This document shows, piece after piece, positions 1 to 64,000 of a stretch of DNA of 64,000 nt; the first letter of the stretch is position 1, and every line of letters starts with the position of its first letter. The notes beneath the pieces were generated by a model, which was not told the origin of the DNA, did not search any database, and saw only the letters and a list, made by a program, of their open reading frames with translations. The position numbers were made by a program, and so were the translations under genes. Origin of the DNA: an uncultured virus (IMG/VR IMGVR_UViG_3300031669_000019) (Duplodnaviria; Heunggongvirae; Uroviricota; Caudoviricetes); IMG/VR virus record IMGVR_UViG_3300031669_000019; one strand, written 5' to 3'.

Positions 1-37
1 AAAGCGCGAAAGGATTTTTACCAACGAAGAAGGGCGC

Positions 38-274
38 GTGGATATTGGCGCGCTGGTATCAGAATTGGTGACCCGCTTCTCAGAAGGTCGCATACGTGTA
101 GTACCGCTTCCTCCGATAGTAAAAAAGGAAGCGACTCCGGTAGAAACGCCGGGAGATATGGCCGCCCTGGAATCTGAAAAGCAAGAAGCCCAGCCAGAAA
201 CGGCTGTGGATATTGGAGTTGAACCAACTCCCGTAGAAAAGCCAACCGGAAAGGGTAAGGGTAAAAAATCGTAA
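38..274 (+). CDS. 3' part of a hypothetical protein, probably truncated by the window start
   Basis: Open frame ends in a KGKGKKS tail just before a promoter motif. Confidence 0.4.
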   Translation: MDIGALVSELVTRFSEGRIRVVPLPPIVKKEATPVETPGDMAALESEKQEAQPETAVDIGVEPTPVEKPTGKGKGKKS

Positions 275-281
275 AAATAAA

Positions 282-296
282 TCTATAATATATATG
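282..296 (+). promoter_or_regulatory. Conserved phage promoter motif TCTATAATATATATG
   Basis: Same or near-same motif at 3628, 6107, 8050, 12693, 13861, 18746, 63831 (+) and 44030, 57554, 59117 (-), always at gene junctions and co-oriented with downstream genes. Confidence 0.75.
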
Positions 297-372
297 CTAA
301 CAAAAGTTTTGAAGTAAAAACTTAAATCAAGGCGCTTGCCATTAGATTTGGTTTTCTTTTGTTAGCTTTTTT
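296..372 (+). terminator. Branched leader hairpin with U-tract (attenuator or small RNA)
   Basis: GCTAACAAAAG (296-306) pairs with CTTTTGTTAGC (356-366), followed by T6. Confidence 0.5.
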
Positions 373-386
373 ATTATAAGGATTAT

Positions 387-1292
387 ATGCAAATCGATTT
401 TTTACAATTCTGTAAAGACTATAATATTGATTACCAAATCATAGCCGATGGCTGGGTTAATGTGGAATGCCCAATTTGTCGTCACCATGGTGATCGCGGC
501 TATAAAGGTGGATTTAATATTTATGGTGGCTATTTTAATTGTTGGGCTTGTGGTGGTCATAATTTAAATACCGTAATAATGGAATTATTGGGAATTCAAT
601 ATCACGAAGTTGAAAATGTTCTTGCGCCTTATTTGAATCAATTATCGGTGCGAAAGCAATTAAACAAGAAAACAAGCACAGTAAATAAAATTGAATTGCC
701 AATAGACACATTGGACGATCATTGCAAGCGTTATTTAATAAAGCGGAATTATGATCCAGAGTTAATTGAAGAAAAATATAAAGTAACCGGAACGCCTTTG
801 ATTGGGCCTTGGGCTGGCCGGTTAATAATACCGATATACTATAATAAAAAACTGGTTTCTTTTCAAGGACGTAGTTTGTATTCAAAAGCAAAATGTAAAG
901 AATTAAATATATTGCGATATAAAACATTGGAACCGGAAGCATCGGTGGTAAACCCCAAGACGGTTTTATATAATTTGGATAATTGCACTAAAGATTATGG
1001 GGCATTATTTGAAGGCGCTTTTGACGTTTGGCGCTTTGGGAATAATTGTATGGCAACGCTAGGAACGTCAACGACGCCGGAACAGCATATACTTTTAGCC
1101 GAAAGATTTAAAAAACTATTTATTATTTTTGACCCAGAAAAAGAAGCTCAGGAAAGGGCAGAAAAATTGGCTAGACAAGTTTCCGCTCTAGGCGGAATAA
1201 ATGTGGAAGTAATTAATACTGAATTAAAGCATGATCCAGGCGATATGAGTAATAAGGAAGTTAATTATATTAAAAAGGAATTAGGCTTATAA
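387..1292 (+). CDS. DNA primase (Zn finger + TOPRIM)
   Basis: CPIC...CWAC zinc finger; FEGAFD, ATLGT and IFDPE TOPRIM motifs; HDPGD. Confidence 0.9.
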   Translation: MQIDFLQFCKDYNIDYQIIADGWVNVECPICRHHGDRGYKGGFNIYGGYFNCWACGGHNLNTVIMELLGIQYHEVENVLAPYLNQLSVRKQLNKKTSTVNKIELPIDTLDDHCKRYLIKRNYDPELIEEKYKVTGTPLIGPWAGRLIIPIYYNKKLVSFQGRSLYSKAKCKELNILRYKTLEPEASVVNPKTVLYNLDNCTKDYGALFEGAFDVWRFGNNCMATLGTSTTPEQHILLAERFKKLFIIFDPEKEAQERAEKLARQVSALGGINVEVINTELKHDPGDMSNKEVNYIKKELGL

Positions 1293-2164
1293 TGAAGATA
1301 GGTTTAATCGACGTTGATGGCAAACATTTTCCAAATTTAGCCTTAATGAAACTATCAGCATGGCATAAAAGTAAAGGTGATGAAGTATCTTTTGTAACTA
1401 TAGACGATTATGATGTAATTTATAAATCAAAAGTTTTTAGCTTTAGCCCAGATAAAACGAGTGGATTTTATACCGCAAATAAAATAATACTCGGTGGCAT
1501 AGGCTATAATTTATTTAATGATTTGCCTAAAGAAATAGAACATATTTGCCCTGATTATAGTTTATATAATGCTGAATCTGCTTATGGTTTTTTGACTCGC
1601 GGTTGCATACGAAAATGCCCTTGGTGTATTGTTCCAAAAAAGGAAGGACTAATTCATTTTAATTCTGATATTGAAGAATTTATAAGCAATAAAAAATCCG
1701 CAATACTTATGGATAATAATGTTCTTGCTTCCGAAGATGGTTTAAAGCAGATTGAAAAAATAATAAAATTAAATATAAAAATAGATTTTAACCAAGGTCT
1801 TGATGCTAGAATTATTGCTAATGATGTAGAAATAGTTAAATTACTTTCAAAAGTTAAATGGCTAAAGCCTTTACGGATGGCTTGTGATACTGATGATCAA
1901 ATACCAATATTAGAAAAAGCGATTAAATTATTGAGAAAATATAATACCACGCCAAGTAATTATTTTATTTATGTTTTAATTAAAGATATTCCTAGCGGAT
2001 TAAGGCGCATAGAATTTTTACGAAAATTAAATGTTGATCCTTTTGCGCAACCATATATAGATTTTACTAATAATTATAAAGTAAATCCCGAATTAAAAAA
2101 ATTTGCGCGTTGGGTAAATATGAAAGCCATTTTTAAAACGGTCAAATGGAAAAATTATAAATGA
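1292..2164 (+). CDS. Radical SAM protein
   Basis: TRGCIRKCPWC (CxxxCxxC); DNN and DFNQGLD motifs; N-terminus IGLIDVD..FPNLALMKLS. Confidence 0.85.
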   Translation: MKIGLIDVDGKHFPNLALMKLSAWHKSKGDEVSFVTIDDYDVIYKSKVFSFSPDKTSGFYTANKIILGGIGYNLFNDLPKEIEHICPDYSLYNAESAYGFLTRGCIRKCPWCIVPKKEGLIHFNSDIEEFISNKKSAILMDNNVLASEDGLKQIEKIIKLNIKIDFNQGLDARIIANDVEIVKLLSKVKWLKPLRMACDTDDQIPILEKAIKLLRKYNTTPSNYFIYVLIKDIPSGLRRIEFLRKLNVDPFAQPYIDFTNNYKVNPELKKFARWVNMKAIFKTVKWKNYK

Positions 2165-3627
2165 ATAAATTATTAAAATTCCAAAAAGAAGCCATACAAT
2201 TTATTGACTCTAACCGCTCACCGGTAAAAATCGGGTATGGTATCATAGGTGACGAGTGTGGACTTGGAAAAACAATTGACGCAATAATGCTTTCTTATAT
2301 TCATTTAGACGAAGGAAGTTTTTTAATTGTTTGCACGGCTTCAATGAAATTAAAATGGGCACGAGAAATAAAAAAATGGACCAGGGAAGAAGCCTATATT
2401 ATTTATGGCGAAAAATCTTTTCCTTTACCAAAAGCAAAATTTTATATAATCAATTACCATATACTAGGCAAAGAAAATAGTTTAGATCGGCAAGCCGAAA
2501 CTGTACATAAAAATATGTTTAAAAAATTAGAGCGCAAAAGGGAATTAGCTTGCTATGCCAATAAAGAAAAATTCAAGAAATCTAAATATAAGCCTTTTCC
2601 GATTCGATTAGAAGGATGGATTGACGAATTAAGTAAAACAGATATAATTGGTATTTTTCCAGATGAAGCTCACCGGCTTGCTAACGTCGACGCAATTTGG
2701 ACTAAATGCTTTATTAAATTATTTCATACTATAAAGCCAAAAATATTCGTTCCGCTATCAGGTACTATTACGCGAAAGCAGACAAGGAATCTTTTTACTA
2801 TTTTAAATTTAACCGCGCCTGCAATATTCAACAATAAATATCGGTTTTTATATCGGTATTGCGATCCGGTAAAAACGCCATTTGGATGGAACTGGGACGG
2901 GTCAAGCAATGAAAAAGAACTGCATAAATTGTTGAATAAAGTAATGATACGAAGATTGAAAAAAGATGTAACAGGATTACCACCAAGAATATTTTCCGTT
3001 TTACCTATGGAATTAACAAAAATAGAATCAAAAAATTATTCATCTGCAAGCAAAGAATTTAAAAAAATAATATTAGAAGAAGAGCAAAATTCATTAAAAA
3101 TAAAAAATGGTTATGCTCGATTAAAACAATTAGCCTATTTGGCAAAAAGGAATTCCGTATTTAATTGGATTGACGAGTACTTAGAAGATAACGATAAATT
3201 GGTAATAGCCGCTTGGCATAAAACCGTTATCAGTGATTTATACACTAAATATAAAGAAGTTTGCGTTAAAATAGATGGCTCAGTTTCCGGTAAAAAAAGA
3301 CAATTAGCAGAAGATAGATTTCAAACCGATAGTAAAATAAAAATAATAATATTACAAATTGAAGCCGGTGGCGAGGGCTTAACATTAACGGCTAGCAACG
3401 CTATAGCGATAATCGAGTGCCCAGATACGCCAGGGCAATTAATACAAGTTTCTGATCGTATACACAGGATAGGGCAAGAATCAGATACGGTTACTATTTA
3501 TTTTCCTTTCGCTAACGGAACAATAGAAAATAAAATTGCGGATGAAATAGAAACCAGCTGGGAATCAATGGAAACAATTATGGACGGAAAAAAAGATGGC
3601 GGATTATTTAAATATGGGTTTAAATAA
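2161..3627 (+). CDS. SNF2-family (HARP-like) helicase
   Basis: DECGLGKT, DEAH, LSGT, GGEGLTLT, QVSDRIHRIGQ. Confidence 0.9.
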   Translation: MNKLLKFQKEAIQFIDSNRSPVKIGYGIIGDECGLGKTIDAIMLSYIHLDEGSFLIVCTASMKLKWAREIKKWTREEAYIIYGEKSFPLPKAKFYIINYHILGKENSLDRQAETVHKNMFKKLERKRELACYANKEKFKKSKYKPFPIRLEGWIDELSKTDIIGIFPDEAHRLANVDAIWTKCFIKLFHTIKPKIFVPLSGTITRKQTRNLFTILNLTAPAIFNNKYRFLYRYCDPVKTPFGWNWDGSSNEKELHKLLNKVMIRRLKKDVTGLPPRIFSVLPMELTKIESKNYSSASKEFKKIILEEEQNSLKIKNGYARLKQLAYLAKRNSVFNWIDEYLEDNDKLVIAAWHKTVISDLYTKYKEVCVKIDGSVSGKKRQLAEDRFQTDSKIKIIILQIEAGGEGLTLTASNAIAIIECPDTPGQLIQVSDRIHRIGQESDTVTIYFPFANGTIENKIADEIETSWESMETIMDGKKDGGLFKYGFK

Positions 3628-3655
3628 TCTATAATATATATGTAAGGATTAAACT

Positions 3656-3853
3656 ATGAAACAACAATATATAGTTCAAATGTCCGGGCAAAGTAATTTT
3701 TTCATTATTATTACTTTCTTGCGGCGGGTAGTTTCATACAATAAAAATAAGTATAAAGTTTGCTTAACGCAAGAATATGCTCATAAATACCAGGACGAGA
3801 AAACCGCTAGTAATGCGGCAAATAGATTAGGCGGAAAAGTAATATTGATATGA
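3656..3853 (+). CDS. hypothetical protein
   Basis: Follows promoter and AAGGA RBS; stop overlaps next start. Confidence 0.55.
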   Translation: MKQQYIVQMSGQSNFFIIITFLRRVVSYNKNKYKVCLTQEYAHKYQDEKTASNAANRLGGKVILI

Positions 3854-4671
3854 ATAAATATAATAAAACTATAATAGGAAATTCTACATTATACTTGGGC
3901 GACTGCCTGGAAGTAATGAAAATAATTCCCGATAAAAGTATTGATATGATTTTATGCGATTTGCCGTATGGTACGACTGCTTGTAAATGGGATGTAATAA
4001 TACCTTTTGAGCCTTTATGGGAACAATATAAAAGAATAATAAAAGATAAAGGTTGCATAGCTTTATTTGGTAGTGAGCCGTTTTCTAGTTATTTACGCTT
4101 ATCAAATATTAAATGGTATCGCTATGATTGGATATGGGAAAAGAATTTATCAACTGGCGGAATGAATGCTAATAAAATTCCTTTATTAGATTATGAAACG
4201 ATTTCCATATTTTATAAAAAAATTACTACGTATAACCCACAATTTTTAAAGGGGGATACTTATAAAATAAAAAGACTAAAACCACATATAAATTCGGTTT
4301 ATGGAAAAACTGGTATGAGAGATATTTTTTTATCCAAAAATGATGGAATAAGATTTCCGAAACGAATAATAAAATTTAATACGGAACGTGGAAAACACCC
4401 AACTCAAAAACCCGTTGCACTTTTAGCTTATTTAATTAAAACTTATACGAAAGAAGGTGAAACAGTTTTGGATAATTGTATGGGAAGCGGTAGTACTGGC
4501 GTTGCTTGTAAACATACAAATAGAAAATTTATAGGGATCGAATGGAGTCCAGAAGAACCACATGATATTTATTTTAATATAGCTTGTAAAAGAATTAAAA
4601 ACCCAGAACAGTGCAAGCACATTAAAACGCAATCTAATAAATATTCTTTATTTAATGAGCATACTATATGA
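3850..4671 (+). CDS. DNA N6-adenine/N4-cytosine methyltransferase (beta class)
   Basis: GDCL, CDLPYG, HPTQKP, LDNCMGSGST. Confidence 0.92.
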   Translation: MNKYNKTIIGNSTLYLGDCLEVMKIIPDKSIDMILCDLPYGTTACKWDVIIPFEPLWEQYKRIIKDKGCIALFGSEPFSSYLRLSNIKWYRYDWIWEKNLSTGGMNANKIPLLDYETISIFYKKITTYNPQFLKGDTYKIKRLKPHINSVYGKTGMRDIFLSKNDGIRFPKRIIKFNTERGKHPTQKPVALLAYLIKTYTKEGETVLDNCMGSGSTGVACKHTNRKFIGIEWSPEEPHDIYFNIACKRIKNPEQCKHIKTQSNKYSLFNEHTI

Positions 4672-6104
4672 CACGTAAAAAAATCTCATTGGATCCAGAA
4701 AGAAAATTCATTATTAATCTCATTGTCTCAGATCGTTTCTGTAAAGAAATAATCCCATTGATTCGCCCTCAATATTTACAAACTTCCTACGCTAGAGAAG
4801 TATGCAAATGGTGTATAAAATATTACCAGGAATTTGAAAAAGCAATTGGCGTCGATATAAAAGCCGTTTATCATTCCAAGCGCCCAGCATTAAAAGACGA
4901 TGATACCAAGGATGAATTAAATACTTTTTTAAGTAGTATTAGCAAACAATACGAAGAGCTAACGCCAAATAATATTGAATTTGAAATAACCGAAGCCGTT
5001 AAATTTCTAAAAATACGCGCTATAGAAATATTGAATAATAATCTTTCAGATGCAATAATAGAAAATAATCCAGATAAAGGCGAGCAGGCTTTAAGTAATT
5101 TTAAGCGCGTAGAAAAACAATTGGGTCAAGGTATCGATTTATTGAAGGATACGCAAGCCGTAGTAAATGCATTTATAAAAGATGATAATATAGTTATACA
5201 ATTCCCCGGCGCGTTAGGGCGGGTTATCCAACCAATCGCACGCGGCGATTTTGTTAGTTTTTTCGGCCCGGCTAAACGTGGAAAATCTCACTGGCTTTGG
5301 TATTCGGCGGAACTAGCAATGTCGCAACAATGTAAAGTTTTATTATTTACTTTGGAAATGACCGAGCACGCCATAGTACGCAGGGCTTGGCCAGCATTGA
5401 CCGGGAAGCCGATAGAAACGCGATCAATTCAAAGTGCGAAATTCATGGAAAACGATGAAGGTAAATTTGAAGTAATTCAACGCGAACGGATAAGGGAAGG
5501 TATCGGCGTTGAATCCGAAACCATAGAATATTTTCAAAAGAAACTGAAGCGAATATATAGAAAAGGTTCAATAAAAATAATATTCCCGACCGAAGCGTTG
5601 AATATTGAAGGTATAGAATGTACGCTGGATAATCTATATTATTATGAGAATTGGCTGCCCGATGTAATAGTAATTGACTATGCCGATTATATGGTGCCGT
5701 CAAAGGGTTTTAAATCTTCCGATACGCGAAGCACAATTGGAAATATTTGGCAAGGGCTGAGGCAATTATCTATCCATAGAAATATTGCCATCGTTACGGC
5801 TTCCCACACGGCCAAAATAACTTTTGATACGGATATAAAAACCAGCCACGCTTCGGAAGATATACGAAAAATAAATAACGTGACCATGGCTATAGGATTA
5901 AATCAAACTAATAAGGAAAAAGAATTAAATATTATGCGCGTGGGCTTGATGGAAATACGCGAGGGCAGGAAAATATCTGAGCAAGCCGTGGTTACGCAAT
6001 GCCTTGATTTAGGTAGGCCGTGCTTGGATTCTAGGATGCGCAGCGAGGTTGTTTTAACGCCGGAAAAAGAAGATGACGGCTATGATAGGAAAAAGCGTGA
6101 ATAA
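4668..6104 (+). CDS. DnaB-like replicative helicase
   Basis: Walker A GPAKRGKS, TLEM, Walker B VIVIDYAD, IVTASH. Confidence 0.85.
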   Translation: MTRKKISLDPERKFIINLIVSDRFCKEIIPLIRPQYLQTSYAREVCKWCIKYYQEFEKAIGVDIKAVYHSKRPALKDDDTKDELNTFLSSISKQYEELTPNNIEFEITEAVKFLKIRAIEILNNNLSDAIIENNPDKGEQALSNFKRVEKQLGQGIDLLKDTQAVVNAFIKDDNIVIQFPGALGRVIQPIARGDFVSFFGPAKRGKSHWLWYSAELAMSQQCKVLLFTLEMTEHAIVRRAWPALTGKPIETRSIQSAKFMENDEGKFEVIQRERIREGIGVESETIEYFQKKLKRIYRKGSIKIIFPTEALNIEGIECTLDNLYYYENWLPDVIVIDYADYMVPSKGFKSSDTRSTIGNIWQGLRQLSIHRNIAIVTASHTAKITFDTDIKTSHASEDIRKINNVTMAIGLNQTNKEKELNIMRVGLMEIREGRKISEQAVVTQCLDLGRPCLDSRMRSEVVLTPEKEDDGYDRKKRE

Positions 6105-6133
6105 AATCTATAATATATATGAGGTGAAACTGA

Positions 6134-7054
6134 ATGGATAATATATTTGGGGAAGAAATAAAATCTTCGTTTTTGCGGGATAGATATATAGAGCCTCCAT
6201 TTTCCATATTGGATTCTAAACAAGGTAGATGGCAAGACAGAAAAAGAAAATGGAAGGAACTGGGAATAAAAAGTGAAGTTGGGCGAGGAGAAAATGTATT
6301 AAAACATTCAGAATTAACCACCCTTAGTAACAAAAAAACAAATTCAAGGGCTTTTAACAACAAAGAATGGATGGATAAAGTAAAAGGTACAAATATAAAC
6401 GATACAGACACATCTATTTTTGATCCTGTTTTATGTGAATTAATGTATAAATGGTTTTGCCCCGGCAACGGAACTATTTTAGACCCATTTGCCGGAGGTT
6501 CAGTTAGGGGCATTGTAGCCAATTCATTAGCATATAAGTATACCGGCATTGAATTAAGGCCAGAACAAATAGATAGTAATATTGAACAAGCAAAAAACAT
6601 ATTAGAAAAAGATAACCAACCAAAATGGATTGCAGGTGATTCTGATAAAGTATTAAATAAATTGAGGGGACAATTTGATTTTATATTATCATGCCCACCA
6701 TATTTTGATTTAGAACTATATTCTGATGATGAAAATGATTTATCCAATATGACTTATGATGATTTCAAAATTAAATATGAATCAATTATTAGAAAATCCA
6801 TTAAACTATTAAAAAAAGATTGCTTTGCTTGTTTTGTAGTTGGCGAAATAAGGGATAAAAAAACAGGGTTTTATAGGGATTTTGTTGGGTTTACAAAACA
6901 ATGTTTTATCAATAATGGGGCGTTGCTTTATAATGATATTGTTCTATTAAATAGCGTAGGGTCGGCGTCTTTACGGGCAGGGAAACAATTTGAATCAAGT
7001 AAAAAAGTTTGTAAAATCCATCAAAATGTACTTATTTTTAAGAAAACTGACTAG
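6134..7054 (+). CDS. DNA amino-methyltransferase
   Basis: SIFDPVLCE, LDPFAGGSVRG (SAM binding), SCPPY (catalytic). Confidence 0.85.
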   Translation: MDNIFGEEIKSSFLRDRYIEPPFSILDSKQGRWQDRKRKWKELGIKSEVGRGENVLKHSELTTLSNKKTNSRAFNNKEWMDKVKGTNINDTDTSIFDPVLCELMYKWFCPGNGTILDPFAGGSVRGIVANSLAYKYTGIELRPEQIDSNIEQAKNILEKDNQPKWIAGDSDKVLNKLRGQFDFILSCPPYFDLELYSDDENDLSNMTYDDFKIKYESIIRKSIKLLKKDCFACFVVGEIRDKKTGFYRDFVGFTKQCFINNGALLYNDIVLLNSVGSASLRAGKQFESSKKVCKIHQNVLIFKKTD

Positions 7055-7085
7055 AAAATATGAATTATTGTGCTATAATATAAGT

Positions 7086-7274
7086 ATGGAAACGAAATAT
7101 CAGCAATTCTTTTTTGATCTTCGCGGAAAGATGCTTTCAGGCATACTTTCATATGATGAAGCCAGAAAAGCCGCCGATCCAATAATCAATGAAATGAACG
7201 AAAAAGCTGCACAAGTAGCCAAAAAGTATAAAAAACATGCTATAAAGTTTAATTTTGCCAATTTAACCAGATAA
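7086..7274 (+). CDS. hypothetical protein (start re-called at ATG 7086)
   Basis: METKYQ... directly follows a GCTATAATATAAGT promoter-like element. Confidence 0.5.
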   Translation: METKYQQFFFDLRGKMLSGILSYDEARKAADPIINEMNEKAAQVAKKYKKHAIKFNFANLTR

Positions 7275-7292
7275 AAACAAGGAGGTTTTTAA

Positions 7293-8048
7293 ATGATCAT
7301 TACTCCAGTTGAAAAAATAAACAATGTATTTTTTAAAAGAGAAGATAAGTTTTCATGTTTTAGCGTACAAGGGGCAAAAGCAAGAGCCGCATTATATTTA
7401 ATAAGAAAAGCTAAAAAATTAGGGTTCATTGGCGTTACTACTGCCGGAAGTCGTATGTCACCACAAATAGAAATAGTATCTTTTATTGCAAAAGAATTAG
7501 GTTTAAAGTTTACTGCCCATTGCCCATCAGGCGAATTATCCCAAGAATTATTAAATGCTAAAAAGAATGGGGCAAATATAATACAACATAAAGCCGGATA
7601 TAATTCCGTGATAATTGCAAGAAGTAAACAATATGCAATTGATAATAATTATTTTGAAATACCTTTTGGGATGGATTGCATTGAATCAGTTAATCAAACA
7701 AAATTACAAGTAGTAAATATACCAAAAAATATAAAAAGAATTATTATCCCAATAGGAAGCGGAATTAATGTTTGCGGTTTACTGCTTGGGCTTATTGAAA
7801 ATAATACTCATATACCAGTTATCGGGATACAAGTTGGGGCTGACCCAGTAAAAACATTAAATAAATATGTTAATAATTGGGAAAAATATTTAACAATATT
7901 AAAATCTAATGTTGATTATCATACTAAAATAAAAAATAATGTATACAAAAAAATTGAATTAGACCCAATATATGAAGCAAAATGTATAGAATTTGTAAAG
8001 CCATATGATTTATTTTGGATAATAGGAAAAAGAAAAAGCGTTTTATAA
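7293..8048 (+). CDS. PLP-dependent enzyme, ACC deaminase/D-cysteine desulfhydrase-like (fold type II)
   Basis: TPVE...FKRED...GAKAR (PLP lysine), IPIGSGI, LDPIYEAK. Confidence 0.8.
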   Translation: MIITPVEKINNVFFKREDKFSCFSVQGAKARAALYLIRKAKKLGFIGVTTAGSRMSPQIEIVSFIAKELGLKFTAHCPSGELSQELLNAKKNGANIIQHKAGYNSVIIARSKQYAIDNNYFEIPFGMDCIESVNQTKLQVVNIPKNIKRIIIPIGSGINVCGLLLGLIENNTHIPVIGIQVGADPVKTLNKYVNNWEKYLTILKSNVDYHTKIKNNVYKKIELDPIYEAKCIEFVKPYDLFWIIGKRKSVL

Positions 8049-8077
8049 ATCTATAATATTAGTGTAAGGAGAACAAA

Positions 8078-9163
8078 ATGACGATTGATAGAAAAGAATT
8101 TTTAAACGTATTAAAGCAAGCAATGCCTGGAGTAGAAAACGGAAATGTTCTGCTTGAAGGCGCAGATACATTTATATTTGATAACGGATTTGTCCATACA
8201 TATAATGATAATATATCTGTGTCCATTCCCTTTCCCATAACAAATAAAGCCGGTGACAATATTTCCGGTGCGTTGAAGGCAAAAGAATTCTATGATTTGA
8301 TTAATCGCTATAAAGGCGAAACGATTAAATTAATTCCGAAGGAAGGCGTTTGGATTATCAAATCAGAAAACGCCGTGGCAGAATTGACGCTGTTGGAAAA
8401 TAATATAATAGATCGAATAAAGAATATTAAGCCAGCGAAGATAAAGTGGCATAATATACCGGAAAAGTTTATTGAAGGTATTTCTATTTGTCAATTTTCC
8501 GCGAATAAATCCGTGCTATCGGGAATATATATTAACGAAGGCATCATAACCAGTACGGATGAAATCAGGATCAACTGGTTTGTTTTAACCGATAATTTTA
8601 CGGAATCATTTTGGATATCCGATGCGGCTGCTTCGGAACTAATTAAGATAAAGAATTTGACCAAGTATTTTATATCTGAATCCTGGGTTCATTTTACCAA
8701 TGATGATAATATTATTTTTTCCTGCAAGCGCCTTTCCCAAGAGGGCTATCCATTTGATAAGATAAAGATTTTAATTGAATCTCATATGAAAACCAAAGAA
8801 GATATTACGAATGAATTGCCAAAGGATTTAATGGAAGCCGTAAACCGGGCAGCGGCGCTTTCCCAGAATATAGAATCGTTCGATACTATTAAATTAACGT
8901 TTACCAATGATTTTATTGAAGTATTCTCGCAGCGCCCGAGCGGAAAATATACTGAGCAAGTACCGTGGGAAAAGGCTTTCAAAAAGTCAATTAATCCTAT
9001 AAGTATTTTTGTGGATTATGCGATGATAGAAAATGGCATTTCATATAGTAAATCTTTTTATCTAAAAAAGACTATGAAGAAAGATAAGGAAATAGTTAGA
9101 ATTATTTTTGCCAATCCGAACGGGATGCAATTGATTACTACATTTGATGGTAGTGATAAATAA
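8078..9163 (+). CDS. Sliding clamp (Pol III beta-like)
   Basis: About 360 aa; MTIDRKEFLNVLK start; LSGIYI...STDEIRI; sits beside polymerase and clamp loader. Confidence 0.7.
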   Translation: MTIDRKEFLNVLKQAMPGVENGNVLLEGADTFIFDNGFVHTYNDNISVSIPFPITNKAGDNISGALKAKEFYDLINRYKGETIKLIPKEGVWIIKSENAVAELTLLENNIIDRIKNIKPAKIKWHNIPEKFIEGISICQFSANKSVLSGIYINEGIITSTDEIRINWFVLTDNFTESFWISDAAASELIKIKNLTKYFISESWVHFTNDDNIIFSCKRLSQEGYPFDKIKILIESHMKTKEDITNELPKDLMEAVNRAAALSQNIESFDTIKLTFTNDFIEVFSQRPSGKYTEQVPWEKAFKKSINPISIFVDYAMIENGISYSKSFYLKKTMKKDKEIVRIIFANPNGMQLITTFDGSDK

Positions 9164-11754
9164 TGAATCAAGGTTTTTTTTCCGAAGAAGAAAAAGTAAT
9201 AAAGCGTGGCGATGAAAAACTACATATAAAGCGAGTAGCAAATATAAAAACCGGCTGCTCGTCTTGTGGTTTATCAACTACTTGCAATTCACCAAAAATG
9301 GGAGTGCAGGGCGAAGGTAAAAAACAAATACTGATAATTATGGACCATATAAGCTCCGCTGATGATGAATCGGGAATATATTTATCAAGTGTATCTGGAA
9401 TTATTATTAGAAATATATTCAATAAATATCTAAATATAGACGAGGATTGCTGGATCACTTCGGCGGTACAATGCTATAGCGAAAAGAAATTAAAAGGTCT
9501 TCAATTAAAAGCTTGCGCAAATAAAATAAAAAAAATAGTTGCCGATTTACAACCAGCCGTAATAGTTACTCTAGGAAAAAATTCAATCGATGCTTTGATA
9601 CAATATAAAATGACCGGGCGTTTATCCGGGTTATCATTAACGGATTGGGCCAGGTGTACTATTCCTGATCAAGAATATAAATCATTTATTTGTCCTACTT
9701 GGGATGGCTCCTATTTATTGGCTAATCGTGGCGGAACCGATCCTGTAATATTGCGGCAGATGAAAGCACATATAAAAGAAGCCGTCAGACTGTCTACTGT
9801 TCCATTTTATATTGCACCCGGTTATTCATCCGAAGTAATAATAATTGATAATGTAAAAGACGCCCTGGAAATAGTAGAAGAATTCATTTTGTATAAAAAG
9901 CAATTTTCTTTCGATTATGAAACTACCGGAATAAAACCACATAGGGAAGGACACGAAATAGTTTGTGCTTCAATCAGCGATGGAGCTTTTGCTTGGGCAT
10001 TCCCATTTTTTAATGATGAAGAATTCCGGGATACTTGGGCCAGGTTGATGTTGTGCAGTGCCGGGAAAATAATTCATAATGCTAAATATGAATCCATTTG
10101 GACATTGATTCGCGCCGGATATAATAATACCAAAGGTGCCAGAGTCAAAAATATTATTGCCGATACAATGTTGGATGCTCATGTCATCCATAATAAAAAG
10201 AAAACCAATTTGAAATTCCATGTTTATGTAAATTTTGGAATAGCTGGATATGATGCTGCCATCGATCCTTATATGGAACCATCACAAGAAGAAAAAGATA
10301 AATATGGCGCTAATGCTTTTAATAGAATGAAGGAAGCCCCTGTAAAGGAAATGCTTTTATATAATGGTTTGGATTCTCTATTTGAATATAAATTATGGGA
10401 ATTACAAAAAGGCCGTTTGGATGAGCATACAAAAAAAGGTTCTGAATTATTGTTTTCCGCCATGCCTGAATTTGCAAGGATGGAAAATAATGGAATGCTT
10501 TTAGACGAAAAACAAGCACGAATAGAATATACCAAATTGACCAGGAAAATGTCACGGTTGGAATTTTCTATCAATGAATCGGATGAGATAAAATTATGGG
10601 ACAAGCCCAAGGCATTTCGCCCATCTGCGCCGGGAGATTTGACACATTTATTATTTGATTGCATAAAAGTCAAATATGATAAAAATAATGTAACCAAAAC
10701 AAATAAGCCCAAGGCTGATATAGAAGCGATGGAAAAATATGATAATGAAATAGTTAAATTGACTTTACAATGGCGTAAATATAAAAAAGTGCGCGATACC
10801 GATTTAAATGGTTTTCTTAAAGAATCAGTTAACGGAATAATACATACGTCAATAAATCTGAATACCGTTGACACATACCGTACTTCTTCCAATGATCCAA
10901 ACTTACAGAATATTCCGGCACGTGATCAAGAAATAATGAATTTATTAAGGAAATTAATTATAGCTAGGCCGGGGCATAAATTAGGCGAGTATGATTATAA
11001 AGCCGCCGAAGCAGTTTTGATCGCGGTATATAATGGTGATCCAAATTGGATTAAATATGTTTCTGATGTTTCTAATGATATGCACAGGGATATGGCCGCC
11101 AGATTGATAATGAGAAAAAAAGAAGATGTGCTGAAAGATGAAAGGCAAATAGCTAAAAATGGTTTTGTATTTCCAACGGTGTATACTTCCTATTGGAAAA
11201 ATACCGCTAAAAATATGTGGGACCAGTTTAGCCCGGAAACGCTAGTACATTTATATGATAAAGGTATAAATAATCTTGAAGATTATCGCTCACATGTTCA
11301 ATCAGTAGAACGCTGGTTCTGGGAAGATCAATTTCCAGTCGGCTATGAATGGATGAATAAAACATTGAAGGATTATGAGAAAAAAGGTTATATAGAATTA
11401 CTGACTGGATTCAGATGCTATGGTCCTATGACTCGGGCGCAAGTAATAAATTTCCGCGTTCAAGGGACGGCTTCAAATTGCAAATTATGGACGTTGGATA
11501 AAGTCAGTAAATTGATGACAAAAAAGAAAATGAATAGTAAAATAATACTGGAAATACACGATTCAATAATACCTGATATTGATCCTGCCGAAGAAGATTA
11601 TTTGGATTATCAAATGTGGTTGTACGGAACACAAAAAATACGTGAGCACTGGCCATGGTTAAATGTGCCCATGTTCATAGAGAAAAAAATAAGTGCCATT
11701 GGTGGCAACTGGGCAACGATGGAAAATAAAGGTTTGCTGAAAGGAGATTATTAA
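9163..11754 (+). CDS. polA: Family A DNA polymerase with N-terminal UDG-like domain and 3'-5' exonuclease
   Basis: CSSCGLSTTC UDG4-like Fe-S motif; FDYETTG and HNAKYE exonuclease; PNLQNIP, DYKAAE, RQIAK, IHDS polymerase motifs. Confidence 0.92.
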   Translation: MNQGFFSEEEKVIKRGDEKLHIKRVANIKTGCSSCGLSTTCNSPKMGVQGEGKKQILIIMDHISSADDESGIYLSSVSGIIIRNIFNKYLNIDEDCWITSAVQCYSEKKLKGLQLKACANKIKKIVADLQPAVIVTLGKNSIDALIQYKMTGRLSGLSLTDWARCTIPDQEYKSFICPTWDGSYLLANRGGTDPVILRQMKAHIKEAVRLSTVPFYIAPGYSSEVIIIDNVKDALEIVEEFILYKKQFSFDYETTGIKPHREGHEIVCASISDGAFAWAFPFFNDEEFRDTWARLMLCSAGKIIHNAKYESIWTLIRAGYNNTKGARVKNIIADTMLDAHVIHNKKKTNLKFHVYVNFGIAGYDAAIDPYMEPSQEEKDKYGANAFNRMKEAPVKEMLLYNGLDSLFEYKLWELQKGRLDEHTKKGSELLFSAMPEFARMENNGMLLDEKQARIEYTKLTRKMSRLEFSINESDEIKLWDKPKAFRPSAPGDLTHLLFDCIKVKYDKNNVTKTNKPKADIEAMEKYDNEIVKLTLQWRKYKKVRDTDLNGFLKESVNGIIHTSINLNTVDTYRTSSNDPNLQNIPARDQEIMNLLRKLIIARPGHKLGEYDYKAAEAVLIAVYNGDPNWIKYVSDVSNDMHRDMAARLIMRKKEDVLKDERQIAKNGFVFPTVYTSYWKNTAKNMWDQFSPETLVHLYDKGINNLEDYRSHVQSVERWFWEDQFPVGYEWMNKTLKDYEKKGYIELLTGFRCYGPMTRAQVINFRVQGTASNCKLWTLDKVSKLMTKKKMNSKIILEIHDSIIPDIDPAEEDYLDYQMWLYGTQKIREHWPWLNVPMFIEKKISAIGGNWATMENKGLLKGDY

Positions 11755-12021
11755 ATGGTTCACTTATACCGCAATGCAAAGATTATGAATGGTGCGACCA
11801 GATGCGGCCCATTAAAAGTAGATATAGCAAAAGAAGCTATTAAAAAAGAAATTATAAAAACAATATCTAATAATACTCACGGAAAATATAAGATATATAA
11901 AATAACAAAAGTAGAAATAAATGATGAATGGGTTGAAGGCTTTGGGCCTGTTAAATATATTAAAATGCAAATGTCTTATTGCGATATGCGTTTATCAGCG
12001 CTAAGAATTAAGTGGTTATAA
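11755..12021 (+). CDS. hypothetical protein
   Basis: Abuts the polymerase stop; AAGGAG RBS. Confidence 0.55.
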   Translation: MVHLYRNAKIMNGATRCGPLKVDIAKEAIKKEIIKTISNNTHGKYKIYKITKVEINDEWVEGFGPVKYIKMQMSYCDMRLSALRIKWL

Positions 12022-12035
12022 AAAGGAGATTATGA

Positions 12036-12284
12036 ATGAAGAATATTTATATCGGGAAAGAGGAAGGTAATAAAGTATTAGGCGTTATTCTCGCGGATTC
12101 AGAAAAAACGGCTTGGGTATATTTTACGGCTCATTATAAAACTGTTTCAAATGTAGAAGAAATGATTATAGAAGATATTGATGAATCATTGCCATTTATA
12201 ACTATTATTGAAACTATTTCTTGCCAAACAATTAATTTAGATTATCATACTGAGCCTATTGTAAGAATTATACTAGATAGATAA
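12036..12284 (+). CDS. hypothetical protein
   Basis: AAGGAG RBS; in operon. Confidence 0.6.
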   Translation: MKNIYIGKEEGNKVLGVILADSEKTAWVYFTAHYKTVSNVEEMIIEDIDESLPFITIIETISCQTINLDYHTEPIVRIILDR

Positions 12285-12293
12285 GGAGAAAAT

Positions 12294-12689
12294 ATGCTGA
12301 ATGAATTAAGAGACTCAATTCATAAAAATGCTTTGGAACATGGTTTTTATGAAACTAATCCGGCTATTGATCCTTTGGTTGTGGATAAATTATTGCTGAT
12401 TCATTCTGAAATCGGCGAAGCCACCGAAGCGTACAGAAATTCTCATTTTGCCAATATAAAAGACTATAATAAAACTTTAAAAGTAGCGGAAAAATTTGGC
12501 GCACCTGATATAACAAAAAAATTATTGTTTGAATCAGAAATAAAAGATTCTTTTGAGGATGAATTGGTGGATGCCATCATTAGATTGCTCGATTTATGCG
12601 GATATATGGAAATTGATGTTGATAAACATTTGGAATTAAAACACAATTATAACAAGGATCGTGAATATAAACACGGAAAAGCCTTTTGA
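12294..12689 (+). CDS. MazG-like nucleotide pyrophosphohydrolase
   Basis: LIHSEIGEATEA...EDELVDAIIRLLD...YKHGK. Confidence 0.85.
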   Translation: MLNELRDSIHKNALEHGFYETNPAIDPLVVDKLLLIHSEIGEATEAYRNSHFANIKDYNKTLKVAEKFGAPDITKKLLFESEIKDSFEDELVDAIIRLLDLCGYMEIDVDKHLELKHNYNKDREYKHGKAF

Positions 12690-12704
12690 CAATCTATAAT
12701 ATAT

Positions 12705-12920
12705 ATGAAGGGAAAACGTATGTTTTATTTCGTATTATTATCCATCAATTTTTCTTTTCAATTTAGATTATTTGGTTTTGGTTTATTTTCAATACAAATA
12801 CCAAATAAATTTACTACTATATATTTATTATCTATTGGTTGTTATGATGATGTTTTTGAATGGGATTTGTTTTTTATACATGGTATTATTAAAAATATTG
12901 TTCATAAGGGAGAATATTGA
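12705..12920 (+). CDS. hypothetical hydrophobic protein
   Basis: Starts at the end of the 12693 promoter motif (possibly leaderless); abuts next gene. Confidence 0.4.
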   Translation: MKGKRMFYFVLLSINFSFQFRLFGFGLFSIQIPNKFTTIYLLSIGCYDDVFEWDLFFIHGIIKNIVHKGEY

Positions 12921-13853
12921 ATGGCAACATTATATACTACGTATAGGCCCGATTCATTTGAGGATATTATTGGCAACGAAGCGGCAGTCAATTCTTTGCA
13001 AAAAGCATTGAAAAGAAAAAACCATTCACACGTTTATTTACTATCCGGTCCAGCCGGAACGGGAAAAACCACTTTAGCTCGAATTATGGCAAAAGAATTA
13101 GGCGCTAGTGAAGTTGATATTAGAGAAATAAATACTTCATCTAATCGCGGAATCGATACGGCTAGAGAAATTATTCAGCAAATTAGAATGATGCCGATGG
13201 ATGGTGATTCGATAGTTTATATTTTAGACGAGTGTCATAAATTTACTAACGATATGCAGAACGCTTTATTAAAGCCTTTAGAGGATACGCCAGATCATGT
13301 TTACTTCTTTTTATGCACGACCGATCCTAGTAAACTTATTAAAGCGATTCGCTCGCGCTGTTCCGAAATAAAAACCAGTCCTTTGACTATAGAACATATT
13401 TATTCTATATTAAAGCGTATAGTCAAATTAGAAGAAATTGCCATTAAAAAAGAAACATTGACATTGATAGCGGAAAATGCTGAAGGAATTCCACGCAGCG
13501 CTTTGGTAATGCTAGAACAAATAATCGACGCAGAAAACGATGTAGAAATAAAAAAAATATTAGCGTCAAAGGGGAATGAAGATGATGTAGAAATAATAGA
13601 ATTAGCTCGGCTATTGTTAAGAGATTCTGGCAACTGGGGTGATATAGCAAAATTACTTAAAAAATTGAAAGACAACGGAAAATTGGATGATGCCGAAACA
13701 GTCCGATATATTGTCATGGGTTATATGTCAGTTGTATTGCTATCGGGTAAATTGAATAAACGTGCTGCCACAGTACTGGAAGCATTCGCCGAACCCACAT
13801 ATAATACCGGAAAAAATGGGATAATTTTAGCTTGCTTGAATGTAATTTTGTGA
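12921..13853 (+). CDS. dnaX: Clamp loader (Pol III gamma/tau-like AAA+)
   Basis: YRPDSFEDIIG, GPAGTGKTT, ILDECH, NALLKPLE, IRSRC. Confidence 0.92.
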   Translation: MATLYTTYRPDSFEDIIGNEAAVNSLQKALKRKNHSHVYLLSGPAGTGKTTLARIMAKELGASEVDIREINTSSNRGIDTAREIIQQIRMMPMDGDSIVYILDECHKFTNDMQNALLKPLEDTPDHVYFFLCTTDPSKLIKAIRSRCSEIKTSPLTIEHIYSILKRIVKLEEIAIKKETLTLIAENAEGIPRSALVMLEQIIDAENDVEIKKILASKGNEDDVEIIELARLLLRDSGNWGDIAKLLKKLKDNGKLDDAETVRYIVMGYMSVVLLSGKLNKRAATVLEAFAEPTYNTGKNGIILACLNVIL

Positions 13854-13929
13854 TTTAATTTCTATAATATATATATGTAAGAGAAAAGACAATCATAGAT
13901 TGCCTATAATTTTAAGGAGGAAAAATAGT

Positions 13930-14415
13930 ATGACTTGTAGACAGATTGCAGAAGCCCAGGGCGCTGATTATAACTTCGTCCGTCAGGCCGTAAAGGATGC
14001 TGGATTTACACTCAAGCCGGGGCGTAATCCAAGGGATTTCACCGTCAAGGACACGGCCAAAATCGTAAAGATGCTTGCCGTCGTGATCAAGGCTGCCGCG
14101 AAGGCCAAGGCCGAAAAGAAGGTCGATGTAGAACCCGTCAAGGCCCCGGCCAAGAAGCCCACCTCCAAGGTAGTGGAAAAAACTCCGGCCAAGAAGGCAG
14201 AAAAGAAGGAAGAAAAACAGCCTGCAAAGAAGGCTGTCCCGGCCAAAAAGCCCGCGAAGGCTCCGGCCAAGAAAGTTGTGAAGAAGCCAGAACCGGCTGA
14301 TGACGACGAAGACGACGAGCTGGTCAACACCACGCCACAGGACGATGATGACGATGATGAAGACGACCTGGATGACCTGGACGATGATGACGAAGAGGAT
14401 GATGACGAAGAGTAA
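13930..14415 (+). CDS. Histone H1-like PAKK-repeat protein with acidic C-tail
   Basis: AGGAGG RBS before ATG 13930; PAKK repeats; D/E tail. Confidence 0.7.
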   Translation: MTCRQIAEAQGADYNFVRQAVKDAGFTLKPGRNPRDFTVKDTAKIVKMLAVVIKAAAKAKAEKKVDVEPVKAPAKKPTSKVVEKTPAKKAEKKEEKQPAKKAVPAKKPAKAPAKKVVKKPEPADDDEDDELVNTTPQDDDDDDEDDLDDLDDDDEEDDDEE

Positions 14416-14425
14416 AAAACTCTTC

Positions 14426-14466
14426 CGTGGGCTGCCGTTGAAATATATTGGCGGCTCACGCTTTTT
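14426..14466 (+). terminator. Rho-independent terminator-like hairpin
   Basis: CGTGGGCTGCCG / TGGCGGCTCACG followed by CTTTTT. Confidence 0.6.
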
Positions 14467-14470
14467 ATTT

Positions 14471-14543
14471 GCGTCTATAGCTCATTTGGTAGAGCAACTG
14501 GCTTTTAACCAGTGGGTGGTGGGTTCGATCCCCGCTAGACACA
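14471..14543 (+). tRNA. tRNA-Lys(UUU)
   Basis: Cloverleaf; anticodon arm ACTGG-CTTTTAA-CCAGT; TTCGATC T-loop; one acceptor mismatch; no encoded CCA. Confidence 0.85.
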
Positions 14544-14641
14544 ACACATATAAATATGGCAAGGGTATATGGTGCCGTCGGCATGATAGTATTTATGTGT
14601 TAATTTTTTGAAGACCTATTGCCCATCAATAGGCGCTATGG

Positions 14642-14723
14642 GGGGGATTGGCGTAATTGGCAGCCGCATCTGACTTAAGATCAGATACCGCATGGTGTAT
14701 GGGTTCAAATCCCATATCCCCCA
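14642..14723 (+). tRNA. tRNA-Leu(UAA)
   Basis: GGGGGAT/ATCCCCC acceptor stem; TCTGA-CTTAAGA-TCAGA anticodon arm; long variable arm; TTCAAAT T-loop. Confidence 0.9.
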
Positions 14724-14760
14724 AATTTGAGTTGATAAAACTATTACAAGGAGAGTAAAA

Positions 14761-15270
14761 GTGGAAAAAGAATTTGAAAGGGATTATCATCAGGACGTAA
14801 AAATAAATAAATTCAAATTGCCGGATGAGTGCGAACAGCACGCATCCATTTATCTTTATTGGGCAGAACATTTAGCCAATGCAAAATCAGACTTGAACGA
14901 TGCCAAAAAACGAGCTGATTTTATAGCGTCAGAAACTGGTTTATCTATCAGAACACATTGGCAAGATGATGATGGTAAATTGACCAATGATGCCGTAAAT
15001 GCCAAAGTTGACAATAATGAGAAAGTAATAAATTCCAGGGATAAACTACAAACATTGGAACGCAGAATAAATATTTTAAGTGCAGTGGTTTCCGCAATGG
15101 ATCATCGCAAGAGCGAATTGAATAATTTGACATCATTAGTACTCGGTGGATTTTATGCTACCCCACATGGCAGTAATAGTGGCAAGCATGAAGGCGTCAC
15201 CGAGTCAGCCGAACGGGGAATAAGAAATAAATTGAACAAAAAAGGAAAGGCAAATGACGACGAAGAATAA
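14761..15270 (+). CDS. Helical protein, probable UvsY-like recombination mediator
   Basis: Coiled-coil pattern; lies upstream of SSB and RecA. Confidence 0.5.
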   Translation: MEKEFERDYHQDVKINKFKLPDECEQHASIYLYWAEHLANAKSDLNDAKKRADFIASETGLSIRTHWQDDDGKLTNDAVNAKVDNNEKVINSRDKLQTLERRINILSAVVSAMDHRKSELNNLTSLVLGGFYATPHGSNSGKHEGVTESAERGIRNKLNKKGKANDDEE

Positions 15271-15448
15271 AATAAACATAACTGAAGTTCATTTTACCAG
15301 AAAATTCAATTTAGGAAATTATGAAACAATGGATATTGGTTATGTCGCTACAGTAGCACCAGACCAAAATCCAACCGAAGTCATAAAGGCGTTGGATTTA
15401 GCTACAATTGCATATCGAAAAGAAAGAAAAGCAGGAGACAAAGCATGA
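15254..15448 (+). CDS. hypothetical protein
   Basis: Overlaps neighbours; RKFNLGNYE motif. Confidence 0.6.
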   Translation: MTTKNKINITEVHFTRKFNLGNYETMDIGYVATVAPDQNPTEVIKALDLATIAYRKERKAGDKA

Positions 15449-16671
15449 AGAAGAGTAAACATGGATCCAATTCTTTAAAGGAACGAATGGAGCGCAGCCA
15501 TAATACACGCGAGCGCGGAGGTAATACGCACCCACAAGCATTTAATTGGCGAAAGGCAAAAAATGTTAAATTTTATACTTTAAAGGAAGGAAAAAATTTA
15601 ATTAGTGTTGTCCCTTATATAGTAAAAACAAAAAATGATCCTTTAGTGCATTCTGGTGATGCTGAAATAGGCGATCAGTCCTATATGTTTGACATTTATC
15701 TTCACACGTACGTTGGCCCAATGCACGCGGAAATTATTTGCCCAAAATCAAATTATGGCAAGCCCTGCCCTATATGTCAAAAAGCACAAGAGTTTAAAGA
15801 TAAAGGGAAAACGGACGAGGCTTCTGATTATTGGCCATCACGTTGGTGTTATTATAATATTATAGATGAAAAAGAACCTAAAAAGGGTCTTCAGGTTTTA
15901 GGTATAAAATTTAATAAATTTGAAAAACCTTTAATTAGTGCTTCTTACGGCGATGTAGATGAAGATGACGACGATGAAGAAAAAAGCAATAATGGTGATC
16001 ATATTGATTTCGTAGATATAGACGATGGGAAAGCAATCTATTTCCGTGGTGAAGAAGTAACAAAACTTATTAAAGGAAAAACTTCAACTTATCTTGAATT
16101 TGTTTCTTTTAAATTTAAAGAACGCACAGAACCCCTTGATCCAGATTTAATTAATGATGCAGTTTCTTTTGATGAATTAGCAAAAATTCAATCCGCCGAC
16201 GAAATAGAAAAATTATTGTATGGTGAAGATGGCGGGGATGAAGACTCTACCGATGAAGAAGAGGCCCCAGAAGATTCTGACGATGATGACGACGACGAGG
16301 ACGATGAGAAGCCGGAAAAGAAAACTGCAGCAAAAAAGGCTCCTGCTAAAAAAACGGCTAAAGATGACGATGAAGACGACGATGAAGACGATGATGATGA
16401 AGATTCTGAAGACGGTGATGAAGACGACGAGGAAGATGAGGATACTAACGATGATGACGACGACGAGGACGATGAGAAGCCGGAAAAGAAAACTGCAGCA
16501 AAAAAGGCTCCTGCAAAGGAAACCAAGAAAGCTCCAGTAAAAATAGGCAAAGCCGTTTGCCCGCATAAGCATAAATTTGGTATTGATACGGACAAGAAAG
16601 ACGAGTGTGAGGATTGTGACTCCTGGGCAGATTGTACTAAAGAAAAAACCCGTCTAAAGAAAGCTAAGTAA
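15445..16671 (+). CDS. T4 gp32-like ssDNA-binding protein with long acidic/basic tail
   Basis: H...CPKSNYGKPCPIC zinc site; D/E-rich tail; position before RecA. Confidence 0.75.
   Translation: MKKSKHGSNSLKERMERSHNTRERGGNTHPQAFNWRKAKNVKFYTLKEGKNLISVVPYIVKTKNDPLVHSGDAEIGDQSYMFDIYLHTYVGPMHAEIICPKSNYGKPCPICQKAQEFKDKGKTDEASDYWPSRWCYYNIIDEKEPKKGLQVLGIKFNKFEKPLISASYGDVDEDDDDEEKSNNGDHIDFVDIDDGKAIYFRGEEVTKLIKGKTSTYLEFVSFKFKERTEPLDPDLINDAVSFDELAKIQSADEIEKLLYGEDGGDEDSTDEEEAPEDSDDDDDDEDDEKPEKKTAAKKAPAKKTAKDDDEDDDEDDDDEDSEDGDEDDEEDEDTNDDDDDEDDEKPEKKTAAKKAPAKETKKAPVKIGKAVCPHKHKFGIDTDKKDECEDCDSWADCTKEKTRLKKAK
16280..16514 (+). repeat. 67-bp perfect direct repeat in the SSB tail (16280-16346 and 16448-16514)
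   Basis: Encodes DDDDDDEDDEKPEKKTAAKKAPA twice. Confidence 0.9.
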
Positions 16672-16679
16672 AAACTAAA

Positions 16680-16713
16680 GCGGCATAAGTAGAAATATTT
16701 ATGCCGCTATTTT
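16680..16713 (+). terminator. Rho-independent terminator
   Basis: GCGGCATAA / TTATGCCGC followed by TATTTT. Confidence 0.6.
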
Positions 16714-16755
16714 AAATTGTAAATAAGAACTTGTGAAATATATAAAGGAAACCGA

Positions 16756-18021
16756 ATGAAAAAAATATCTGATGAAAAATTGGATAGTATAGAAAAAGAA
16801 ATACTGACAAAAAAGAAACCAAAGAAAAATACTATTTGTTTTCCAACAGGCTCTGATTTATTAGATACGCTCGTTGGTGGTGGTGAAAGTTTAGGATATC
16901 CTGCCGGGCGCATAATAAATTTTGTTGGTGATAAATCTTCTGGAAAAACGTTTTTGGCTTGCGAAGTAATAGCTGCTGCCTATTATAAATTCAAAAATAA
17001 ATTAAAATGGGTTTATGATGATTCTGAATCGGGATTTTCTTTCGATACCAAAAAACTATATGGCGTAGAAATAATGCCTATAAATCGCAAGGATAGAATA
17101 AAATCGCCCACGGTTGAAGATGCTTATTGTAACGTAAGAAAGTTTTTTGAAGATTTACCTGACGATGAATTCGGAATTTATTGTATAGATTCGCTCGATG
17201 CTCTAAAAGATAAAGAAGGTAAAAAGATTGCTGATGAGCATTATAAAAAATTTAATGCACGAAGCACGGCGGCACAATTAAAAGAGGAAAAAGAAAAAGG
17301 CTCATACCGAATGGGCAAGCCTAAATATTTATCTGAAGAATTTTTCCCAAATTTGGCAGATTTAATAGAGCGCAAAAATGGTTTATTGATTATAGTTTCC
17401 CAGGTTCGCTGTAATATAGACCCGTTTAGTTTTGAGAAATATACGCGAGCTGGCGGAAAAGCTATGGATTTTTACGCTCATACGGTTCTATGGCTTGCTA
17501 ATATAAATAAAATAAAGCGCAAGGATCGCGCCGTTGGCGTTACGATAAAGGCTAAAAATAATAAATCTAAAACGCCTAGACCATACCGGGAAATGTTTTT
17601 GGTTATATTATTCGATTATGGTATAGATAATATTACTACAAATATAGATTTTCTTTTTGACTTTAGGACCAATACAGGCTTAGTAGAAAAAAATGCTACA
17701 GCGAGTTGGAATACTTCTAACGAATATACTATGGCACAATTGAAACAATTTTTAATTGATAATAATAAAGAAAACTATTATAGAAAAAATATAAATACCA
17801 AATTGAAGCATGAAGAGTTAATGAATTGGTTCAAACAGGAAGGGAACGAAAAATTATTTGCCAAACTAGAAAAAACATATTCAGAAAAAATGTCTCGCAA
17901 TGATTTGATAAATTACATTGAAAAAAATAATTTACAAAAAGAATTAGCGGAAAGGGCAGTAGAAAAATGGGAACAGATAGAAGCAAGCATACGGACAAAT
18001 CGTCCACCGAAGTATCAATAA
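16756..18021 (+). CDS. recA: RecA/UvsX-like recombinase
   Basis: PTGS..LD..GG, GDKSSGKT, CIDSL, SQVR, GGKAMDFYA. Confidence 0.92.
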   Translation: MKKISDEKLDSIEKEILTKKKPKKNTICFPTGSDLLDTLVGGGESLGYPAGRIINFVGDKSSGKTFLACEVIAAAYYKFKNKLKWVYDDSESGFSFDTKKLYGVEIMPINRKDRIKSPTVEDAYCNVRKFFEDLPDDEFGIYCIDSLDALKDKEGKKIADEHYKKFNARSTAAQLKEEKEKGSYRMGKPKYLSEEFFPNLADLIERKNGLLIIVSQVRCNIDPFSFEKYTRAGGKAMDFYAHTVLWLANINKIKRKDRAVGVTIKAKNNKSKTPRPYREMFLVILFDYGIDNITTNIDFLFDFRTNTGLVEKNATASWNTSNEYTMAQLKQFLIDNNKENYYRKNINTKLKHEELMNWFKQEGNEKLFAKLEKTYSEKMSRNDLINYIEKNNLQKELAERAVEKWEQIEASIRTNRPPKYQ

Positions 18022-18228
18022 AATTAAAGGAACAATTTCATATAACCAATGATGATGCTTACTATGTATGGACCAGTTATCAAGCCAGAAAAATGTCGAA
18101 TTTAAGTCCTAGCCAAGCTATAGATTCCTTGTTGAAAAATCTTGATCATAATGAAGATCATATAATACATTATTTTGCAGCTTTAGGCTTGGAATTGGTT
18201 AATGCGGAAATATTAAAAGGATTAAAAA

Positions 18229-18738
18229 ATGTCCACGAAATTCATTAATTTAACCGATAAAGAACGCGAATTGATAATAACTCAATTAAAATTAACTGGC
18301 AATACTTTGATATCAACAAATAGAACTAAAAAAGCTTTATTGAAAAAATTAGAAAAAGCTGATAAAAGAATTACAACGCAATCTGCCAAAGCGAAAGGGC
18401 GTGGCTTGCAAATGTGGGTATGTAATAAAATATCTGCGTTGATAAATATTCCTTTTGACAACCAGGACGATCAATGTTTGATTCATTGCCGCGAAATGGG
18501 GCAATCTGGAACCGATGTAATATTACGAAGAAAAGCTATAAAATTATTTCCTTATTCCATCGAGTGTAAAAATTCCGAATCATTTAATTTATATAGTACG
18601 ATAACACAAGTGGAAGCAAATCAGGCTGAAGGAACAAATTGGCTAATTGTGCATAAGCGAAAAACTATCAAAAAACCGATAGTGATAATGACTTGGGAAG
18701 CCTTTGAAAAAATATTTAGAAAAACGTTAAAATCATAA
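18229..18738 (+). CDS. PD-(D/E)xK nuclease, Holliday-junction resolvase-like
   Basis: SAKAKGR, GTDV, SIECKN. Confidence 0.7.
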   Translation: MSTKFINLTDKERELIITQLKLTGNTLISTNRTKKALLKKLEKADKRITTQSAKAKGRGLQMWVCNKISALINIPFDNQDDQCLIHCREMGQSGTDVILRRKAIKLFPYSIECKNSESFNLYSTITQVEANQAEGTNWLIVHKRKTIKKPIVIMTWEAFEKIFRKTLKS

Positions 18739-18761
18739 ATAAAAGTCTATAATATATATGT

Positions 18762-19030
18762 AAGGGAACGATACAGTGGAAAGCGGCCCGAAACGCCGTC
18801 ACGTACTATTCCCCGCGAATCGGGACTGGCCATTATAGCGTATCCTATCATTACGCTATATAAACGTTCCCGCCCTATTTACCGCCCGCGTGGCACTAAA
18901 AAATAGGAGCAAGCCAATGACTTGGGGTTAGGTACTTTATAATAATATCGACGGCAGATAGGAGCCGTCAACTTTGTACGATTTTTTTGTGGTGGTGGCC
19001 AATAGGATTGCTTGTGCCTATCCGGCCACC
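18762..19030 (+). ncRNA. Unidentified structured RNA(s) downstream of promoter 18746
   Basis: GGGAACG/CGTTCCC, TATAGCGTA/TACGCTATA, GACGGC/GCCGTC and GGTGGCC/GGCCACC stems; no ORF. Confidence 0.45.
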
Positions 19031-19039
19031 GATTTATTC

Positions 19040-19112
19040 GGGCAAATAGCTCATATGGCAGAGCAGCAGATTGTTAATCTGCCGGTCAAAGGTTCGATTC
19101 CTTTTTTGCCCT
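19040..19112 (+). tRNA. tRNA-Asn(GUU)
   Basis: GGGCAAA/TTTGCCC acceptor stem; GCAGA-TTGTTAA-TCTGC; AAAGG-TTCGATT-CCTTT. Confidence 0.85.
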
Positions 19113-19369
19113 TCACGCTACGGGGACACGATCCTTGCCGTGAAGCCTAGCGTGCCTACAGGGTTACGGTTTTATACACCCTGGTATTTTGGCGATGGAG
19201 CTTGATATCCAGATTAAGCTCTATCGCCAACCAGCCGATTTCCGGGCGGCACTACATATGGTCCCGGAACCTTCTCTTTGTCGGCCCGAAAATTATATCG
19301 CGGGCCGCCACCAGCCGATTGCCGGACGGCATTATGTTCCGGCGCTTTTATTTTATTTAGGAGGGCAAA

Positions 19370-19582
19370 ATGATATTCCCTTACTACCCACAAAAAACGA
19401 TAGCCCCTCCAATTGATATAAATTCCTTGTGCGTAGGTGCTGTTGGCTGTAAAAAATGTCATTTGTGTATTCATTTCACTTCCATTCCACGTGGAACAAA
19501 TAAAAAATATCTATTGACGCCGCCCGGACTTGTAAATTCATGCAAAGAATTCTACCCCGAATATATAAACCATAAACCATGA
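19370..19582 (+). CDS. small Cys-rich hypothetical protein
   Basis: GGAGG RBS; CKKCHLC...C. Confidence 0.55.
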   Translation: MIFPYYPQKTIAPPIDINSLCVGAVGCKKCHLCIHFTSIPRGTNKKYLLTPPGLVNSCKEFYPEYINHKP

Positions 19583-20106
19583 AAAAATTATTGCTTTTAT
19601 CATATATGTTTTTTTATATTTTTTCTGTCGGGAGCGGAGAAAACATAGAAAAATATATTATAGCACATAATTACTTTGAACCGCTTGTAATCATAAAAAA
19701 TGTTCCAACTAAATATCAATTCATGATTAAATATACGGCAGCTACTATTGGTATCTCACCAGAAATTTTAGCCGGGATTGCCTATACAGAATCATCATAC
19801 AGAGAAAATCCTGAACATATAAATAATACTGACAAAGGGATGTTTGGATTGCATGAGTCAAAATCCATTCATAAAGAGCGCAGTGATTTATATGGTGAAT
19901 ATGACGCGACAGATCCTTGGGAAGCAGCCAGAATTGCGGCATTGATTTTATTGGATCATTATGAATATTATAATTCATGGTCATTAAGTATTGCGGCATA
20001 TCATCAAGGGCGTACAGGATTGAAAAATAATAATGCCGAATCCTGGTATGTTGCCCGTGTATTACAACGCGGGACGAAAATATCAACAAGAAATCAATTG
20101 ACATAA
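19579..20106 (+). CDS. Lytic transglycosylase (SLT) with N-terminal signal or anchor
   Basis: IAYTESS (catalytic Glu), GMFGL, AAYHQG. Confidence 0.8.
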   Translation: MKKLLLLSYMFFYIFSVGSGENIEKYIIAHNYFEPLVIIKNVPTKYQFMIKYTAATIGISPEILAGIAYTESSYRENPEHINNTDKGMFGLHESKSIHKERSDLYGEYDATDPWEAARIAALILLDHYEYYNSWSLSIAAYHQGRTGLKNNNAESWYVARVLQRGTKISTRNQLT

Positions 20107-20269
20107 TGAGCAATAAATTATATGTCGGGAAACTGTTGCGCGGTGATTGTATATTAGTATCCATACGGATTGAAGCCGTTGATTTAGACGAAGCGTGGGC
20201 TAAATTGCAAACTTATTTAAAAGACAAAGAAAATATTTATGATGACTGCTATATTCTTCCAGAAAAAGC

Positions 20270-20545
20270 ATGAAAAAATACAAACAACCAAAAGAATTAA
20301 AAAAGCAAATAAAAGATAAAACACCACTACCGCATATTGCTAAACCGAAGCATTCCGTTGATATAGAAATTGGTGAAAATTCCCACGGGAAATTATATTG
20401 TTGGAATGAATATCAATATGGCTTGCCATTGGATTTATCTATATTGTCTTGGGAACCGCGTATAATGAAACATCCTAGAGGATGGGACCAAGGGCAGGAC
20501 ATAAAACAATTATATAAAGGCGGTAAAAAGAAATGCAAAAGCTGA
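20270..20545 (+). CDS. hypothetical protein
   Basis: ORF in operon. Confidence 0.5.
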   Translation: MKKYKQPKELKKQIKDKTPLPHIAKPKHSVDIEIGENSHGKLYCWNEYQYGLPLDLSILSWEPRIMKHPRGWDQGQDIKQLYKGGKKKCKS

Positions 20546-20883
20546 TATATAATCATCACTATTACAGCAAAAAGAATTTATTGCATTATTATATGGGAAT
20601 GATTTTTACTGACAAAGCTTGGGATAATTTTATTAAAGGGAAATCAATTCATGGTCGGACTATTGATATTAACAGTAAATATAGACTGCCCCCGCACCGC
20701 TGTGAACGATGGTACAATCAAGATAACCATAAAACCAGCATAGCACGCCCTTGTCTGAATAAAGTAAAAGTGCGCTGCGATCAAACCGGGATTTATTTTT
20801 GTAATCATTGTGCAAAAATCATATCCAACATGGCAAAAGATTATAAATTCAAACAAATTACTACGTTCACCAGTATAAATTAA
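20533..20883 (+). CDS. hypothetical Cys-containing protein
   Basis: Last + strand ORF of the arm; FCNHC. Confidence 0.5.
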   Translation: MQKLIYNHHYYSKKNLLHYYMGMIFTDKAWDNFIKGKSIHGRTIDINSKYRLPPHRCERWYNQDNHKTSIARPCLNKVKVRCDQTGIYFCNHCAKIISNMAKDYKFKQITTFTSIN

Positions 20884-20887
20884 AACA

Positions 20888-20975
20888 GGCCAAAACGACG
20901 TGTTTTGACCTTTGACGTATACTTTACCCGGTTTCACCTGGAAAACCCTGCCACACATTTATCTTAATAGCACAA
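20888..20975 (+). repeat. Dispersed conserved element, copy 1 (others 34579-34668, 60848-60926)
   Basis: CAAAAC-N21/22-TATACTTTA-N~15-AAACCYTGYCACACATTTATCTTAA with fixed spacing. Confidence 0.85.
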
Positions 20976-21083
20976 ACGCCTGATAAGGGCACCCGATAGC
21001 CGACTTGCACGGCATGGCTCCCGCTATTCCCTGTTTTGGGCAGGCTGACACGAATTGGGCTTTCGAGCGCTTTTAATTAGTAA

Positions 21084-21584
21084 TTAAAAAATCGCTGAAT
21101 AAACCCAACCACCACTTAAAATAATTATTAAAACAAATTCAATAATGGAAACAAATTTATAAGTTTTTGCCTCCTTAATTGCCTGTTTCCCATCGTCGTT
21201 TAAATTCGTTCCCGATTGCTTCAAGGACTCTATAGTTTTCTTGTCGGTTATTGATTGCAGTTGTAACCGCATCACTGTATGCTTGGAGTCTAGCATTTGC
21301 ATCGTCAAGCTCTCGAATGATTCGTCCATTGATTGCCTGAAGTTTTCCCAATTCAATTGCTCCTGTGCGTCGGCTATTTTCAAGTTGACCAATGTGTTGA
21401 AGAAAAGTTTTAAAATTTCGTTCTTGTCTAAGTTCGATAATTTCGATATCAGCATGTCCGTTTCCGATGAAGTTGGTAATAGATTTGATTCCTGCGCTTT
21501 TACCGGCAAAATAACTGCTAATCCCAATAGTAAAACAAACAATAATGAATATACACGTGGCAATAAAATATTTGCGCATTTCAT
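21084..21584 (-). CDS. Envelope protein (signal peptide, coiled coil, C-terminal TM); spanin-like candidate
   Basis: Hydrophobic N-terminus ending VKA-QE; C-terminal FVLIIILSGGWVYSAIF; follows the holin. Confidence 0.55.
   Translation of the reverse strand: MKCANILLPRVYSLLFVLLLGLAVILPVKAQESNLLPTSSETDMLISKLSNLDKNEILKLFFNTLVNLKIADAQEQLNWENFRQSMDESFESLTMQMLDSKHTVMRLQLQSITDKKTIESLKQSGTNLNDDGKQAIKEAKTYKFVSIIEFVLIIILSGGWVYSAIF
21175..21579 (-). CDS. i-spanin-like protein nested in an alternate frame
   Basis: N-terminal TM followed by coiled coil; shares the AGGAG RBS. Confidence 0.5.
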   Translation of the reverse strand: MRKYFIATCIFIIVCFTIGISSYFAGKSAGIKSITNFIGNGHADIEIIELRQERNFKTFLQHIGQLENSRRTGAIELGKLQAINGRIIRELDDANARLQAYSDAVTTAINNRQENYRVLEAIGNEFKRRWETGN

Positions 21585-21593
21585 GTATTCTCC

Positions 21594-21893
21594 TTATTTT
21601 GGTTTCCTTATCAATTTACTGTAAATATTGTATCCATAAGCGCCCAAAGCTGCGTGGGTTAAATAATCCCTTATAAGTATTGCCATATCAATTGATTTAG
21701 AAGCGAAAGCAAACGCCGTCACTACTATGATGGAAGCAATCAATGGGAACAACACATAACCGGCTTTGAATTTATTTTTACTGTCCAATTTTTTCAATCC
21801 GGTAACAATAAAAACTATTGCCAACAATATCAAAGGATTTATACCTAATTTAGCTATCAAATCCAATATTTGTTGTATAATAGATATTTCCAT
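21594..21893 (-). CDS. Holin
   Basis: 99 aa, 2-3 TM segments, basic C-terminus, adjacent to endolysin. Confidence 0.7.
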   Translation of the reverse strand: MEISIIQQILDLIAKLGINPLILLAIVFIVTGLKKLDSKNKFKAGYVLFPLIASIIVVTAFAFASKSIDMAILIRDYLTHAALGAYGYNIYSKLIRKPK

Positions 21894-21904
21894 AATTCCT
21901 CCTT

Positions 21905-22366
21905 TTATATTCTGGACCTGAATTCAAAATGTGCCCAATCCCATTTCCATGAATTATATTTTCCGGCAGCACAAGCATCAAGGCCACATTCATCTTCGGC
22001 GATGGCAAATAATTCCAGCCATAATTCTTTTCCAGGTTCATATAATATCCTGTTTTTTGCTATGTCAAATAAATAAGCATCCACAGCCAAGCCATCTATG
22101 TGTTTGGAATATAGAGTTTGCGTACTGATTATGTTGCATTCGGCATCAGATAATTTCCATAATCCACACCGCACAAAATAATCTTTTACTATATTGACAG
22201 GGCATCTGCCACGTGAATAATAGGCCATTTGCGTAGACAATTCCCGGCGCGTCTCTCCTATGTATAATTTATATCCCGGCATTTTCTTTCTTGTCAATTC
22301 CGCAAAATATTTTACATTGGAAATCATTTTATTATCCAATTGTTCAATATCATTTATAATAGGCAT
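21905..22366 (-). CDS. Endolysin, peptidase M15 (L-Ala-D-Glu type)
   Basis: ETRR...Q..YYSRGR, SKHIDGLAVD, DWAHFE. Confidence 0.85.
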   Translation of the reverse strand: MPIINDIEQLDNKMISNVKYFAELTRKKMPGYKLYIGETRRELSTQMAYYSRGRCPVNIVKDYFVRCGLWKLSDAECNIISTQTLYSKHIDGLAVDAYLFDIAKNRILYEPGKELWLELFAIAEDECGLDACAAGKYNSWKWDWAHFEFRSRI

Positions 22367-22377
22367 GAATTTCTCCT

Positions 22378-22707
22378 TTATGCTTCGACATTATTTATTT
22401 TATCCAAAAACAAACCTTCATATTTCATATCGGCTTCATCCAGTTTAGCTAAAGCTACAGTAACATTTCCATTACACGTTCCGTCGCGTAGAGTTTCTAA
22501 AGTCGCTTTATTGGAAACTATCAACCGTTTCAATATATAAATAACGGCTTTCATTTCTTGTTTACGCTCTTCGCCATTAGTATTCATCTGAGTTAAAATT
22601 TTACTTAATTTTGACAACCATTTGATGAATAATAGTATGCCGGTTATTATTGCACCAGTAACGCAAACGATACCGGCATCCCTGGCAACAATCCAAAATG
22701 TAGTCAT
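22378..22707 (-). CDS. Single-TM protein of the lysis cassette
   Basis: N-terminal TM plus coiled coil. Confidence 0.55.
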   Translation of the reverse strand: MTTFWIVARDAGIVCVTGAIITGILLFIKWLSKLSKILTQMNTNGEERKQEMKAVIYILKRLIVSNKATLETLRDGTCNGNVTVALAKLDEADMKYEGLFLDKINNVEA

Positions 22708-22789
22708 ATTTTATCCTCTTTTCTAAATTTTTTATAATTTATTATCTTTAATAGCGGCTTGTCCATATTTTATCCTTCCGCTGTCATGG

Positions 22790-23521
22790 CTATGTCGTCT
22801 CGTAAAGTGCGTGGAAATATACGTAATTGGCATTGGCTATCGCGCCGGTATTTAGATCAGATACCTGCAAGGCCGCGCTATCCCCGTTTGCGGTAGTGCG
22901 GTAATACGGATTCAGTTGGCTCGTGCCTAATCCTGCTATTATGGACGATGGCCTATTTCCAGCGAAACTCGCGGAAAAACCAATATAGCCACCTACAGTG
23001 TAACCTCCAACGGGATATGGCAATCCGAGAATGAAGGCCGCCCCTGACGCAGTGCCGACATCAAGCGAGTTCGTCCGTATTCCCCCCCATACCTCGATTA
23101 TATTGCCGGTTTTTGTATATCTGCCGTATGTAGGCGCAGTATAAACAATAGCCCCGAATGCACCGGTTGCGCAGCCCCAAGTAGGCGTCCAGTTGCCTAT
23201 CTCTTTACCGCTTCTTTTTACATTTCCAGTAGAATCAATAAAAAACGTATCAAAAAAAGTATCCTCAGTAGTAATTTCCGAAGGTGAAATATTTATTATG
23301 GCACTTTCAGTAGACGCTACTCCACTGGTTATAGTCAATATGGCGGAAACACCCGTTGCCAAATTTGCAGTCATATATTCTTTAGGAATACTTACATAAA
23401 AAACCCCTTTTCCTTCTGCAACGATAATTACTGTAGCTGTAGTGGCTACTTTTGCTGACAAAGGCTCTAGAATTTCCCGAATGAAATTGACGGGCTTTTT
23501 CTTTTCTTTTATTGTACTCAT
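22790..23521 (-). CDS. Tail fibre / receptor-binding protein
   Basis: GNWTPT..GRYTKTGNII..I.GLPY pattern typical of phage fibre C-terminal domains. Confidence 0.6.
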   Translation of the reverse strand: MSTIKEKKKPVNFIREILEPLSAKVATTATVIIVAEGKGVFYVSIPKEYMTANLATGVSAILTITSGVASTESAIINISPSEITTEDTFFDTFFIDSTGNVKRSGKEIGNWTPTWGCATGAFGAIVYTAPTYGRYTKTGNIIEVWGGIRTNSLDVGTASGAAFILGLPYPVGGYTVGGYIGFSASFAGNRPSSIIAGLGTSQLNPYYRTTANGDSAALQVSDLNTGAIANANYVYFHALYETT

Positions 23522-24942
23522 ACTATCCGCACCTCGAAATCAATGGTTTGATCAATCAAATGATAGGTTTTGCTCAATATTTCACATTTTTTGGTTCCAA
23601 TCATTGTTGAAGCAATCCTGTTTAATTCTACATCAATATTGTCAATTACATTGTACAAATAATATTTCATTGGAACCGTTATAATGATTTTTCCATGAAT
23701 ATCTTTGGAATATGCCATAATGACATCTGCCAAAGCTTGCGCCGAAGTTTGATCCGGTAAAACCGTTTCAAAATCAACTTCATTATAGACTCTATATTTT
23801 GTATAGACAACGGTTTCATGGGAAGTGTCAGTCAACCATATTATTGAATTGTTGGAATCCTGGTTTAAATATCTGGCATAGCCAACTCGAATGCTCGATA
23901 ATACCTCGGCTGGATCATATGTAATGCTTATTTCATTGCTTATGTCATATTTGCTTATGGTAGTCAAAGCGCTGGCAGAAGTGTCAATTACTTTGAATGT
24001 ATATTTGCCATCGGCATTGATGATGAATTCGCCAAATACGGATTTACAAATCAATTCTATCAAATCCACTACCTGTGGCAAATCATCAGGATCGTTGTTT
24101 ATGGTGACATTATCCACCAGCAACGTTGCCGCATCCCATTCGGTAGTATCAAAATAATCGGTTGAATAAGGTATTCCATATGCATCAGCCAATATTGCTA
24201 CTATGGCATCAAGGGCATTTATGCCATCACACTCGTATGAAGTTTTTTTGGTCAATACTTTTCTTGCATCAACAAAACTCAAAGCCATGAATGATTCCGA
24301 TATGGTTACCGCTTCGACAACACCATTATATATTTGTATATAGTCATCAATGTCCAATTCATCATAACCAATCAAAACACGTATTTGATTGCCAAAAAAT
24401 GACAACGATTCCCCGGACAAATCGAATCTGCCATCGGTATTTATTATTTGTATATCAGCACCATCATATTGCAATTTTCCAAAATACAATGGGTCACGCG
24501 ATTGCTGTATGGGTATATCGCTGACCAAGCGGCCTTCATAAATTACGTTGCCATTCAACGGGGTAAATTCTTTATATGACAAACCATAAATTACACCCAA
24601 AAATACTGAATGCAATATTGGATCCTCATTATCAATTATATGAACATAAACCTTGGAAACACCATCATAATAAAATGATATTGGAGATGATGCCAAAGCC
24701 AATATGGAAGCTACTTTGGTATAGGGTGTGGTATCAACGGTAACTGAACCAATATCGCCAAATAATTGTGCGGTAAAACCATCCAATAAAGAATCATCAA
24801 CTTCAGGATATAATCCAGTAAAATTTACATACCATATACCGGCCCCGGCATTGACCCATTGAATATTTATATTCCCTAAATCTATTTGTACAAGTGTACG
24901 AAGTGAGGAAACTGATTTATTAGATAATTCTTCAAAAGTCAA
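23518..24942 (-). CDS. Tail tip / baseplate hub protein
   Basis: Position after TMP and Dit; acidic and beta-rich. Confidence 0.6.
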   Translation of the reverse strand: MTFEELSNKSVSSLRTLVQIDLGNINIQWVNAGAGIWYVNFTGLYPEVDDSLLDGFTAQLFGDIGSVTVDTTPYTKVASILALASSPISFYYDGVSKVYVHIIDNEDPILHSVFLGVIYGLSYKEFTPLNGNVIYEGRLVSDIPIQQSRDPLYFGKLQYDGADIQIINTDGRFDLSGESLSFFGNQIRVLIGYDELDIDDYIQIYNGVVEAVTISESFMALSFVDARKVLTKKTSYECDGINALDAIVAILADAYGIPYSTDYFDTTEWDAATLLVDNVTINNDPDDLPQVVDLIELICKSVFGEFIINADGKYTFKVIDTSASALTTISKYDISNEISITYDPAEVLSSIRVGYARYLNQDSNNSIIWLTDTSHETVVYTKYRVYNEVDFETVLPDQTSAQALADVIMAYSKDIHGKIIITVPMKYYLYNVIDNIDVELNRIASTMIGTKKCEILSKTYHLIDQTIDFEVRIV

Positions 24943-24944
24943 AA

Positions 24945-25952
24945 TTAGCTCCCAAGTAAAACAGAGTTTACACCAAATTTATCGGAACAGATAGCCAATA
25001 AATCCGTATACATTCTATTACTACCGCTATTTTTAATATATAACTGGATTAAATCACCACGTGCTACAGCTATATCTTCTGTAAACTTGCTATATATATC
25101 AGTAGTTGAGCCGCTCAAGGTTCGTTCTGTGCCTACAGCGCTGCCATTTTTATATATTTTTCCATAGCCGGTGCCGGTAGGAACGCAAAGTGAAAAAACG
25201 ATACGGAGCGTTCCTGAAACTGATGCTTTTATTTCTTTAATTTTGGTATACGCTACTGGATTATAATAAGAAATAGGCACAGAATCTATAAGCCCTCTAA
25301 TTGCATAATCACCAGCGGATAATGTTCCATCATAAAATGGCAAAGCATGTACTAGCGTATCGGCTAAAGCAGTATTCCAATTTGTGCCTAAATTTGAAGC
25401 TAAAGCTGTAGTCCAACCTGCTCCTAATAATGCAGCTAAAGCAGTATTCCAATTTGTGCCTAAATTTGAAGCTAAAGCTGTAGTCCAACCTGCTCCTAAT
25501 AATGCAGCTAAAGCAGTATTCCAATTTGTGCCTTTTATTATATTAAATTTATTGTACAAAGTCTTTTCACTTTGAGCAGTTGCGCCAGCCGCTTTGTATG
25601 CCGAAGCCACTGCACGGATATTACTACCAGCCGACGAGTACCAGCCTTGCTTGTCAGTAGCCCATACAGGAGCAGTAGAAATCCATGCTGCACTTAATAT
25701 TTGCGTTCCGGCTGTACCACTTGGAGTCAACCCTAAATATGCCGTTGAAGCCGTGGCAATGGCAGTCCAGGATGAAGCATTTGGCGTTATTATTTCGGAA
25801 GCCTTGAAAAATGCCCCAGCAATTTCAATCCCAGATCCGGCGGCAATGGCAGAATTGGCAGAGGTAGTAAATTCTGTCAAAGATATTCCATAGTAGCCAA
25901 TAAGGCCGCTGTTGATTATCGTGACTGATGTAGCAATTTGATTGAACGGAAT
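24945..25952 (-). CDS. Minor tail protein with 24-aa repeats; probable ATT start at 25952
   Basis: GGAGG-8nt-ATT in frame with the TTG-start ORF 24945-25880. Confidence 0.65.
   Translation of the reverse strand: MPFNQIATSVTIINSGLIGYYGISLTEFTTSANSAIAAGSGIEIAGAFFKASEIITPNASSWTAIATASTAYLGLTPSGTAGTQILSAAWISTAPVWATDKQGWYSSAGSNIRAVASAYKAAGATAQSEKTLYNKFNIIKGTNWNTALAALLGAGWTTALASNLGTNWNTALAALLGAGWTTALASNLGTNWNTALADTLVHALPFYDGTLSAGDYAIRGLIDSVPISYYNPVAYTKIKEIKASVSGTLRIVFSLCVPTGTGYGKIYKNGSAVGTERTLSGSTTDIYSKFTEDIAVARGDLIQLYIKNSGSNRMYTDLLAICSDKFGVNSVLLGS
25363..25533 (-). repeat. 72-bp tandem repeat, about 2.4 copies
   Basis: Encodes GTNWNTALAALLGAGWTTALASNL. Confidence 0.9.
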
Positions 25953-25994
25953 TTTATTTGCCTCCAGTTAGTTTATCAGCTATATAAATATAAA

Positions 25995-26741
25995 TCATTT
26001 TTCCTCCGAAAGCATTAACGTATACACAAACTTCATATTTTCTTTATGGTTGAATTCCAGTTCATTGTCAATTGAAACGTAGCAAGGTTCCACCAAAACA
26101 TAATCACGTATAGTATCAAAATTACAGAAAATAAATGATGAGTGATTTCCCACAGTATCATATAAAGTATTTATTTTTTCTACCATCGTTTCGTTACTGG
26201 GGGGGAAATCCAATTTGAATTCCCGCCACCCAATACCTTCTGAAGCAAATTTCTGCCGATATCTTCCATGAGCAACATTATCCGATCTGCGTTTGCTTAC
26301 GGTAAAATCAATCAAACTGGATGGATCTATGGAAATATATTCGCCTGCCCATAAACGCCCAATGGAAATAAATCCATCAGTATTGGTAGGATCATCAATT
26401 TGGAATTGAAGGAATTGATATGTTTCCGCTGTAAAGAATTTAAGCATCATACCGGAATTGTACGTTATTGTTTGGCTGGTAGCACCTGGCCAACTGTCAC
26501 TGGAATTCATAGACATTATCACACTGGCAGAGGTGGTGAAATTATGATTCATCAATGCGATTGTATTTATGCTTTTTGCCGAGCCTAAATCTATTGTAAT
26601 TGTTTGCGCGCTCGCCGAAGTGCTTTTATATATTTGGCTTAACCGCTGTTCCTGCACATTTGTCACGGCATATCCGGCAGTTTCCGTCAAAGCGGTTAAA
26701 GCCGAAGCCGTATCAATATAATTATCATAGGCTATTCTCAT
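25995..26741 (-). CDS. Distal tail (Dit-like) protein
   Basis: Immediately after TMP; ITIDLGS and IGRLWAG motifs. Confidence 0.6.
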   Translation of the reverse strand: MRIAYDNYIDTASALTALTETAGYAVTNVQEQRLSQIYKSTSASAQTITIDLGSAKSINTIALMNHNFTTSASVIMSMNSSDSWPGATSQTITYNSGMMLKFFTAETYQFLQFQIDDPTNTDGFISIGRLWAGEYISIDPSSLIDFTVSKRRSDNVAHGRYRQKFASEGIGWREFKLDFPPSNETMVEKINTLYDTVGNHSSFIFCNFDTIRDYVLVEPCYVSIDNELEFNHKENMKFVYTLMLSEEK

Positions 26742-29089
26742 ATCACGGCTCCCTGACTTATCAATACCTGCTTATTTTTCGTAGCCGGGAATATCTTTTT
26801 CAGTATAGGCATAGAATCAATTTGTACCACCAAATTTATCATATCACTATTGGCAGTGCCTAAATTTCCACTTGGCATTTTTGAAATGAACTGTTCCAAT
26901 TTATCCAAAGGGAAAAATACTTCCGGTTGTCCGGCTTCTGCCGCAGTTACATCCGTGCCACCAGGCGTAGGCATTATTATTCCGCCCTCGGCCAATGCCA
27001 ATGACGGCTTGCTTTTATTTATCAACGATACTTGCGCAGCAGAAATGCCACCCATGATACCGGCAGGAATGACACCCCACGGCCAACCACCAGAATTCTT
27101 GAAAGTTTCTATTACAGCTCGCGCACCTGAAGCTACTGCCATGGCCAAATTTACTTTCCATTGAGCAAGCGCATTTTTATATTCAACTTCAGCAGCCATC
27201 TTAGCATATTTTTCTTTTATTGTTTCTTTTTCAATTTCATTTGCCAATTCTGCCGCGCGTTCTGTATCTCCTGCAAGTATGGCAGCATCCAATTGTTTTT
27301 GAAGTGATTCCAGTGTAGTATCTTCAGCCAAACCAGCAGCTTCCAATTCAGCTTGCAAACGTTGATCAATTTCAGCTAATTCATTTGCGGTCGCTTGTTG
27401 CATTAAATCTTGTAAAGAAGAAACCAACCCAAAAGCCAAATCAGTTATATTGCTGAAATAAGCATCCCAATTTATAGTCGATTTATCCAGATTTTCATTT
27501 ATTTCATCCAACGCTGCGGCATTTGAAATTATCCAGTCGCCATATGCATCGGCACGTATTTTTGCTTTTTCATCTTCGGTTTTTTGAGTCGCAGCTATTT
27601 CCTCTTCAATTATTGTTGCTTGCCTTGCACGCAATACTTCTATTGCTTTTAATCTATCATCTTCCAATTTGCCTTTGGCCCATGGTGATGCTTCCAACTT
27701 GGCTATTGTATCGGCTATTTTTTGATACTCGGTTTTTTCATCTTCAAGAATTCCTAATACATCCGAGCGAGCAGATTTATATTTATCTTCGATCCTGGCA
27801 CGGGCTTCCAACGCTTTGGTAATTTCTTCTTGCGATAATGTTTCTACGGTCAGCGCGGTATTCATATCTTCTTGTTCAAGTAAATTCATTACTTGAAGTC
27901 TATTTTTTTCTGCTAATTTATCCCTAGAAGCATATAATAAAGCCAGTTCAGCTTCCAATTCATCATTTTCACCCTCTATCAATCCTGTAGAGGAACCGAT
28001 CAATGCATTTATAGTTTCTATTCGTTTCTGAACCAATGCGTAATCATTTTCCAATTTTCCGGTAGTGCCGCCGGACATTACTTTATTCAGCTGCTCTTGT
28101 TCTTTTTGTGCGTTTTTTATATTATTTACCAATACAGCCATACCAGCCGCAAGAGCAACAATAGCTACAGTAACGGCAACGGCTGGATTCAAAGCCATTC
28201 CAGCATTCAAAGCCAGTATAGCTTTTTGCGCGGCATTTACCGCCATTAAAACTGGACCTAGCGCAGCCGCGAAAGCGCCAACTATCAATATATTTTCTTT
28301 TGTACCTTTATCCAAAGCCGTGATACTCTGTAATATTTTGCTTATTTCTTTTACAGTATTTTTTATGGCTGGCATCAAATCATCTACAAATGACCTTGCC
28401 AATGCCCCAGTATCATCAGCCAATGTTGACAATAAACCTTCCAACGTTTTACTGGCGGTGTCCATTCCTTTATAAAATTTTCCGCCAGCTGAAGTGGCCG
28501 TTTTAAATGCGTCGGCAACCATGTCAGCAGATATTCTGCCTTTGGACATTTCATCTTTTAGATAAGCCATGCTCTTGCCGGTAGTACGCGCAATTTCCTG
28601 GAGGGGGTTGAATCCGGCATTTATCAACTGGAGTAAATCTTGTCCCATCAATTTTCCCATTGACGAAACTTGACCAAATACTAATGCCATTGATGACATT
28701 TTAGCAGAGTTACCACCAGAAGCATCACCAAGCATGGACAATGTAGGGATTATCTTTTCACCAGCTATGCCGAATTGTAATAATGTTTTTGATGCTTGTG
28801 CCAGATCGGTAGTTTCAAATGGCGTGACTGCCGCCATCTTTTTTAAATCGGCCATTAACATGGAAGCTTTTTCCGCGCTGCCAAGCATCGTACTAAATGA
28901 TGCTTCCAACATTTCCATTTGCGCGGCAGATTTTACAGCAGCCACTCCCATGGCGAGCAATGGAGCTGTTACAAATAACGATAATGATTTACCGTACTTG
29001 GCAGTTTGCTGTTCCGATTTAGTAAGTGCGGAGTCTAATTGCGTAGTATCGCCAACTATCCTGACGACCATGTCCCCTAAATCTGCCAT
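26738..29089 (-). CDS. Tape measure protein
   Basis: TPFETTDL, LGDASGG, GQV...GKLMGQDLLQL tape-measure domain; AEGG...EAGQPE C-terminus. Confidence 0.92.
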   Translation of the reverse strand: MADLGDMVVRIVGDTTQLDSALTKSEQQTAKYGKSLSLFVTAPLLAMGVAAVKSAAQMEMLEASFSTMLGSAEKASMLMADLKKMAAVTPFETTDLAQASKTLLQFGIAGEKIIPTLSMLGDASGGNSAKMSSMALVFGQVSSMGKLMGQDLLQLINAGFNPLQEIARTTGKSMAYLKDEMSKGRISADMVADAFKTATSAGGKFYKGMDTASKTLEGLLSTLADDTGALARSFVDDLMPAIKNTVKEISKILQSITALDKGTKENILIVGAFAAALGPVLMAVNAAQKAILALNAGMALNPAVAVTVAIVALAAGMAVLVNNIKNAQKEQEQLNKVMSGGTTGKLENDYALVQKRIETINALIGSSTGLIEGENDELEAELALLYASRDKLAEKNRLQVMNLLEQEDMNTALTVETLSQEEITKALEARARIEDKYKSARSDVLGILEDEKTEYQKIADTIAKLEASPWAKGKLEDDRLKAIEVLRARQATIIEEEIAATQKTEDEKAKIRADAYGDWIISNAAALDEINENLDKSTINWDAYFSNITDLAFGLVSSLQDLMQQATANELAEIDQRLQAELEAAGLAEDTTLESLQKQLDAAILAGDTERAAELANEIEKETIKEKYAKMAAEVEYKNALAQWKVNLAMAVASGARAVIETFKNSGGWPWGVIPAGIMGGISAAQVSLINKSKPSLALAEGGIIMPTPGGTDVTAAEAGQPEVFFPLDKLEQFISKMPSGNLGTANSDMINLVVQIDSMPILKKIFPATKNKQVLISQGAVI

Positions 29090-29387
29090 TAGATATCTCC
29101 ATACTTTCTTTGCAATTCTTCTTTGGCTATTTTCTCAGCTTCAAATATTTCATTTACTTCATCGCGGATTTTCCTTAATTCATCCACATCTTTATTTAAT
29201 AAACCATCAGAAGCAGATTCACTTTTTATGCCATATTTAATTTCCAAACCCATATTATGATAATATAATATCTGCCCAATAGTCATTTCCCACAATAAAT
29301 ACTCTTTCGTCGCCCAAGGATACATCAATGCCATCATCACAAACAAGCGGCCAAGCTGAATTGGGCTTTCTTTGGCCTGGCCGCCAT
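29089..29387 (-). CDS. Tail assembly chaperone C-terminal extension (gpGT-like, reached by -1 frameshift)
   Basis: The -1 frame is open from the slippery site to the TMP start. Confidence 0.75.
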
Positions 29388-29798
29388 TCAGTTTTTTAAA
29401 TCTTTTGTGACTCCACTGTAAGAATGTGCCAATGCGGTTTTAATCGCTGAAGTAAAAGCCTGAATCTGAATGGCATCGGAATTATTTTTAAACCAATCTA
29501 CATTCATTTCCGGGTATTTATATTCACAAAACGTAGCACATAATTCGAGCGACAATTCAAAAGCAGATTTTATTTTGGCAGAACGCTCGCCCCTTATCTT
29601 CGATTGTTCCTCATTACTGAGCAACAATTCTTTTTCATCAAATTTCAATTCATCCAAAGAATATTTATTCAATTCCGCAATCAATGTATCTATCTTGAAT
29701 GTAATTCCGCAGGGAATAAAGGAAACGTCAATTTCCTTATTCCCCAAGCGGATCATTTTTGGTGGTAAACGCAGAACATCCAGGTCAATTACTTCCAT
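29388..29798 (-). CDS. Tail assembly chaperone (gpG-like)
   Basis: Between major tail and TMP; ends TTTAAAAAAC-TGA. Confidence 0.8.
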   Translation of the reverse strand: MEVIDLDVLRLPPKMIRLGNKEIDVSFIPCGITFKIDTLIAELNKYSLDELKFDEKELLLSNEEQSKIRGERSAKIKSAFELSLELCATFCEYKYPEMNVDWFKNNSDAIQIQAFTSAIKTALAHSYSGVTKDLKN

Positions 29799-29801
29799 GA
29801 T

Positions 29802-30347
29802 TTAAGCCACCGTCTTTGTGAAGATCGTCTGTGCAGTTGCGTACTGCTTGCAAAGTAAACTGAATTTATAGACGTTCATTGGATCAGTATCATTATCCGA
29901 TTTGGGAGTCATGCTAAATCCACCATTCATGAAAGCATTCTCAATAACATACGTGGTGGTCTGAGTAGAACCAGTAGCTAATTTCCTAGTATTCACCAAT
30001 TTTATTCCGCGTCCTGTCACGACATTGGTCTGGCCGCCAACTACCAACGAGCCGGAAGTTCCAACCAAAGCACCCCCGGATAAAATCGAGAACGATGAAC
30101 CATCATACTCAATCAAATCCATTCCCAGTGTCACTGTTTCTTTGGCAATACCCTGGATAGGATCAACTGAGTTTCCAGACTGAGAAGTATATGGATCGGC
30201 TGCATAAGCAAAATCCGTAACCATACCGGCACCCAGATTTACCCAAGCACCCCCCACTGTAGTACCTGCGGCAGAAGCCACATACATCGCGTAGTTTCCG
30301 ATTTCTATTTTAGCATCGGTTACGCTTGAATTCTGATAAATAGGCAT
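29802..30347 (-). CDS. Major tail tube protein
   Basis: Synteny; G/S/T-rich, 181 aa. Confidence 0.75.
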   Translation of the reverse strand: MPIYQNSSVTDAKIEIGNYAMYVASAAGTTVGGAWVNLGAGMVTDFAYAADPYTSQSGNSVDPIQGIAKETVTLGMDLIEYDGSSFSILSGGALVGTSGSLVVGGQTNVVTGRGIKLVNTRKLATGSTQTTTYVIENAFMNGGFSMTPKSDNDTDPMNVYKFSLLCKQYATAQTIFTKTVA

Positions 30348-30359
30348 TTCATTCTCCTT

Positions 30360-30761
30360 TTAACTTACTGATGACATTGGATATATAAATAAAATATCCA
30401 CAGGGGCATTCCAAATATTTTCCGTCGTCTCATAAATAGCACTTTGCATTTGTACTTCACTGGCACGACTGATTTCAAATCCATTCATGGAACCATAAAT
30501 ACCAGTACCTGATGTACCATTAAATAAATCATCAACCAATCGCGCTATTTGTATCGCCGTACCAACCGTGCTTGCCCGGCAATTGAAACTATATGTTGCA
30601 CTCTCAAATCCATTTTTTCTTTTTGTAGTCATCTCAAAATAATTTATACATGGCGTTATGGAAGCATCCGGGCGCTTCCCGTGATATATCCTGGTACTCA
30701 CTATCGCAGTAATTGCCGTGGCTTGATTCAATGACCAACCAACCATTTGTGCCGGGGTCAT
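30360..30761 (-). CDS. Tail terminator/completion protein
   Basis: IVSTRIY...P.I.Y pattern; synteny. Confidence 0.7.
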   Translation of the reverse strand: MTPAQMVGWSLNQATAITAIVSTRIYHGKRPDASITPCINYFEMTTKRKNGFESATYSFNCRASTVGTAIQIARLVDDLFNGTSGTGIYGSMNGFEISRASEVQMQSAIYETTENIWNAPVDILFIYPMSSVS

Positions 30762-31216
30762 TTCAAATACTCCTTGAAAACCATTCTGCCATTCTTTTCC
30801 AATACAGTCAGTTTTTTTCCTTTCGCCAAATCCAATGCTGGCCTAAGTGACGGCTGCGCATTTGATTTTATAGTTCCAAACTCCACGTGCGGCGCATAAT
30901 CGACTGCTGAACCAACCAATACTTGATTAGGATCGGTTGGCGCTTTTATTTTTCTGAATGTACTAACATCATGGTTAGCTGGAGGAGTTTCTTTTGCATA
31001 TTTTCCAGGGCTTTCCAATTCCGAACCTTTATCAAATGCTTGCGTATGGAAGCTTGCCGCCAAATAACCATAATTGACTGCCGATAATAATTTTGCTTCG
31101 CCTTCTACAATAAGCCCTAATTCAAATGAAGTCATCCCAGTGGCTTTTCTACCCATGATGGAAATTTCTTTTCCGTGCCATTGACTCTGTATGGTTACAC
31201 CCGGTTTAGCGCTCAT
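30758..31216 (-). CDS. HK97 gp10-like neck protein
   Basis: YAPHVEFGT...AQPSLRPA. Confidence 0.85.
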   Translation of the reverse strand: MSAKPGVTIQSQWHGKEISIMGRKATGMTSFELGLIVEGEAKLLSAVNYGYLAASFHTQAFDKGSELESPGKYAKETPPANHDVSTFRKIKAPTDPNQVLVGSAVDYAPHVEFGTIKSNAQPSLRPALDLAKGKKLTVLEKNGRMVFKEYLK

Positions 31217-31545
31217 AATATTTTATCCAATCCAACTACCATTATTTCATTCAAATTCATCACGTCGTCAAAACCAGTTATCGTATATGTTTCAGAATCA
31301 AATGCCACTTGACTATCATTTGTATTGAAAGAATAATAAGAAGGAATGGTCACCAATATATGACTGGAAACTTCTGCCATTTTATTTGATATATAGGAAC
31401 GGCTTTGACTCGGACTCCAAATTGATGCTTTCGGTAAACCAGTTATCACTGTGGTTGTAGAAACGCCGCCCATCCCATCGGGCGTTTCAGTTTTGCGTAT
31501 TACCGTGACCACCGAACCCACAAGGGTCAGAAAATCTTCAAGCAT
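31213..31545 (-). CDS. Head closure protein (SPP1 gp16-like)
   Basis: PDGMGG motif; synteny. Confidence 0.75.
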   Translation of the reverse strand: MLEDFLTLVGSVVTVIRKTETPDGMGGVSTTTVITGLPKASIWSPSQSRSYISNKMAEVSSHILVTIPSYYSFNTNDSQVAFDSETYTITGFDDVMNLNEIMVVGLDKIL

Positions 31546-32120
31546 CAGTATACCCGCCCTATAAAATAATTATCCATAAGAACATTTGTAAGTTTTTTAG
31601 GATAGCCATAATCATCTTTTTCACCATCGGTATACGATTCCGATAATGGCCCAAGTGATCTTGATTTTAAATTAGTTGCAACTTTATCTCTAATATCATA
31701 ATCAAATGCACACATCTTGGCAGCCGCAACTTTTACATCCAACGGCCAATTTACTACCGATATTATTATTGTCCTGGAAGACAATTCATCTTTTACAACC
31801 GAACCTGCTATCAATGTCAACGTTTTATCCGAAACGGAATCGATAGTATAATACCCATCATTGCGATAAGAATTGAAAACATAAATATCATCCGAAGCCG
31901 TGAAGTTTTTATCTGTGAAAGGATTCCCTTCAGCAATGATTGTTCTGGCCGTTGCATTGAAAGTCATCGTATCGGTAACGTCCAGATCAGTAAGAAAATA
32001 ATTATTCAGCATCATGGTGATTCGTGCTTGCACGACCGGGATCAGATTTTTACTTATTATTGTTGCGGCAGAAGCGCTTATATTGGAATAGATTGTACAT
32101 TCGGTTGCCGACAGTATCAT
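31545..32120 (-). CDS. Head-tail adaptor
   Basis: WPLDVKVAA...KSRSLGPLSESY; GGAGG before ATG 32120. Confidence 0.7.
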   Translation of the reverse strand: MILSATECTIYSNISASAATIISKNLIPVVQARITMMLNNYFLTDLDVTDTMTFNATARTIIAEGNPFTDKNFTASDDIYVFNSYRNDGYYTIDSVSDKTLTLIAGSVVKDELSSRTIIISVVNWPLDVKVAAAKMCAFDYDIRDKVATNLKSRSLGPLSESYTDGEKDDYGYPKKLTNVLMDNYFIGRVY

Positions 32121-32201
32121 ACATGCCTCCGCAATATAAAACAAGGAAGGAATGATTTATTTTTAAATAGTTTCATTTTCCATTCCTTCCTTGTACTTAG
32201 A

Positions 32202-32591
32202 TCATGGCAGCATAAAGGCGGTAACATAGCACGTGGCCGCCGTAGTAATGGTAAACTCAAACTGTTCATCGGAATCCAGGAACCTGGCAGACTCGAACGA
32301 TACACCACCGAACACACGATGGAATCCCGCCGTACCAGCCGTGGCAATAGTAAGTGCAGCTGCATCGCCCTGATTTATTTCAGAGAAATTATCACCAGCA
32401 TTGAGCGTGGCAATAAACGAAGCAGTAGAAGAATAATTTTCAAAAACAACCACCAGTTTAGACGAATCAAGCGCGGACTGCGCCGTGGTATGGTCTATAA
32501 TGATAGTCGAGGTTGAACCACCCGTGTCAGTGCGGGTAATGGATGCGCCGGTATATAACGGCGTAACCGGATTGACAGTCATGCTTCCCAT
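32202..32591 (-). CDS. Probable capsid decoration / virion protein
   Basis: Directly after MCP; T/S/A-rich. Confidence 0.55.
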   Translation of the reverse strand: MGSMTVNPVTPLYTGASITRTDTGGSTSTIIIDHTTAQSALDSSKLVVVFENYSSTASFIATLNAGDNFSEINQGDAAALTIATAGTAGFHRVFGGVSFESARFLDSDEQFEFTITTAATCYVTAFMLP

Positions 32592-32606
32592 TTCATGCTC
32601 CTTTCA

Positions 32607-33473
32607 TCAGCCCGCAACTTCGGTTAAATGGAGGCAGGCCAGTGCGTTCGGGCGAACTACTTTGGCTCCATATACATATAATCCCTTGACGCCTTCGCCA
32701 AATGAATCCTGTAACTCAACGGACTTTATTTTTGAAATCTGCCCGGCATAGGAAATAGCCTGACGGTTTCCGGCAAGGATGGCGGAAACGGAAGTGGCAG
32801 AATCCTGAACGTTATTGGAAACCATGAAATTAAAACCGAGCGCCTGCCCAACAAATCCAGCAGTCAGAGCACCGTTGTCAAACACCTTCGGAACGGCCGT
32901 GGCAGAAATGCCGCCAATTTCGGCAAGCAGCATTTTCTGGTGCAGCCAAGGCGGAACGATCATCCAGCGATTGGCCTGCGGTACGTTTTTCTCGGAAAGA
33001 TACCGTCCAGCATAAGATAAAGTCAGAATCACGTTGCCAGACGAAACAGAAATTGCCGCTGCGCTGGAACCCATATACGTGGTATTGGTGACACCAGCCT
33101 GGGCATATAGCCCTAAAATAAACTGATCGATTTCATCAGCCACCGCATAAGCAGCTTCATCCATAGCGCCATTCATAAGCTTCGGGTGCACCTGAGCAGT
33201 ATCGATATCGTCAACTTTGAAGCTGAACGATTTCGCCTGATCAATAATAAGTTCCTTCTGCGCGGACGAAAGTTCCGCCCACGTCAAAGTACCGAATTTA
33301 GTATAATCCGATACGGTGATGGGGCCAATCTCATTGATCTTTACCCTGTCACCAAAATTGGTTATTTCACCTTCATAATCGGTATTCACTACCGTGGCGG
33401 CCACCAGCTGCTTGCGAAGTCTAACAAAAAGTTTAGACGACCAAATAGCAGGGATAAAATGTTCTACACTCAT
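32607..33473 (-). CDS. Major capsid protein
   Basis: FIPAIWS, DYEGEI..GDRVKI, IDQAK.F.F.VDD, GLYVYGAKVVRP. Confidence 0.92.
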   Translation of the reverse strand: MSVEHFIPAIWSSKLFVRLRKQLVAATVVNTDYEGEITNFGDRVKINEIGPITVSDYTKFGTLTWAELSSAQKELIIDQAKSFSFKVDDIDTAQVHPKLMNGAMDEAAYAVADEIDQFILGLYAQAGVTNTTYMGSSAAAISVSSGNVILTLSYAGRYLSEKNVPQANRWMIVPPWLHQKMLLAEIGGISATAVPKVFDNGALTAGFVGQALGFNFMVSNNVQDSATSVSAILAGNRQAISYAGQISKIKSVELQDSFGEGVKGLYVYGAKVVRPNALACLHLTEVAG

Positions 33474-33491
33474 GCCTTTTCTCCTTTTTTA

Positions 33492-34133
33492 TCAATCTTC
33501 CAATTGCTCATCTAGTTTACCGTCCATTTCCATTTTAATCATTTCATTTTCTGATAATTTACTCAAATCAACCTTACCCTGCTTATTGTGGTCATCGCTA
33601 GGATTAGGTTTATAACCGTTTGCCAATAATTCATTCGTTTTGTTTTTAATTATTTCATCATTGAAATTCTTTATCTTCTGGAGGAACAATTCACCAACTT
33701 CCAAACTAGGCGGGACATAATCATCAATAAAGAACGGTTTGATTCCCAAGGCCGCTGCCTTTTCTACTATCTGCCGCTTCAACTGATCCTGTGCGCGATC
33801 AGCTTCCAGCTTCTTGGCATTTTCCTCAAGCTCCTGTACCTTTATTTCCAACGGCGATTTCTCTGGATTAAGTTTCAGCAGCTCGGAAGCTACACGCTTT
33901 TTAACTTCATTTTCCAAAACCAATTCATGTGCTTTATCACGGGTTTGCACCGCTTTGGTCGTGGCTTTGTCAATCAGCGGCTGCACTAAAGTTTTACCGT
34001 CATCCGTTTTCAGAAATTCGCCAACCTGGTCGGCGGTGATAACTTGTTCCGGTGAAAGCTCTGCCAAAAATGCCTTGGTCTCTACGTCGTCTTTTGTTTC
34101 GTTCAGAAACGCCTTGATTTCTTCGATGGTCAT
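33492..34133 (-). CDS. Capsid scaffolding protein
   Basis: Charged coiled coil directly upstream of MCP. Confidence 0.75.
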   Translation of the reverse strand: MTIEEIKAFLNETKDDVETKAFLAELSPEQVITADQVGEFLKTDDGKTLVQPLIDKATTKAVQTRDKAHELVLENEVKKRVASELLKLNPEKSPLEIKVQELEENAKKLEADRAQDQLKRQIVEKAAALGIKPFFIDDYVPPSLEVGELFLQKIKNFNDEIIKNKTNELLANGYKPNPSDDHNKQGKVDLSKLSENEMIKMEMDGKLDEQLED

Positions 34134-34405
34134 TTGTTCTTCCTTTTGTCCTTGCTGTTTGCCTTTTTAGCCACCGGCAAGTCCGTATGTATTTTTTTAG
34201 GGCGACCACGCCCACGCTTTTCTATGTGCTGAACCTCGACAACCTTTTTTACATGGTCAACGTCAATAGGTTTCGGCACAACATGATTTATAACAACTTT
34301 CTTTTCTGTGATTGGTTTCGGCTCCTTGATGCTCGTCCCGATATTGCCAAGCGATGCCTGACGCCGTTCGCGTGCTTCAAGTTTCCTTTGCCGTTCTTTA
34401 TTCAT
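34130..34405 (-). CDS. Small basic protein with AT-hook-like KRGRGRPKK
   Basis: Motif present; coupled to the scaffold gene. Confidence 0.6.
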   Translation of the reverse strand: MNKERQRKLEARERRQASLGNIGTSIKEPKPITEKKVVINHVVPKPIDVDHVKKVVEVQHIEKRGRGRPKKIHTDLPVAKKANSKDKRKNK

Positions 34406-34434
34406 TTAATTCTTTCTCCTTTTTTCTCGATAAA

Positions 34435-34497
34435 TAAAAAGAGGACACGAACAACAAGACTTCGGGTTTTGCCCTTGATCCCGTTATTCATGCCCTC
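34435..34497 (-). terminator. Long G-U-rich hairpin with U-tract ahead of the head operon
   Basis: GAGGGCATGAATAACGGGAT pairs with GTCTTGTTGTTCGTGTCCTC fully only on the - strand; TTTTT follows. Confidence 0.6.
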
Positions 34498-34578
34498 TCC
34501 GGTTTTCCGGTTGAGTAACATTTAACTATATATATATTATAACATAAAACATAAAAATAATCTATAACCTATCGAAAT

Positions 34579-34668
34579 AGGTCAAAACAAGGGGCATCCA
34601 AGCCCAGTCCTATACTTTACCCGGATTCGGCTAGCAAACCTTGTCACACATTTATCTTAATAGCACAA
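34579..34668 (+). repeat. Dispersed conserved element, copy 2
   Basis: TATACTTTACCCGG...AAACCTTGTCACACATTTATCTTAATAGCACAA. Confidence 0.85.
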
Positions 34669-34863
34669 TCACCGATTACTGACGGTGGGCAGCGGGATAT
34701 GCTCGCTGTCCATGCTGTTTTTCTTGACATCCGTCACGCAGCCCCTGGTTACCGTAAATACTATCGATACTTCACCATAATCCTTTTTGGTCAATTCTTT
34801 TCTGACCCAATCCAGGTAACTTTCTATTGACGTTCCAGTAGTACTCATTATTCTATCAGCCAT
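34669..34863 (-). CDS. small hypothetical protein
   Basis: YGEVSIVFTV..G.V pattern. Confidence 0.55.
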   Translation of the reverse strand: MADRIMSTTGTSIESYLDWVRKELTKKDYGEVSIVFTVTRGCVTDVKKNSMDSEHIPLPTVSNR

Positions 34864-34864
34864 T

Positions 34865-35374
34865 TCATTTCCCCCTTAATTCTTTTATTGATTCAATTGC
34901 GTATTTCATCCGCCTGCTATCCAATATAATATCCCGTCCAGTATCTATCATATGCAATTCATCATTATCAAAACCGGCATAAGATAATTCCAATAATAAA
35001 GTTGATTTCTCTTCATCCAAATGCTTTTTAGAAAATGTAGCATAGGACACTGGATCTTGCGCCATTCTGTAATTCAATTCATTACTTATTAAATGTATAA
35101 TGGCAAATGCACCTTCATTGATTATTACTTTACATTTAACATTGCATAAAAAGAAAAAAGCCGCGCTGGAACATTCCCAATCTATTATAATTGTAAACCT
35201 ATCGCAATTGTTTCTATTGATATAATCTGCTAATTGATGTGCATTAGTATTATCACCGCCCATAGAGCAAAAATATAAAATAATTTCTTCATCTTTGTTT
35301 ATGATATCTATTTCCTTGAATAAATTCTTTATTGCCGTATCCGTCAATTCATCATCAAATTTAATTGCTTTCAT
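34865..35374 (-). CDS. ClpP-like protease
   Basis: LYFCSMGGD, CSSAA (nucleophile Ser), AIIH (His). Confidence 0.65.
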   Translation of the reverse strand: MKAIKFDDELTDTAIKNLFKEIDIINKDEEIILYFCSMGGDNTNAHQLADYINRNNCDRFTIIIDWECSSAAFFFLCNVKCKVIINEGAFAIIHLISNELNYRMAQDPVSYATFSKKHLDEEKSTLLLELSYAGFDNDELHMIDTGRDIILDSRRMKYAIESIKELRGK

Positions 35375-35511
35375 TTAGCTTTCTTGCCCTTCTTTTTCTT
35401 AGCCTTGCTCATTGCTATAGCCACGGCCTGCTTAACCGGCTTACCTGATTTAACTTCGGTAGCAATATTTTCTGATATTACTTTTTTGCTTCGGCCTTTT
35501 TTAAGTGGCAT
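35371..35511 (-). CDS. 46-aa basic protein MPLKKGRSKKVISENI... (not in ORF track)
   Basis: AAGGAG RBS; stop overlaps next ATG. Confidence 0.75.
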   Translation of the reverse strand: MPLKKGRSKKVISENIATEVKSGKPVKQAVAIAMSKAKKKKGKKAK

Positions 35512-35575
35512 ATTATTCTCCTTTTAATTCGTAGTCAGATAATTTGAGCATTTATTTTATGCACTTTTTACTTAA

Positions 35576-35758
35576 TTAAATTTTCCCTGTCAAATTAGGA
35601 TGACGAGCGATCAATCCTTTTTTCCAAGCATGTATACTAGAATTATTAGCTCCGGCCTGCCTTCTTTTAATCATGACATTTCTAGCAGCAGTAGCCTGCT
35701 CTTTGGTTTTACCTTTGCTCCCACCACTCTTTTTCCTACCGCTTCCTGGTCCACCCAT
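35576..35758 (-). CDS. Small basic protein, MGGPGSGRKK family, copy 3
   Basis: AAGGAG RBS; shared N-terminus. Confidence 0.75.
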   Translation of the reverse strand: MGGPGSGRKKSGGSKGKTKEQATAARNVMIKRRQAGANNSSIHAWKKGLIARHPNLTGKI

Positions 35759-36003
35759 TTTATGCTCCTTTACTCGAAATGAAATTTATTTCTACATATA
35801 AATAAACCACCAGCGCCATTATAATGATTTCCAAAAATAGTTATAAATTCATCAGAATAATCTACAATTTTACTTTTTCCGCACTCAGGGGCATACTAAA
35901 TTTCGTTTTAATGCGCTTTGTACTATTCTACGTTTATTTACATCAATATGTAATTTATCTTGATCAGCATTTAAAATAATATTTAATGGTAACGGATTAT
36001 CTA

Positions 36004-36303
36004 TCATTTATTGCCTGTAATAATTTTTTTACCAGCTTCCAATTGTGCTGCAACTATACTTTTTGCAGAATTAAATCTTTTAGAATCATTTTTTATTTCT
36101 TCAGCTTGCATTAATGTCCGTGCATCATTTTCTTCCTGCCATCTTTTATCAGATGCCGTCACTTTCATTGATAACGGCGCTGGCACTTTACTAACTTTAT
36201 TTTTTACTTTTGCTTTATTAGCTTTATTACTAGATTCCTTTTTAGTTTCTTTTTTAACGACCTTGGCAGATTTTATATTTTTTGACCCTTTTTTAGTTAC
36301 CAT
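36004..36303 (-). CDS. Lys-rich small protein
   Basis: AAGGAG RBS; WQEENDARTL..AEEIK.D.KR. Confidence 0.65.
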   Translation of the reverse strand: MVTKKGSKNIKSAKVVKKETKKESSNKANKAKVKNKVSKVPAPLSMKVTASDKRWQEENDARTLMQAEEIKNDSKRFNSAKSIVAAQLEAGKKIITGNK

Positions 36304-36320
36304 AATGTTCTATACTCCTT

Positions 36321-37256
36321 TTATTTCTTTAACCATTCTGGATGCCACTCTTTGGCATACTCAGAAAACGTTTGATACGGAATAATGCCTTCTTCTCTAG
36401 TCCTCATTAACTGTGGTGAATATCCGGTTATTTGAAATCGTTCTCTACAACGGCAATTAATTGATTCTTCTGCCGACAAGTTTGGGTCCAACGGGTATTC
36501 CGCAATAAAATCTTTTGTATGAAACAAACCATCAGCACTTTTTATGGTACCATCAGCACGGCCATGGGATGCCCTTGTCCTAATATCTTTTGTAGCATCC
36601 CAAATAATATCGCCTTCAATACCTTTTTCTCTTGCACGTAAATAAGCGTCATCCTGGCCACGGCTTATAGCCCGCTGCCCTTCTGTCCTTAATATCCGTA
36701 ATGCTTCAAATGCAGTTTTATTCAAAGCAGCTTTAATATCATTAACCATTTCCGTATAGCCTTTGCCACGGGATAGGTTTTTTAATAGTGCGTTTCTAAT
36801 ATATTTTTTAGCACTCGGACCATAATTATGTAATGCTTCTTTTAATTCAATATTCTTTGGGTTAGTAATATCGAAGGCAGCCTGTACCGCTTTGGTATCG
36901 ACTATGCCCCAAGCCAATCGTACACCATTACCATTATCCATTGCCCAGGCATAATTAAAAAATGATGCATTATATTGTTCCGGTAACATATATTTAATCG
37001 TTTTAATATTAGCGGCTATTGCTGGATTAATTAATTTAAGCATCTGCGTTTCCATCGTAATATATTTATTGTACTTGGTCATCTCGGCTCTAGTCAATAA
37101 TCCCTTTACGGAATATTTATCATAGAGCCTGGACAATTCACCACGAATGGAAAGCAAAGCATCCGCCAAAGCCTTTTGTACTTGTTTTTCATACAGGCTT
37201 TGGCGGTGTTCGAGGACGGCTAATGCTTTTAATTCGTAGTCAGATAATTTAGGCAT
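36321..37256 (-). CDS. Minor head protein (SPP1 gp7 / MuF family)
   Basis: RILRTE, W.AT.D.RTR.SH...DG, INCRC. Confidence 0.9.
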   Translation of the reverse strand: MPKLSDYELKALAVLEHRQSLYEKQVQKALADALLSIRGELSRLYDKYSVKGLLTRAEMTKYNKYITMETQMLKLINPAIAANIKTIKYMLPEQYNASFFNYAWAMDNGNGVRLAWGIVDTKAVQAAFDITNPKNIELKEALHNYGPSAKKYIRNALLKNLSRGKGYTEMVNDIKAALNKTAFEALRILRTEGQRAISRGQDDAYLRAREKGIEGDIIWDATKDIRTRASHGRADGTIKSADGLFHTKDFIAEYPLDPNLSAEESINCRCRERFQITGYSPQLMRTREEGIIPYQTFSEYAKEWHPEWLKK

Positions 37257-37262
37257 CTAGTA

Positions 37263-37511
37263 TCACAATCCTTTACTATTATAATTTAATTTTGCCTTAG
37301 TTCTATAACGCTCACCGCGCTTCGCATTTTTTAACGCAACTTTACCTTTCTTCCCTTTTAAACTTTTATTCCCCGAGGACATTAAATTTTTTACTGTACT
37401 TACCGGGGCATTTTTAAAAGCTAATGGCTTCTTTAAATTCGCTTTTAATGTTTTCTCACCGCCGCTTTTCTTTCCTCCGCCTTTCTTCCTTCCGCTTCCT
37501 GGTCCACCCAT
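37263..37511 (-). CDS. Small basic protein, MGGPGSGRKK family, copy 2
   Basis: AAGGAG RBS; shared N-terminus. Confidence 0.75.
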   Translation of the reverse strand: MGGPGSGRKKGGGKKSGGEKTLKANLKKPLAFKNAPVSTVKNLMSSGNKSLKGKKGKVALKNAKRGERYRTKAKLNYNSKGL

Positions 37512-37661
37512 GTTAGTCTCCTTCTTTTGATAGTTCTATTTTTGCCAATATCCGGCAATCCGTTTTATCCTTCTGCCAATCGCATTTATTACAATCCAAT
37601 TTACAAGCATTAATAAACAATTCATTATGGGCTAACTTTTTTAATTCGTCTTTACTAGGAA

Positions 37662-37877
37662 TCATTTAACTGCCCTGCGTAAAGATAACCGCTCTTTTTT
37701 ACTCATATGCTCTTTAGGATTAAGAACCGGCTGAGCCAATTTAGTTATGATAATCTTCTGCCCACATTTAGGGCAATAAGTAAATCTACCTAACGTAGTA
37801 TAAATCAAAGCCTTTTCATCTGGAGTAAATACAGCGCCACATAATTTATATGGGCAATTGATTTTCTCTAAAAACAT
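37662..37877 (-). CDS. Zn-ribbon protein
   Basis: CPYKLC...CPKC. Confidence 0.6.
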   Translation of the reverse strand: MFLEKINCPYKLCGAVFTPDEKALIYTTLGRFTYCPKCGQKIIITKLAQPVLNPKEHMSKKERLSLRRAVK

Positions 37878-37894
37878 TTTATTGTTTATCTCCT

Positions 37895-38101
37895 TTACTC
37901 GTTTAACATTTTGCTTAATTCATCATAACCGCGTTTTAATTTACTTTCCAACTCGGCTATACCGTTTTCATTTAAAACTTTTAATTTTAAAGCTGCTTCA
38001 TATTTATTTATTAAATTAATTTGCTCTTTACGCATTGAAGTTAATTCTATCTCTTGCTTCTTTAAATTCTCTACTTTATTTGTCACCCTGTCACTTAACA
38101 T
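37895..38101 (-). CDS. hypothetical coiled-coil protein
   Basis: Coupled to the portal stop. Confidence 0.55.
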   Translation of the reverse strand: MLSDRVTNKVENLKKQEIELTSMRKEQINLINKYEAALKLKVLNENGIAELESKLKRGYDELSKMLNE

Positions 38102-39600
38102 TATACATTTTCCTCCGGGTTAGGCTCTTCATCCATATTACTATAATCAATATTTTCTATATCGGGCATTAATGCTCCGGCTTCTTTTTTCTGCCTAGCC
38201 AATTCTGCCTGCACGTCCGGTATAATATCATCCGGCATACCATCGGCAATAACGTAAGAACTAAATCCGGCGTTCTTCATTACTAAAGCCGTATCAGCGA
38301 ATTCTTTTGTATTCATCGGCTTGTTTCGTTTATGCTCAATAGTAAAATCATCATTAGTTCCAACTTCAATTCCTTTTATTTTATAAATTATATTGATTAA
38401 TCTGATTCGCTCTAATAAACCTAAATCAAAATCTGCTTCGGCGCTGGATACCATATTTTCAAAATCAAATAATAATCGATCTATGGCTGCGCCGGTCAAG
38501 GCCCCGGTCATCATATTAAAATCTGGTATATGGCTTTGCACATGGATCTGGTCATGTATTTGTTTAGCCATAAAATCTATGAATGCTGTAGGAATATCCT
38601 TGGTCAAGAATTTAATATCAGCATCAGCCGGGACGTTCTCAAACATCCTTTTCTTTTTCAAGCTTTGTAGCGTAGTAGAAATTACTCCAGGCGTTTTTAC
38701 TTTCGTTGGATCGGTTAACCCATATTTTTTCATTATCAAATATGCAAAAGCGAATCGGTCAAATTCATTCATAGAATCGCTGAAGAGCGTATCGTTGGCA
38801 TCTATTAAACCTAATACGGGTTTTATTATTCCTAGCATATCATCGCCGAAATAGAATGGTACGATAGGAACATCTTCAAAAAAGTTTACTAACTCTTTTT
38901 TATCGCTTAATTCCCATTCATTATTTATTTCTGAGCGCTTCATATCAAACGTTACTATTCCGCCAACCTTTAATTTATAATAAACTTCTACCTTAAAATA
39001 ATTGCTGCTGACTTTGGTATAATGTATTCCAATCTTCTTTTTAGGTTCGGGCGAATAATCATAAATCAATATTATCTCTCTGGGATCGCAGCAAAAGAAT
39101 TTTACATCTGATTTAGTAGTCATGGTATCGGTATCTAATTCACCATCGGTATAAAGCAATTCGTATGCTACACCGAAGATGCCCATATTCCGGCCATCGC
39201 GTGAAGTCTTTATATGTTCATTATTTAGATTATAGGTTTCTTTTAATTGATTAACATATTTCTCTTCTTTTGATAAAGATAATTCTTTGGTTTCGTCGGA
39301 AGCATTCTCATTGACTTCCAACGATTGATCTTTTTCCACGTTCGCTTTTATCGTAGTAAAGCGAGGACGCCAAGCATACCCTACATAGGTATTTACTATT
39401 TTTCTACCATAAGGAATAGGGATACGATTATCTGGATTATTTGGATCGGTTACTTTTTTGGTTAAAATTTTTACATTGTTTCCAATGTAATAGTCCCATA
39501 ATTTATCCAACGTAGGCACTTCATTTATTTCATAGTCGGCTATGTATTTTATGATTTCTTTATCTGATAATGTTTCGTTGGCAGTTTTTAATATTTTCAT
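38101..39600 (-). CDS. Portal protein (SPP1 gp6-like)
   Basis: L.DYY.G, PDNRI, FGVAYEL, LIDA.D...SD..N, KFLTK. Confidence 0.92.
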   Translation of the reverse strand: MKILKTANETLSDKEIIKYIADYEINEVPTLDKLWDYYIGNNVKILTKKVTDPNNPDNRIPIPYGRKIVNTYVGYAWRPRFTTIKANVEKDQSLEVNENASDETKELSLSKEEKYVNQLKETYNLNNEHIKTSRDGRNMGIFGVAYELLYTDGELDTDTMTTKSDVKFFCCDPREIILIYDYSPEPKKKIGIHYTKVSSNYFKVEVYYKLKVGGIVTFDMKRSEINNEWELSDKKELVNFFEDVPIVPFYFGDDMLGIIKPVLGLIDANDTLFSDSMNEFDRFAFAYLIMKKYGLTDPTKVKTPGVISTTLQSLKKKRMFENVPADADIKFLTKDIPTAFIDFMAKQIHDQIHVQSHIPDFNMMTGALTGAAIDRLLFDFENMVSSAEADFDLGLLERIRLINIIYKIKGIEVGTNDDFTIEHKRNKPMNTKEFADTALVMKNAGFSSYVIADGMPDDIIPDVQAELARQKKEAGALMPDIENIDYSNMDEEPNPEENV

Positions 39601-39601
39601 T

Positions 39602-39778
39602 TTATTTATCTTTCAATGAGGCTTTATAGCGTTTTAATCTATCATTCATTTCGGGACTATTTACATTTTTAGTTGGCTTATTTACAAATTTTTTAATTGA
39701 AGGATTATCTTGCCGTTTTACAGCCTGCTTTCGTAGTTTCCCTGATCCTTTTTTCCTACCTGATCCTGGTCCACCCAT
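39602..39778 (-). CDS. 58-aa basic protein, MGGPGSGRKK family, copy 1 (not in ORF track)
   Basis: ATG GGT GGA CCA GGA TCA GGT AGG AAA AAA; AAGGA RBS; ends 1 nt before the portal ATG. Confidence 0.75.
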   Translation of the reverse strand: MGGPGSGRKKGSGKLRKQAVKRQDNPSIKKFVNKPTKNVNSPEMNDRLKRYKASLKDK

Positions 39779-40082
39779 TATATTTTCCTTTTCCCTAATC
39801 GCTCTAAAGGCTCGTCAATTATTACTTTTTCCACTAATTCATATTCATGAATTCCATCCCAAATAAAGCCAGGGCAAGCAGGATCACAGTTGTCATCGAT
39901 ATGAAATCCGCAATCGATGGCATGGACTCGTTGGCAGGCTATGTTTGTTTTCATTGTTTCTCCTTTTTATGCTATATACATTATAACATAAAAAAGAAAA
40001 AAGAAAAAGTAGTTATAATGTTGTTATCATTTAGCAGATGGATTATTTTGAAATGCTAGCATGCTTTTTTCTAAGTATCTCG

Positions 40083-40291
40083 TCAGTTGTCGGTCTTGGC
40101 ATTCGCGGCCTCCAGCATTTGTTCAACTAGACAATATTGGAATTCTTGCATGTCGTTTGGATATCGTTTTATCAATGCCGCCGCCAATCCTGAATATGAC
40201 CATGACTCGTCATCCATAAGCGCGTTGAACTTTTCTTGCGCCGATGGCGGGAAGTTCAATTTAATATTCAATAGCTTTTTTCTCGTCTTCA
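40083..40291 (-). CDS. hypothetical protein (MKTRKKLL..., start approximate)
   Basis: 3' part of ORF 40083-40421; GAGGGG RBS. Confidence 0.4.
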
Positions 40292-40347
40292 TGCTTGGCC
40301 CCCTCTCTTTGCAGGTACGTTGTACATTTTGCGTATATATTCCAAGC

Positions 40348-40956
40348 TCATTCCCCTGCCTCCTTGCCCATGATGGCGGAGCGATATGCCCGTATATCAT
40401 CTCGTTGTTCATCGCTAGCACGTTCGTTCAGTTTTTCCAGCGACATAGCCGGGAAGCCCCACCACTCGCGTTCCCAGTTATCCGCGCACTCCCGCCTGAT
40501 CGCCTCGTCGTGGGCGGTTATGAGGGCGGCTGACTGATCCTCTGTTAACGTATAATTTTTCTTGCCTTGAGGTTGTCCGTTCCAATGGCACCCCACTTCA
40601 GTGTGTCTGTTCTTTGCCCGTATTCTCCTGACTAAATCAATAATCTGTAGATTATTTCTAGGAGCTTCCACAATGGGTCTTCGGTATACTTTGAACGATC
40701 CAGAATCATTTGGCGAGCAAGTTTCTATCATAATCAAATTGCCATCCACTGGTATGTACCGCAACCACGCTATATAGTCCTCGCTCGGCTCTTGCGGCTT
40801 CGCATCCGCTTCGATGGTGGAGAGGGCTTCAAGAAGCGTGTATATCTGGCAGATTGCTGAACGTGTAGACGTTTCAAACTTTCCGCGCAATTCAAGCGGC
40901 AGTTTCAGCGTGTACTTGATATCCTCCAGCGCCTTGCGTATCGTTTTAACGTCCAT
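40348..40956 (-). CDS. Mosaic protein; C-terminus shares IRREC and AIMGKE blocks with the MTNEERA family
   Basis: AHDEAIRRECAD...SAIMGKEAGE. Confidence 0.65.
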   Translation of the reverse strand: MDVKTIRKALEDIKYTLKLPLELRGKFETSTRSAICQIYTLLEALSTIEADAKPQEPSEDYIAWLRYIPVDGNLIMIETCSPNDSGSFKVYRRPIVEAPRNNLQIIDLVRRIRAKNRHTEVGCHWNGQPQGKKNYTLTEDQSAALITAHDEAIRRECADNWEREWWGFPAMSLEKLNERASDEQRDDIRAYRSAIMGKEAGE

Positions 40957-41236
40957 AGTCAGCTCCTTTCGTGCCCACGATGGCGGCTTCGATCATCCTA
41001 TCTTCGCAGTCCCATAGTGAGCCGTATTCGTGTTCCCATTCAGACCCGTATAAGCGCCGCTCTTTCATAGCACGAAGGCACGTCTTCAATACATCTCGGA
41101 ACAGGTTGCGTTGCTCCCGCCTGATCTCGTCGGCGTAGGCGAGGATTATTTTAATTCCTTCCTCGTTTGGCGTATCATGCCAGTAAAATGATAGTATGTT
41201 ATTAAACAGTTCCTCTGCCCGCTCTTCGTTTGTCAT
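40946..41236 (-). CDS. MTNEERA-family protein
   Basis: AGGAGG RBS; ILAYADEIRRE block. Confidence 0.7.
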   Translation of the reverse strand: MTNEERAEELFNNILSFYWHDTPNEEGIKIILAYADEIRREQRNLFRDVLKTCLRAMKERRLYGSEWEHEYGSLWDCEDRMIEAAIVGTKGADYGR

Positions 41237-41246
41237 AGTCCCTCCT

Positions 41247-41271
41247 TGTCAGGTTGAAGCAGTTGTTAGGC
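41247..41271 (-). mobile_element. Truncated attC (R''-L'' arm only) closing cassette 4
   Basis: GCCTAAC-AACT-GCTTCAACCTGACA running into AGGAGG; 57 bp identical to 42380-42436. Confidence 0.7.
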
Positions 41272-41484
41272 TTAAAATGCAAAGCCCTTCGCTTTTTCTC
41301 GGACTTCTTTTGCCACTGCCGGATTAACAACATCAAGCCGTAACACTGCTTTTTGCAACCCACTTTTGATTGCATCGTCGCCTTCCGCAGTGTCAATAAG
41401 ATCGATAATTTCTTGCGATTCTTCGTCATCACGCAGAGTGTCGAAGACCAACATACAAGCCTGTGAAATCCCTTCAAAGTTCAT
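41272..41484 (-). CDS. Cassette 4 ORF, hypothetical (MNFEGISQAC...)
   Basis: GGAGG RBS; stop abuts R''. Confidence 0.7.
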   Translation of the reverse strand: MNFEGISQACMLVFDTLRDDEESQEIIDLIDTAEGDDAIKSGLQKAVLRLDVVNPAVAKEVREKAKGFAF

Positions 41485-41544
41485 ATAGAACCTCCTTTGC
41501 AAATTATCCAGATAAGCGCATTTGGCTTATCTGGTTGTTTGTCA

Positions 41545-41602
41545 GCCTAACATTTGCTTAACTCGCGAGCTACCGCGAGCCGAGTTGAAGCAGTTGTTAG
41601 GA
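41545..41602 (-). mobile_element. Integron attC site (58 bp)
   Basis: TCCTAAC...GTTAGGC; imperfect hairpin with unpaired spacer and extrahelical G on the bottom strand. Confidence 0.85.
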
Positions 41603-41791
41603 ACTCTTTTCCGGGGAGCCTTCAAATAAATGTGAATCGAAAAATACAGTATCACAGTTTAGTTTCTCGCATCCTTCTGACGTACCATAGGTTATGTCGA
41701 AGTCACTCATTGTACTATGAGCAACAACCTGAACTGTTGCCTTTTGATTGTATTCTGCGAGTTTTTCGCTCAACTCTTTAACTGTAATCAT
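41597..41791 (-). CDS. Cassette 3 ORF, hypothetical (MITVKELSEKL...)
   Basis: AAGGAAG RBS; TAA stop lies inside R''. Confidence 0.7.
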   Translation of the reverse strand: MITVKELSEKLAEYNQKATVQVVAHSTMSDFDITYGTSEGCEKLNCDTVFFDSHLFEGSPEKSS

Positions 41792-41852
41792 CTTCCTTCC
41801 TTTCGCGGATTGTCCGCGTAGTCGCGTAGCGGGTACGCGGCTGTCCGTCGTC

Positions 41853-41932
41853 CTAACAATAATTATCCCCATCCGCATAACATCATAGAGATTTGGCTAT
41901 GATCAACTCTTGCTCAAGTGCTAATCCTTGCC
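41853..41932 (-). repeat. 80-bp attI-like element, copy B
   Basis: 79/80 identical to 43249-43328; ends at G|TTAG. Confidence 0.75.
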
Positions 41933-42139
41933 CATGATGGCGGCTTCCATATCATGCTTGGTTAAGCCCATGCCAAATGTTTGACTTGTCGCCTTTGATG
42001 CAACGTAGTTCCACGCCCTCTCCACGCACTCCCGCCGTATCTCGTCATCGTGGGCAAGGATGAGGTCGATCTGGTCGCTACCGGGATTGATTTCAGATAA
42101 GTCATTACCGAGCTTATTAGCCCGCTCTTCGTTTGTCAT
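41921..42139 (-). CDS. MTNEERA-family protein
   Basis: MTNEERANK...DEIRREC...AAIMGKD. Confidence 0.7.
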   Translation of the reverse strand: MTNEERANKLGNDLSEINPGSDQIDLILAHDDEIRRECVERAWNYVASKATSQTFGMGLTKHDMEAAIMGKD

Positions 42140-42402
42140 TCCCTCGCCTCCTTGCCCATGATGGCGGCACAAGCCTCTTCTACCGCGTCGCATACGCCAC
42201 GCATGTAAATACCAAACTCAGGCTGTCCATCGGGGCTATTTTTACCATCAACCTTTGCGCGTATTTCCTTCGCGCACTCCCGCCGTATCTCGTCGGCGTA
42301 GGCGAGGATGATCTTTACCGTATCGTCGCGCTGATGGTGGTGGTTATTCCACGACAGTATGATGTGATGGAGTAAATCATCTGCCCGCTCTTCGTTTGTC
42401 AT
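42136..42402 (-). CDS. MTNEERA-family protein
   Basis: MTNEERADD...ADEIRREC...AAIMGKEARE. Confidence 0.7.
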   Translation of the reverse strand: MTNEERADDLLHHIILSWNNHHHQRDDTVKIILAYADEIRRECAKEIRAKVDGKNSPDGQPEFGIYMRGVCDAVEEACAAIMGKEARE

Positions 42403-42412
42403 AGTCCCTCCT

Positions 42413-42437
42413 TGTCAGGTTGAAGCAGTTGTTAGGT
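42413..42437 (-). mobile_element. Truncated attC closing cassette 2
   Basis: ACCTAAC-AACT-GCTTCAACCTGACA. Confidence 0.7.
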
Positions 42438-42584
42438 GTCGTCATCTTCATAATCAAGGTGATCCATAGAAAAGTCTGTTTCAGATTTATAATCGAAAAA
42501 GACTTCATCTGCTGTCAAAACGCACCCGTTATCACTAAGAAAGGCGCGTCCATCTATAATAGCATCAATTACCTTGTCGTCCAT
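42432..42584 (-). CDS. Cassette 2 ORF, 50-aa very acidic peptide (MDDKVIDAII...DYEDDDT; not in ORF track)
   Basis: GGAGG RBS; TAA stop lies inside R''. Confidence 0.65.
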   Translation of the reverse strand: MDDKVIDAIIDGRAFLSDNGCVLTADEVFFDYKSETDFSMDHLDYEDDDT

Positions 42585-42650
42585 TTACATTTCCTCCAGC
42601 TTGGTTCGTGTCAGTCTAGTGCGCTTGCGCGGTATGCCGCTAAAACGTCC

Positions 42651-42710
42651 GCATAACATTTGGATAACTTGCAACGGTACTCCGTTGTCAAGTTGATCCA
42701 GTTGTTAGAC
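42651..42710 (-). mobile_element. Integron attC site (60 bp)
   Basis: Bottom strand GCATAAC ATTT GGAT AACTTG CAACGG TACT CCGTTG [T] CAAGTT [G] ATCC AGTT GTTAGAC, with two extrahelical bases. Confidence 0.9.
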
Positions 42711-43191
42711 GAACCAACTTCCCGATCAACCCAGACTTTTCCAAAGCTACTACATTCTCTTTCCCGTATGCGATCAAACATGACGGCGCTCCGGAATTTG
42801 CTACTGCCCGGCTTCCGTCAACATAATGAAAATATAAACGGCCTTTCAGAAAAAGGATGGCATCTGCCTTTTCCCAAACATGGATAAAAAACATCTCTGT
42901 TTCTGTCCTCGCGAAAAGCAATGCAATTCCGTTTCCATGCTGTACTAATTTCGACAACCATTCCGCCGATTCTTGACCATACGGCGGATTGCACCAAACA
43001 CGCCCGTGCCAAGGAAGCATCAAACCGTTATCAAGAATGGTGTAGTGCTTTTTAGCGGTTGGCCACGGGCGATTTATCGGACTGCAAGGATCGAGATCAA
43101 AATCACCGAGAGTTTTTATAAGATCCGGCGGAGTCAGCCATTCGTCATTTTTAATTTTTCCCGACTGATGGCTTCCCATTCCTGTTTTCAT
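42688..43191 (-). CDS. Cassette 1 ORF: phage Dam-like N6-adenine methyltransferase
   Basis: DEWLTPP, FDLDPCS, VWCNPPYG. Confidence 0.9.
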   Translation of the reverse strand: MKTGMGSHQSGKIKNDEWLTPPDLIKTLGDFDLDPCSPINRPWPTAKKHYTILDNGLMLPWHGRVWCNPPYGQESAEWLSKLVQHGNGIALLFARTETEMFFIHVWEKADAILFLKGRLYFHYVDGSRAVANSGAPSCLIAYGKENVVALEKSGLIGKLVRLTTGST

Positions 43192-43248
43192 TTATCCTCC
43201 CGCAATCAATCGGCATAACCAGCGAAGCGTTATGCCGTGATTGTCCGT

Positions 43249-43328
43249 CTAACAATAATTATCCCCATCCGCATAACATCATAGAGATTTGGCTATGATC
43301 AACTCTTGCTCAAGTTCTAATCCTTGCC
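43249..43328 (-). repeat. 80-bp attI-like element, copy A
   Basis: Matches 41853-41932. Confidence 0.75.
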
Positions 43329-43333
43329 GCGTT

Positions 43334-43489
43334 TCATTCTTTCTTCCCCTTTCCTTCTACAAATAAAAATAATTTATCAATACATTTATTACATAAATTA
43401 AATCGGGTATTAGTATCACCTGAATGTATTGTTTCTAAATGATACTCTTGAACGTCTCTTTTTTCCAATTTACACTTATCACATTTCAT
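43334..43489 (-). CDS. 51-aa CxxC...CxxC protein (not in ORF track)
   Basis: MKCDKC...LCNKC; flanked by an 18-bp direct repeat. Confidence 0.55.
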   Translation of the reverse strand: MKCDKCKLEKRDVQEYHLETIHSGDTNTRFNLCNKCIDKLFLFVEGKGKKE

Positions 43490-43652
43490 TCTTTCTTCCC
43501 CCTATAGTTTATTAGGGGGTCTAGACGATATTCTATGCTATCAAAGTCTTCAGTATCGATAGGCCCATCATAACCTATAATAGCCCAATATGTTTCATGG
43601 TATTTAGCTACCGTTATAGCCCCGTGATAATATACTACATAAAAACAACCAA

Positions 43653-43925
43653 TTACATATTCCATTCTTTATTCCTTATCTCGCATCCAAAGTCCTCACA
43701 CTCGTTACCACGGCATGCCGACTTATAGATATGGGAGCCTCCACATTCTGGGCATATCTTTTCTCCGTCTCCGTATCGCACAATTCCATCAGGTCCACAC
43801 CAGGGGCATTCTTTTATATCGTCTCTTTCATCTTTGGTTATCTTTAGCGTGGGTTTATAATTACAAGCATAATTAAAAAATAATGCTATAATAATTAATA
43901 CAATCCAAATAATAATAAATAGCAT
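43653..43925 (-). CDS. TM-anchored Cys-rich protein
   Basis: N-terminal TM; CPWC and CPEC. Confidence 0.6.
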   Translation of the reverse strand: MLFIIIWIVLIIIALFFNYACNYKPTLKITKDERDDIKECPWCGPDGIVRYGDGEKICPECGGSHIYKSACRGNECEDFGCEIRNKEWNM

Positions 43926-44059
43926 GATTCACTCCTTTATCGTATAGGGCTTTTTACGCGTGCTACCACCCGCGTCCACGCCGCCATAAAAACCTCCTTT
44001 CCTGGAGTTACACCTACAAGGAGCAGGTTCATATATATTATAGATTTTTATTTGTATTT

Positions 44060-45313
44060 TTATAGCCCTAAATCGCTTAAACTCCAATCAGGTTCATACC
44101 ATACAGAATTGCGGTTTGCCCATATGAATTCCGATCCATACCTAAGTGCCGCGATTCCATCATCATTCATTTCCACAAAAGCGTCTATGGCATTTCCGTC
44201 CTTATCTTCCTTGCGTTTGTATAATTGAATTTCCCTGGCAATAGCCGGGCAACGGGATCTGTGTATGTGTATCGTCAATCCTGATAAATATTCTATACCA
44301 TATAATAATGATCCTGGACCTTTTTTAGCCGGTTCTACATTATATCGATCATCCACCCATTCTTGTATTTTATCCGGGTTTGCCGAATCTGCCGTCATTG
44401 GCATCATCCTTAATTTATCTTCACCAAAATATTCTTTGGCATCGTCCTTGAATTGCGTATTGGTTCTGTGCTTTTCATGCAATTCATCAAACACATATAA
44501 TTCACCATCCTTGAATCCGGCCCGCTCTATTGCCTGTGCGTGCTCATAACCAAAATCCATGCCTTGAAATACCGATTCCAAATCATCTTCGGTATAATCA
44601 AAATCTTCTATTATATAATTACTGAACACGCCATTGCTGAATATGCCCCAATTGCCAAGCACATAAACGTCTTTATAATATGGATCAGTAATCATTTCCA
44701 TTCGGTGTACTATTTTTTTAGATAGAAAAACATTATCTAAATATGTAGAATGATGCGTCAATACTTCTGGATCGGTAAAATCGAAATATTTTAATTTAAG
44801 CCAATGCTGTGCTGATATAGGATTGAATGTTATGCCACCCTGGAAAAAACAATCATCTGGGCCACGCAATCTTAATTGTAATTGTAAAATATCATCGGGC
44901 GACATTTGATCGCCCTCTTCTGCCCAGAAAAAAGTGGGATTGGTGAAGGATTTCAATTTATTTACATCATCAAGTCCCACACCTAACAGATCATTTCCAT
45001 TAGCTTTGCACGTTATATTTGATTCTGTATTATTATATGAAAATAGATTTTCCAGTTTATAATTGAATAGCACTTCCCGACACGTATCATAGACAGAATG
45101 CTTTACATCCTTTTTTACTTTTCTGCACATCAATGCCCGGAAATACCTTTCTCTTATAGCGTGATAAATAATCTTTTGCGCGTAAGAATATGATTTGGAA
45201 CTATTAGCGCCACCAACTATGACTTGTAATGGAGTACGATCCTTGAAAAGGGGTTTGAATTTTGGATTTATATGTTGGGCAAATCCACGCAGATCGATTA
45301 GTGGTTCAGGCAT
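44060..45313 (-). CDS. terL: Terminase large subunit (PBSX family)
   Basis: GGANSSKS, WAEEG, TFNP, STYLDN.FL, GMDFG, ADSA.P. Confidence 0.93.
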   Translation of the reverse strand: MPEPLIDLRGFAQHINPKFKPLFKDRTPLQVIVGGANSSKSYSYAQKIIYHAIRERYFRALMCRKVKKDVKHSVYDTCREVLFNYKLENLFSYNNTESNITCKANGNDLLGVGLDDVNKLKSFTNPTFFWAEEGDQMSPDDILQLQLRLRGPDDCFFQGGITFNPISAQHWLKLKYFDFTDPEVLTHHSTYLDNVFLSKKIVHRMEMITDPYYKDVYVLGNWGIFSNGVFSNYIIEDFDYTEDDLESVFQGMDFGYEHAQAIERAGFKDGELYVFDELHEKHRTNTQFKDDAKEYFGEDKLRMMPMTADSANPDKIQEWVDDRYNVEPAKKGPGSLLYGIEYLSGLTIHIHRSRCPAIAREIQLYKRKEDKDGNAIDAFVEMNDDGIAALRYGSEFIWANRNSVWYEPDWSLSDLGL

Positions 45314-45320
45314 TTATTAT

Positions 45321-45632
45321 TTATTCATCCATAAATATTTCATCATCAATCATTTTATATAATTGATTTCCAATAGCGATTGAAATCAATCTTTCTATAT
45401 TAGCGCCTTTGCTGTTTTCCCAACCCGGTAAAAACAATGTACAATTGCACGAGCATAATAATGGTATATCAATTCGCATATAATCTTCTACTGAATCTTG
45501 TATAGGAACATCGGCAGGCGAGCGTACTATAAAGCCTTTAGCTTCTAATATTTCTTTTGCCTTATGAAACGCCGGATAATTAAAATCTGGTAAACCTGTC
45601 ATTGGCCCGGCGATATAAATACTGGTTTTCAT
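45321..45632 (-). CDS. DUF4406-like (nucleoside deoxyribosyltransferase-fold) protein
   Basis: IYIAGPMTGLPDFN...GWENSKGA.IE. Confidence 0.8.
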   Translation of the reverse strand: MKTSIYIAGPMTGLPDFNYPAFHKAKEILEAKGFIVRSPADVPIQDSVEDYMRIDIPLLCSCNCTLFLPGWENSKGANIERLISIAIGNQLYKMIDDEIFMDE

Positions 45633-46156
45633 TACTTTGTTTCCTTTTCTGGTTCTAGTTCCTCATCCGGTATGACTTTATAATTTAATGTTCCAGTATG
45701 TTCTACCGTTTGCTTTTCTGCCCAACCATCGGAGCGCTCGGCTAAAGGCTTTCTATTATTCAAAAAATATTTGATTGCAGCAACATTAGGTGGGAAATAT
45801 TCTTGTACCTTTACTTTTTCAACGTGGGCACCTAAATCTTTTCCATCCGAAACCACTAGAGCTTTCCCTACGTATTCATGAAAACCAGTAGCGATTTTCA
45901 ATAAACTTGTCTCAACTAAATTATTTTTTAATTCTTTTCTTCCATCTATAAATGCTTGTTTGAATGATTTATATTCTTTTTTCCATTTGATTCCTGTAGG
46001 TTCTGTTATGCCTAGAATATCGTAAACTTCCTTATATGTCTTCCCTTTGCTGATGAGTTTTTTTGCCACAATGTCATATCTGGGATTATACTTGGACTTT
46101 GGCCCTCGTTTGCCTAATGGTTTCTCCTTGTTTTTTGGAATTATCTTAGTTTTCAT
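45632..46156 (-). CDS. terS: Terminase small subunit
   Basis: G.KSKY, HTH ending WKK.Y..F, PP.VAAIKYFL.NR. Confidence 0.8.
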   Translation of the reverse strand: MKTKIIPKNKEKPLGKRGPKSKYNPRYDIVAKKLISKGKTYKEVYDILGITEPTGIKWKKEYKSFKQAFIDGRKELKNNLVETSLLKIATGFHEYVGKALVVSDGKDLGAHVEKVKVQEYFPPNVAAIKYFLNNRKPLAERSDGWAEKQTVEHTGTLNYKVIPDEELEPEKETK

Positions 46157-46305
46157 TTTTGCCTCTGTATCAATTATAACATAGTTTTTTATGAATGTAA
46201 AACGATTATAAAATCTTAATTAAAACAATTATAGTCAAAAATATTAACACAATATCCAGCAATATAGCCAATTTTGACATAATATCTACAAATTTATTGA
46301 CCATA

Positions 46306-46542
46306 TTATATTCCGAATCCCATATGATTTCTTGCATCGATCAAATATACTGGAATGCCATTTAGCCTCAAATAAAAATTCATGTTGCTATCCAAATGAA
46401 ATGTAAAAAATACCGACAATAATTTATATTCTTCCAGTCCTAAATAAATTGATCCCATATCCATGTTCAAAGCGGTTTCCAGTTCATATTGTTTCGTGAA
46501 TAATTTTTCCACCAATTCAATGGATACAGGATTCAGGGTCAT
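46306..46542 (-). CDS. hypothetical protein
   Basis: In operon. Confidence 0.5.
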   Translation of the reverse strand: MTLNPVSIELVEKLFTKQYELETALNMDMGSIYLGLEEYKLLSVFFTFHLDSNMNFYLRLNGIPVYLIDARNHMGFGI

Positions 46543-46736
46543 TTTACATACTTTATATTATTACAATTCAAATAATCCTTTTTTGCCAAACTCCGATTTG
46601 GATGATTATTGTTTATGATTTCATCTATAGTGATTTTATTTTTATTTGTGGTAGTTACTCCGGCTATGCGCAATTTTATTGCCGACCATAATGACAATTT
46701 TACTATTACATTAATATGTAGATTATCCATTTTCAT
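46539..46736 (-). CDS. hypothetical protein
   Basis: In operon. Confidence 0.5.
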   Translation of the reverse strand: MKMDNLHINVIVKLSLWSAIKLRIAGVTTTNKNKITIDEIINNNHPNRSLAKKDYLNCNNIKYVK

Positions 46737-48112
46737 TTCTTTACTCCTTCAGGCAGAATCCATTTTGATCGTTCCGTATTTCCACCGGCTTGATTTATCA
46801 ACCGTATGAATTTATTTATATTATACTCAATATCGATTGGATTTATATGTATCAGTTTCCCTTTCTTGCATTGTGGGCACTCTTCGCCTCCGTGGTCAAT
46901 AATGTCATTTGCCGATATCATTATTGTACAGGCATCACATTTATATTTGGCAAACATTAGATACATATAATTCAACAATTCAAATTCCGGCTTGTCTGAT
47001 TCAATGAATTTAACTCCATTTTTGGCTTCAACCACAAAAGCACCAACAGAAGCCAAATATCTTTCCACGGCCAAGGAAATAAATTGTGGCGTTTGTTTAT
47101 TGACATTCAATCCTTGGGATTTTACTACTGACTCAATAGATTTATATGGAATTTCCGTTATAGATCCATGATCGGTAGTATAAACCGTTTGATTGGACAA
47201 GCGCCATGCCGACAGCATGTTCTTTTTATAATATAAATGTATTTCGTCAGTAAACAATCCATTGTTGGTTTTTATCATTTTATCGTTTTTAACAAATGGG
47301 TGCTCATGCTTTTCCCACTTGTTTTCTTTTACTGCTATTGTTCCGCTGTCCTCTTTGAATAAATCATTATCAGCTGGAATCCATTTTGAATTTATAGTAT
47401 AATTTGTGAATCTGTCTTTATCCTCGTGATATGCAAAATCAACACCACATAAAAATATATTTCCATATCCAAGAAAAGCCGCCATGAACATCTGTACTGG
47501 TGGGGAACAAGAAAAAACCACAATCTCGGTTGGAATATAATAAATGAATGTCGGCGCTCGCATACCACGCCCAGAGTCTTCTCTATGTGAGTACATTCTT
47601 TTTTGTGTAGTGGCATAAAAAGAAGTCGGATCACCAAGGTTTTGTAAATACAACAATATTTCATTTGGCCAATTTTCCAACAATGACGGCCAAATACCTG
47701 GATGAGCAATCAATTTGGTTTTTGTTTTACTCCAATCAATACCTTTTATTTCGTCATAAGTACAAAATGGATCAAGCGCTACTATATGCGTCGGTTCAAT
47801 TCCGTGATACATCAATGTCAAGGCATGGGAAGTTGTACAAAATATTCCACCTTTCCAATCCTTCAAAAACTGTATAGAATAATCCAGCGATGGCCCTGAA
47901 CCTAAAATTATTGCTGAAGTTTTATTTACTTTGGGCTCTAGCGAAATATCCCTGGCACGATTGTTTTTTATTGCGTCGATTATTACATGATGATTATATG
48001 CAGTATTTATTTCCTCATGGATCAATTGCTTGGCTAAAGTTCCTTGATTATATTTGGATGAATCGGAACGGATTGTTGCTTCATCCCTTAAAGATTCTTT
48101 TATCTCACTCAT
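46733..48112 (-). CDS. Maf / MAF_flag10 (DUF115) family putative nonulosonate glycosyltransferase
   Basis: AIILGSGPSL, GIEP.HIVALDP, FLGYGNIFLCGVDFAY; C-terminal CxxC..CxxC. Confidence 0.8.
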   Translation of the reverse strand: MSEIKESLRDEATIRSDSSKYNQGTLAKQLIHEEINTAYNHHVIIDAIKNNRARDISLEPKVNKTSAIILGSGPSLDYSIQFLKDWKGGIFCTTSHALTLMYHGIEPTHIVALDPFCTYDEIKGIDWSKTKTKLIAHPGIWPSLLENWPNEILLYLQNLGDPTSFYATTQKRMYSHREDSGRGMRAPTFIYYIPTEIVVFSCSPPVQMFMAAFLGYGNIFLCGVDFAYHEDKDRFTNYTINSKWIPADNDLFKEDSGTIAVKENKWEKHEHPFVKNDKMIKTNNGLFTDEIHLYYKKNMLSAWRLSNQTVYTTDHGSITEIPYKSIESVVKSQGLNVNKQTPQFISLAVERYLASVGAFVVEAKNGVKFIESDKPEFELLNYMYLMFAKYKCDACTIMISANDIIDHGGEECPQCKKGKLIHINPIDIEYNINKFIRLINQAGGNTERSKWILPEGVKK

Positions 48113-48996
48113 AAATCAAAGCCCTCCATTATTTTTTTATCAAGCAATTGTTTACTATTTCCAAATAAAGGCAAGCTATTATTTTCATTTATTTCAACTA
48201 TTTTTCTAAATTCTCTCGCGTATCTAGTATAAACTTCCATGCCACGGCCTTTTAAAATAAACTCTTCCATAAGCATTTCACATACCCGGAAATAATAATC
48301 ATAATCAGTTTCAAAACATTGCCATGGTTCTACGGAATAAGCTAATATTTCTTTACGACCATCAAATATTATGGAATCTAAATTAGCGTCAATAGTGGAA
48401 TCAAATTTTGGTTGGTTTTCCCATATCCGCATTAAATAATCTTTTTTAGCTATACCCCAACCACCGCATATTTTAGAATGGTTCCAAGATTTATCCGCTA
48501 TTTTTCTTATAACGTGGTAAGGCACGTTATAATTTGTAGTCATATCCTCAACATTTTTAAATATAAAACATTCCCTATCCGGGGACATTGTTGCCATTTC
48601 CGGTTCTTTATTTACTAATAGACTATTTATAAATAAAAACGATTTAATCATGTTATCTAAATCATCAACCTTTTTAAGCGGAGAAGTTGGAAGCATAGAA
48701 ACTATATGATCTGGATTTATATTTTCTTTTTCCAATTCATGAATAGCGTGGGCAAACGGTACACCAGCCGTGGTATCATTATCCCATACAGGGCGTCGTA
48801 CCACTTTCGCTCCATATTTAATTCCTATTTCTGCTATTTCATCATCATCCGTGGTAAGCACCGTCTCGTCTATCAACCGCGAGCAGCGAGATTGCATAAT
48901 GCTCCACGCAACTAATGGATGGCCGCAAAATATTTTTGCGTTTTTCCTTGGAAGTCTAATGGAACCGCCACGTGCCGTTATCAATCCTAAAATCAT
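48109..48996 (-). CDS. Acylneuraminate (nonulosonate) cytidylyltransferase, NeuA/PseF-like
   Basis: ITARGGSIRLPRKN, TTDDDEI, V.RRP, PTSPL. Confidence 0.9.
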   Translation of the reverse strand: MILGLITARGGSIRLPRKNAKIFCGHPLVAWSIMQSRCSRLIDETVLTTDDDEIAEIGIKYGAKVVRRPVWDNDTTAGVPFAHAIHELEKENINPDHIVSMLPTSPLKKVDDLDNMIKSFLFINSLLVNKEPEMATMSPDRECFIFKNVEDMTTNYNVPYHVIRKIADKSWNHSKICGGWGIAKKDYLMRIWENQPKFDSTIDANLDSIIFDGRKEILAYSVEPWQCFETDYDYYFRVCEMLMEEFILKGRGMEVYTRYAREFRKIVEINENNSLPLFGNSKQLLDKKIMEGFDL

Positions 48997-49008
48997 TTTG
49001 TACTCCTT

Positions 49009-49344
49009 TTAAATACGTTTTCTATATTTTCCATTTGAATCTACATTGATTACTTTCCAGCCTTCTTTATAAATATCCTCAATAAACAATTCATCAAAAC
49101 GCTCGGCGCGATGAATCCAACAATTATATAGCCAAGCTATTCCTCCATCCTCCAACGTTATTCTTCCCAATAAAGTTTTTTTATTCAAAGCCAATTTTTT
49201 TAATTTTTTAATGCTATTAGGGCATTCATACAACCCATCAAATTTGCCATAACCGACAAAATAAATTTTGTGCTTTTTCTCGTCTATTTTATTCAACACT
49301 ACAGCTACCCGTTCGCCAGGTTCAATTGGATTTACCATATTCAT
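49009..49344 (-). CDS. hypothetical phage protein
   Basis: In operon; FVGYG...ITLEDG...CW. Confidence 0.6.
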   Translation of the reverse strand: MNMVNPIEPGERVAVVLNKIDEKKHKIYFVGYGKFDGLYECPNSIKKLKKLALNKKTLLGRITLEDGGIAWLYNCWIHRAERFDELFIEDIYKEGWKVINVDSNGKYRKRI

Positions 49345-50153
49345 TCTTTTATTGCTCCACCAATACTATCTATGAAATATTTATTTGCCAAAATAAAAAT
49401 AATCAATAATGGAATTAATAAAATCACGCCAACGGCTAACGTTCTACCAATTGGATTTACACCCCGATCACCACCGCCGCGAAGCATAGCGAACCGCATT
49501 AATCCAACTAATAATGTTTGCCGCTCCGGTATTTGTAAAACTAACGCCTGCCAAATATAATCTTGTAAAGCGCTAATAGCAGCGAATACCGATAATACGG
49601 CAATAATAGGTTTAGATATTGGCATTACTATTTTTCTTAGTACTAAAAATTCCGAAGCACCGTCAAGCCGCGCCGATTCCAACAACGATATAGGCACAGT
49701 TTCAAAATAATTCCTAGCTAAATATAATCCGATAGGGGAAAAAACTATTGGCAATATCGTAGCTAATAACGTTCCAGACAAACCTAATTTTTTTATTACT
49801 ACATATAAAGGAATTATAAACGATATACGCGGAACCATTAAACCTAATAATAAGCAGCCCCATAATAGTTTTTTAAATCTAAATTTATAAAAAGCAAAAA
49901 CATATCCGCCACAACTGGAAATAAATACTGATAATATTACCGTAGAAACCGTAACTATTATTGAATTTCCTAGCCACCGAACAAAATCCAATTTAAATAT
50001 TGTTTGATAATTATATAAAGTACTATTAGTAGGAATCAATTGTGGCGGCATTTTCATTACGCCGTGGGTATCTTGAAATGAACCTATAACCATAAAATAA
50101 ATAGGTAGCATCATTATAATAAAAAATAATATTAGAAATATTTTTTTAATCAT
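49341..50153 (-). CDS. Carbohydrate ABC transporter permease (MalG-like)
   Basis: Multiple TMs; EAA motif LLESARLDGAS; GAIKE end. Confidence 0.92.
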   Translation of the reverse strand: MIKKIFLILFFIIMMLPIYFMVIGSFQDTHGVMKMPPQLIPTNSTLYNYQTIFKLDFVRWLGNSIIVTVSTVILSVFISSCGGYVFAFYKFRFKKLLWGCLLLGLMVPRISFIIPLYVVIKKLGLSGTLLATILPIVFSPIGLYLARNYFETVPISLLESARLDGASEFLVLRKIVMPISKPIIAVLSVFAAISALQDYIWQALVLQIPERQTLLVGLMRFAMLRGGGDRGVNPIGRTLAVGVILLIPLLIIFILANKYFIDSIGGAIKE

Positions 50154-50577
50154 CGCTACTACTAATAAAAAAATTAGGAAATATGCCCATATATTTTTCT
50201 ACAAAACAAGAAAAATTTTGAATAACAGCCCTGGGATCAACCTTATCCAAATCTATTTTATATAAATCATTGTAGCGCCAATCTCCCTTTTTATACCATT
50301 CTTCATTTTTTGATAAAGCGAAAGTTTTATCTTGTAATTTTTGATCTGGATCGCTTGAAGCTAAAAAACCTTGCACTAAGCAATCGCATAAATCACGCAT
50401 CGTTATGCCTTTTACTTCTTGCGCGCCGCGCTGACCAGAATCAGTCCACGGTTGCCCATTATAAGGGCGCTCCCTAGAATTATCCCAAGATGTACTGCCA
50501 TCTATAGCATCTAATTCAAATTCTAATTTTTTAATTAAGTCTTTATCATTACCATCTAACATTGGAATTTCGTTCAT
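50146..50577 (-). CDS. hypothetical protein between the two permeases
   Basis: Overlaps both neighbours. Confidence 0.65.
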   Translation of the reverse strand: MNEIPMLDGNDKDLIKKLEFELDAIDGSTSWDNSRERPYNGQPWTDSGQRGAQEVKGITMRDLCDCLVQGFLASSDPDQKLQDKTFALSKNEEWYKKGDWRYNDLYKIDLDKVDPRAVIQNFSCFVEKYMGIFPNFFISSSDD

Positions 50578-51392
50578 TTTTCCACCTTCTTTTTTATCAA
50601 CGATAATACCAAAATTATAATTAATAGTATAACCGCTTCTGCCGAGGCGATTCCATATTTACTAAACATAAAACCTGTTTGATATATTTTAAACGTAATA
50701 GTAGTGGCAAACGTTTGTGGCGCCAACGCATATATATTCTCGAAAATTTGGAAAGCATTTATAGCCGATAATAAACCAATCAAAACAATTACTGGGGATA
50801 TTATCGGAACTATTATTTGCCATTTTATTTGATGCTCACTTGCTCCATCAATCATAGCCGCTTCCAAAATTCCTTTATCGATTGACAATATAGCCGCCAA
50901 TAAAATAATCAAATTTGAACCAAAAGAGGAAAAAATAACAATAAATGAAATTATTGGAATAGCCGTTATGCCTTGTGCAAACCAATTTACAGCTTCTATA
51001 TTGAATATTGATAACAACCAATTGATTGGTCCATCAATATGAAAAATCCATTTCCAAGAACCGGCAATTATTATGCCTGCCGATAAAACCGGAACATATA
51101 AAATAATCCTGGAAATATCTTGCCAGCGTTTATTTAAAGAATAAATAGAAAGTGCCGTAAACAACGCGGCTAGTATTTGACCAGGAACCAATATCAGCGC
51201 ATAAAAAATACTATTTATTATCGATTGTAAAAAATCTGGATCAGTCAAAGCATATATATAATTATCCAACCCAACAAATTTAGTCGTGATGAAATTAGTT
51301 TTATATAAAGAAAGCTTTACCACTTCTGCCAATGGCCAAATCGTGAACATTCCATAGAATCCGACCACCAACAGAAGCAGTAAATTTTTCAT
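50574..51392 (-). CDS. Carbohydrate ABC transporter permease (MalF-like)
   Basis: FVGLDNY; EAAMIDGAS; YGIASA. Confidence 0.92.
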   Translation of the reverse strand: MKNLLLLLVVGFYGMFTIWPLAEVVKLSLYKTNFITTKFVGLDNYIYALTDPDFLQSIINSIFYALILVPGQILAALFTALSIYSLNKRWQDISRIILYVPVLSAGIIIAGSWKWIFHIDGPINWLLSIFNIEAVNWFAQGITAIPIISFIVIFSSFGSNLIILLAAILSIDKGILEAAMIDGASEHQIKWQIIVPIISPVIVLIGLLSAINAFQIFENIYALAPQTFATTITFKIYQTGFMFSKYGIASAEAVILLIIILVLSLIKKKVEK

Positions 51393-51398
51393 CTTACT

Positions 51399-51848
51399 TT
51401 AAAAAACCATTTCAGCCGTTATTGTTATCGGACTCGAATTATCAGCAAGTCCGGCAAAATCATACTCGACTGTAATGGTTGTAAACGGGAGCCCATTGAC
51501 AACCAGCGCCGCAGGAAGCGTAAAAGCAAATATATCAATAAAATTAAACGTTGGCGTCACATAAATTTCCAGCGGGCCAACTACATAATCGACCTTCTGC
51601 GAAATAGATGCAGAAAGCAGTTCCGGGAGAAGAACATCCAGCGAAGCGTCTATTGTGGTAACAGTAGTAAACGCCCCAAGCGTCAACGTTGCGCTAGCAT
51701 TGGGATTTGCTTCAAACGTTACCAGTCCACCATCAGGTTCAACAGTCGCGACATACGTGGAATCACTGGCAAAAACCATGCCATCATCGGCAAAAGCAAT
51801 TGCTCCCATTGAAAGCATTACGCACATGACAAACAGAAATTTCTTCAT
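51399..51848 (-). CDS. Exported beta-rich protein, possible outer-membrane protein
   Basis: Signal peptide (AFA-DD); alternating strands; terminal Phe. Confidence 0.55.
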   Translation of the reverse strand: MKKFLFVMCVMLSMGAIAFADDGMVFASDSTYVATVEPDGGLVTFEANPNASATLTLGAFTTVTTIDASLDVLLPELLSASISQKVDYVVGPLEIYVTPTFNFIDIFAFTLPAALVVNGLPFTTITVEYDFAGLADNSSPITITAEMVF

Positions 51849-51892
51849 ACAAACTCCTTGAAAATTTTGTATTACGGCCTACGGCCTTATAA

Positions 51893-52045
51893 TTACTTTA
51901 TCAACTTCTTGATCTGCTTCAGCTGAACCTCGTCAGCCTTGCCAATCAGCTTCATTTTTCCCTCGCCATCAAGCGTGTATAGTGAAACAATTTCACCGTT
52001 TGTAGGCTCGGGTGCTTCTTTTACAACAACATCAGTTTTCTTCAT
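51893..52045 (-). CDS. 50-aa hypothetical protein (MKKTDVVV...; not in ORF track)
   Basis: AAGGA RBS; flanked by an approximately 30-bp repeat. Confidence 0.5.
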   Translation of the reverse strand: MKKTDVVVKEAPEPTNGEIVSLYTLDGEGKMKLIGKADEVQLKQIKKLIK

Positions 52046-52090
52046 GTAAATTCCTTAGAAAGAATATATTACAGCCCTACGGCTTTATAA

Positions 52091-53353
52091 TTACTTTACC
52101 GCTGAGAGCTTTTTCTGATATAATTTAATCGCATCTTCTGGTGTCATCTTGAAATTCAGTACCTGCTGAAGAATTGGGAACTGCAAAGCACGGCGCTCTG
52201 TAAATCGAGGATCTGTAATGCCAACATCCTGCAAACCGTTAGCAGCTACAATTGCCATGATCTCCTTGGTATGAGGATCGCTCGGGCCATAAATTGCATC
52301 AGAACGATTCGGAATAACGGAAACCAGTTTTGCCAATTCACCCTGAATCCGCGCTCCATTCATATACTCAACCAATCGTGCAGTGACAATATCTTTTTCC
52401 GTGCCGCTATTATAAACAACCATAGCACCATTGGTATAATAAGTCGGAACCTTTTTAACTCCGGGTGTGCGTGGAAATGGCACAAACGTATAATTGAATG
52501 GCTTCTCAATCTGTTTCTGCGTAATAGCGGATTTGAAATATGGCCCTGTCCAATCCTGGAAAAAAGCCGTTGCCGCCAAATTACCGGACTGCCACAAAAC
52601 TGCGTAATCATCATCGGTGAGTGTAGCCGATGATGCAGGAATATACCCGGCTTTCATCAACTGCTGGAAAAAACTGTATACCTGCGCTCCGCCAGTATCG
52701 GCAATCACTGATTTGTCATACCCGGCGCCAGGTTTATAAAAACTAACACCAAATGATGCAAACCACGCATTGATAAGATAATCCCCTGACTGATTGGCAG
52801 CGAACATTCCGGTGGCGTATTTCTTCCCACCATAAAATTTCTTTACCTTTTCTGCCATAACCAAGAAATCATCAACGGTCCAATCCTTCGGAACAGTATA
52901 TTCTATTTCCGTCATCATATCGAGATTCACCAGCATCGCTTGTGCAGAACCTGGGCCGGGCATAGCTAGAAGCTTCCCATCCTTGCGGTAAGCATCAAAT
53001 ACACCAGGATTGTATTTTGATAAATCCCTTATATATTTATCAAGCGGCAAAGCATATTCTGGAATTATATATTTGCTAGCGCGGACCATCGAGTCAATAT
53101 ATAGATTCGGAGCGGTACCGGCAGCAAGCATAGCGTCCATCGTCAAGGTAGAACCATCGGATAAATCTACTTTTGCCCAAGTAATTTTTACATCGGGGAA
53201 ATCCTTTTTGAGCATGGTTTCCGCAATGGTAAAAAGCGTAGTATCACCTAGTACAGTATCACCCGTATGGAGCACAGTTATTGAAACCGGCTCCGCGAAA
53301 GAACTGAAAATAGTACACGCAATCATCAGCATGAACATCAGAAATTTCTTCAT
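52091..53353 (-). CDS. Carbohydrate ABC transporter substrate-binding protein
   Basis: Signal peptide; AAGTAPNL, ALPLDKY, DGKLLAMP, WTVDDF, TPEDA. Confidence 0.9.
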   Translation of the reverse strand: MKKFLMFMLMIACTIFSSFAEPVSITVLHTGDTVLGDTTLFTIAETMLKKDFPDVKITWAKVDLSDGSTLTMDAMLAAGTAPNLYIDSMVRASKYIIPEYALPLDKYIRDLSKYNPGVFDAYRKDGKLLAMPGPGSAQAMLVNLDMMTEIEYTVPKDWTVDDFLVMAEKVKKFYGGKKYATGMFAANQSGDYLINAWFASFGVSFYKPGAGYDKSVIADTGGAQVYSFFQQLMKAGYIPASSATLTDDDYAVLWQSGNLAATAFFQDWTGPYFKSAITQKQIEKPFNYTFVPFPRTPGVKKVPTYYTNGAMVVYNSGTEKDIVTARLVEYMNGARIQGELAKLVSVIPNRSDAIYGPSDPHTKEIMAIVAANGLQDVGITDPRFTERRALQFPILQQVLNFKMTPEDAIKLYQKKLSAVK

Positions 53354-53607
53354 ACAATAACCTCCTGATTTTCCTTTACAAATTTACCACCCGAAATAAT
53401 ATTGATATAAACCGACTCATCACCAAAATACTTGTTCTTACTGACATAATCGCCAACAAAAGCGATCTCGTTGGCAATCAAAATAGCATGTCCATATCCA
53501 GAAACTTCTACCGCTTTGCCCCGCGCCCACGAAGCAATATCATCAATATTATCTTCATGAATACAACGTGCTTCAAATAAAGCATCCTTGTTGCAATACA
53601 TTGGCAT
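53350..53607 (-). CDS. hypothetical phage protein
   Basis: GGAGG RBS; coupled to the SBP gene. Confidence 0.6.
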   Translation of the reverse strand: MPMYCNKDALFEARCIHEDNIDDIASWARGKAVEVSGYGHAILIANEIAFVGDYVSKNKYFGDESVYINIISGGKFVKENQEVIV

Positions 53608-53721
53608 ACAAAATCCTCCTTGTTATTTAGTGGACTATGGCAAATAAAATAAGCATATAAACAGCACCGAAAAGAAAGCCAATAAAAAATTTATTTTTTT
53701 GATCTGGCGTCCAATAGCTTT

Positions 53722-54351
53722 TCATTCACTGCTCCTTTCTACAACTTTGGAAATGCCAGTAGCTTTATTTTGTGAAACTTCAAATATTTTATCCGCTATG
53801 GAAATTATTTCATCATTGTTTACCGAATTAGAACTGATTATAAATTGTAAATTCAATTTTTTAGACAAGCGCTTTATTATTTCAAATCCACGCATCTGCA
53901 ATTCTTTTGGTTGTAGCCATTTCAACGGCTCATCCAATATCAGAACGTTATCGGTATGCCCGAGACTCCATGCTGATATGCGCAACGCGAAAGCGGCCAA
54001 ATCAATAAACCCACCCCCGCTTCCAGTCATTGGATCAATTTCAATTCCATTCTTGAAAAACAACAATTGTGCTTCCGTCCGCCCGTATTTTATTTTGAAA
54101 TCAATGTCAAACGTATAAATATCTGGGAAGCAAGTATCAAGCGCCAACTGCACCAAATCAATTATATTGAATTTCAACTGCTCTTGTGTATCCTTGGCAA
54201 CCATTTGAATAAATGTTTGAGCCTCTTCCAACGCAATAGTACGTTTAGACAACTTAACAAGCTGCACATCCAGATTTGCTTTTTGTTCTTGTAAAGTTTC
54301 AACTTTTCCTTTCAATTTATTCAAACGATCTTTATATATTTGTACGCTCAT
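53722..54351 (-). CDS. SbcC/Rad50 C-terminal half
   Basis: Coiled coil; signature GSGGG; Walker B LILDEP. Confidence 0.85.
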   Translation of the reverse strand: MSVQIYKDRLNKLKGKVETLQEQKANLDVQLVKLSKRTIALEEAQTFIQMVAKDTQEQLKFNIIDLVQLALDTCFPDIYTFDIDFKIKYGRTEAQLLFFKNGIEIDPMTGSGGGFIDLAAFALRISAWSLGHTDNVLILDEPLKWLQPKELQMRGFEIIKRLSKKLNLQFIISSNSVNNDEIISIADKIFEVSQNKATGISKVVERSSE

Positions 54352-54593
54352 TCAACATCATCCCAATCCGTTATTTTTTCCAACGTGTTATATAATTTTT
54401 CGAGCTTCTTTTTATCCTCTTCAATTCCAGATTCTAATTCAGTTACTTTTTCGCTTGCCTCTTCAATAGAATTTATGCCATAATCGCGTTTCCATTGCTC
54501 TTCTATTTTAGCCTTTGCACCTTCGGCGCGGGCTTTCTTTTCTTTGGCGGTTTCTATTTTTTCCTTGATTGCCTGGAATTCTCTGGGTGTCAT
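54348..54593 (-). CDS. Coiled-coil protein (MTPREFQ...)
   Basis: Heptad pattern; coupled to SbcC-C. Confidence 0.65.
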   Translation of the reverse strand: MTPREFQAIKEKIETAKEKKARAEGAKAKIEEQWKRDYGINSIEEASEKVTELESGIEEDKKKLEKLYNTLEKITDWDDVE

Positions 54594-54790
54594 TTTACAA
54601 TCTCCATAATAGATGACTTGGCACAATTTTTACAAACAAGCCTATGCTTGTTTCCAATAAATATTCTACCACAAATAGTGCACTTACAATGATAATTTCC
54701 ATTTTCTTGTTTTGTGTCTTCTTCCCAATCATATTTAGAATAGAAAGTTTCAAAAGGGCTAATTATTACTTGTGATTCTCTGGGTGTCAT
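54590..54790 (-). CDS. Zn-finger protein (MTPRESQ...)
   Basis: CTIC...CKNC. Confidence 0.6.
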   Translation of the reverse strand: MTPRESQVIISPFETFYSKYDWEEDTKQENGNYHCKCTICGRIFIGNKHRLVCKNCAKSSIMEIVK

Positions 54791-54792
54791 AA

Positions 54793-54987
54793 TTATTTTC
54801 TCCCATATATAATCAATATAATACCAGAACTTATCGGCCAAAATACAATGCAAAACAATAAAATAATAATTAAACTGACATCTTTTTTAACAAGTTTGAA
54901 TCTGGCATCAACCAGGATAGCTCCAAAAATGATTCCGGCAATAAAAAAATATGTGCTGAATATACAAATCCATATGGAATTACTCAT
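54793..54987 (-). CDS. small 2-TM membrane protein
   Basis: Hydrophobic; FWP motif. Confidence 0.55.
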   Translation of the reverse strand: MSNSIWICIFSTYFFIAGIIFGAILVDARFKLVKKDVSLIIILLFCIVFWPISSGIILIIYGRK

Positions 54988-55162
54988 CTGCTTTTATCTC
55001 TTTGTCGATTATCCGCAATACGTCATCTATGAACATTATTTTTCCGGTTTTATCCAATTGAAATAAATCGGTATCTTTATTAAAAGAATATCTGTCAGCT
55101 TCATTTATTTTTTTAATGAGTTTTTTTGCTTTTATATACTTGCTTTTTGCTACGTCATTCAT
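54980..55162 (-). CDS. hypothetical protein
   Basis: Overlaps neighbours. Confidence 0.55.
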   Translation of the reverse strand: MNDVAKSKYIKAKKLIKKINEADRYSFNKDTDLFQLDKTGKIMFIDDVLRIIDKEIKADE

Positions 55163-56042
55163 TTGAATTCTCCATCAATTCCCGTATTTCTTTTATCGTA
55201 GCCTTGCTCAAATTATTGTTTTTTTCCAAAGCCACATTTATATTGTCAATAAACGACAAACTTATTTTTCCGCTTTTCTTCACGCCTTCCACAAATGCTC
55301 CAACTCTATTCTCTCGCTCTTCCTCTATTTTTATATAGCTATCATCTACCAATTTTATATTGACATCCGGCAATTCTATTTCTTCAACAATATTCTTTTC
55401 CGTGTCTACATAATATATTATAGGTTTGTAATCGATGAAATCCGAAGCCTGCCTGATAATACAACCGGGATTTACAACGTGCCGCCCTTTTTTCTCGTAA
55501 TGGAAATGCTTGTGCATATCGCCAGTAAAGATCCATTTGGCGTTTGGGAATTCATTCAACAAATCTTGCGCCGTGCAAGCCTTCACATTCGGTGGCAACG
55601 ATTTCAAATTCTCGAACACCAACCGGTGAAGAAATTGTATTTCTTGATCAGGACTTTCTGGCTCTTCATTAAAATGCGCCCAAGAACCTAAATCATCAAA
55701 ATATTTTATCTTGTCACCAATGATTGAATTAACTATTCCAAACGATGAACTATTAACATTCTCCCACGAATGATATGGCAAATCATGGTTGCCAGCCAAA
55801 AGCCTTACGCCTTTTTTGACTTGCAACATATAGCGCAAAAACATGGCAGTAATATAATTAGGAACATTAGGACTTTCTTTCCCAAATACATCGCCAATTA
55901 TACTCAACAAACAATTTCTTTTATTTGCTTCTTCAACAATAAATTTAATGGTTGCTTCCTGAAATCCCAACCAATCGTCATCGATTCGACAGCGTGGTCT
56001 ATCCGGCCTTAAATGTAGATCGGCAGTTATTATACTTTTCAT
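55155..56042 (-). CDS. sbcD: SbcD/Mre11-like metallophosphoesterase nuclease
   Basis: ADLH, GDVF, GNHD, GDMH, NPG. Confidence 0.9.
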   Translation of the reverse strand: MKSIITADLHLRPDRPRCRIDDDWLGFQEATIKFIVEEANKRNCLLSIIGDVFGKESPNVPNYITAMFLRYMLQVKKGVRLLAGNHDLPYHSWENVNSSSFGIVNSIIGDKIKYFDDLGSWAHFNEEPESPDQEIQFLHRLVFENLKSLPPNVKACTAQDLLNEFPNAKWIFTGDMHKHFHYEKKGRHVVNPGCIIRQASDFIDYKPIIYYVDTEKNIVEEIELPDVNIKLVDDSYIKIEEERENRVGAFVEGVKKSGKISLSFIDNINVALEKNNNLSKATIKEIRELMENSNE

Positions 56043-57124
56043 ATTTTATTCCTAACATAGGGACATGCATCTACATAGGGGCACACATCTGGCAATAATT
56101 CCATATTATCTTTTATTTCCTGTTTAGATTCTTTTATCGTATCATTATTATCATTATAGCTGGAAACCATATCAGTAATGGTTTCCAATTTCTTAACCCT
56201 GTTGAAAATATCTATTCGCAAATAATCAATAGAATTTACCAAAGTGCCTAGTTTAATAAAATCCACCGTGGCGGTTTTTTTGTTATTGGCATTCCAATCA
56301 GAAATACTTTCTGACAATTGCTGGCAAGTATTTTCCTTTGCCTTCAATTCAAGTTGGGCCACATCGATTTTTTTTATTGTTGCCACGGCAGATAAAATAG
56401 CATCGTTTTTTGTAATTATTTTATCATAGGAACCGATTTGGTTTTTTAAATTATTTATTGTTTCTATAGACTCGTTATTGTCATCAATCCGTTTTTCCAG
56501 TTTATCAATTTTATTGACAAGCTCCTCTGCTTCGGGTAAATAATTAAAATTTTCTAATTCGCCTGCAACGTCATGTAAAGAAATTTCTGCTTGCTTTTTT
56601 TCTGCGTTATTTTCTCTTCGTTTCGTTTCTGCCTTACTAAGAACCTTATCAATTAAATCTAACCTAATTATATTATTAAAATATTTAGCAACATCACCGG
56701 CGCTCTTCGATAGTAAGAACGGGGAATCAAGCTGCATTTGAATATTAGTTTCGTCTATATTTAATATAGAAGGGATTTCTTCTGGAATATCCATTCCAAC
56801 GGCTTCAAGTATTTTAGGCTCTTCCAATTCCGGAATAAATATTTTATAGCCATTCATAGAATCAGATTTAATACGCTTAATTATATTAGTATCGTTTTCT
56901 ATAGCAACTGAGGTGGCTTTGATAGGTTTATTTTTATTATCACGATTCCAGTTGGATATATAGGAATCACCGTTAGGCCGATTAAATCGCGCCCAATAAA
57001 TGGATCTGAGCAACGAAGTTTTGCCGGAATCCGTATCACCGACAATTATATTTATTCCTGGGTCGAACTGCAGTATTGTTTTTTTGTGGGATTGAAAATT
57101 ATGTATGGATAAAGACTTGATCAA
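56039..57124 (-). CDS. SbcC/Rad50 N-terminal half, ending at a Cys hook-like motif
   Basis: NFQSH; Walker A GDTDSGKT; Q-loop; coiled coil; CPYVDACPY. Confidence 0.88.
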   Translation of the reverse strand: MIKSLSIHNFQSHKKTILQFDPGINIIVGDTDSGKTSLLRSIYWARFNRPNGDSYISNWNRDNKNKPIKATSVAIENDTNIIKRIKSDSMNGYKIFIPELEEPKILEAVGMDIPEEIPSILNIDETNIQMQLDSPFLLSKSAGDVAKYFNNIIRLDLIDKVLSKAETKRRENNAEKKQAEISLHDVAGELENFNYLPEAEELVNKIDKLEKRIDDNNESIETINNLKNQIGSYDKIITKNDAILSAVATIKKIDVAQLELKAKENTCQQLSESISDWNANNKKTATVDFIKLGTLVNSIDYLRIDIFNRVKKLETITDMVSSYNDNNDTIKESKQEIKDNMELLPDVCPYVDACPYVRNKI

Positions 57125-57214
57125 AAATTTCTCCTTACCGATTACGGTTTAGGTTCCGTGCATAAAAAGTATAACACAGAAATAGTGTTTATGCTAGTAT
57201 GCGAAAATGTTATA

Positions 57215-57523
57215 TTATTTTTTATAAGCAGAGCAGAATTCACACACGTTGAATTGTTTGCTGCTCATTTTGTGGCAGTGTGGGCATTCTTCTTCGGTGG
57301 AAGTGAATTTCAATTCAGCGGAATAATTTGATTTTTCTTCTATTAAGCTTACAGGAGGTTTATTTTTCTTTATTTGTACCAAGGCGCCATAAATTGAAAT
57401 GACAAGAAAAACGATAAACCAGATGAATGTTCCGAGCAAGCCGCTGCCGGAAACCAAGGAAATTAGAGCCGCAAAAAACCAAAGAACGATAAGAACGAAT
57501 GGAAGCAAAACAATATACACCAT
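57215..57523 (-). CDS. 2-TM protein with C-terminal zinc ribbon
   Basis: Own promoter at 57554; CPHC...CEFC. Confidence 0.65.
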   Translation of the reverse strand: MVYIVLLPFVLIVLWFFAALISLVSGSGLLGTFIWFIVFLVISIYGALVQIKKNKPPVSLIEEKSNYSAELKFTSTEEECPHCHKMSSKQFNVCEFCSAYKK

Positions 57524-57591
57524 GATTGTTCTCCTTTATGCAGAAATATCTTACATATATATTATAGAAACTGCTAAATTGTTTTTTAATT

Positions 57592-57623
57592 AAAAGTAGG
57601 CGCTTAATTTAATAAGCACCCAC
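57592..57623 (-). terminator. Terminator closing the RAMP/repeat operon
   Basis: GTGGGTGCTTA / TAAGCGCCTAC followed by TTTT. Confidence 0.65.
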
Positions 57624-57754
57624 GCACCTACCTGCCGAACCATAACACACCAGAACCAACCACACCGTGCCGGGACCAGCCACACCGAACCTGCCAAACC
57701 TTGCCATGCCCCACCAAACCACGCCTTACCCCACGGAGCCTCACCCCGCCTGCC
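57624..57754 (-). ncRNA. GGY-NN pentamer array 2 (two units of 11 pentamers delimited by GGCA)
   Basis: Strict 5-nt periodicity; constant GGY, variable NN; non-coding. Confidence 0.8.
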
Positions 57755-57766
57755 AAGTTATATATT

Positions 57767-58270
57767 TTAAGCAAAAATAGTTTCATGAACCTTCTTTAAT
57801 TTGGTATGGGCTTTCTGGAATATCTTATCCAAATAAGAATAATCACGCGCCATGTTTTCGGCTTCCATTACTGTCGAAGATAACCGATTCATGACTTGCT
57901 GTTTCAATTCAGGATCAGACATGACTTCCATTACCGGCTTATATGTCATAATCCTATTATCTTCATCCTCACCATCTAATCGAACAGATTCCAAAGCCCG
58001 AACTACCACAGAAACGGAATTACCTTTTTCATCTGCCCCGGCTATAGTGACAACAAGAGTGCGCATGATTTGGCGGGCTTGCTCTATACGGTGCAACTCA
58101 CCAGCAATTGAATCATCCCATTCAAAACATTTATACAGTTCGCTATTTTTATTTTTTCTAGCTATCTGCACAACTTTGGGCGCTTCTTTATTTTCTATCT
58201 TTTCTAGCTCCTCGCCGACCTTCTGAGCATCGGCAAATATTCTGTTTCCCTTCTTCCAATCGTATACCAT
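57767..58270 (-). CDS. Accessory protein between the GGY-NN arrays
   Basis: AAGGAG RBS; AQKVGEEL...FEWDD..A...R..QAR. Confidence 0.75.
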   Translation of the reverse strand: MVYDWKKGNRIFADAQKVGEELEKIENKEAPKVVQIARKNKNSELYKCFEWDDSIAGELHRIEQARQIMRTLVVTIAGADEKGNSVSVVVRALESVRLDGEDEDNRIMTYKPVMEVMSDPELKQQVMNRLSSTVMEAENMARDYSYLDKIFQKAHTKLKKVHETIFA

Positions 58271-58296
58271 ACTTTTCTCCTTATATAAAATTTATA

Positions 58297-58435
58297 ACCT
58301 AGCCTGCCCAACCATGCCTCACCAGGCCGCACCTCACCTTACCAAGCCGCACCTCGCCTAACCCGTCCCCGCCTGCCAAACATACCTCACCGCACCCAGC
58401 CATACCTCGCCTCACCCAACCATGCCTTACCTGCC
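58297..58435 (-). ncRNA. GGY-NN pentamer array 1 (units of 10 and 13 pentamers delimited by GGCA)
   Basis: Same grammar as 57624-57754. Confidence 0.8.
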
Positions 58436-58448
58436 AAATAATTTTTAT

Positions 58449-59069
58449 TTACTTCTTAGCTCGCTTTACCGGTATATTATCGGCATCGGTAGCTACGTGG
58501 AACATTCCATAGCTACCATCCTTTTCTGGACGCCATTCTCCAACGCCAACGCCGAACCCGGCCTGATTAAAAAGATTGACTATTTGCTCCAAGCTTATTT
58601 TATCGGCATTATAACGGATAGGTATGCTTGCGCGCCACTTCTTAAATTCCGGGCGATAGCGGATATCAGCCGTTCCCATACCCACGCGCACCATATCTTC
58701 CCGCATATTGGGTTTTCCTAATATGGGAACTAATTCACACGGTATATGAAAAGCGCCGCGCACTTCCGTCATCTTCATACCTTCGCAAAAACGCCCTGCG
58801 GCGCTTACAGCAGACGCCTTAAAACCGATAGCGGGAAAACCGGGTGTGCCATCTTCAAGCCGATAAAAGGCTTCTTCATAATCACGCTGTGGATCTTTCG
58901 CTTGCTGAGCGCCCTTGGCCTTTTTCATCTGCTTATCCAGCATGCCCCTTTTTACTTTTTCTGACCATGCGTGAACGATTAGTGGGGAATCGCCTACCAA
59001 TTCAATCGTAGCCAGTTGAATATTGATTTTCTTCAATTCAATCACTTGCACTTCAACAGACTTCTTCAT
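58449..59069 (-). CDS. Stand-alone RAMP / Cas7-like RNA-binding protein
   Basis: beta1-SPLIVH, PGFPAIGFKAS (compare Cas7-group P.IPGSSLKG), C-terminal G-rich loop AGFGVGVGEWRPEKDGSYGMF; GGAGG RBS. Confidence 0.7.
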   Translation of the reverse strand: MKKSVEVQVIELKKINIQLATIELVGDSPLIVHAWSEKVKRGMLDKQMKKAKGAQQAKDPQRDYEEAFYRLEDGTPGFPAIGFKASAVSAAGRFCEGMKMTEVRGAFHIPCELVPILGKPNMREDMVRVGMGTADIRYRPEFKKWRASIPIRYNADKISLEQIVNLFNQAGFGVGVGEWRPEKDGSYGMFHVATDADNIPVKRAKK

Positions 59070-59257
59070 AAAAGAGACCTCCAAATAAAAAACATAATAA
59101 ACGTCCTAAGCGTTCACATATATATTATAGAAATTGTTTTACAATTTAACGGTTTTTTAGAAACAAATAGAATAATTTGTTTTTTCAACCTTTTCTATAG
59201 GAACCATTTATAAAAAACTAAATCGTTCAATTTGTTCTATAATATTGTTTGTACAAA

Positions 59258-59302
59258 CCCTCTATACATTTTTTGTATAGAGGGCTCTATACATTTTTTG
59301 TA
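59258..59302. repeat. Overlapping inverted and direct repeats in the divergent intergenic region (operator or origin candidate)
   Basis: CCCTCTATACA-T5-TGTATAGAGGG; CTCTATACATTTTTTGTA twice. Confidence 0.7.
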
Positions 59303-59468
59303 GAGATATATAAGATATAATACGTTATTAAAAATAAGACTTTATTACATAAAGTCAAGCAACCTGCGGTTGAATCACAATTTTTCGACTACTTTACAGA
59401 ATAATTCACGTGTGTTATACTTGATATGCTAGGAAAAGAATTTGGCCGTTCCAACCTGGTATTGACAG

Positions 59469-59575
59469 ACTACGGATTCAATCAAGTCCCTATAGACGGG
59501 TTGCTGATTAAATCCTTTTTCCGTAGTGAGGATTTATAGTCAGGGCCACAACCCGTCTATAGGGATTTTCTTTTT
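59469..59575 (+). promoter_or_regulatory. Structured leader of the rep-like gene
   Basis: 17-bp perfect stem 59487-59503 / 59549-59565 plus U-tract; possible pseudoknot. Confidence 0.55.
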
Positions 59576-59585
59576 CGGAGGAACT

Positions 59586-60821
59586 ATGACAAATATTATC
59601 GCTTTCCGTTGTAATCAAAAGGCAAAAATAAAATATAACCTAAATAGTGACGACCTGGTTTTTCTGGACTGGATGAAAGGTTTTGCTTCAAACATAAAAA
59701 TAAAAAAAATAATGAATGATGAAGAACATTTTTTCTGGATAAAATATTCCAAGGTACTGGAAGATTTGCCAAGCATTTTCATCAATGTACTTTCTATCCG
59801 CAGACGAATAGCCAAACTATCGGCAAATAATCACGCTGCCATGAAGCCTTTAATTTCTAAATTAGTTGCAACCAGTCACGGTGTAGAAACTTATTTTGCT
59901 TTCAATCCTGTTGTGATGGATGAATTGGAGGGTAATTCAATGAGCGGGTTCGATGATGAATTGGGCTTGACCAAACTGAAATCCAAAATAAAGGAATCCA
60001 ATTATAAAAAAATACCAGTAAATAAAAACGTGCAATTCATATTTGAACGGATAAAAAAATTCAGCGTCAACGATAAAGAATTATTCCCACACGCCAGCCC
60101 GCTCGATGATCACCACTATTCCAAAACATTCGCACAATTCCAGGAAGCCCTTTACAGTTTATACGAAGGCAAATTCTTGACTAATTATTCTTTCAATACT
60201 TTTGAGGAATGGTTTCAGTTAAAATATAAATATTACTTACAAAAAGATAAAATAATAGAAAATATAAAAGCGTGCAAAGGCGATTGGGAAGCTATAAGAA
60301 AATTATTAGTTAAAGCTATTAAAAACTATATTAAATGGTTTGATTCCGAATCGGAACAACGCGATAAATCAAAACTGCCTAGGAATATAAATGCTTTTAT
60401 TTACGATAGGTTTAATCATTTATCTATGTTTTATGTTTGCTTGATCGAAGGCCCGACTGACTTACGCGAGGCAGAAGCAGAAAAAACGTTTGATACTATA
60501 TTACCAAATTATAGAAAGATAGCATTAAAAATATATGACAAGAGCTTCGATGGCTTCCTTTTCTGGAATAAAATAAAATCCGTGTTACAATGGTATAAAA
60601 AATATTCAAAGGAACTATCCAATTCAAATGACGGTTGCTATTATTGGCTATCGATTGGATGTGAAGAATTTTTAGCGGATTATATTTCGTGGCTTTATGC
60701 GTTTACTGATGAAGCCCCGTTTATAAATAATATCGGTATCAATAATTTAACCTGGAAGACATTCATAAAAGAAAAGAAAACTAAACATGCTATCTATATC
60801 GATATCCCTTTAACACTTTGA
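59586..60821 (+). CDS. Putative replication initiator / DNA-binding protein (N-terminal wHTH-like)
   Basis: L...DLVFLDW...FFWIKY..V.EDLP resembles phage initiator N-termini; GGAG RBS. Confidence 0.5.
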   Translation: MTNIIAFRCNQKAKIKYNLNSDDLVFLDWMKGFASNIKIKKIMNDEEHFFWIKYSKVLEDLPSIFINVLSIRRRIAKLSANNHAAMKPLISKLVATSHGVETYFAFNPVVMDELEGNSMSGFDDELGLTKLKSKIKESNYKKIPVNKNVQFIFERIKKFSVNDKELFPHASPLDDHHYSKTFAQFQEALYSLYEGKFLTNYSFNTFEEWFQLKYKYYLQKDKIIENIKACKGDWEAIRKLLVKAIKNYIKWFDSESEQRDKSKLPRNINAFIYDRFNHLSMFYVCLIEGPTDLREAEAEKTFDTILPNYRKIALKIYDKSFDGFLFWNKIKSVLQWYKKYSKELSNSNDGCYYWLSIGCEEFLADYISWLYAFTDEAPFINNIGINNLTWKTFIKEKKTKHAIYIDIPLTL

Positions 60822-60847
60822 CATAAAGTGTATATATGTCAACTATC

Positions 60848-60926
60848 GTCAAAACGGCGGTTCAATCCTTCAACCGTATACTTTATAGGGTTCGGGCTAG
60901 AAAACCTTGTCACACATTTATCTTAA
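60848..60926 (+). repeat. Dispersed conserved element, copy 3
   Basis: GTCAAAAC...GTATACTTTA...AAACCTTGTCACACATTTATCTTAA. Confidence 0.85.
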
Positions 60927-61296
60927 CGCAAAAACGGCCTGTTTCCACCTCTAGTTTCTGCCGCGATTGCGATTGACGGCAGTAGTATAGCTTTTATACT
61001 ATATATAAAATAAAATACGGCCTAGAAACGCCTACAACGCGTTTTCTCGGTCATAGGCATATAAGTATACGGGATAGCACACAAACTCCATAACAAGGCA
61101 GCAAACGGGTATACAGGAGGTATTAAGAAAATATAATAAATGGCTTTTATTGTTGTTAAGTAAAAGTACTTAACAAGAAAGTAAAAAAACGTATAAATAA
61201 TGTACTTTTTTACCTATTTTGTTTAGAAAATCCTTTATTTATTTCTAAATATGTGTATAATATATAGTGTACGAAGATAGTTTATAGGAGGATTTT

Positions 61297-61506
61297 ATGA
61301 GGCACGAATCGACCAGGAATTTTAGTATGTACGATGTAGCCGCTAGGGCCAGCAGCACCCCACAAACCCGATATCCTCTATCAGGTTATAATACCCGCTA
61401 TGGTTATCCAGCTTGTGGTCGCGCTATAAAACATGGCTTGATAACCTGCGTTGGAACAAACAAGCGTGGCGAATGGCTCTATATCCGCACTGAGGCCAAC
61501 AAATGA
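61297..61506 (+). CDS. hypothetical protein
   Basis: TGTATAAT promoter and AGGAGG RBS. Confidence 0.55.
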   Translation: MRHESTRNFSMYDVAARASSTPQTRYPLSGYNTRYGYPACGRAIKHGLITCVGTNKRGEWLYIRTEANK

Positions 61507-61691
61507 TAAACGATACCGACATGGGCAAAACGGTGAAAATGCTCACCGGAAAAAACAAAGGGAAAACCGGAACTATAGAATATATTTATCCCGCTGGAAC
61601 GCTCGGATGTTTCTTTACTATCATCCAAATAAAAATAACGGAACGCTTGTCCGGGCAGTTTACACCGGAACAATTACAGTTGGTTAAATGA
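61503..61691 (+). CDS. small KOW/SH3-like protein
   Basis: GKTVKMLTGKNKGKTGTI. Confidence 0.55.
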   Translation: MINDTDMGKTVKMLTGKNKGKTGTIEYIYPAGTLGCFFTIIQIKITERLSGQFTPEQLQLVK

Positions 61692-61735
61692 TCATTCTTT
61701 TTTGGATGATCAAGTTTTTATTATAGGAGTAGAAT

Positions 61736-62008
61736 ATGGCAGACAAGCGGGGAACGAAGGGCTGCGATGCGGCTGGCAGGAATACGGCGCGCTGCGCTCG
61801 CTATCAGGCGCTGGGGCATCTGGATCGCAACAAGGCCAGAAGCATAAAACGGAACAAGAAGCATCTGGAAAAGGCTAAACTCAGGCACAGCCGAAATAGC
61901 GTAATTTCCGAAATAACCAAACGGGAATTCCGCTTCACCAAAAACCATCCTGGCAAAATTTACTGGGAAACGGTAGCCAGCCACGGGCATGCAACTCCCG
62001 GCCTATAA
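61736..62008 (+). CDS. basic hypothetical protein
   Basis: AGGAG RBS. Confidence 0.6.
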   Translation: MADKRGTKGCDAAGRNTARCARYQALGHLDRNKARSIKRNKKHLEKAKLRHSRNSVISEITKREFRFTKNHPGKIYWETVASHGHATPGL

Positions 62009-62012
62009 ATAA

Positions 62013-62067
62013 ATCACCCTGACGAGTAGCTGAAAATTGCTACGAAACGCCGTGAGGCGTCGGTGAT
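62013..62067 (+). ncRNA. Type I hammerhead ribozyme
   Basis: ATCACC-CTGACGA-GTAGC/GCTAC-GAAA-CGCC(GTGA)GGCG-TC-GGTGAT; predicted cleavage after C62061. Confidence 0.92.
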
Positions 62068-62108
62068 GATCGCGGGCAGCGACAGGATGCCGGATCAGGA
62101 GGCACAAA

Positions 62109-62351
62109 ATGGCTTATCATATGCAATTTGCAAATCAAAAAGAATATGAGCGCTTTCATGAACGACTGGAAAAAATAAAAAAACTATACATAGAAAAAAC
62201 CAATGACGCCCAGGAAACATTCGATACGTTAGTAAAAAAAATGAATTACAGTCCCAGAAGGGCCGCAGAATTGGTAGAGCAATGGCGATCCAAAGCGAAA
62301 TTGCTGAAGCGCCGAAAGCCCCTGTGCTTCCAGGATTTCATATGTCAATAA
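62109..62351 (+). CDS. hypothetical protein
   Basis: AGGAGG RBS. Confidence 0.6.
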   Translation: MAYHMQFANQKEYERFHERLEKIKKLYIEKTNDAQETFDTLVKKMNYSPRRAAELVEQWRSKAKLLKRRKPLCFQDFICQ

Positions 62352-62473
62352 AAACCTATGACGATTTACGTGACTGTTTTCGTTTGTTTCATTTGGATAT
62401 AATATCCAAGTATGAATTGATTTGCGCCATTTATATATGGCAATTGAATGGTGCAATTCTTTAAGGAGATTTT

Positions 62474-62767
62474 ATGAGCCGCCCAAAAGGTTTTAAATTA
62501 TCTGATGACCAGAAAGCCAAAATGCAAGCCGGGCGGCTCCTGAGAAGAGAAAAAGCCCACGAAGGCTTGATTGATGATGAACCTATAATAAAATATAATA
62601 AAAAAACTTCCTTTGTCATTGGGTATGGCTGGTCAAAAAGCGATACGCTAGTATTCCCCATATTCAAATCTGAAACTGATATTTATAAGCGTAAAATATA
62701 CCTTACAGTGGAAAAAGCACGCGAAGCGCTAGACAGATTTTTATCAAAGGAGCATATAAATGCTTGA
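62474..62767 (+). CDS. hypothetical protein
   Basis: AAGGAG RBS; RPKGFKLS..QKAKM start. Confidence 0.6.
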   Translation: MSRPKGFKLSDDQKAKMQAGRLLRREKAHEGLIDDEPIIKYNKKTSFVIGYGWSKSDTLVFPIFKSETDIYKRKIYLTVEKAREALDRFLSKEHINA

Positions 62768-63341
62768 TTCAAATGCTATGTTCAAACAATATCGCCGAAT
62801 GATCGAAGGTGCTGCGTGGAAAGCTACAAAACATTATCACATTGACATTGAAGAAACACGCTCGCAAGTTTATTTAATATTCTGCGAAGCATTGGAACGA
62901 TTTGACGAAAGTAAAAATTGCCAATTTGGTACTTTTCTTTTCAACAGACTTAGAACGATTTTCGATTATTGTTCTCAAGAAAGAAAAAATATTCATATAT
63001 CTTTATCACCGAAAGATAATAAATATAATGAAAATGATTTCGATACAAAAGCGAATATAAATATTTATGCCATTGAAGCACGACAATACCAAGAATTTAC
63101 CCAAGCGCTAGACCGACTGGAAACCGGCTTGGACTTATCGGAAGATGCGCAAGAAATCCTGGATTTCATCATCAGTCGCGTTTGGGAAGTGCCTGGCGCA
63201 ACAAAAAAGCTGCTCCCGCGTTTCCATCCCACGATGTTATATTATACTAAATCGGAAGGCTGGAAGCTCGCTCGCGTAAAAGCAGCTTGGGAAGAAATAA
63301 AAACGTGGTGGCTAGCCGATAACCATTTACAGGTAATATAA
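62760..63341 (+). CDS. Sigma-70-like factor (region 2)
   Basis: QYRRMI..AAW...DIEE...LIF.EALERFD....FGTFL..RL. Confidence 0.7.
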   Translation: MLDSNAMFKQYRRMIEGAAWKATKHYHIDIEETRSQVYLIFCEALERFDESKNCQFGTFLFNRLRTIFDYCSQERKNIHISLSPKDNKYNENDFDTKANINIYAIEARQYQEFTQALDRLETGLDLSEDAQEILDFIISRVWEVPGATKKLLPRFHPTMLYYTKSEGWKLARVKAAWEEIKTWWLADNHLQVI

Positions 63342-63342
63342 T

Positions 63343-63654
63343 ATGAGTGAACTACCGTACACAAAACAAATTTTATTTATATCAGGAAAAGAAAAAGATG
63401 CGTTTGCTTTTTGGCTACTGCTTCGCCAAACGCTTCGCCCGATCCATCAATATACATTGTGCAAAGCCATAGAAAAAGAAATAGTGAACGAAAAAATATG
63501 GCAAGATATAGAAAAAATAAAGTTGATATTGAATAAGTATTTTATATTAAAAACAAGCAAAGAAAAATCTATAATAATAGTGAAGAAGAATCTTTCTGAA
63601 GATGAACGGAAAAAACGCAGCGATAGAATAAAATTGCTGCATAAAAAGGAGTAA
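63343..63654 (+). CDS. hypothetical protein
   Basis: In operon. Confidence 0.55.
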   Translation: MSELPYTKQILFISGKEKDAFAFWLLLRQTLRPIHQYTLCKAIEKEIVNEKIWQDIEKIKLILNKYFILKTSKEKSIIIVKKNLSEDERKKRSDRIKLLHKKE

Positions 63655-64000
63655 ATTATGAAGATAAAACCAGAAGAATGGGAATTAGCCATACACTATG
63701 ATATTGGGTACGATATATATGAAGTTACTTTATGGAATAAACTGACTGCTGAAATGAGAACAAAAAGATATTCGCCTGAAACGATGATGAGAAAAATATT
63801 CAAAGATCATGTAACATTCTAAAATCGTTTTCTATAATATCTATGTATCTATTTTAATTTTAAGGAGCATTTTATGTGCGATTTCGTATCATGGATTTCT
63901 GTTGGTAGGAAACTCTATTGGCTTGAGGATGACATGATCGAAGCCAAAGGTTGGGATTTTGAAAATTCCATCGGGCATTCCGCCATAGAAAAATATTATG

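What the first reader, a model, noticed from the sequence alone, without database searches (positions are those of the whole stretch)
41247..43253. Integron-type gene cassettes with attC sites inside a phage genome, with no integrase in view
Seen: two complete attC hairpins (42651-42710, 41545-41602) with RYYYAAC/GTTRRRY-type ends, an unpaired central spacer and extrahelical bases on the bottom strand. There are four single-ORF cassettes whose stop codons fall in or beside attC. In three cassettes the 5' core is exactly complementary to the cassette's own R'': GTTAGACG/CGTCTAAC, GTTAGGA/TCCTAAC and GTTAGGCT/AGCCTAAC. Cassette 2 is mismatched. Established: this complementarity is the footprint of circular cassette integration by IntI. 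The CTAAC..GCTTCAAC..GTTAAGC..TGTTAG style recalls Treponema attC sites (from memory). The cargo is phage-like (Dam-type MTase, acidic peptide). Inference: the phage uses a host integron integrase in trans to shuffle its accessory genes between terL and portal.
Basis: partly seen in the sequence, partly recalled or inferred. Interest (0 to 1): 0.88.

Follow-up and report, generated by a model that had tools for sequence, protein, structure and literature searches.

The report
Integron gene cassettes inside a phage
A soil phage carries, between its DNA-packaging and portal genes, two short rows of mobile integron gene cassettes with no integrase, a kind of phage cargo first described in 2023.

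Summary
A covariance model built only from attC sites of spirochaete chromosomal integrons hits exactly 42651-42710 and 41545-41602 (E 3e-11 and 2e-10). All 5 of those genomes encode an integron integrase. Three of the four cassettes start with bases complementary to their own R''. The same rule holds in 24 of 33 cassettes in related viral contigs.

There are two modules. Each starts at a conserved hairpin plus G|TT element that resembles chromosomal attI. Each holds one cassette with a complete attC and one ending in a left-half attC fused to the next gene.

The roughly 3-kb island has 47% GC against 36% for the phage. It is absent from 8 of 8 terL relatives. It shares its flanking genes and cassette 4 with an unrelated 53%-GC phage contig, so it probably arrived as a block.

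No integrase is found in the window, in 10 related viral records, or in 41 relatives of the only candidate host bin. Trans use of a host integrase therefore remains inference.

Phage CALINs are already published (Qi et al. 2023). Their Tetrasphaera phage TJE1 carries the same attC and leader family. This is a new member of a known kind, with some unexplained extras.

The parts
40348..43337 (-). Whole foreign island: two cassette modules plus the flanking 'MTNEERA' paralogous genes
   Evidence: GC is 47.4% against 36.4% for the rest of the window. The terL-portal gap is 4460 bp here and 279-1325 bp in 8 of 8 terL relatives.
43249..43328 (-). 80-nt repeat D2, copy A. It begins in a remnant of a paralog 3' end (43337-43317).
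   Evidence: 99% identical to copy B. Remnant located.
43253..43277 (-). Left-end element A (attI-like): GTTATGC-GGATGG-GGATAAT-TATT-G, with the crossover point G(43253)|TT
42657..43252 (-). Cassette 1: leader with stem-loop and a Dam-type DNA methyltransferase ORF (43191-42688)
   Evidence: Pfam Dam and PHROG 111. 5' GTTAGACG is complementary to R'' CGTCTAAC.
42651..42710 (-). Complete attC 1
   Evidence: R1 52.6 bits, E 3.3e-11. Fold z -6.8 with bulged T and G on the bottom strand.
42414..42656 (-). Cassette 2: leader and a 50-aa acidic ORF (42584-42432). It ends in a left-half attC.
   Evidence: The leader is about 88% identical to the orf3 leader of phage TJE1.
42414..42437 (-). Truncated attC (R''-spacer-L''-CTGAC) fused to the RBS of paralog A
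   Evidence: Motif hit, no fold, located.
41921..42402 (-). Paralogs A (42402-42136) and B (42139-41921). Family of unknown function.
   Evidence: Repeats D1, D3 and D4. No Pfam or PHROG hit.
41853..41932 (-). Repeat D2, copy B, with left-end element B (41881-41857; G(41857)|TT)
41551..41856 (-). Cassette 3: conserved 70-nt leader and a 64-aa ORF (41791-41597)
   Evidence: GTTAGGA / TCCTAAC. The leader and 3' flank are shared with three other cassettes whose ORFs are unrelated.
41545..41602 (-). Complete attC 3
   Evidence: R1 49.8 bits, E 1.7e-10. 52 of 58 bases identical to the third attC of phage TJE1.
41248..41550 (-). Cassette 4: leader and a 70-aa ORF (41484-41272). It ends in a left-half attC (41272-41248).
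   Evidence: GTTAGGCT / AGCCTAAC. 100% amino-acid identity to a cassette in viral contig L053.
40348..41236 (-). Paralogs C (41236-40946) and D (40956-40348)
   Evidence: 77-78% amino-acid identity to genes in L053/G012.

Best explanation
The region is a pair of integrase-less integron cassette arrays (CALIN type), carried on a roughly 3-kb foreign island between the terL and portal genes of an uncultured soil phage.

Each array starts at a short hairpin-plus-G|TT element that resembles the attI of spirochaete chromosomal integrons. It then holds one cassette with a complete, miniaturised attC of 58-60 nt. Chromosomal sites of the same family are 106-124 nt. A second cassette follows whose attC is cut off after L''.

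Shown: the cassettes carry the footprint of integron-integrase recombination at G|TT.

Inferred:
- They were assembled by an IntI-type enzyme acting in trans, probably before the island, with its flanking paralogous genes, moved as a block from a higher-GC phage lineage into this one.
- Any further excision or insertion would need an integrase supplied by a host cell.
- The cargo is read with the late operon and probably helps against host defences. It comprises a Dam-type methylase and small acidic proteins.
For: Site identity:
- R1, built from 33 chromosomal attCs of genomes in which 5 of 5 encode IntI above the curated cut-off (368-463 bits against 265), hits both sites.
- The right arm was not used to choose the training sites.
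- Site 1 differs from the consensus by paired changes that keep the stem.

Cassette footprint:
- 3 of 4 cassettes in the window show it.
- In viral loci, 24 of 33 neighbouring-site pairs match 4 of 4 variable bases. Only 3 of 58 do so in the same-site comparison.

Left-end element:
- Present upstream of the first cassette at 14 of 24 array starts examined.
- Aligns without gaps to two chromosomal attI candidates.
- Its hairpin is 80% paired against 30-37% when the partner is slid, and 4 of 7 pairs carry compensatory changes.

Insertion and turnover:
- 8 of 8 terL relatives have a short terL-portal gap and no R1 hit.
- Against L053, homology (98.9% over 41211-41562) ends at the attC upstream of cassette 4, beyond which the cassettes differ.
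- Co-existing variants occur in three soil runs.

Published support: phage TJE1 carries the same attC-leader family. Qi et al. report that IntI1 recombined 5 of 6 phage attCs tested, with only a P12002L site failing (PMC9892861, section 3.4 read).
Against: - No integrase was found anywhere it was looked for. The window gives a best E of 0.13. None was found in 0 of 10 attC-bearing viral records, three of them at least 95% complete. None was found in 0 of 41 relatives of the only candidate host bin.
- The left halves of the R1 training sites were selected with a motif taken from the window, so only the right half is an independent test.
- Two of the four cassettes lack a complete attC and could not be excised by IntI as they stand.
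- Cassette 2 fails the complementarity test.
- 0 of 197 ORFs from phage cassette regions match the roughly 70 kb of chromosomal arrays sampled. Those arrays are 30-35% GC, so direct exchange with these bacteria is not shown.
- The attI likeness rests on three chromosomal candidates picked by eye.
- IntegronFinder's general attC model could not be run.
Confidence: 0.78

Rival explanations
1. The cassettes are real. In phages, however, they are exchanged by ordinary homologous recombination between co-infecting phages, across the conserved linker of about 125 nt (attC plus the next cassette's leader) and across the D2/D5 repeats. No integrase takes part.
For: - Linkers are 75-97% identical between cassettes that carry unrelated ORFs.
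- The window encodes a RecA-like protein and an SbcCD-like pair.
- No integrase was found in 10 viral records or in the window.
- TJE1's host belongs to a phylum in which Cury et al. found no complete integrons (PMC4889954, passages read).
- Crossovers inside the attC body would keep each cassette's own R' and R'' together, so the footprint survives.
Against: - The junction between the left-end element and the first cassette is exact at G|TT for different first cassettes: cassettes 1 and 3 here, and cassette A in L053.
- Homologues of these sites are substrates of IntI1 in Qi et al..
- Neither point excludes this rival.
Confidence: 0.35
2. The arrays are a frozen relic. The island hitch-hiked into this phage by illegitimate recombination and has not changed since.
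For: - The island's left edge cuts a paralog gene down to its last codons (43337-43317).
- The terminal attCs are truncated.
- GC is foreign to the phage.
Against: - The two D2 copies are 79 of 80 identical yet head different cassettes.
- Variant neighbours at the attC edges co-exist at tens to hundreds of x depth in the same runs.
Confidence: 0.3
3. A recombinase other than IntI, phage-borne or from an unknown host family, services these sites and the left-end hairpin.
For: - The same site family occurs in phages of very different GC (35-60%) and of at least one host phylum without known integrons.
- Truncated terminal sites recur at one position.
Against: - No conserved neighbour gene accompanies the arrays: the context is terL/portal here, PolA/dUTPase in L034, and SSB in TJE1.
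- All 5 bacterial genomes with arrays of this family have a canonical IntI.
Confidence: 0.1
4. The hairpins are phage terminators or regulatory stem-loops that only look like attC.
For: The TJE1 record annotates its left-end hairpin as a putative terminator.
Against: - The hairpins belong to the same family as sites arrayed next to IntI in 5 of 5 genomes.
- Bulged bases are present, there is no T-tract, and the cassette footprint is seen.
- The terminator scan called neither site.
Confidence: 0.03

Closest known systems
CALINs in phage genomes (Qi, Rajabal, Ghaly, Tetu, Gillings 2023, PMC9892861), especially the CALIN of Tetrasphaera phage TJE1
   Same: - attC arrays without an integrase inside a tailed-phage genome.
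- Cassettes point the same way.
- A DNA methyltransferase is among the cargo.
- TJE1 has the same attC and leader family: 52 of 58 bases identical for one site, with R1 scores of 50 and 54 bits.
- TJE1 has the same left-end hairpin plus G|TT.
   Different: - The phage backbone, site of insertion (terL-portal) and GC all differ.
- There are two tandem modules here.
- The terminal attCs are truncated here but complete in TJE1.
- This island also carries a family of paralogous genes.
Sedentary chromosomal integrons of Treponema and Treponemataceae (Wu et al. 2013, PMC3607928; passages read)
   Same: The R'', spacer, L'', L' and R' sequences are the same. intI and the cassettes lie on one strand in G003 and G004, as described for Treponema.
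   Different: - Chromosomal sites are 106-124 nt with a long inner structure; phage sites are 47-64 nt.
- The chromosomal arrays sampled are 30-35% GC.
- They share no cassette proteins with the phage sets.
- IntI is present there and absent here.
attI sites of integrons
   Same: An inverse-core-like box lies 4-5 nt upstream of G|TTRRRY, at the head of the array, with the first cassette joined exactly at G|TT.
   Different: There is no adjacent intI. An extra upstream arm makes a 7-bp hairpin. Function is untested.

Membership tests
integron attC site | Inverse core R'' (RYYYAAC) and core R' (GTTRRRY) at the two ends | tested here: met
   GTCTAAC...GTTATGC and TCCTAAC...GTTAGGC. Each site departs from the strict consensus by one base.
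integron attC site | Folded bottom strand with R box, unpaired spacer, L box and extrahelical bases | tested here: met
   DNA folds: 2-nt internal loops; bulged T and G in site 1 and bulged G in site 2, on the + strand. The bulged C16 is conserved in 33 of 33 chromosomal sites.
integron attC site | Recognised by an attC covariance model | tested here: met
   Own family-specific model R1: 52.6 and 49.8 bits. IntegronFinder's general model is not available here. Rfam holds no such family.
integron attC site | Recombined by an integron integrase | not testable with these tools
   Qi et al. report that IntI1 recombined attC1 and attC2 of TJE1. Site 1 here is 45 of 60 identical to the second TJE1 site in genome order. 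I assume, but did not check, that this is their attC2.
integron gene cassette | The first bases after G|TT are complementary to the cassette's own R'' | tested here: met
   3 of 4 cassettes in the window. In related loci, 24 of 33 pairs match fully against 3 of 58 in the control comparison.
CALIN (cluster of attC sites lacking an integrase) | Two or more attC sites close together with no intI nearby | tested here: met
   Two complete sites 1.1 kb apart, plus two half sites. No IntI-like frame anywhere in the 64 kb.
complete integron | An intI gene next to attI and the array | tested here: not met
   tblastn with 5 IntI proteins gives a best E of 0.13. 0 of 10 related viral records hold one.
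attI site | The primary insertion site beside intI, bound and cut by IntI | tested here: inconclusive
   Position, exact G|TT junctions and likeness to three chromosomal candidates fit. There is no intI beside it and no assay.

The most novel reading that the evidence does not exclude
Tailed phages of unrelated lineages and hosts keep their own integrase-less integron platform: an attI-like hairpin followed by miniaturised attCs. They draw on a phage-specific cassette pool.

In that pool a constant chassis carries unrelated ORFs. The chassis is a leader of about 70 nt plus the last roughly 13 nt including R''. That would be a visible trace of how new cassettes are made.

The terminal attC, always cut at the hairpin tip, would mark a second, non-IntI step in how arrays are fixed in phage genomes.
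Probability: 0.25. Interest if true: 0.85.

Novelty: new member of a known kind. Interest (0 to 1): 0.6.

Why it matters
It adds a well-resolved case to the few phage-borne cassette arrays known. It also ties three things together: the published CALIN of Tetrasphaera phage TJE1, dozens of uncultured phage contigs, and the chromosomal integrons of Treponemataceae. All share one attC family.

This supports phages as carriers of integron cassettes between cells. It also fits phages using that pool for likely anti-defence genes, since methylases recur as cargo.

Three features give concrete handles on two open questions. The features are the conserved left-end element, the recurrent half-attC at the right end, and the constant leader and R'' frame around unrelated ORFs. 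The questions are how arrays enter genomes that have no integrase, and how new cassettes form. A review lists the second as outstanding (PMC8618304, passage read).

Tried and rejected
- Rfam scan of 39500-44500: only two chance miRNA-like hits near E 0.75.
- The window's own assembly is not held. The nearest genome G001 and virus record G002 hold neither the motif nor an IntI above cut-off. G002 merely ends at window 39595, the island's edge.
- Host identification with the window's PolA gave no relative.
- G001 is a Dehalococcoidia MAG by rpoB, 92% to the best MAG. It has 530 contigs and 8% contamination. Its only R1 hits are two long-type sites on one 1.6-kb contig. It is therefore a weak host call.
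- Promoter scan: no sigma-70-like site in D2, and counts are no higher than in shuffles. The idea that D2 is a Pc-like promoter is not supported for the window.
- Half-site HMMs were too narrow to find divergent halves.
- No protein match of cassette-region ORFs to the sampled chromosomal arrays.
- The paralog family has no Pfam or PHROG hit and occurs only in L053/G012 among the fetched loci, so it is not a general partner of these arrays.
- Laid runs are contigs only. They cannot show circular cassettes. Short-sided joints were not interpreted beyond the long loose ends.
- Earlier notes of this scan: nothing on this DNA or on a look-alike.
- I considered IS200/IS605-type hairpin elements and group IIC-attC introns. 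No transposase or reverse transcriptase was seen among the ORFs scanned.
Full report
CONTEXT. The whole 64-kb window is phage DNA. The plus-strand half encodes a primase-like protein, an SNF2 helicase, two methylases, a DnaB-like helicase, a family A polymerase, a clamp-loader-like ATPase and a RecA-like protein. The minus-strand half encodes terS, terL (44060-45313), portal (38101-39600), head, tail and tape-measure proteins. There is no bacterial flank. The phage is about 36% GC. The stretch 40348-43328 is 47.4% GC.

THE OBSERVATION. On the gene-sense (minus) strand the motif CTAACAACTGNWTCAAC occurs four times, all between 41253 and 42708. The expected count is 0.06.

Two of the four copies are the left arms of complete hairpins. 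As single-stranded DNA these hairpins fold far better than shuffles (z -6.8 and -3.3). They have a 5-7-bp outer stem, a 2-nt internal loop, and a long inner stem. Bulged bases lie on the plus (bottom) strand. The other two copies have no right arm and do not fold (z about 0).

Exact coordinates were fixed.
- Cassette 1: 43252-42657.
- Cassette 2: 42656-42414.
- Cassette 3: 41856-41551.
- Cassette 4: 41550-41248.

Cassettes 1, 3 and 4 begin with 7-8 bases exactly complementary to their own R''. Cassette 2 does not.

ARE THESE attC SITES? I scanned one genome per prokaryote species for the 15 specified bases of the motif. Most single hits were chance matches in unrelated taxa. Dense same-strand arrays appeared in Treponemataceae, Treponema and Spirochaetales genomes, with up to 8 matches per 8 kb.

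All 5 genomes tested that hold such arrays encode an integron integrase above NCBI's curated cut-off (368-463 bits against 265). In two of them intI lies on the same strand as the cassettes, with the first site 0.7-0.9 kb downstream. Wu et al. describe this layout for Treponema (PMC3607928, passages read).

The chromosomal sites are 106-124 nt. They read R''-AACTG-CTTCAACCTG...CAGGTTAAGC-AAAT-GTTRRRY. The consensus fold of 33 of them is attC-like, with an invariant bulged C in L''. Compensatory changes occur in 15 of 34 pairs.

Infernal skips the long inner part as a local end.

One caveat applies. The training sites were chosen by the left-arm motif, so only the right arm, spacer and R' are an independent test. 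They match. Site 1 differs from the consensus in L'' and L' by paired changes that keep the stem.

THE CASSETTE FOOTPRINT IS GENERAL. R1 found 66 sites in 88 viral loci. These were 80 loci from the motif scan plus 8 terL loci, and some overlap each other. The sites are mostly 47-64 nt and clustered.

I compared the four variable bases for 33 pairs of neighbouring sites, taken from those loci, phage TJE1 and the window. The R' of the upstream site matched the complement of the R'' of the downstream site at all four bases in 24 pairs (mean 3.5 of 4). R' against R'' of the same site matched fully in 3 of 58 (mean 1.9).

That is the known signature of cassettes that recombine between G and TT, so that each carries its own TTRRRY at its 5' end. 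This mechanism is established integron biology.

The region holds two modules of the same build.

Left end. Each module begins with an 80-nt repeat (D2, 79 of 80 identical). Its last 25 nt read GTTATGC-GGATGG-GGATAAT-TATT-G, followed by the first cassette's TT.

I located array starts in related loci by searching upstream of the first attC for the complement of its R''. This search does not use the upstream context. At 14 of 24 starts the same kind of element lay just before G|TT: 12 viral loci and both window modules. The element is a 7-bp hairpin with a 6-nt loop, then 4-5 nt, then G|TT. Of the other 10 starts, 2 had a match without the element, 1 was cut by the locus end and 7 had no match.

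The element aligns without gaps to the sequence just before the first cassette downstream of intI in two chromosomal integrons: GTCCAAT-AAAT-G|TTGGGT and GTCCAAT-TAAT-G|TTGGGC. A third candidate is similar.

The hairpin is 80% paired, against 30-37% when the partner is slid. Four of 7 pairs carry compensatory changes. Only 1 of 500 shuffles reaches the covariation score. I read this element as attI-like. That is a resemblance, not a tested function.

Right end. Each module ends in a left-half attC fused directly to the ribosome-binding site of a paralogous gene. This junction sits inside the 75-nt repeat D5 (89% identical). Arrays ending in an orphan left half, broken just after CTTCAACCTGA(C/T) at the hairpin tip and followed by diverse sequences, recur in at least a dozen other loci. 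I have no tested explanation for this. Loss of one arm after cleavage of the hairpin tip is a guess.

THE ISLAND IS AN INSERTION, PROBABLY IMPORTED WHOLE. Eight viral loci encode terL at 54-71% identity. In all eight the terL-portal gap is 279-1325 bp, against 4460 bp here. None has an R1 hit.

The flanking MTNEERA paralogs have 50-53% GC. Among fetched DNA they occur only in viral contig L053/G012 (53.4% GC). That contig shares only these genes, cassette 4 and a weak terS match with the window.

The island's left edge keeps only the last codons of a paralog (43337-43317). The simplest reading is that platform, cassettes and paralogs came together from a G012-like phage.

TURNOVER AT attC EDGES. 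L053 has this order: paralog, D2-like element, cassette A, attC, cassette B, attC, cassette 4, half attC, paralog. Cassettes A and B each obey the complementarity rule. Cassette 4 is 100% identical in protein to the window's.

Nucleotide homology (98.9% over 41211-41562) ends in the attC upstream of cassette 4. Beyond it the window has cassette 3 and L053 has A and B. The terminal cassette is therefore shared, and the promoter-proximal ones differ. This fits insertion at the attI-like end, but does not prove it.

Three soil metagenome runs hold the phage at 240-920x word depth. Two of them may be the source of the window. Their unitigs break at D2 and D5. Long loose ends show other neighbours at 41273, 41545 and 41608, and in run X3 the L053-type attC at 41554. 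Only contigs were available, so circular cassettes could not be sought.

WHO SUPPLIES THE INTEGRASE? None was found.
- The window has no frame resembling five spirochaete IntI proteins (best E 0.13).
- 0 of 10 attC-bearing viral records match the IntI profile even at E 0.001. Their completeness is 42-100%, and three are at least 95% complete. The same profile picks up ordinary tyrosine recombinases in all 14 control genomes.
- The nearest genome holding window-like DNA is a fragmented Dehalococcoidia MAG. It and 40 relatives have no integron integrase (0 of 41).
- Only that MAG has R1 hits: two long-type sites on a 1.6-kb contig. With 8% contamination these may be stray.

The host is therefore unknown, and trans use of a host IntI remains an inference.

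LINK TO PUBLISHED WORK. Qi et al. 2023 report integrons and 17 CALINs in phages, with methyltransferases among the cargo. They also report that IntI1 recombined 5 of 6 attCs from three virulent phages; only a P12002L site failed. The paper does not mention Treponema or spirochaetes (PMC9892861; abstract, section 3.4 and term search read).

A BLAST of the island against GenBank phages hit Tetrasphaera phage TJE1, one of their three tested phages. TJE1's array has the same family of sites (R1 49.7 and 53.5 bits). One site is 52 of 58 identical to the window's 41545-41602. One attC-plus-leader stretch is 100 of 128 aligned positions identical to 42711-42585. TJE1 also has a left-end hairpin, GTTAGAC-CGATCG-GTCCAAC-CAT-G|TT, which its record annotates as a terminator.

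TJE1 infects an actinobacterium. In the 2016 survey of Cury et al., Actinobacteria had no complete integron (PMC4889954, passages read). One cassette family thus circulates in phages of very different hosts.

A FURTHER ODDITY. Cassette 3 and cassettes in L058, L030 and L012 share a leader of about 70 nt at roughly 90% identity. They also share the last roughly 13 nt (AAGAGTTCCTAAC). Their ORFs (64, 92, 61 and 109 aa) cannot be aligned. The GTTATAC group shows a similar pattern. Unrelated genes sit in one constant cassette frame. I did not find this described, but only three searches were made, and none was aimed at this point.

VERDICT. These are integron-type cassettes in a phage, of the CALIN kind. 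Homologous exchange across the conserved linkers is a serious rival. The kind is already in print, so this is a new member. It comes with three leads worth following: the attI-like left end, the recurrent half attC, and the constant cassette frame.

Noticed in passing
window 41551-41856; L058:159-568; L030:4631-4935; L012:3960-4411: Four cassettes share a structured leader of about 70 nt (about 90% identical) and the last roughly 13 nt including R''. Their ORFs (64, 92, 61 and 109 aa) are unrelated. The GTTATAC leader group shows a similar pattern.
   Followed up: partly
window 42414-42437 and 41248-41272; also L034 ~6659, L062 ~3205, L058 ~2224, L040 ~4018, L025, L056, L104, L110, L096, L073, L126/L169, L203: Arrays in viral contigs commonly end in an orphan left half of an attC, broken at the hairpin tip just after CTTCAACCTGA. 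Diverse sequence follows, often a ribosome-binding site or a promoter-like stretch.
   Followed up: partly
window 40348-41236, 41921-42402; L053 3709-5314: A family of small paralogous proteins: N-terminal MTNEERA, central DEIRRE, C-terminal AAIMGKE. It has no Pfam or PHROG match. It flanks both modules and occurs in the 53%-GC contig G012. Function unknown.
   Followed up: partly
window 39602-39778 and 37263-37511: Two small basic proteins, one on each side of the portal gene, begin with the same MGGPGSGRKKG motif.
   Followed up: no
window 55155-57124: An SbcD-like phosphoesterase and an SbcC-like ATPase lie side by side. Enzymes of this kind cut hairpin tips. That bears on the half-attC puzzle only as speculation.
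   Followed up: no
G001:C394:774-883 and 1503-1607 (L396): The Dehalococcoidia bin nearest to the window holds a 1.6-kb contig with two long, chromosomal-type attC sites (86 and 77 bits). It has no integrase. This may be bin contamination.
   Followed up: no
window 46733-53353: The phage encodes an MptE-like protein, a cytidylyltransferase and a solute-binding protein homologue. This suggests sugar-nucleotide or surface-modification genes.
   Followed up: no
L017 8-665, L087 5117-5980, L034 5887-6678, L305 318-1046: DNA methyltransferases recur as cassette cargo in these phage arrays, in at least 5 arrays counting the window's.
   Followed up: partly
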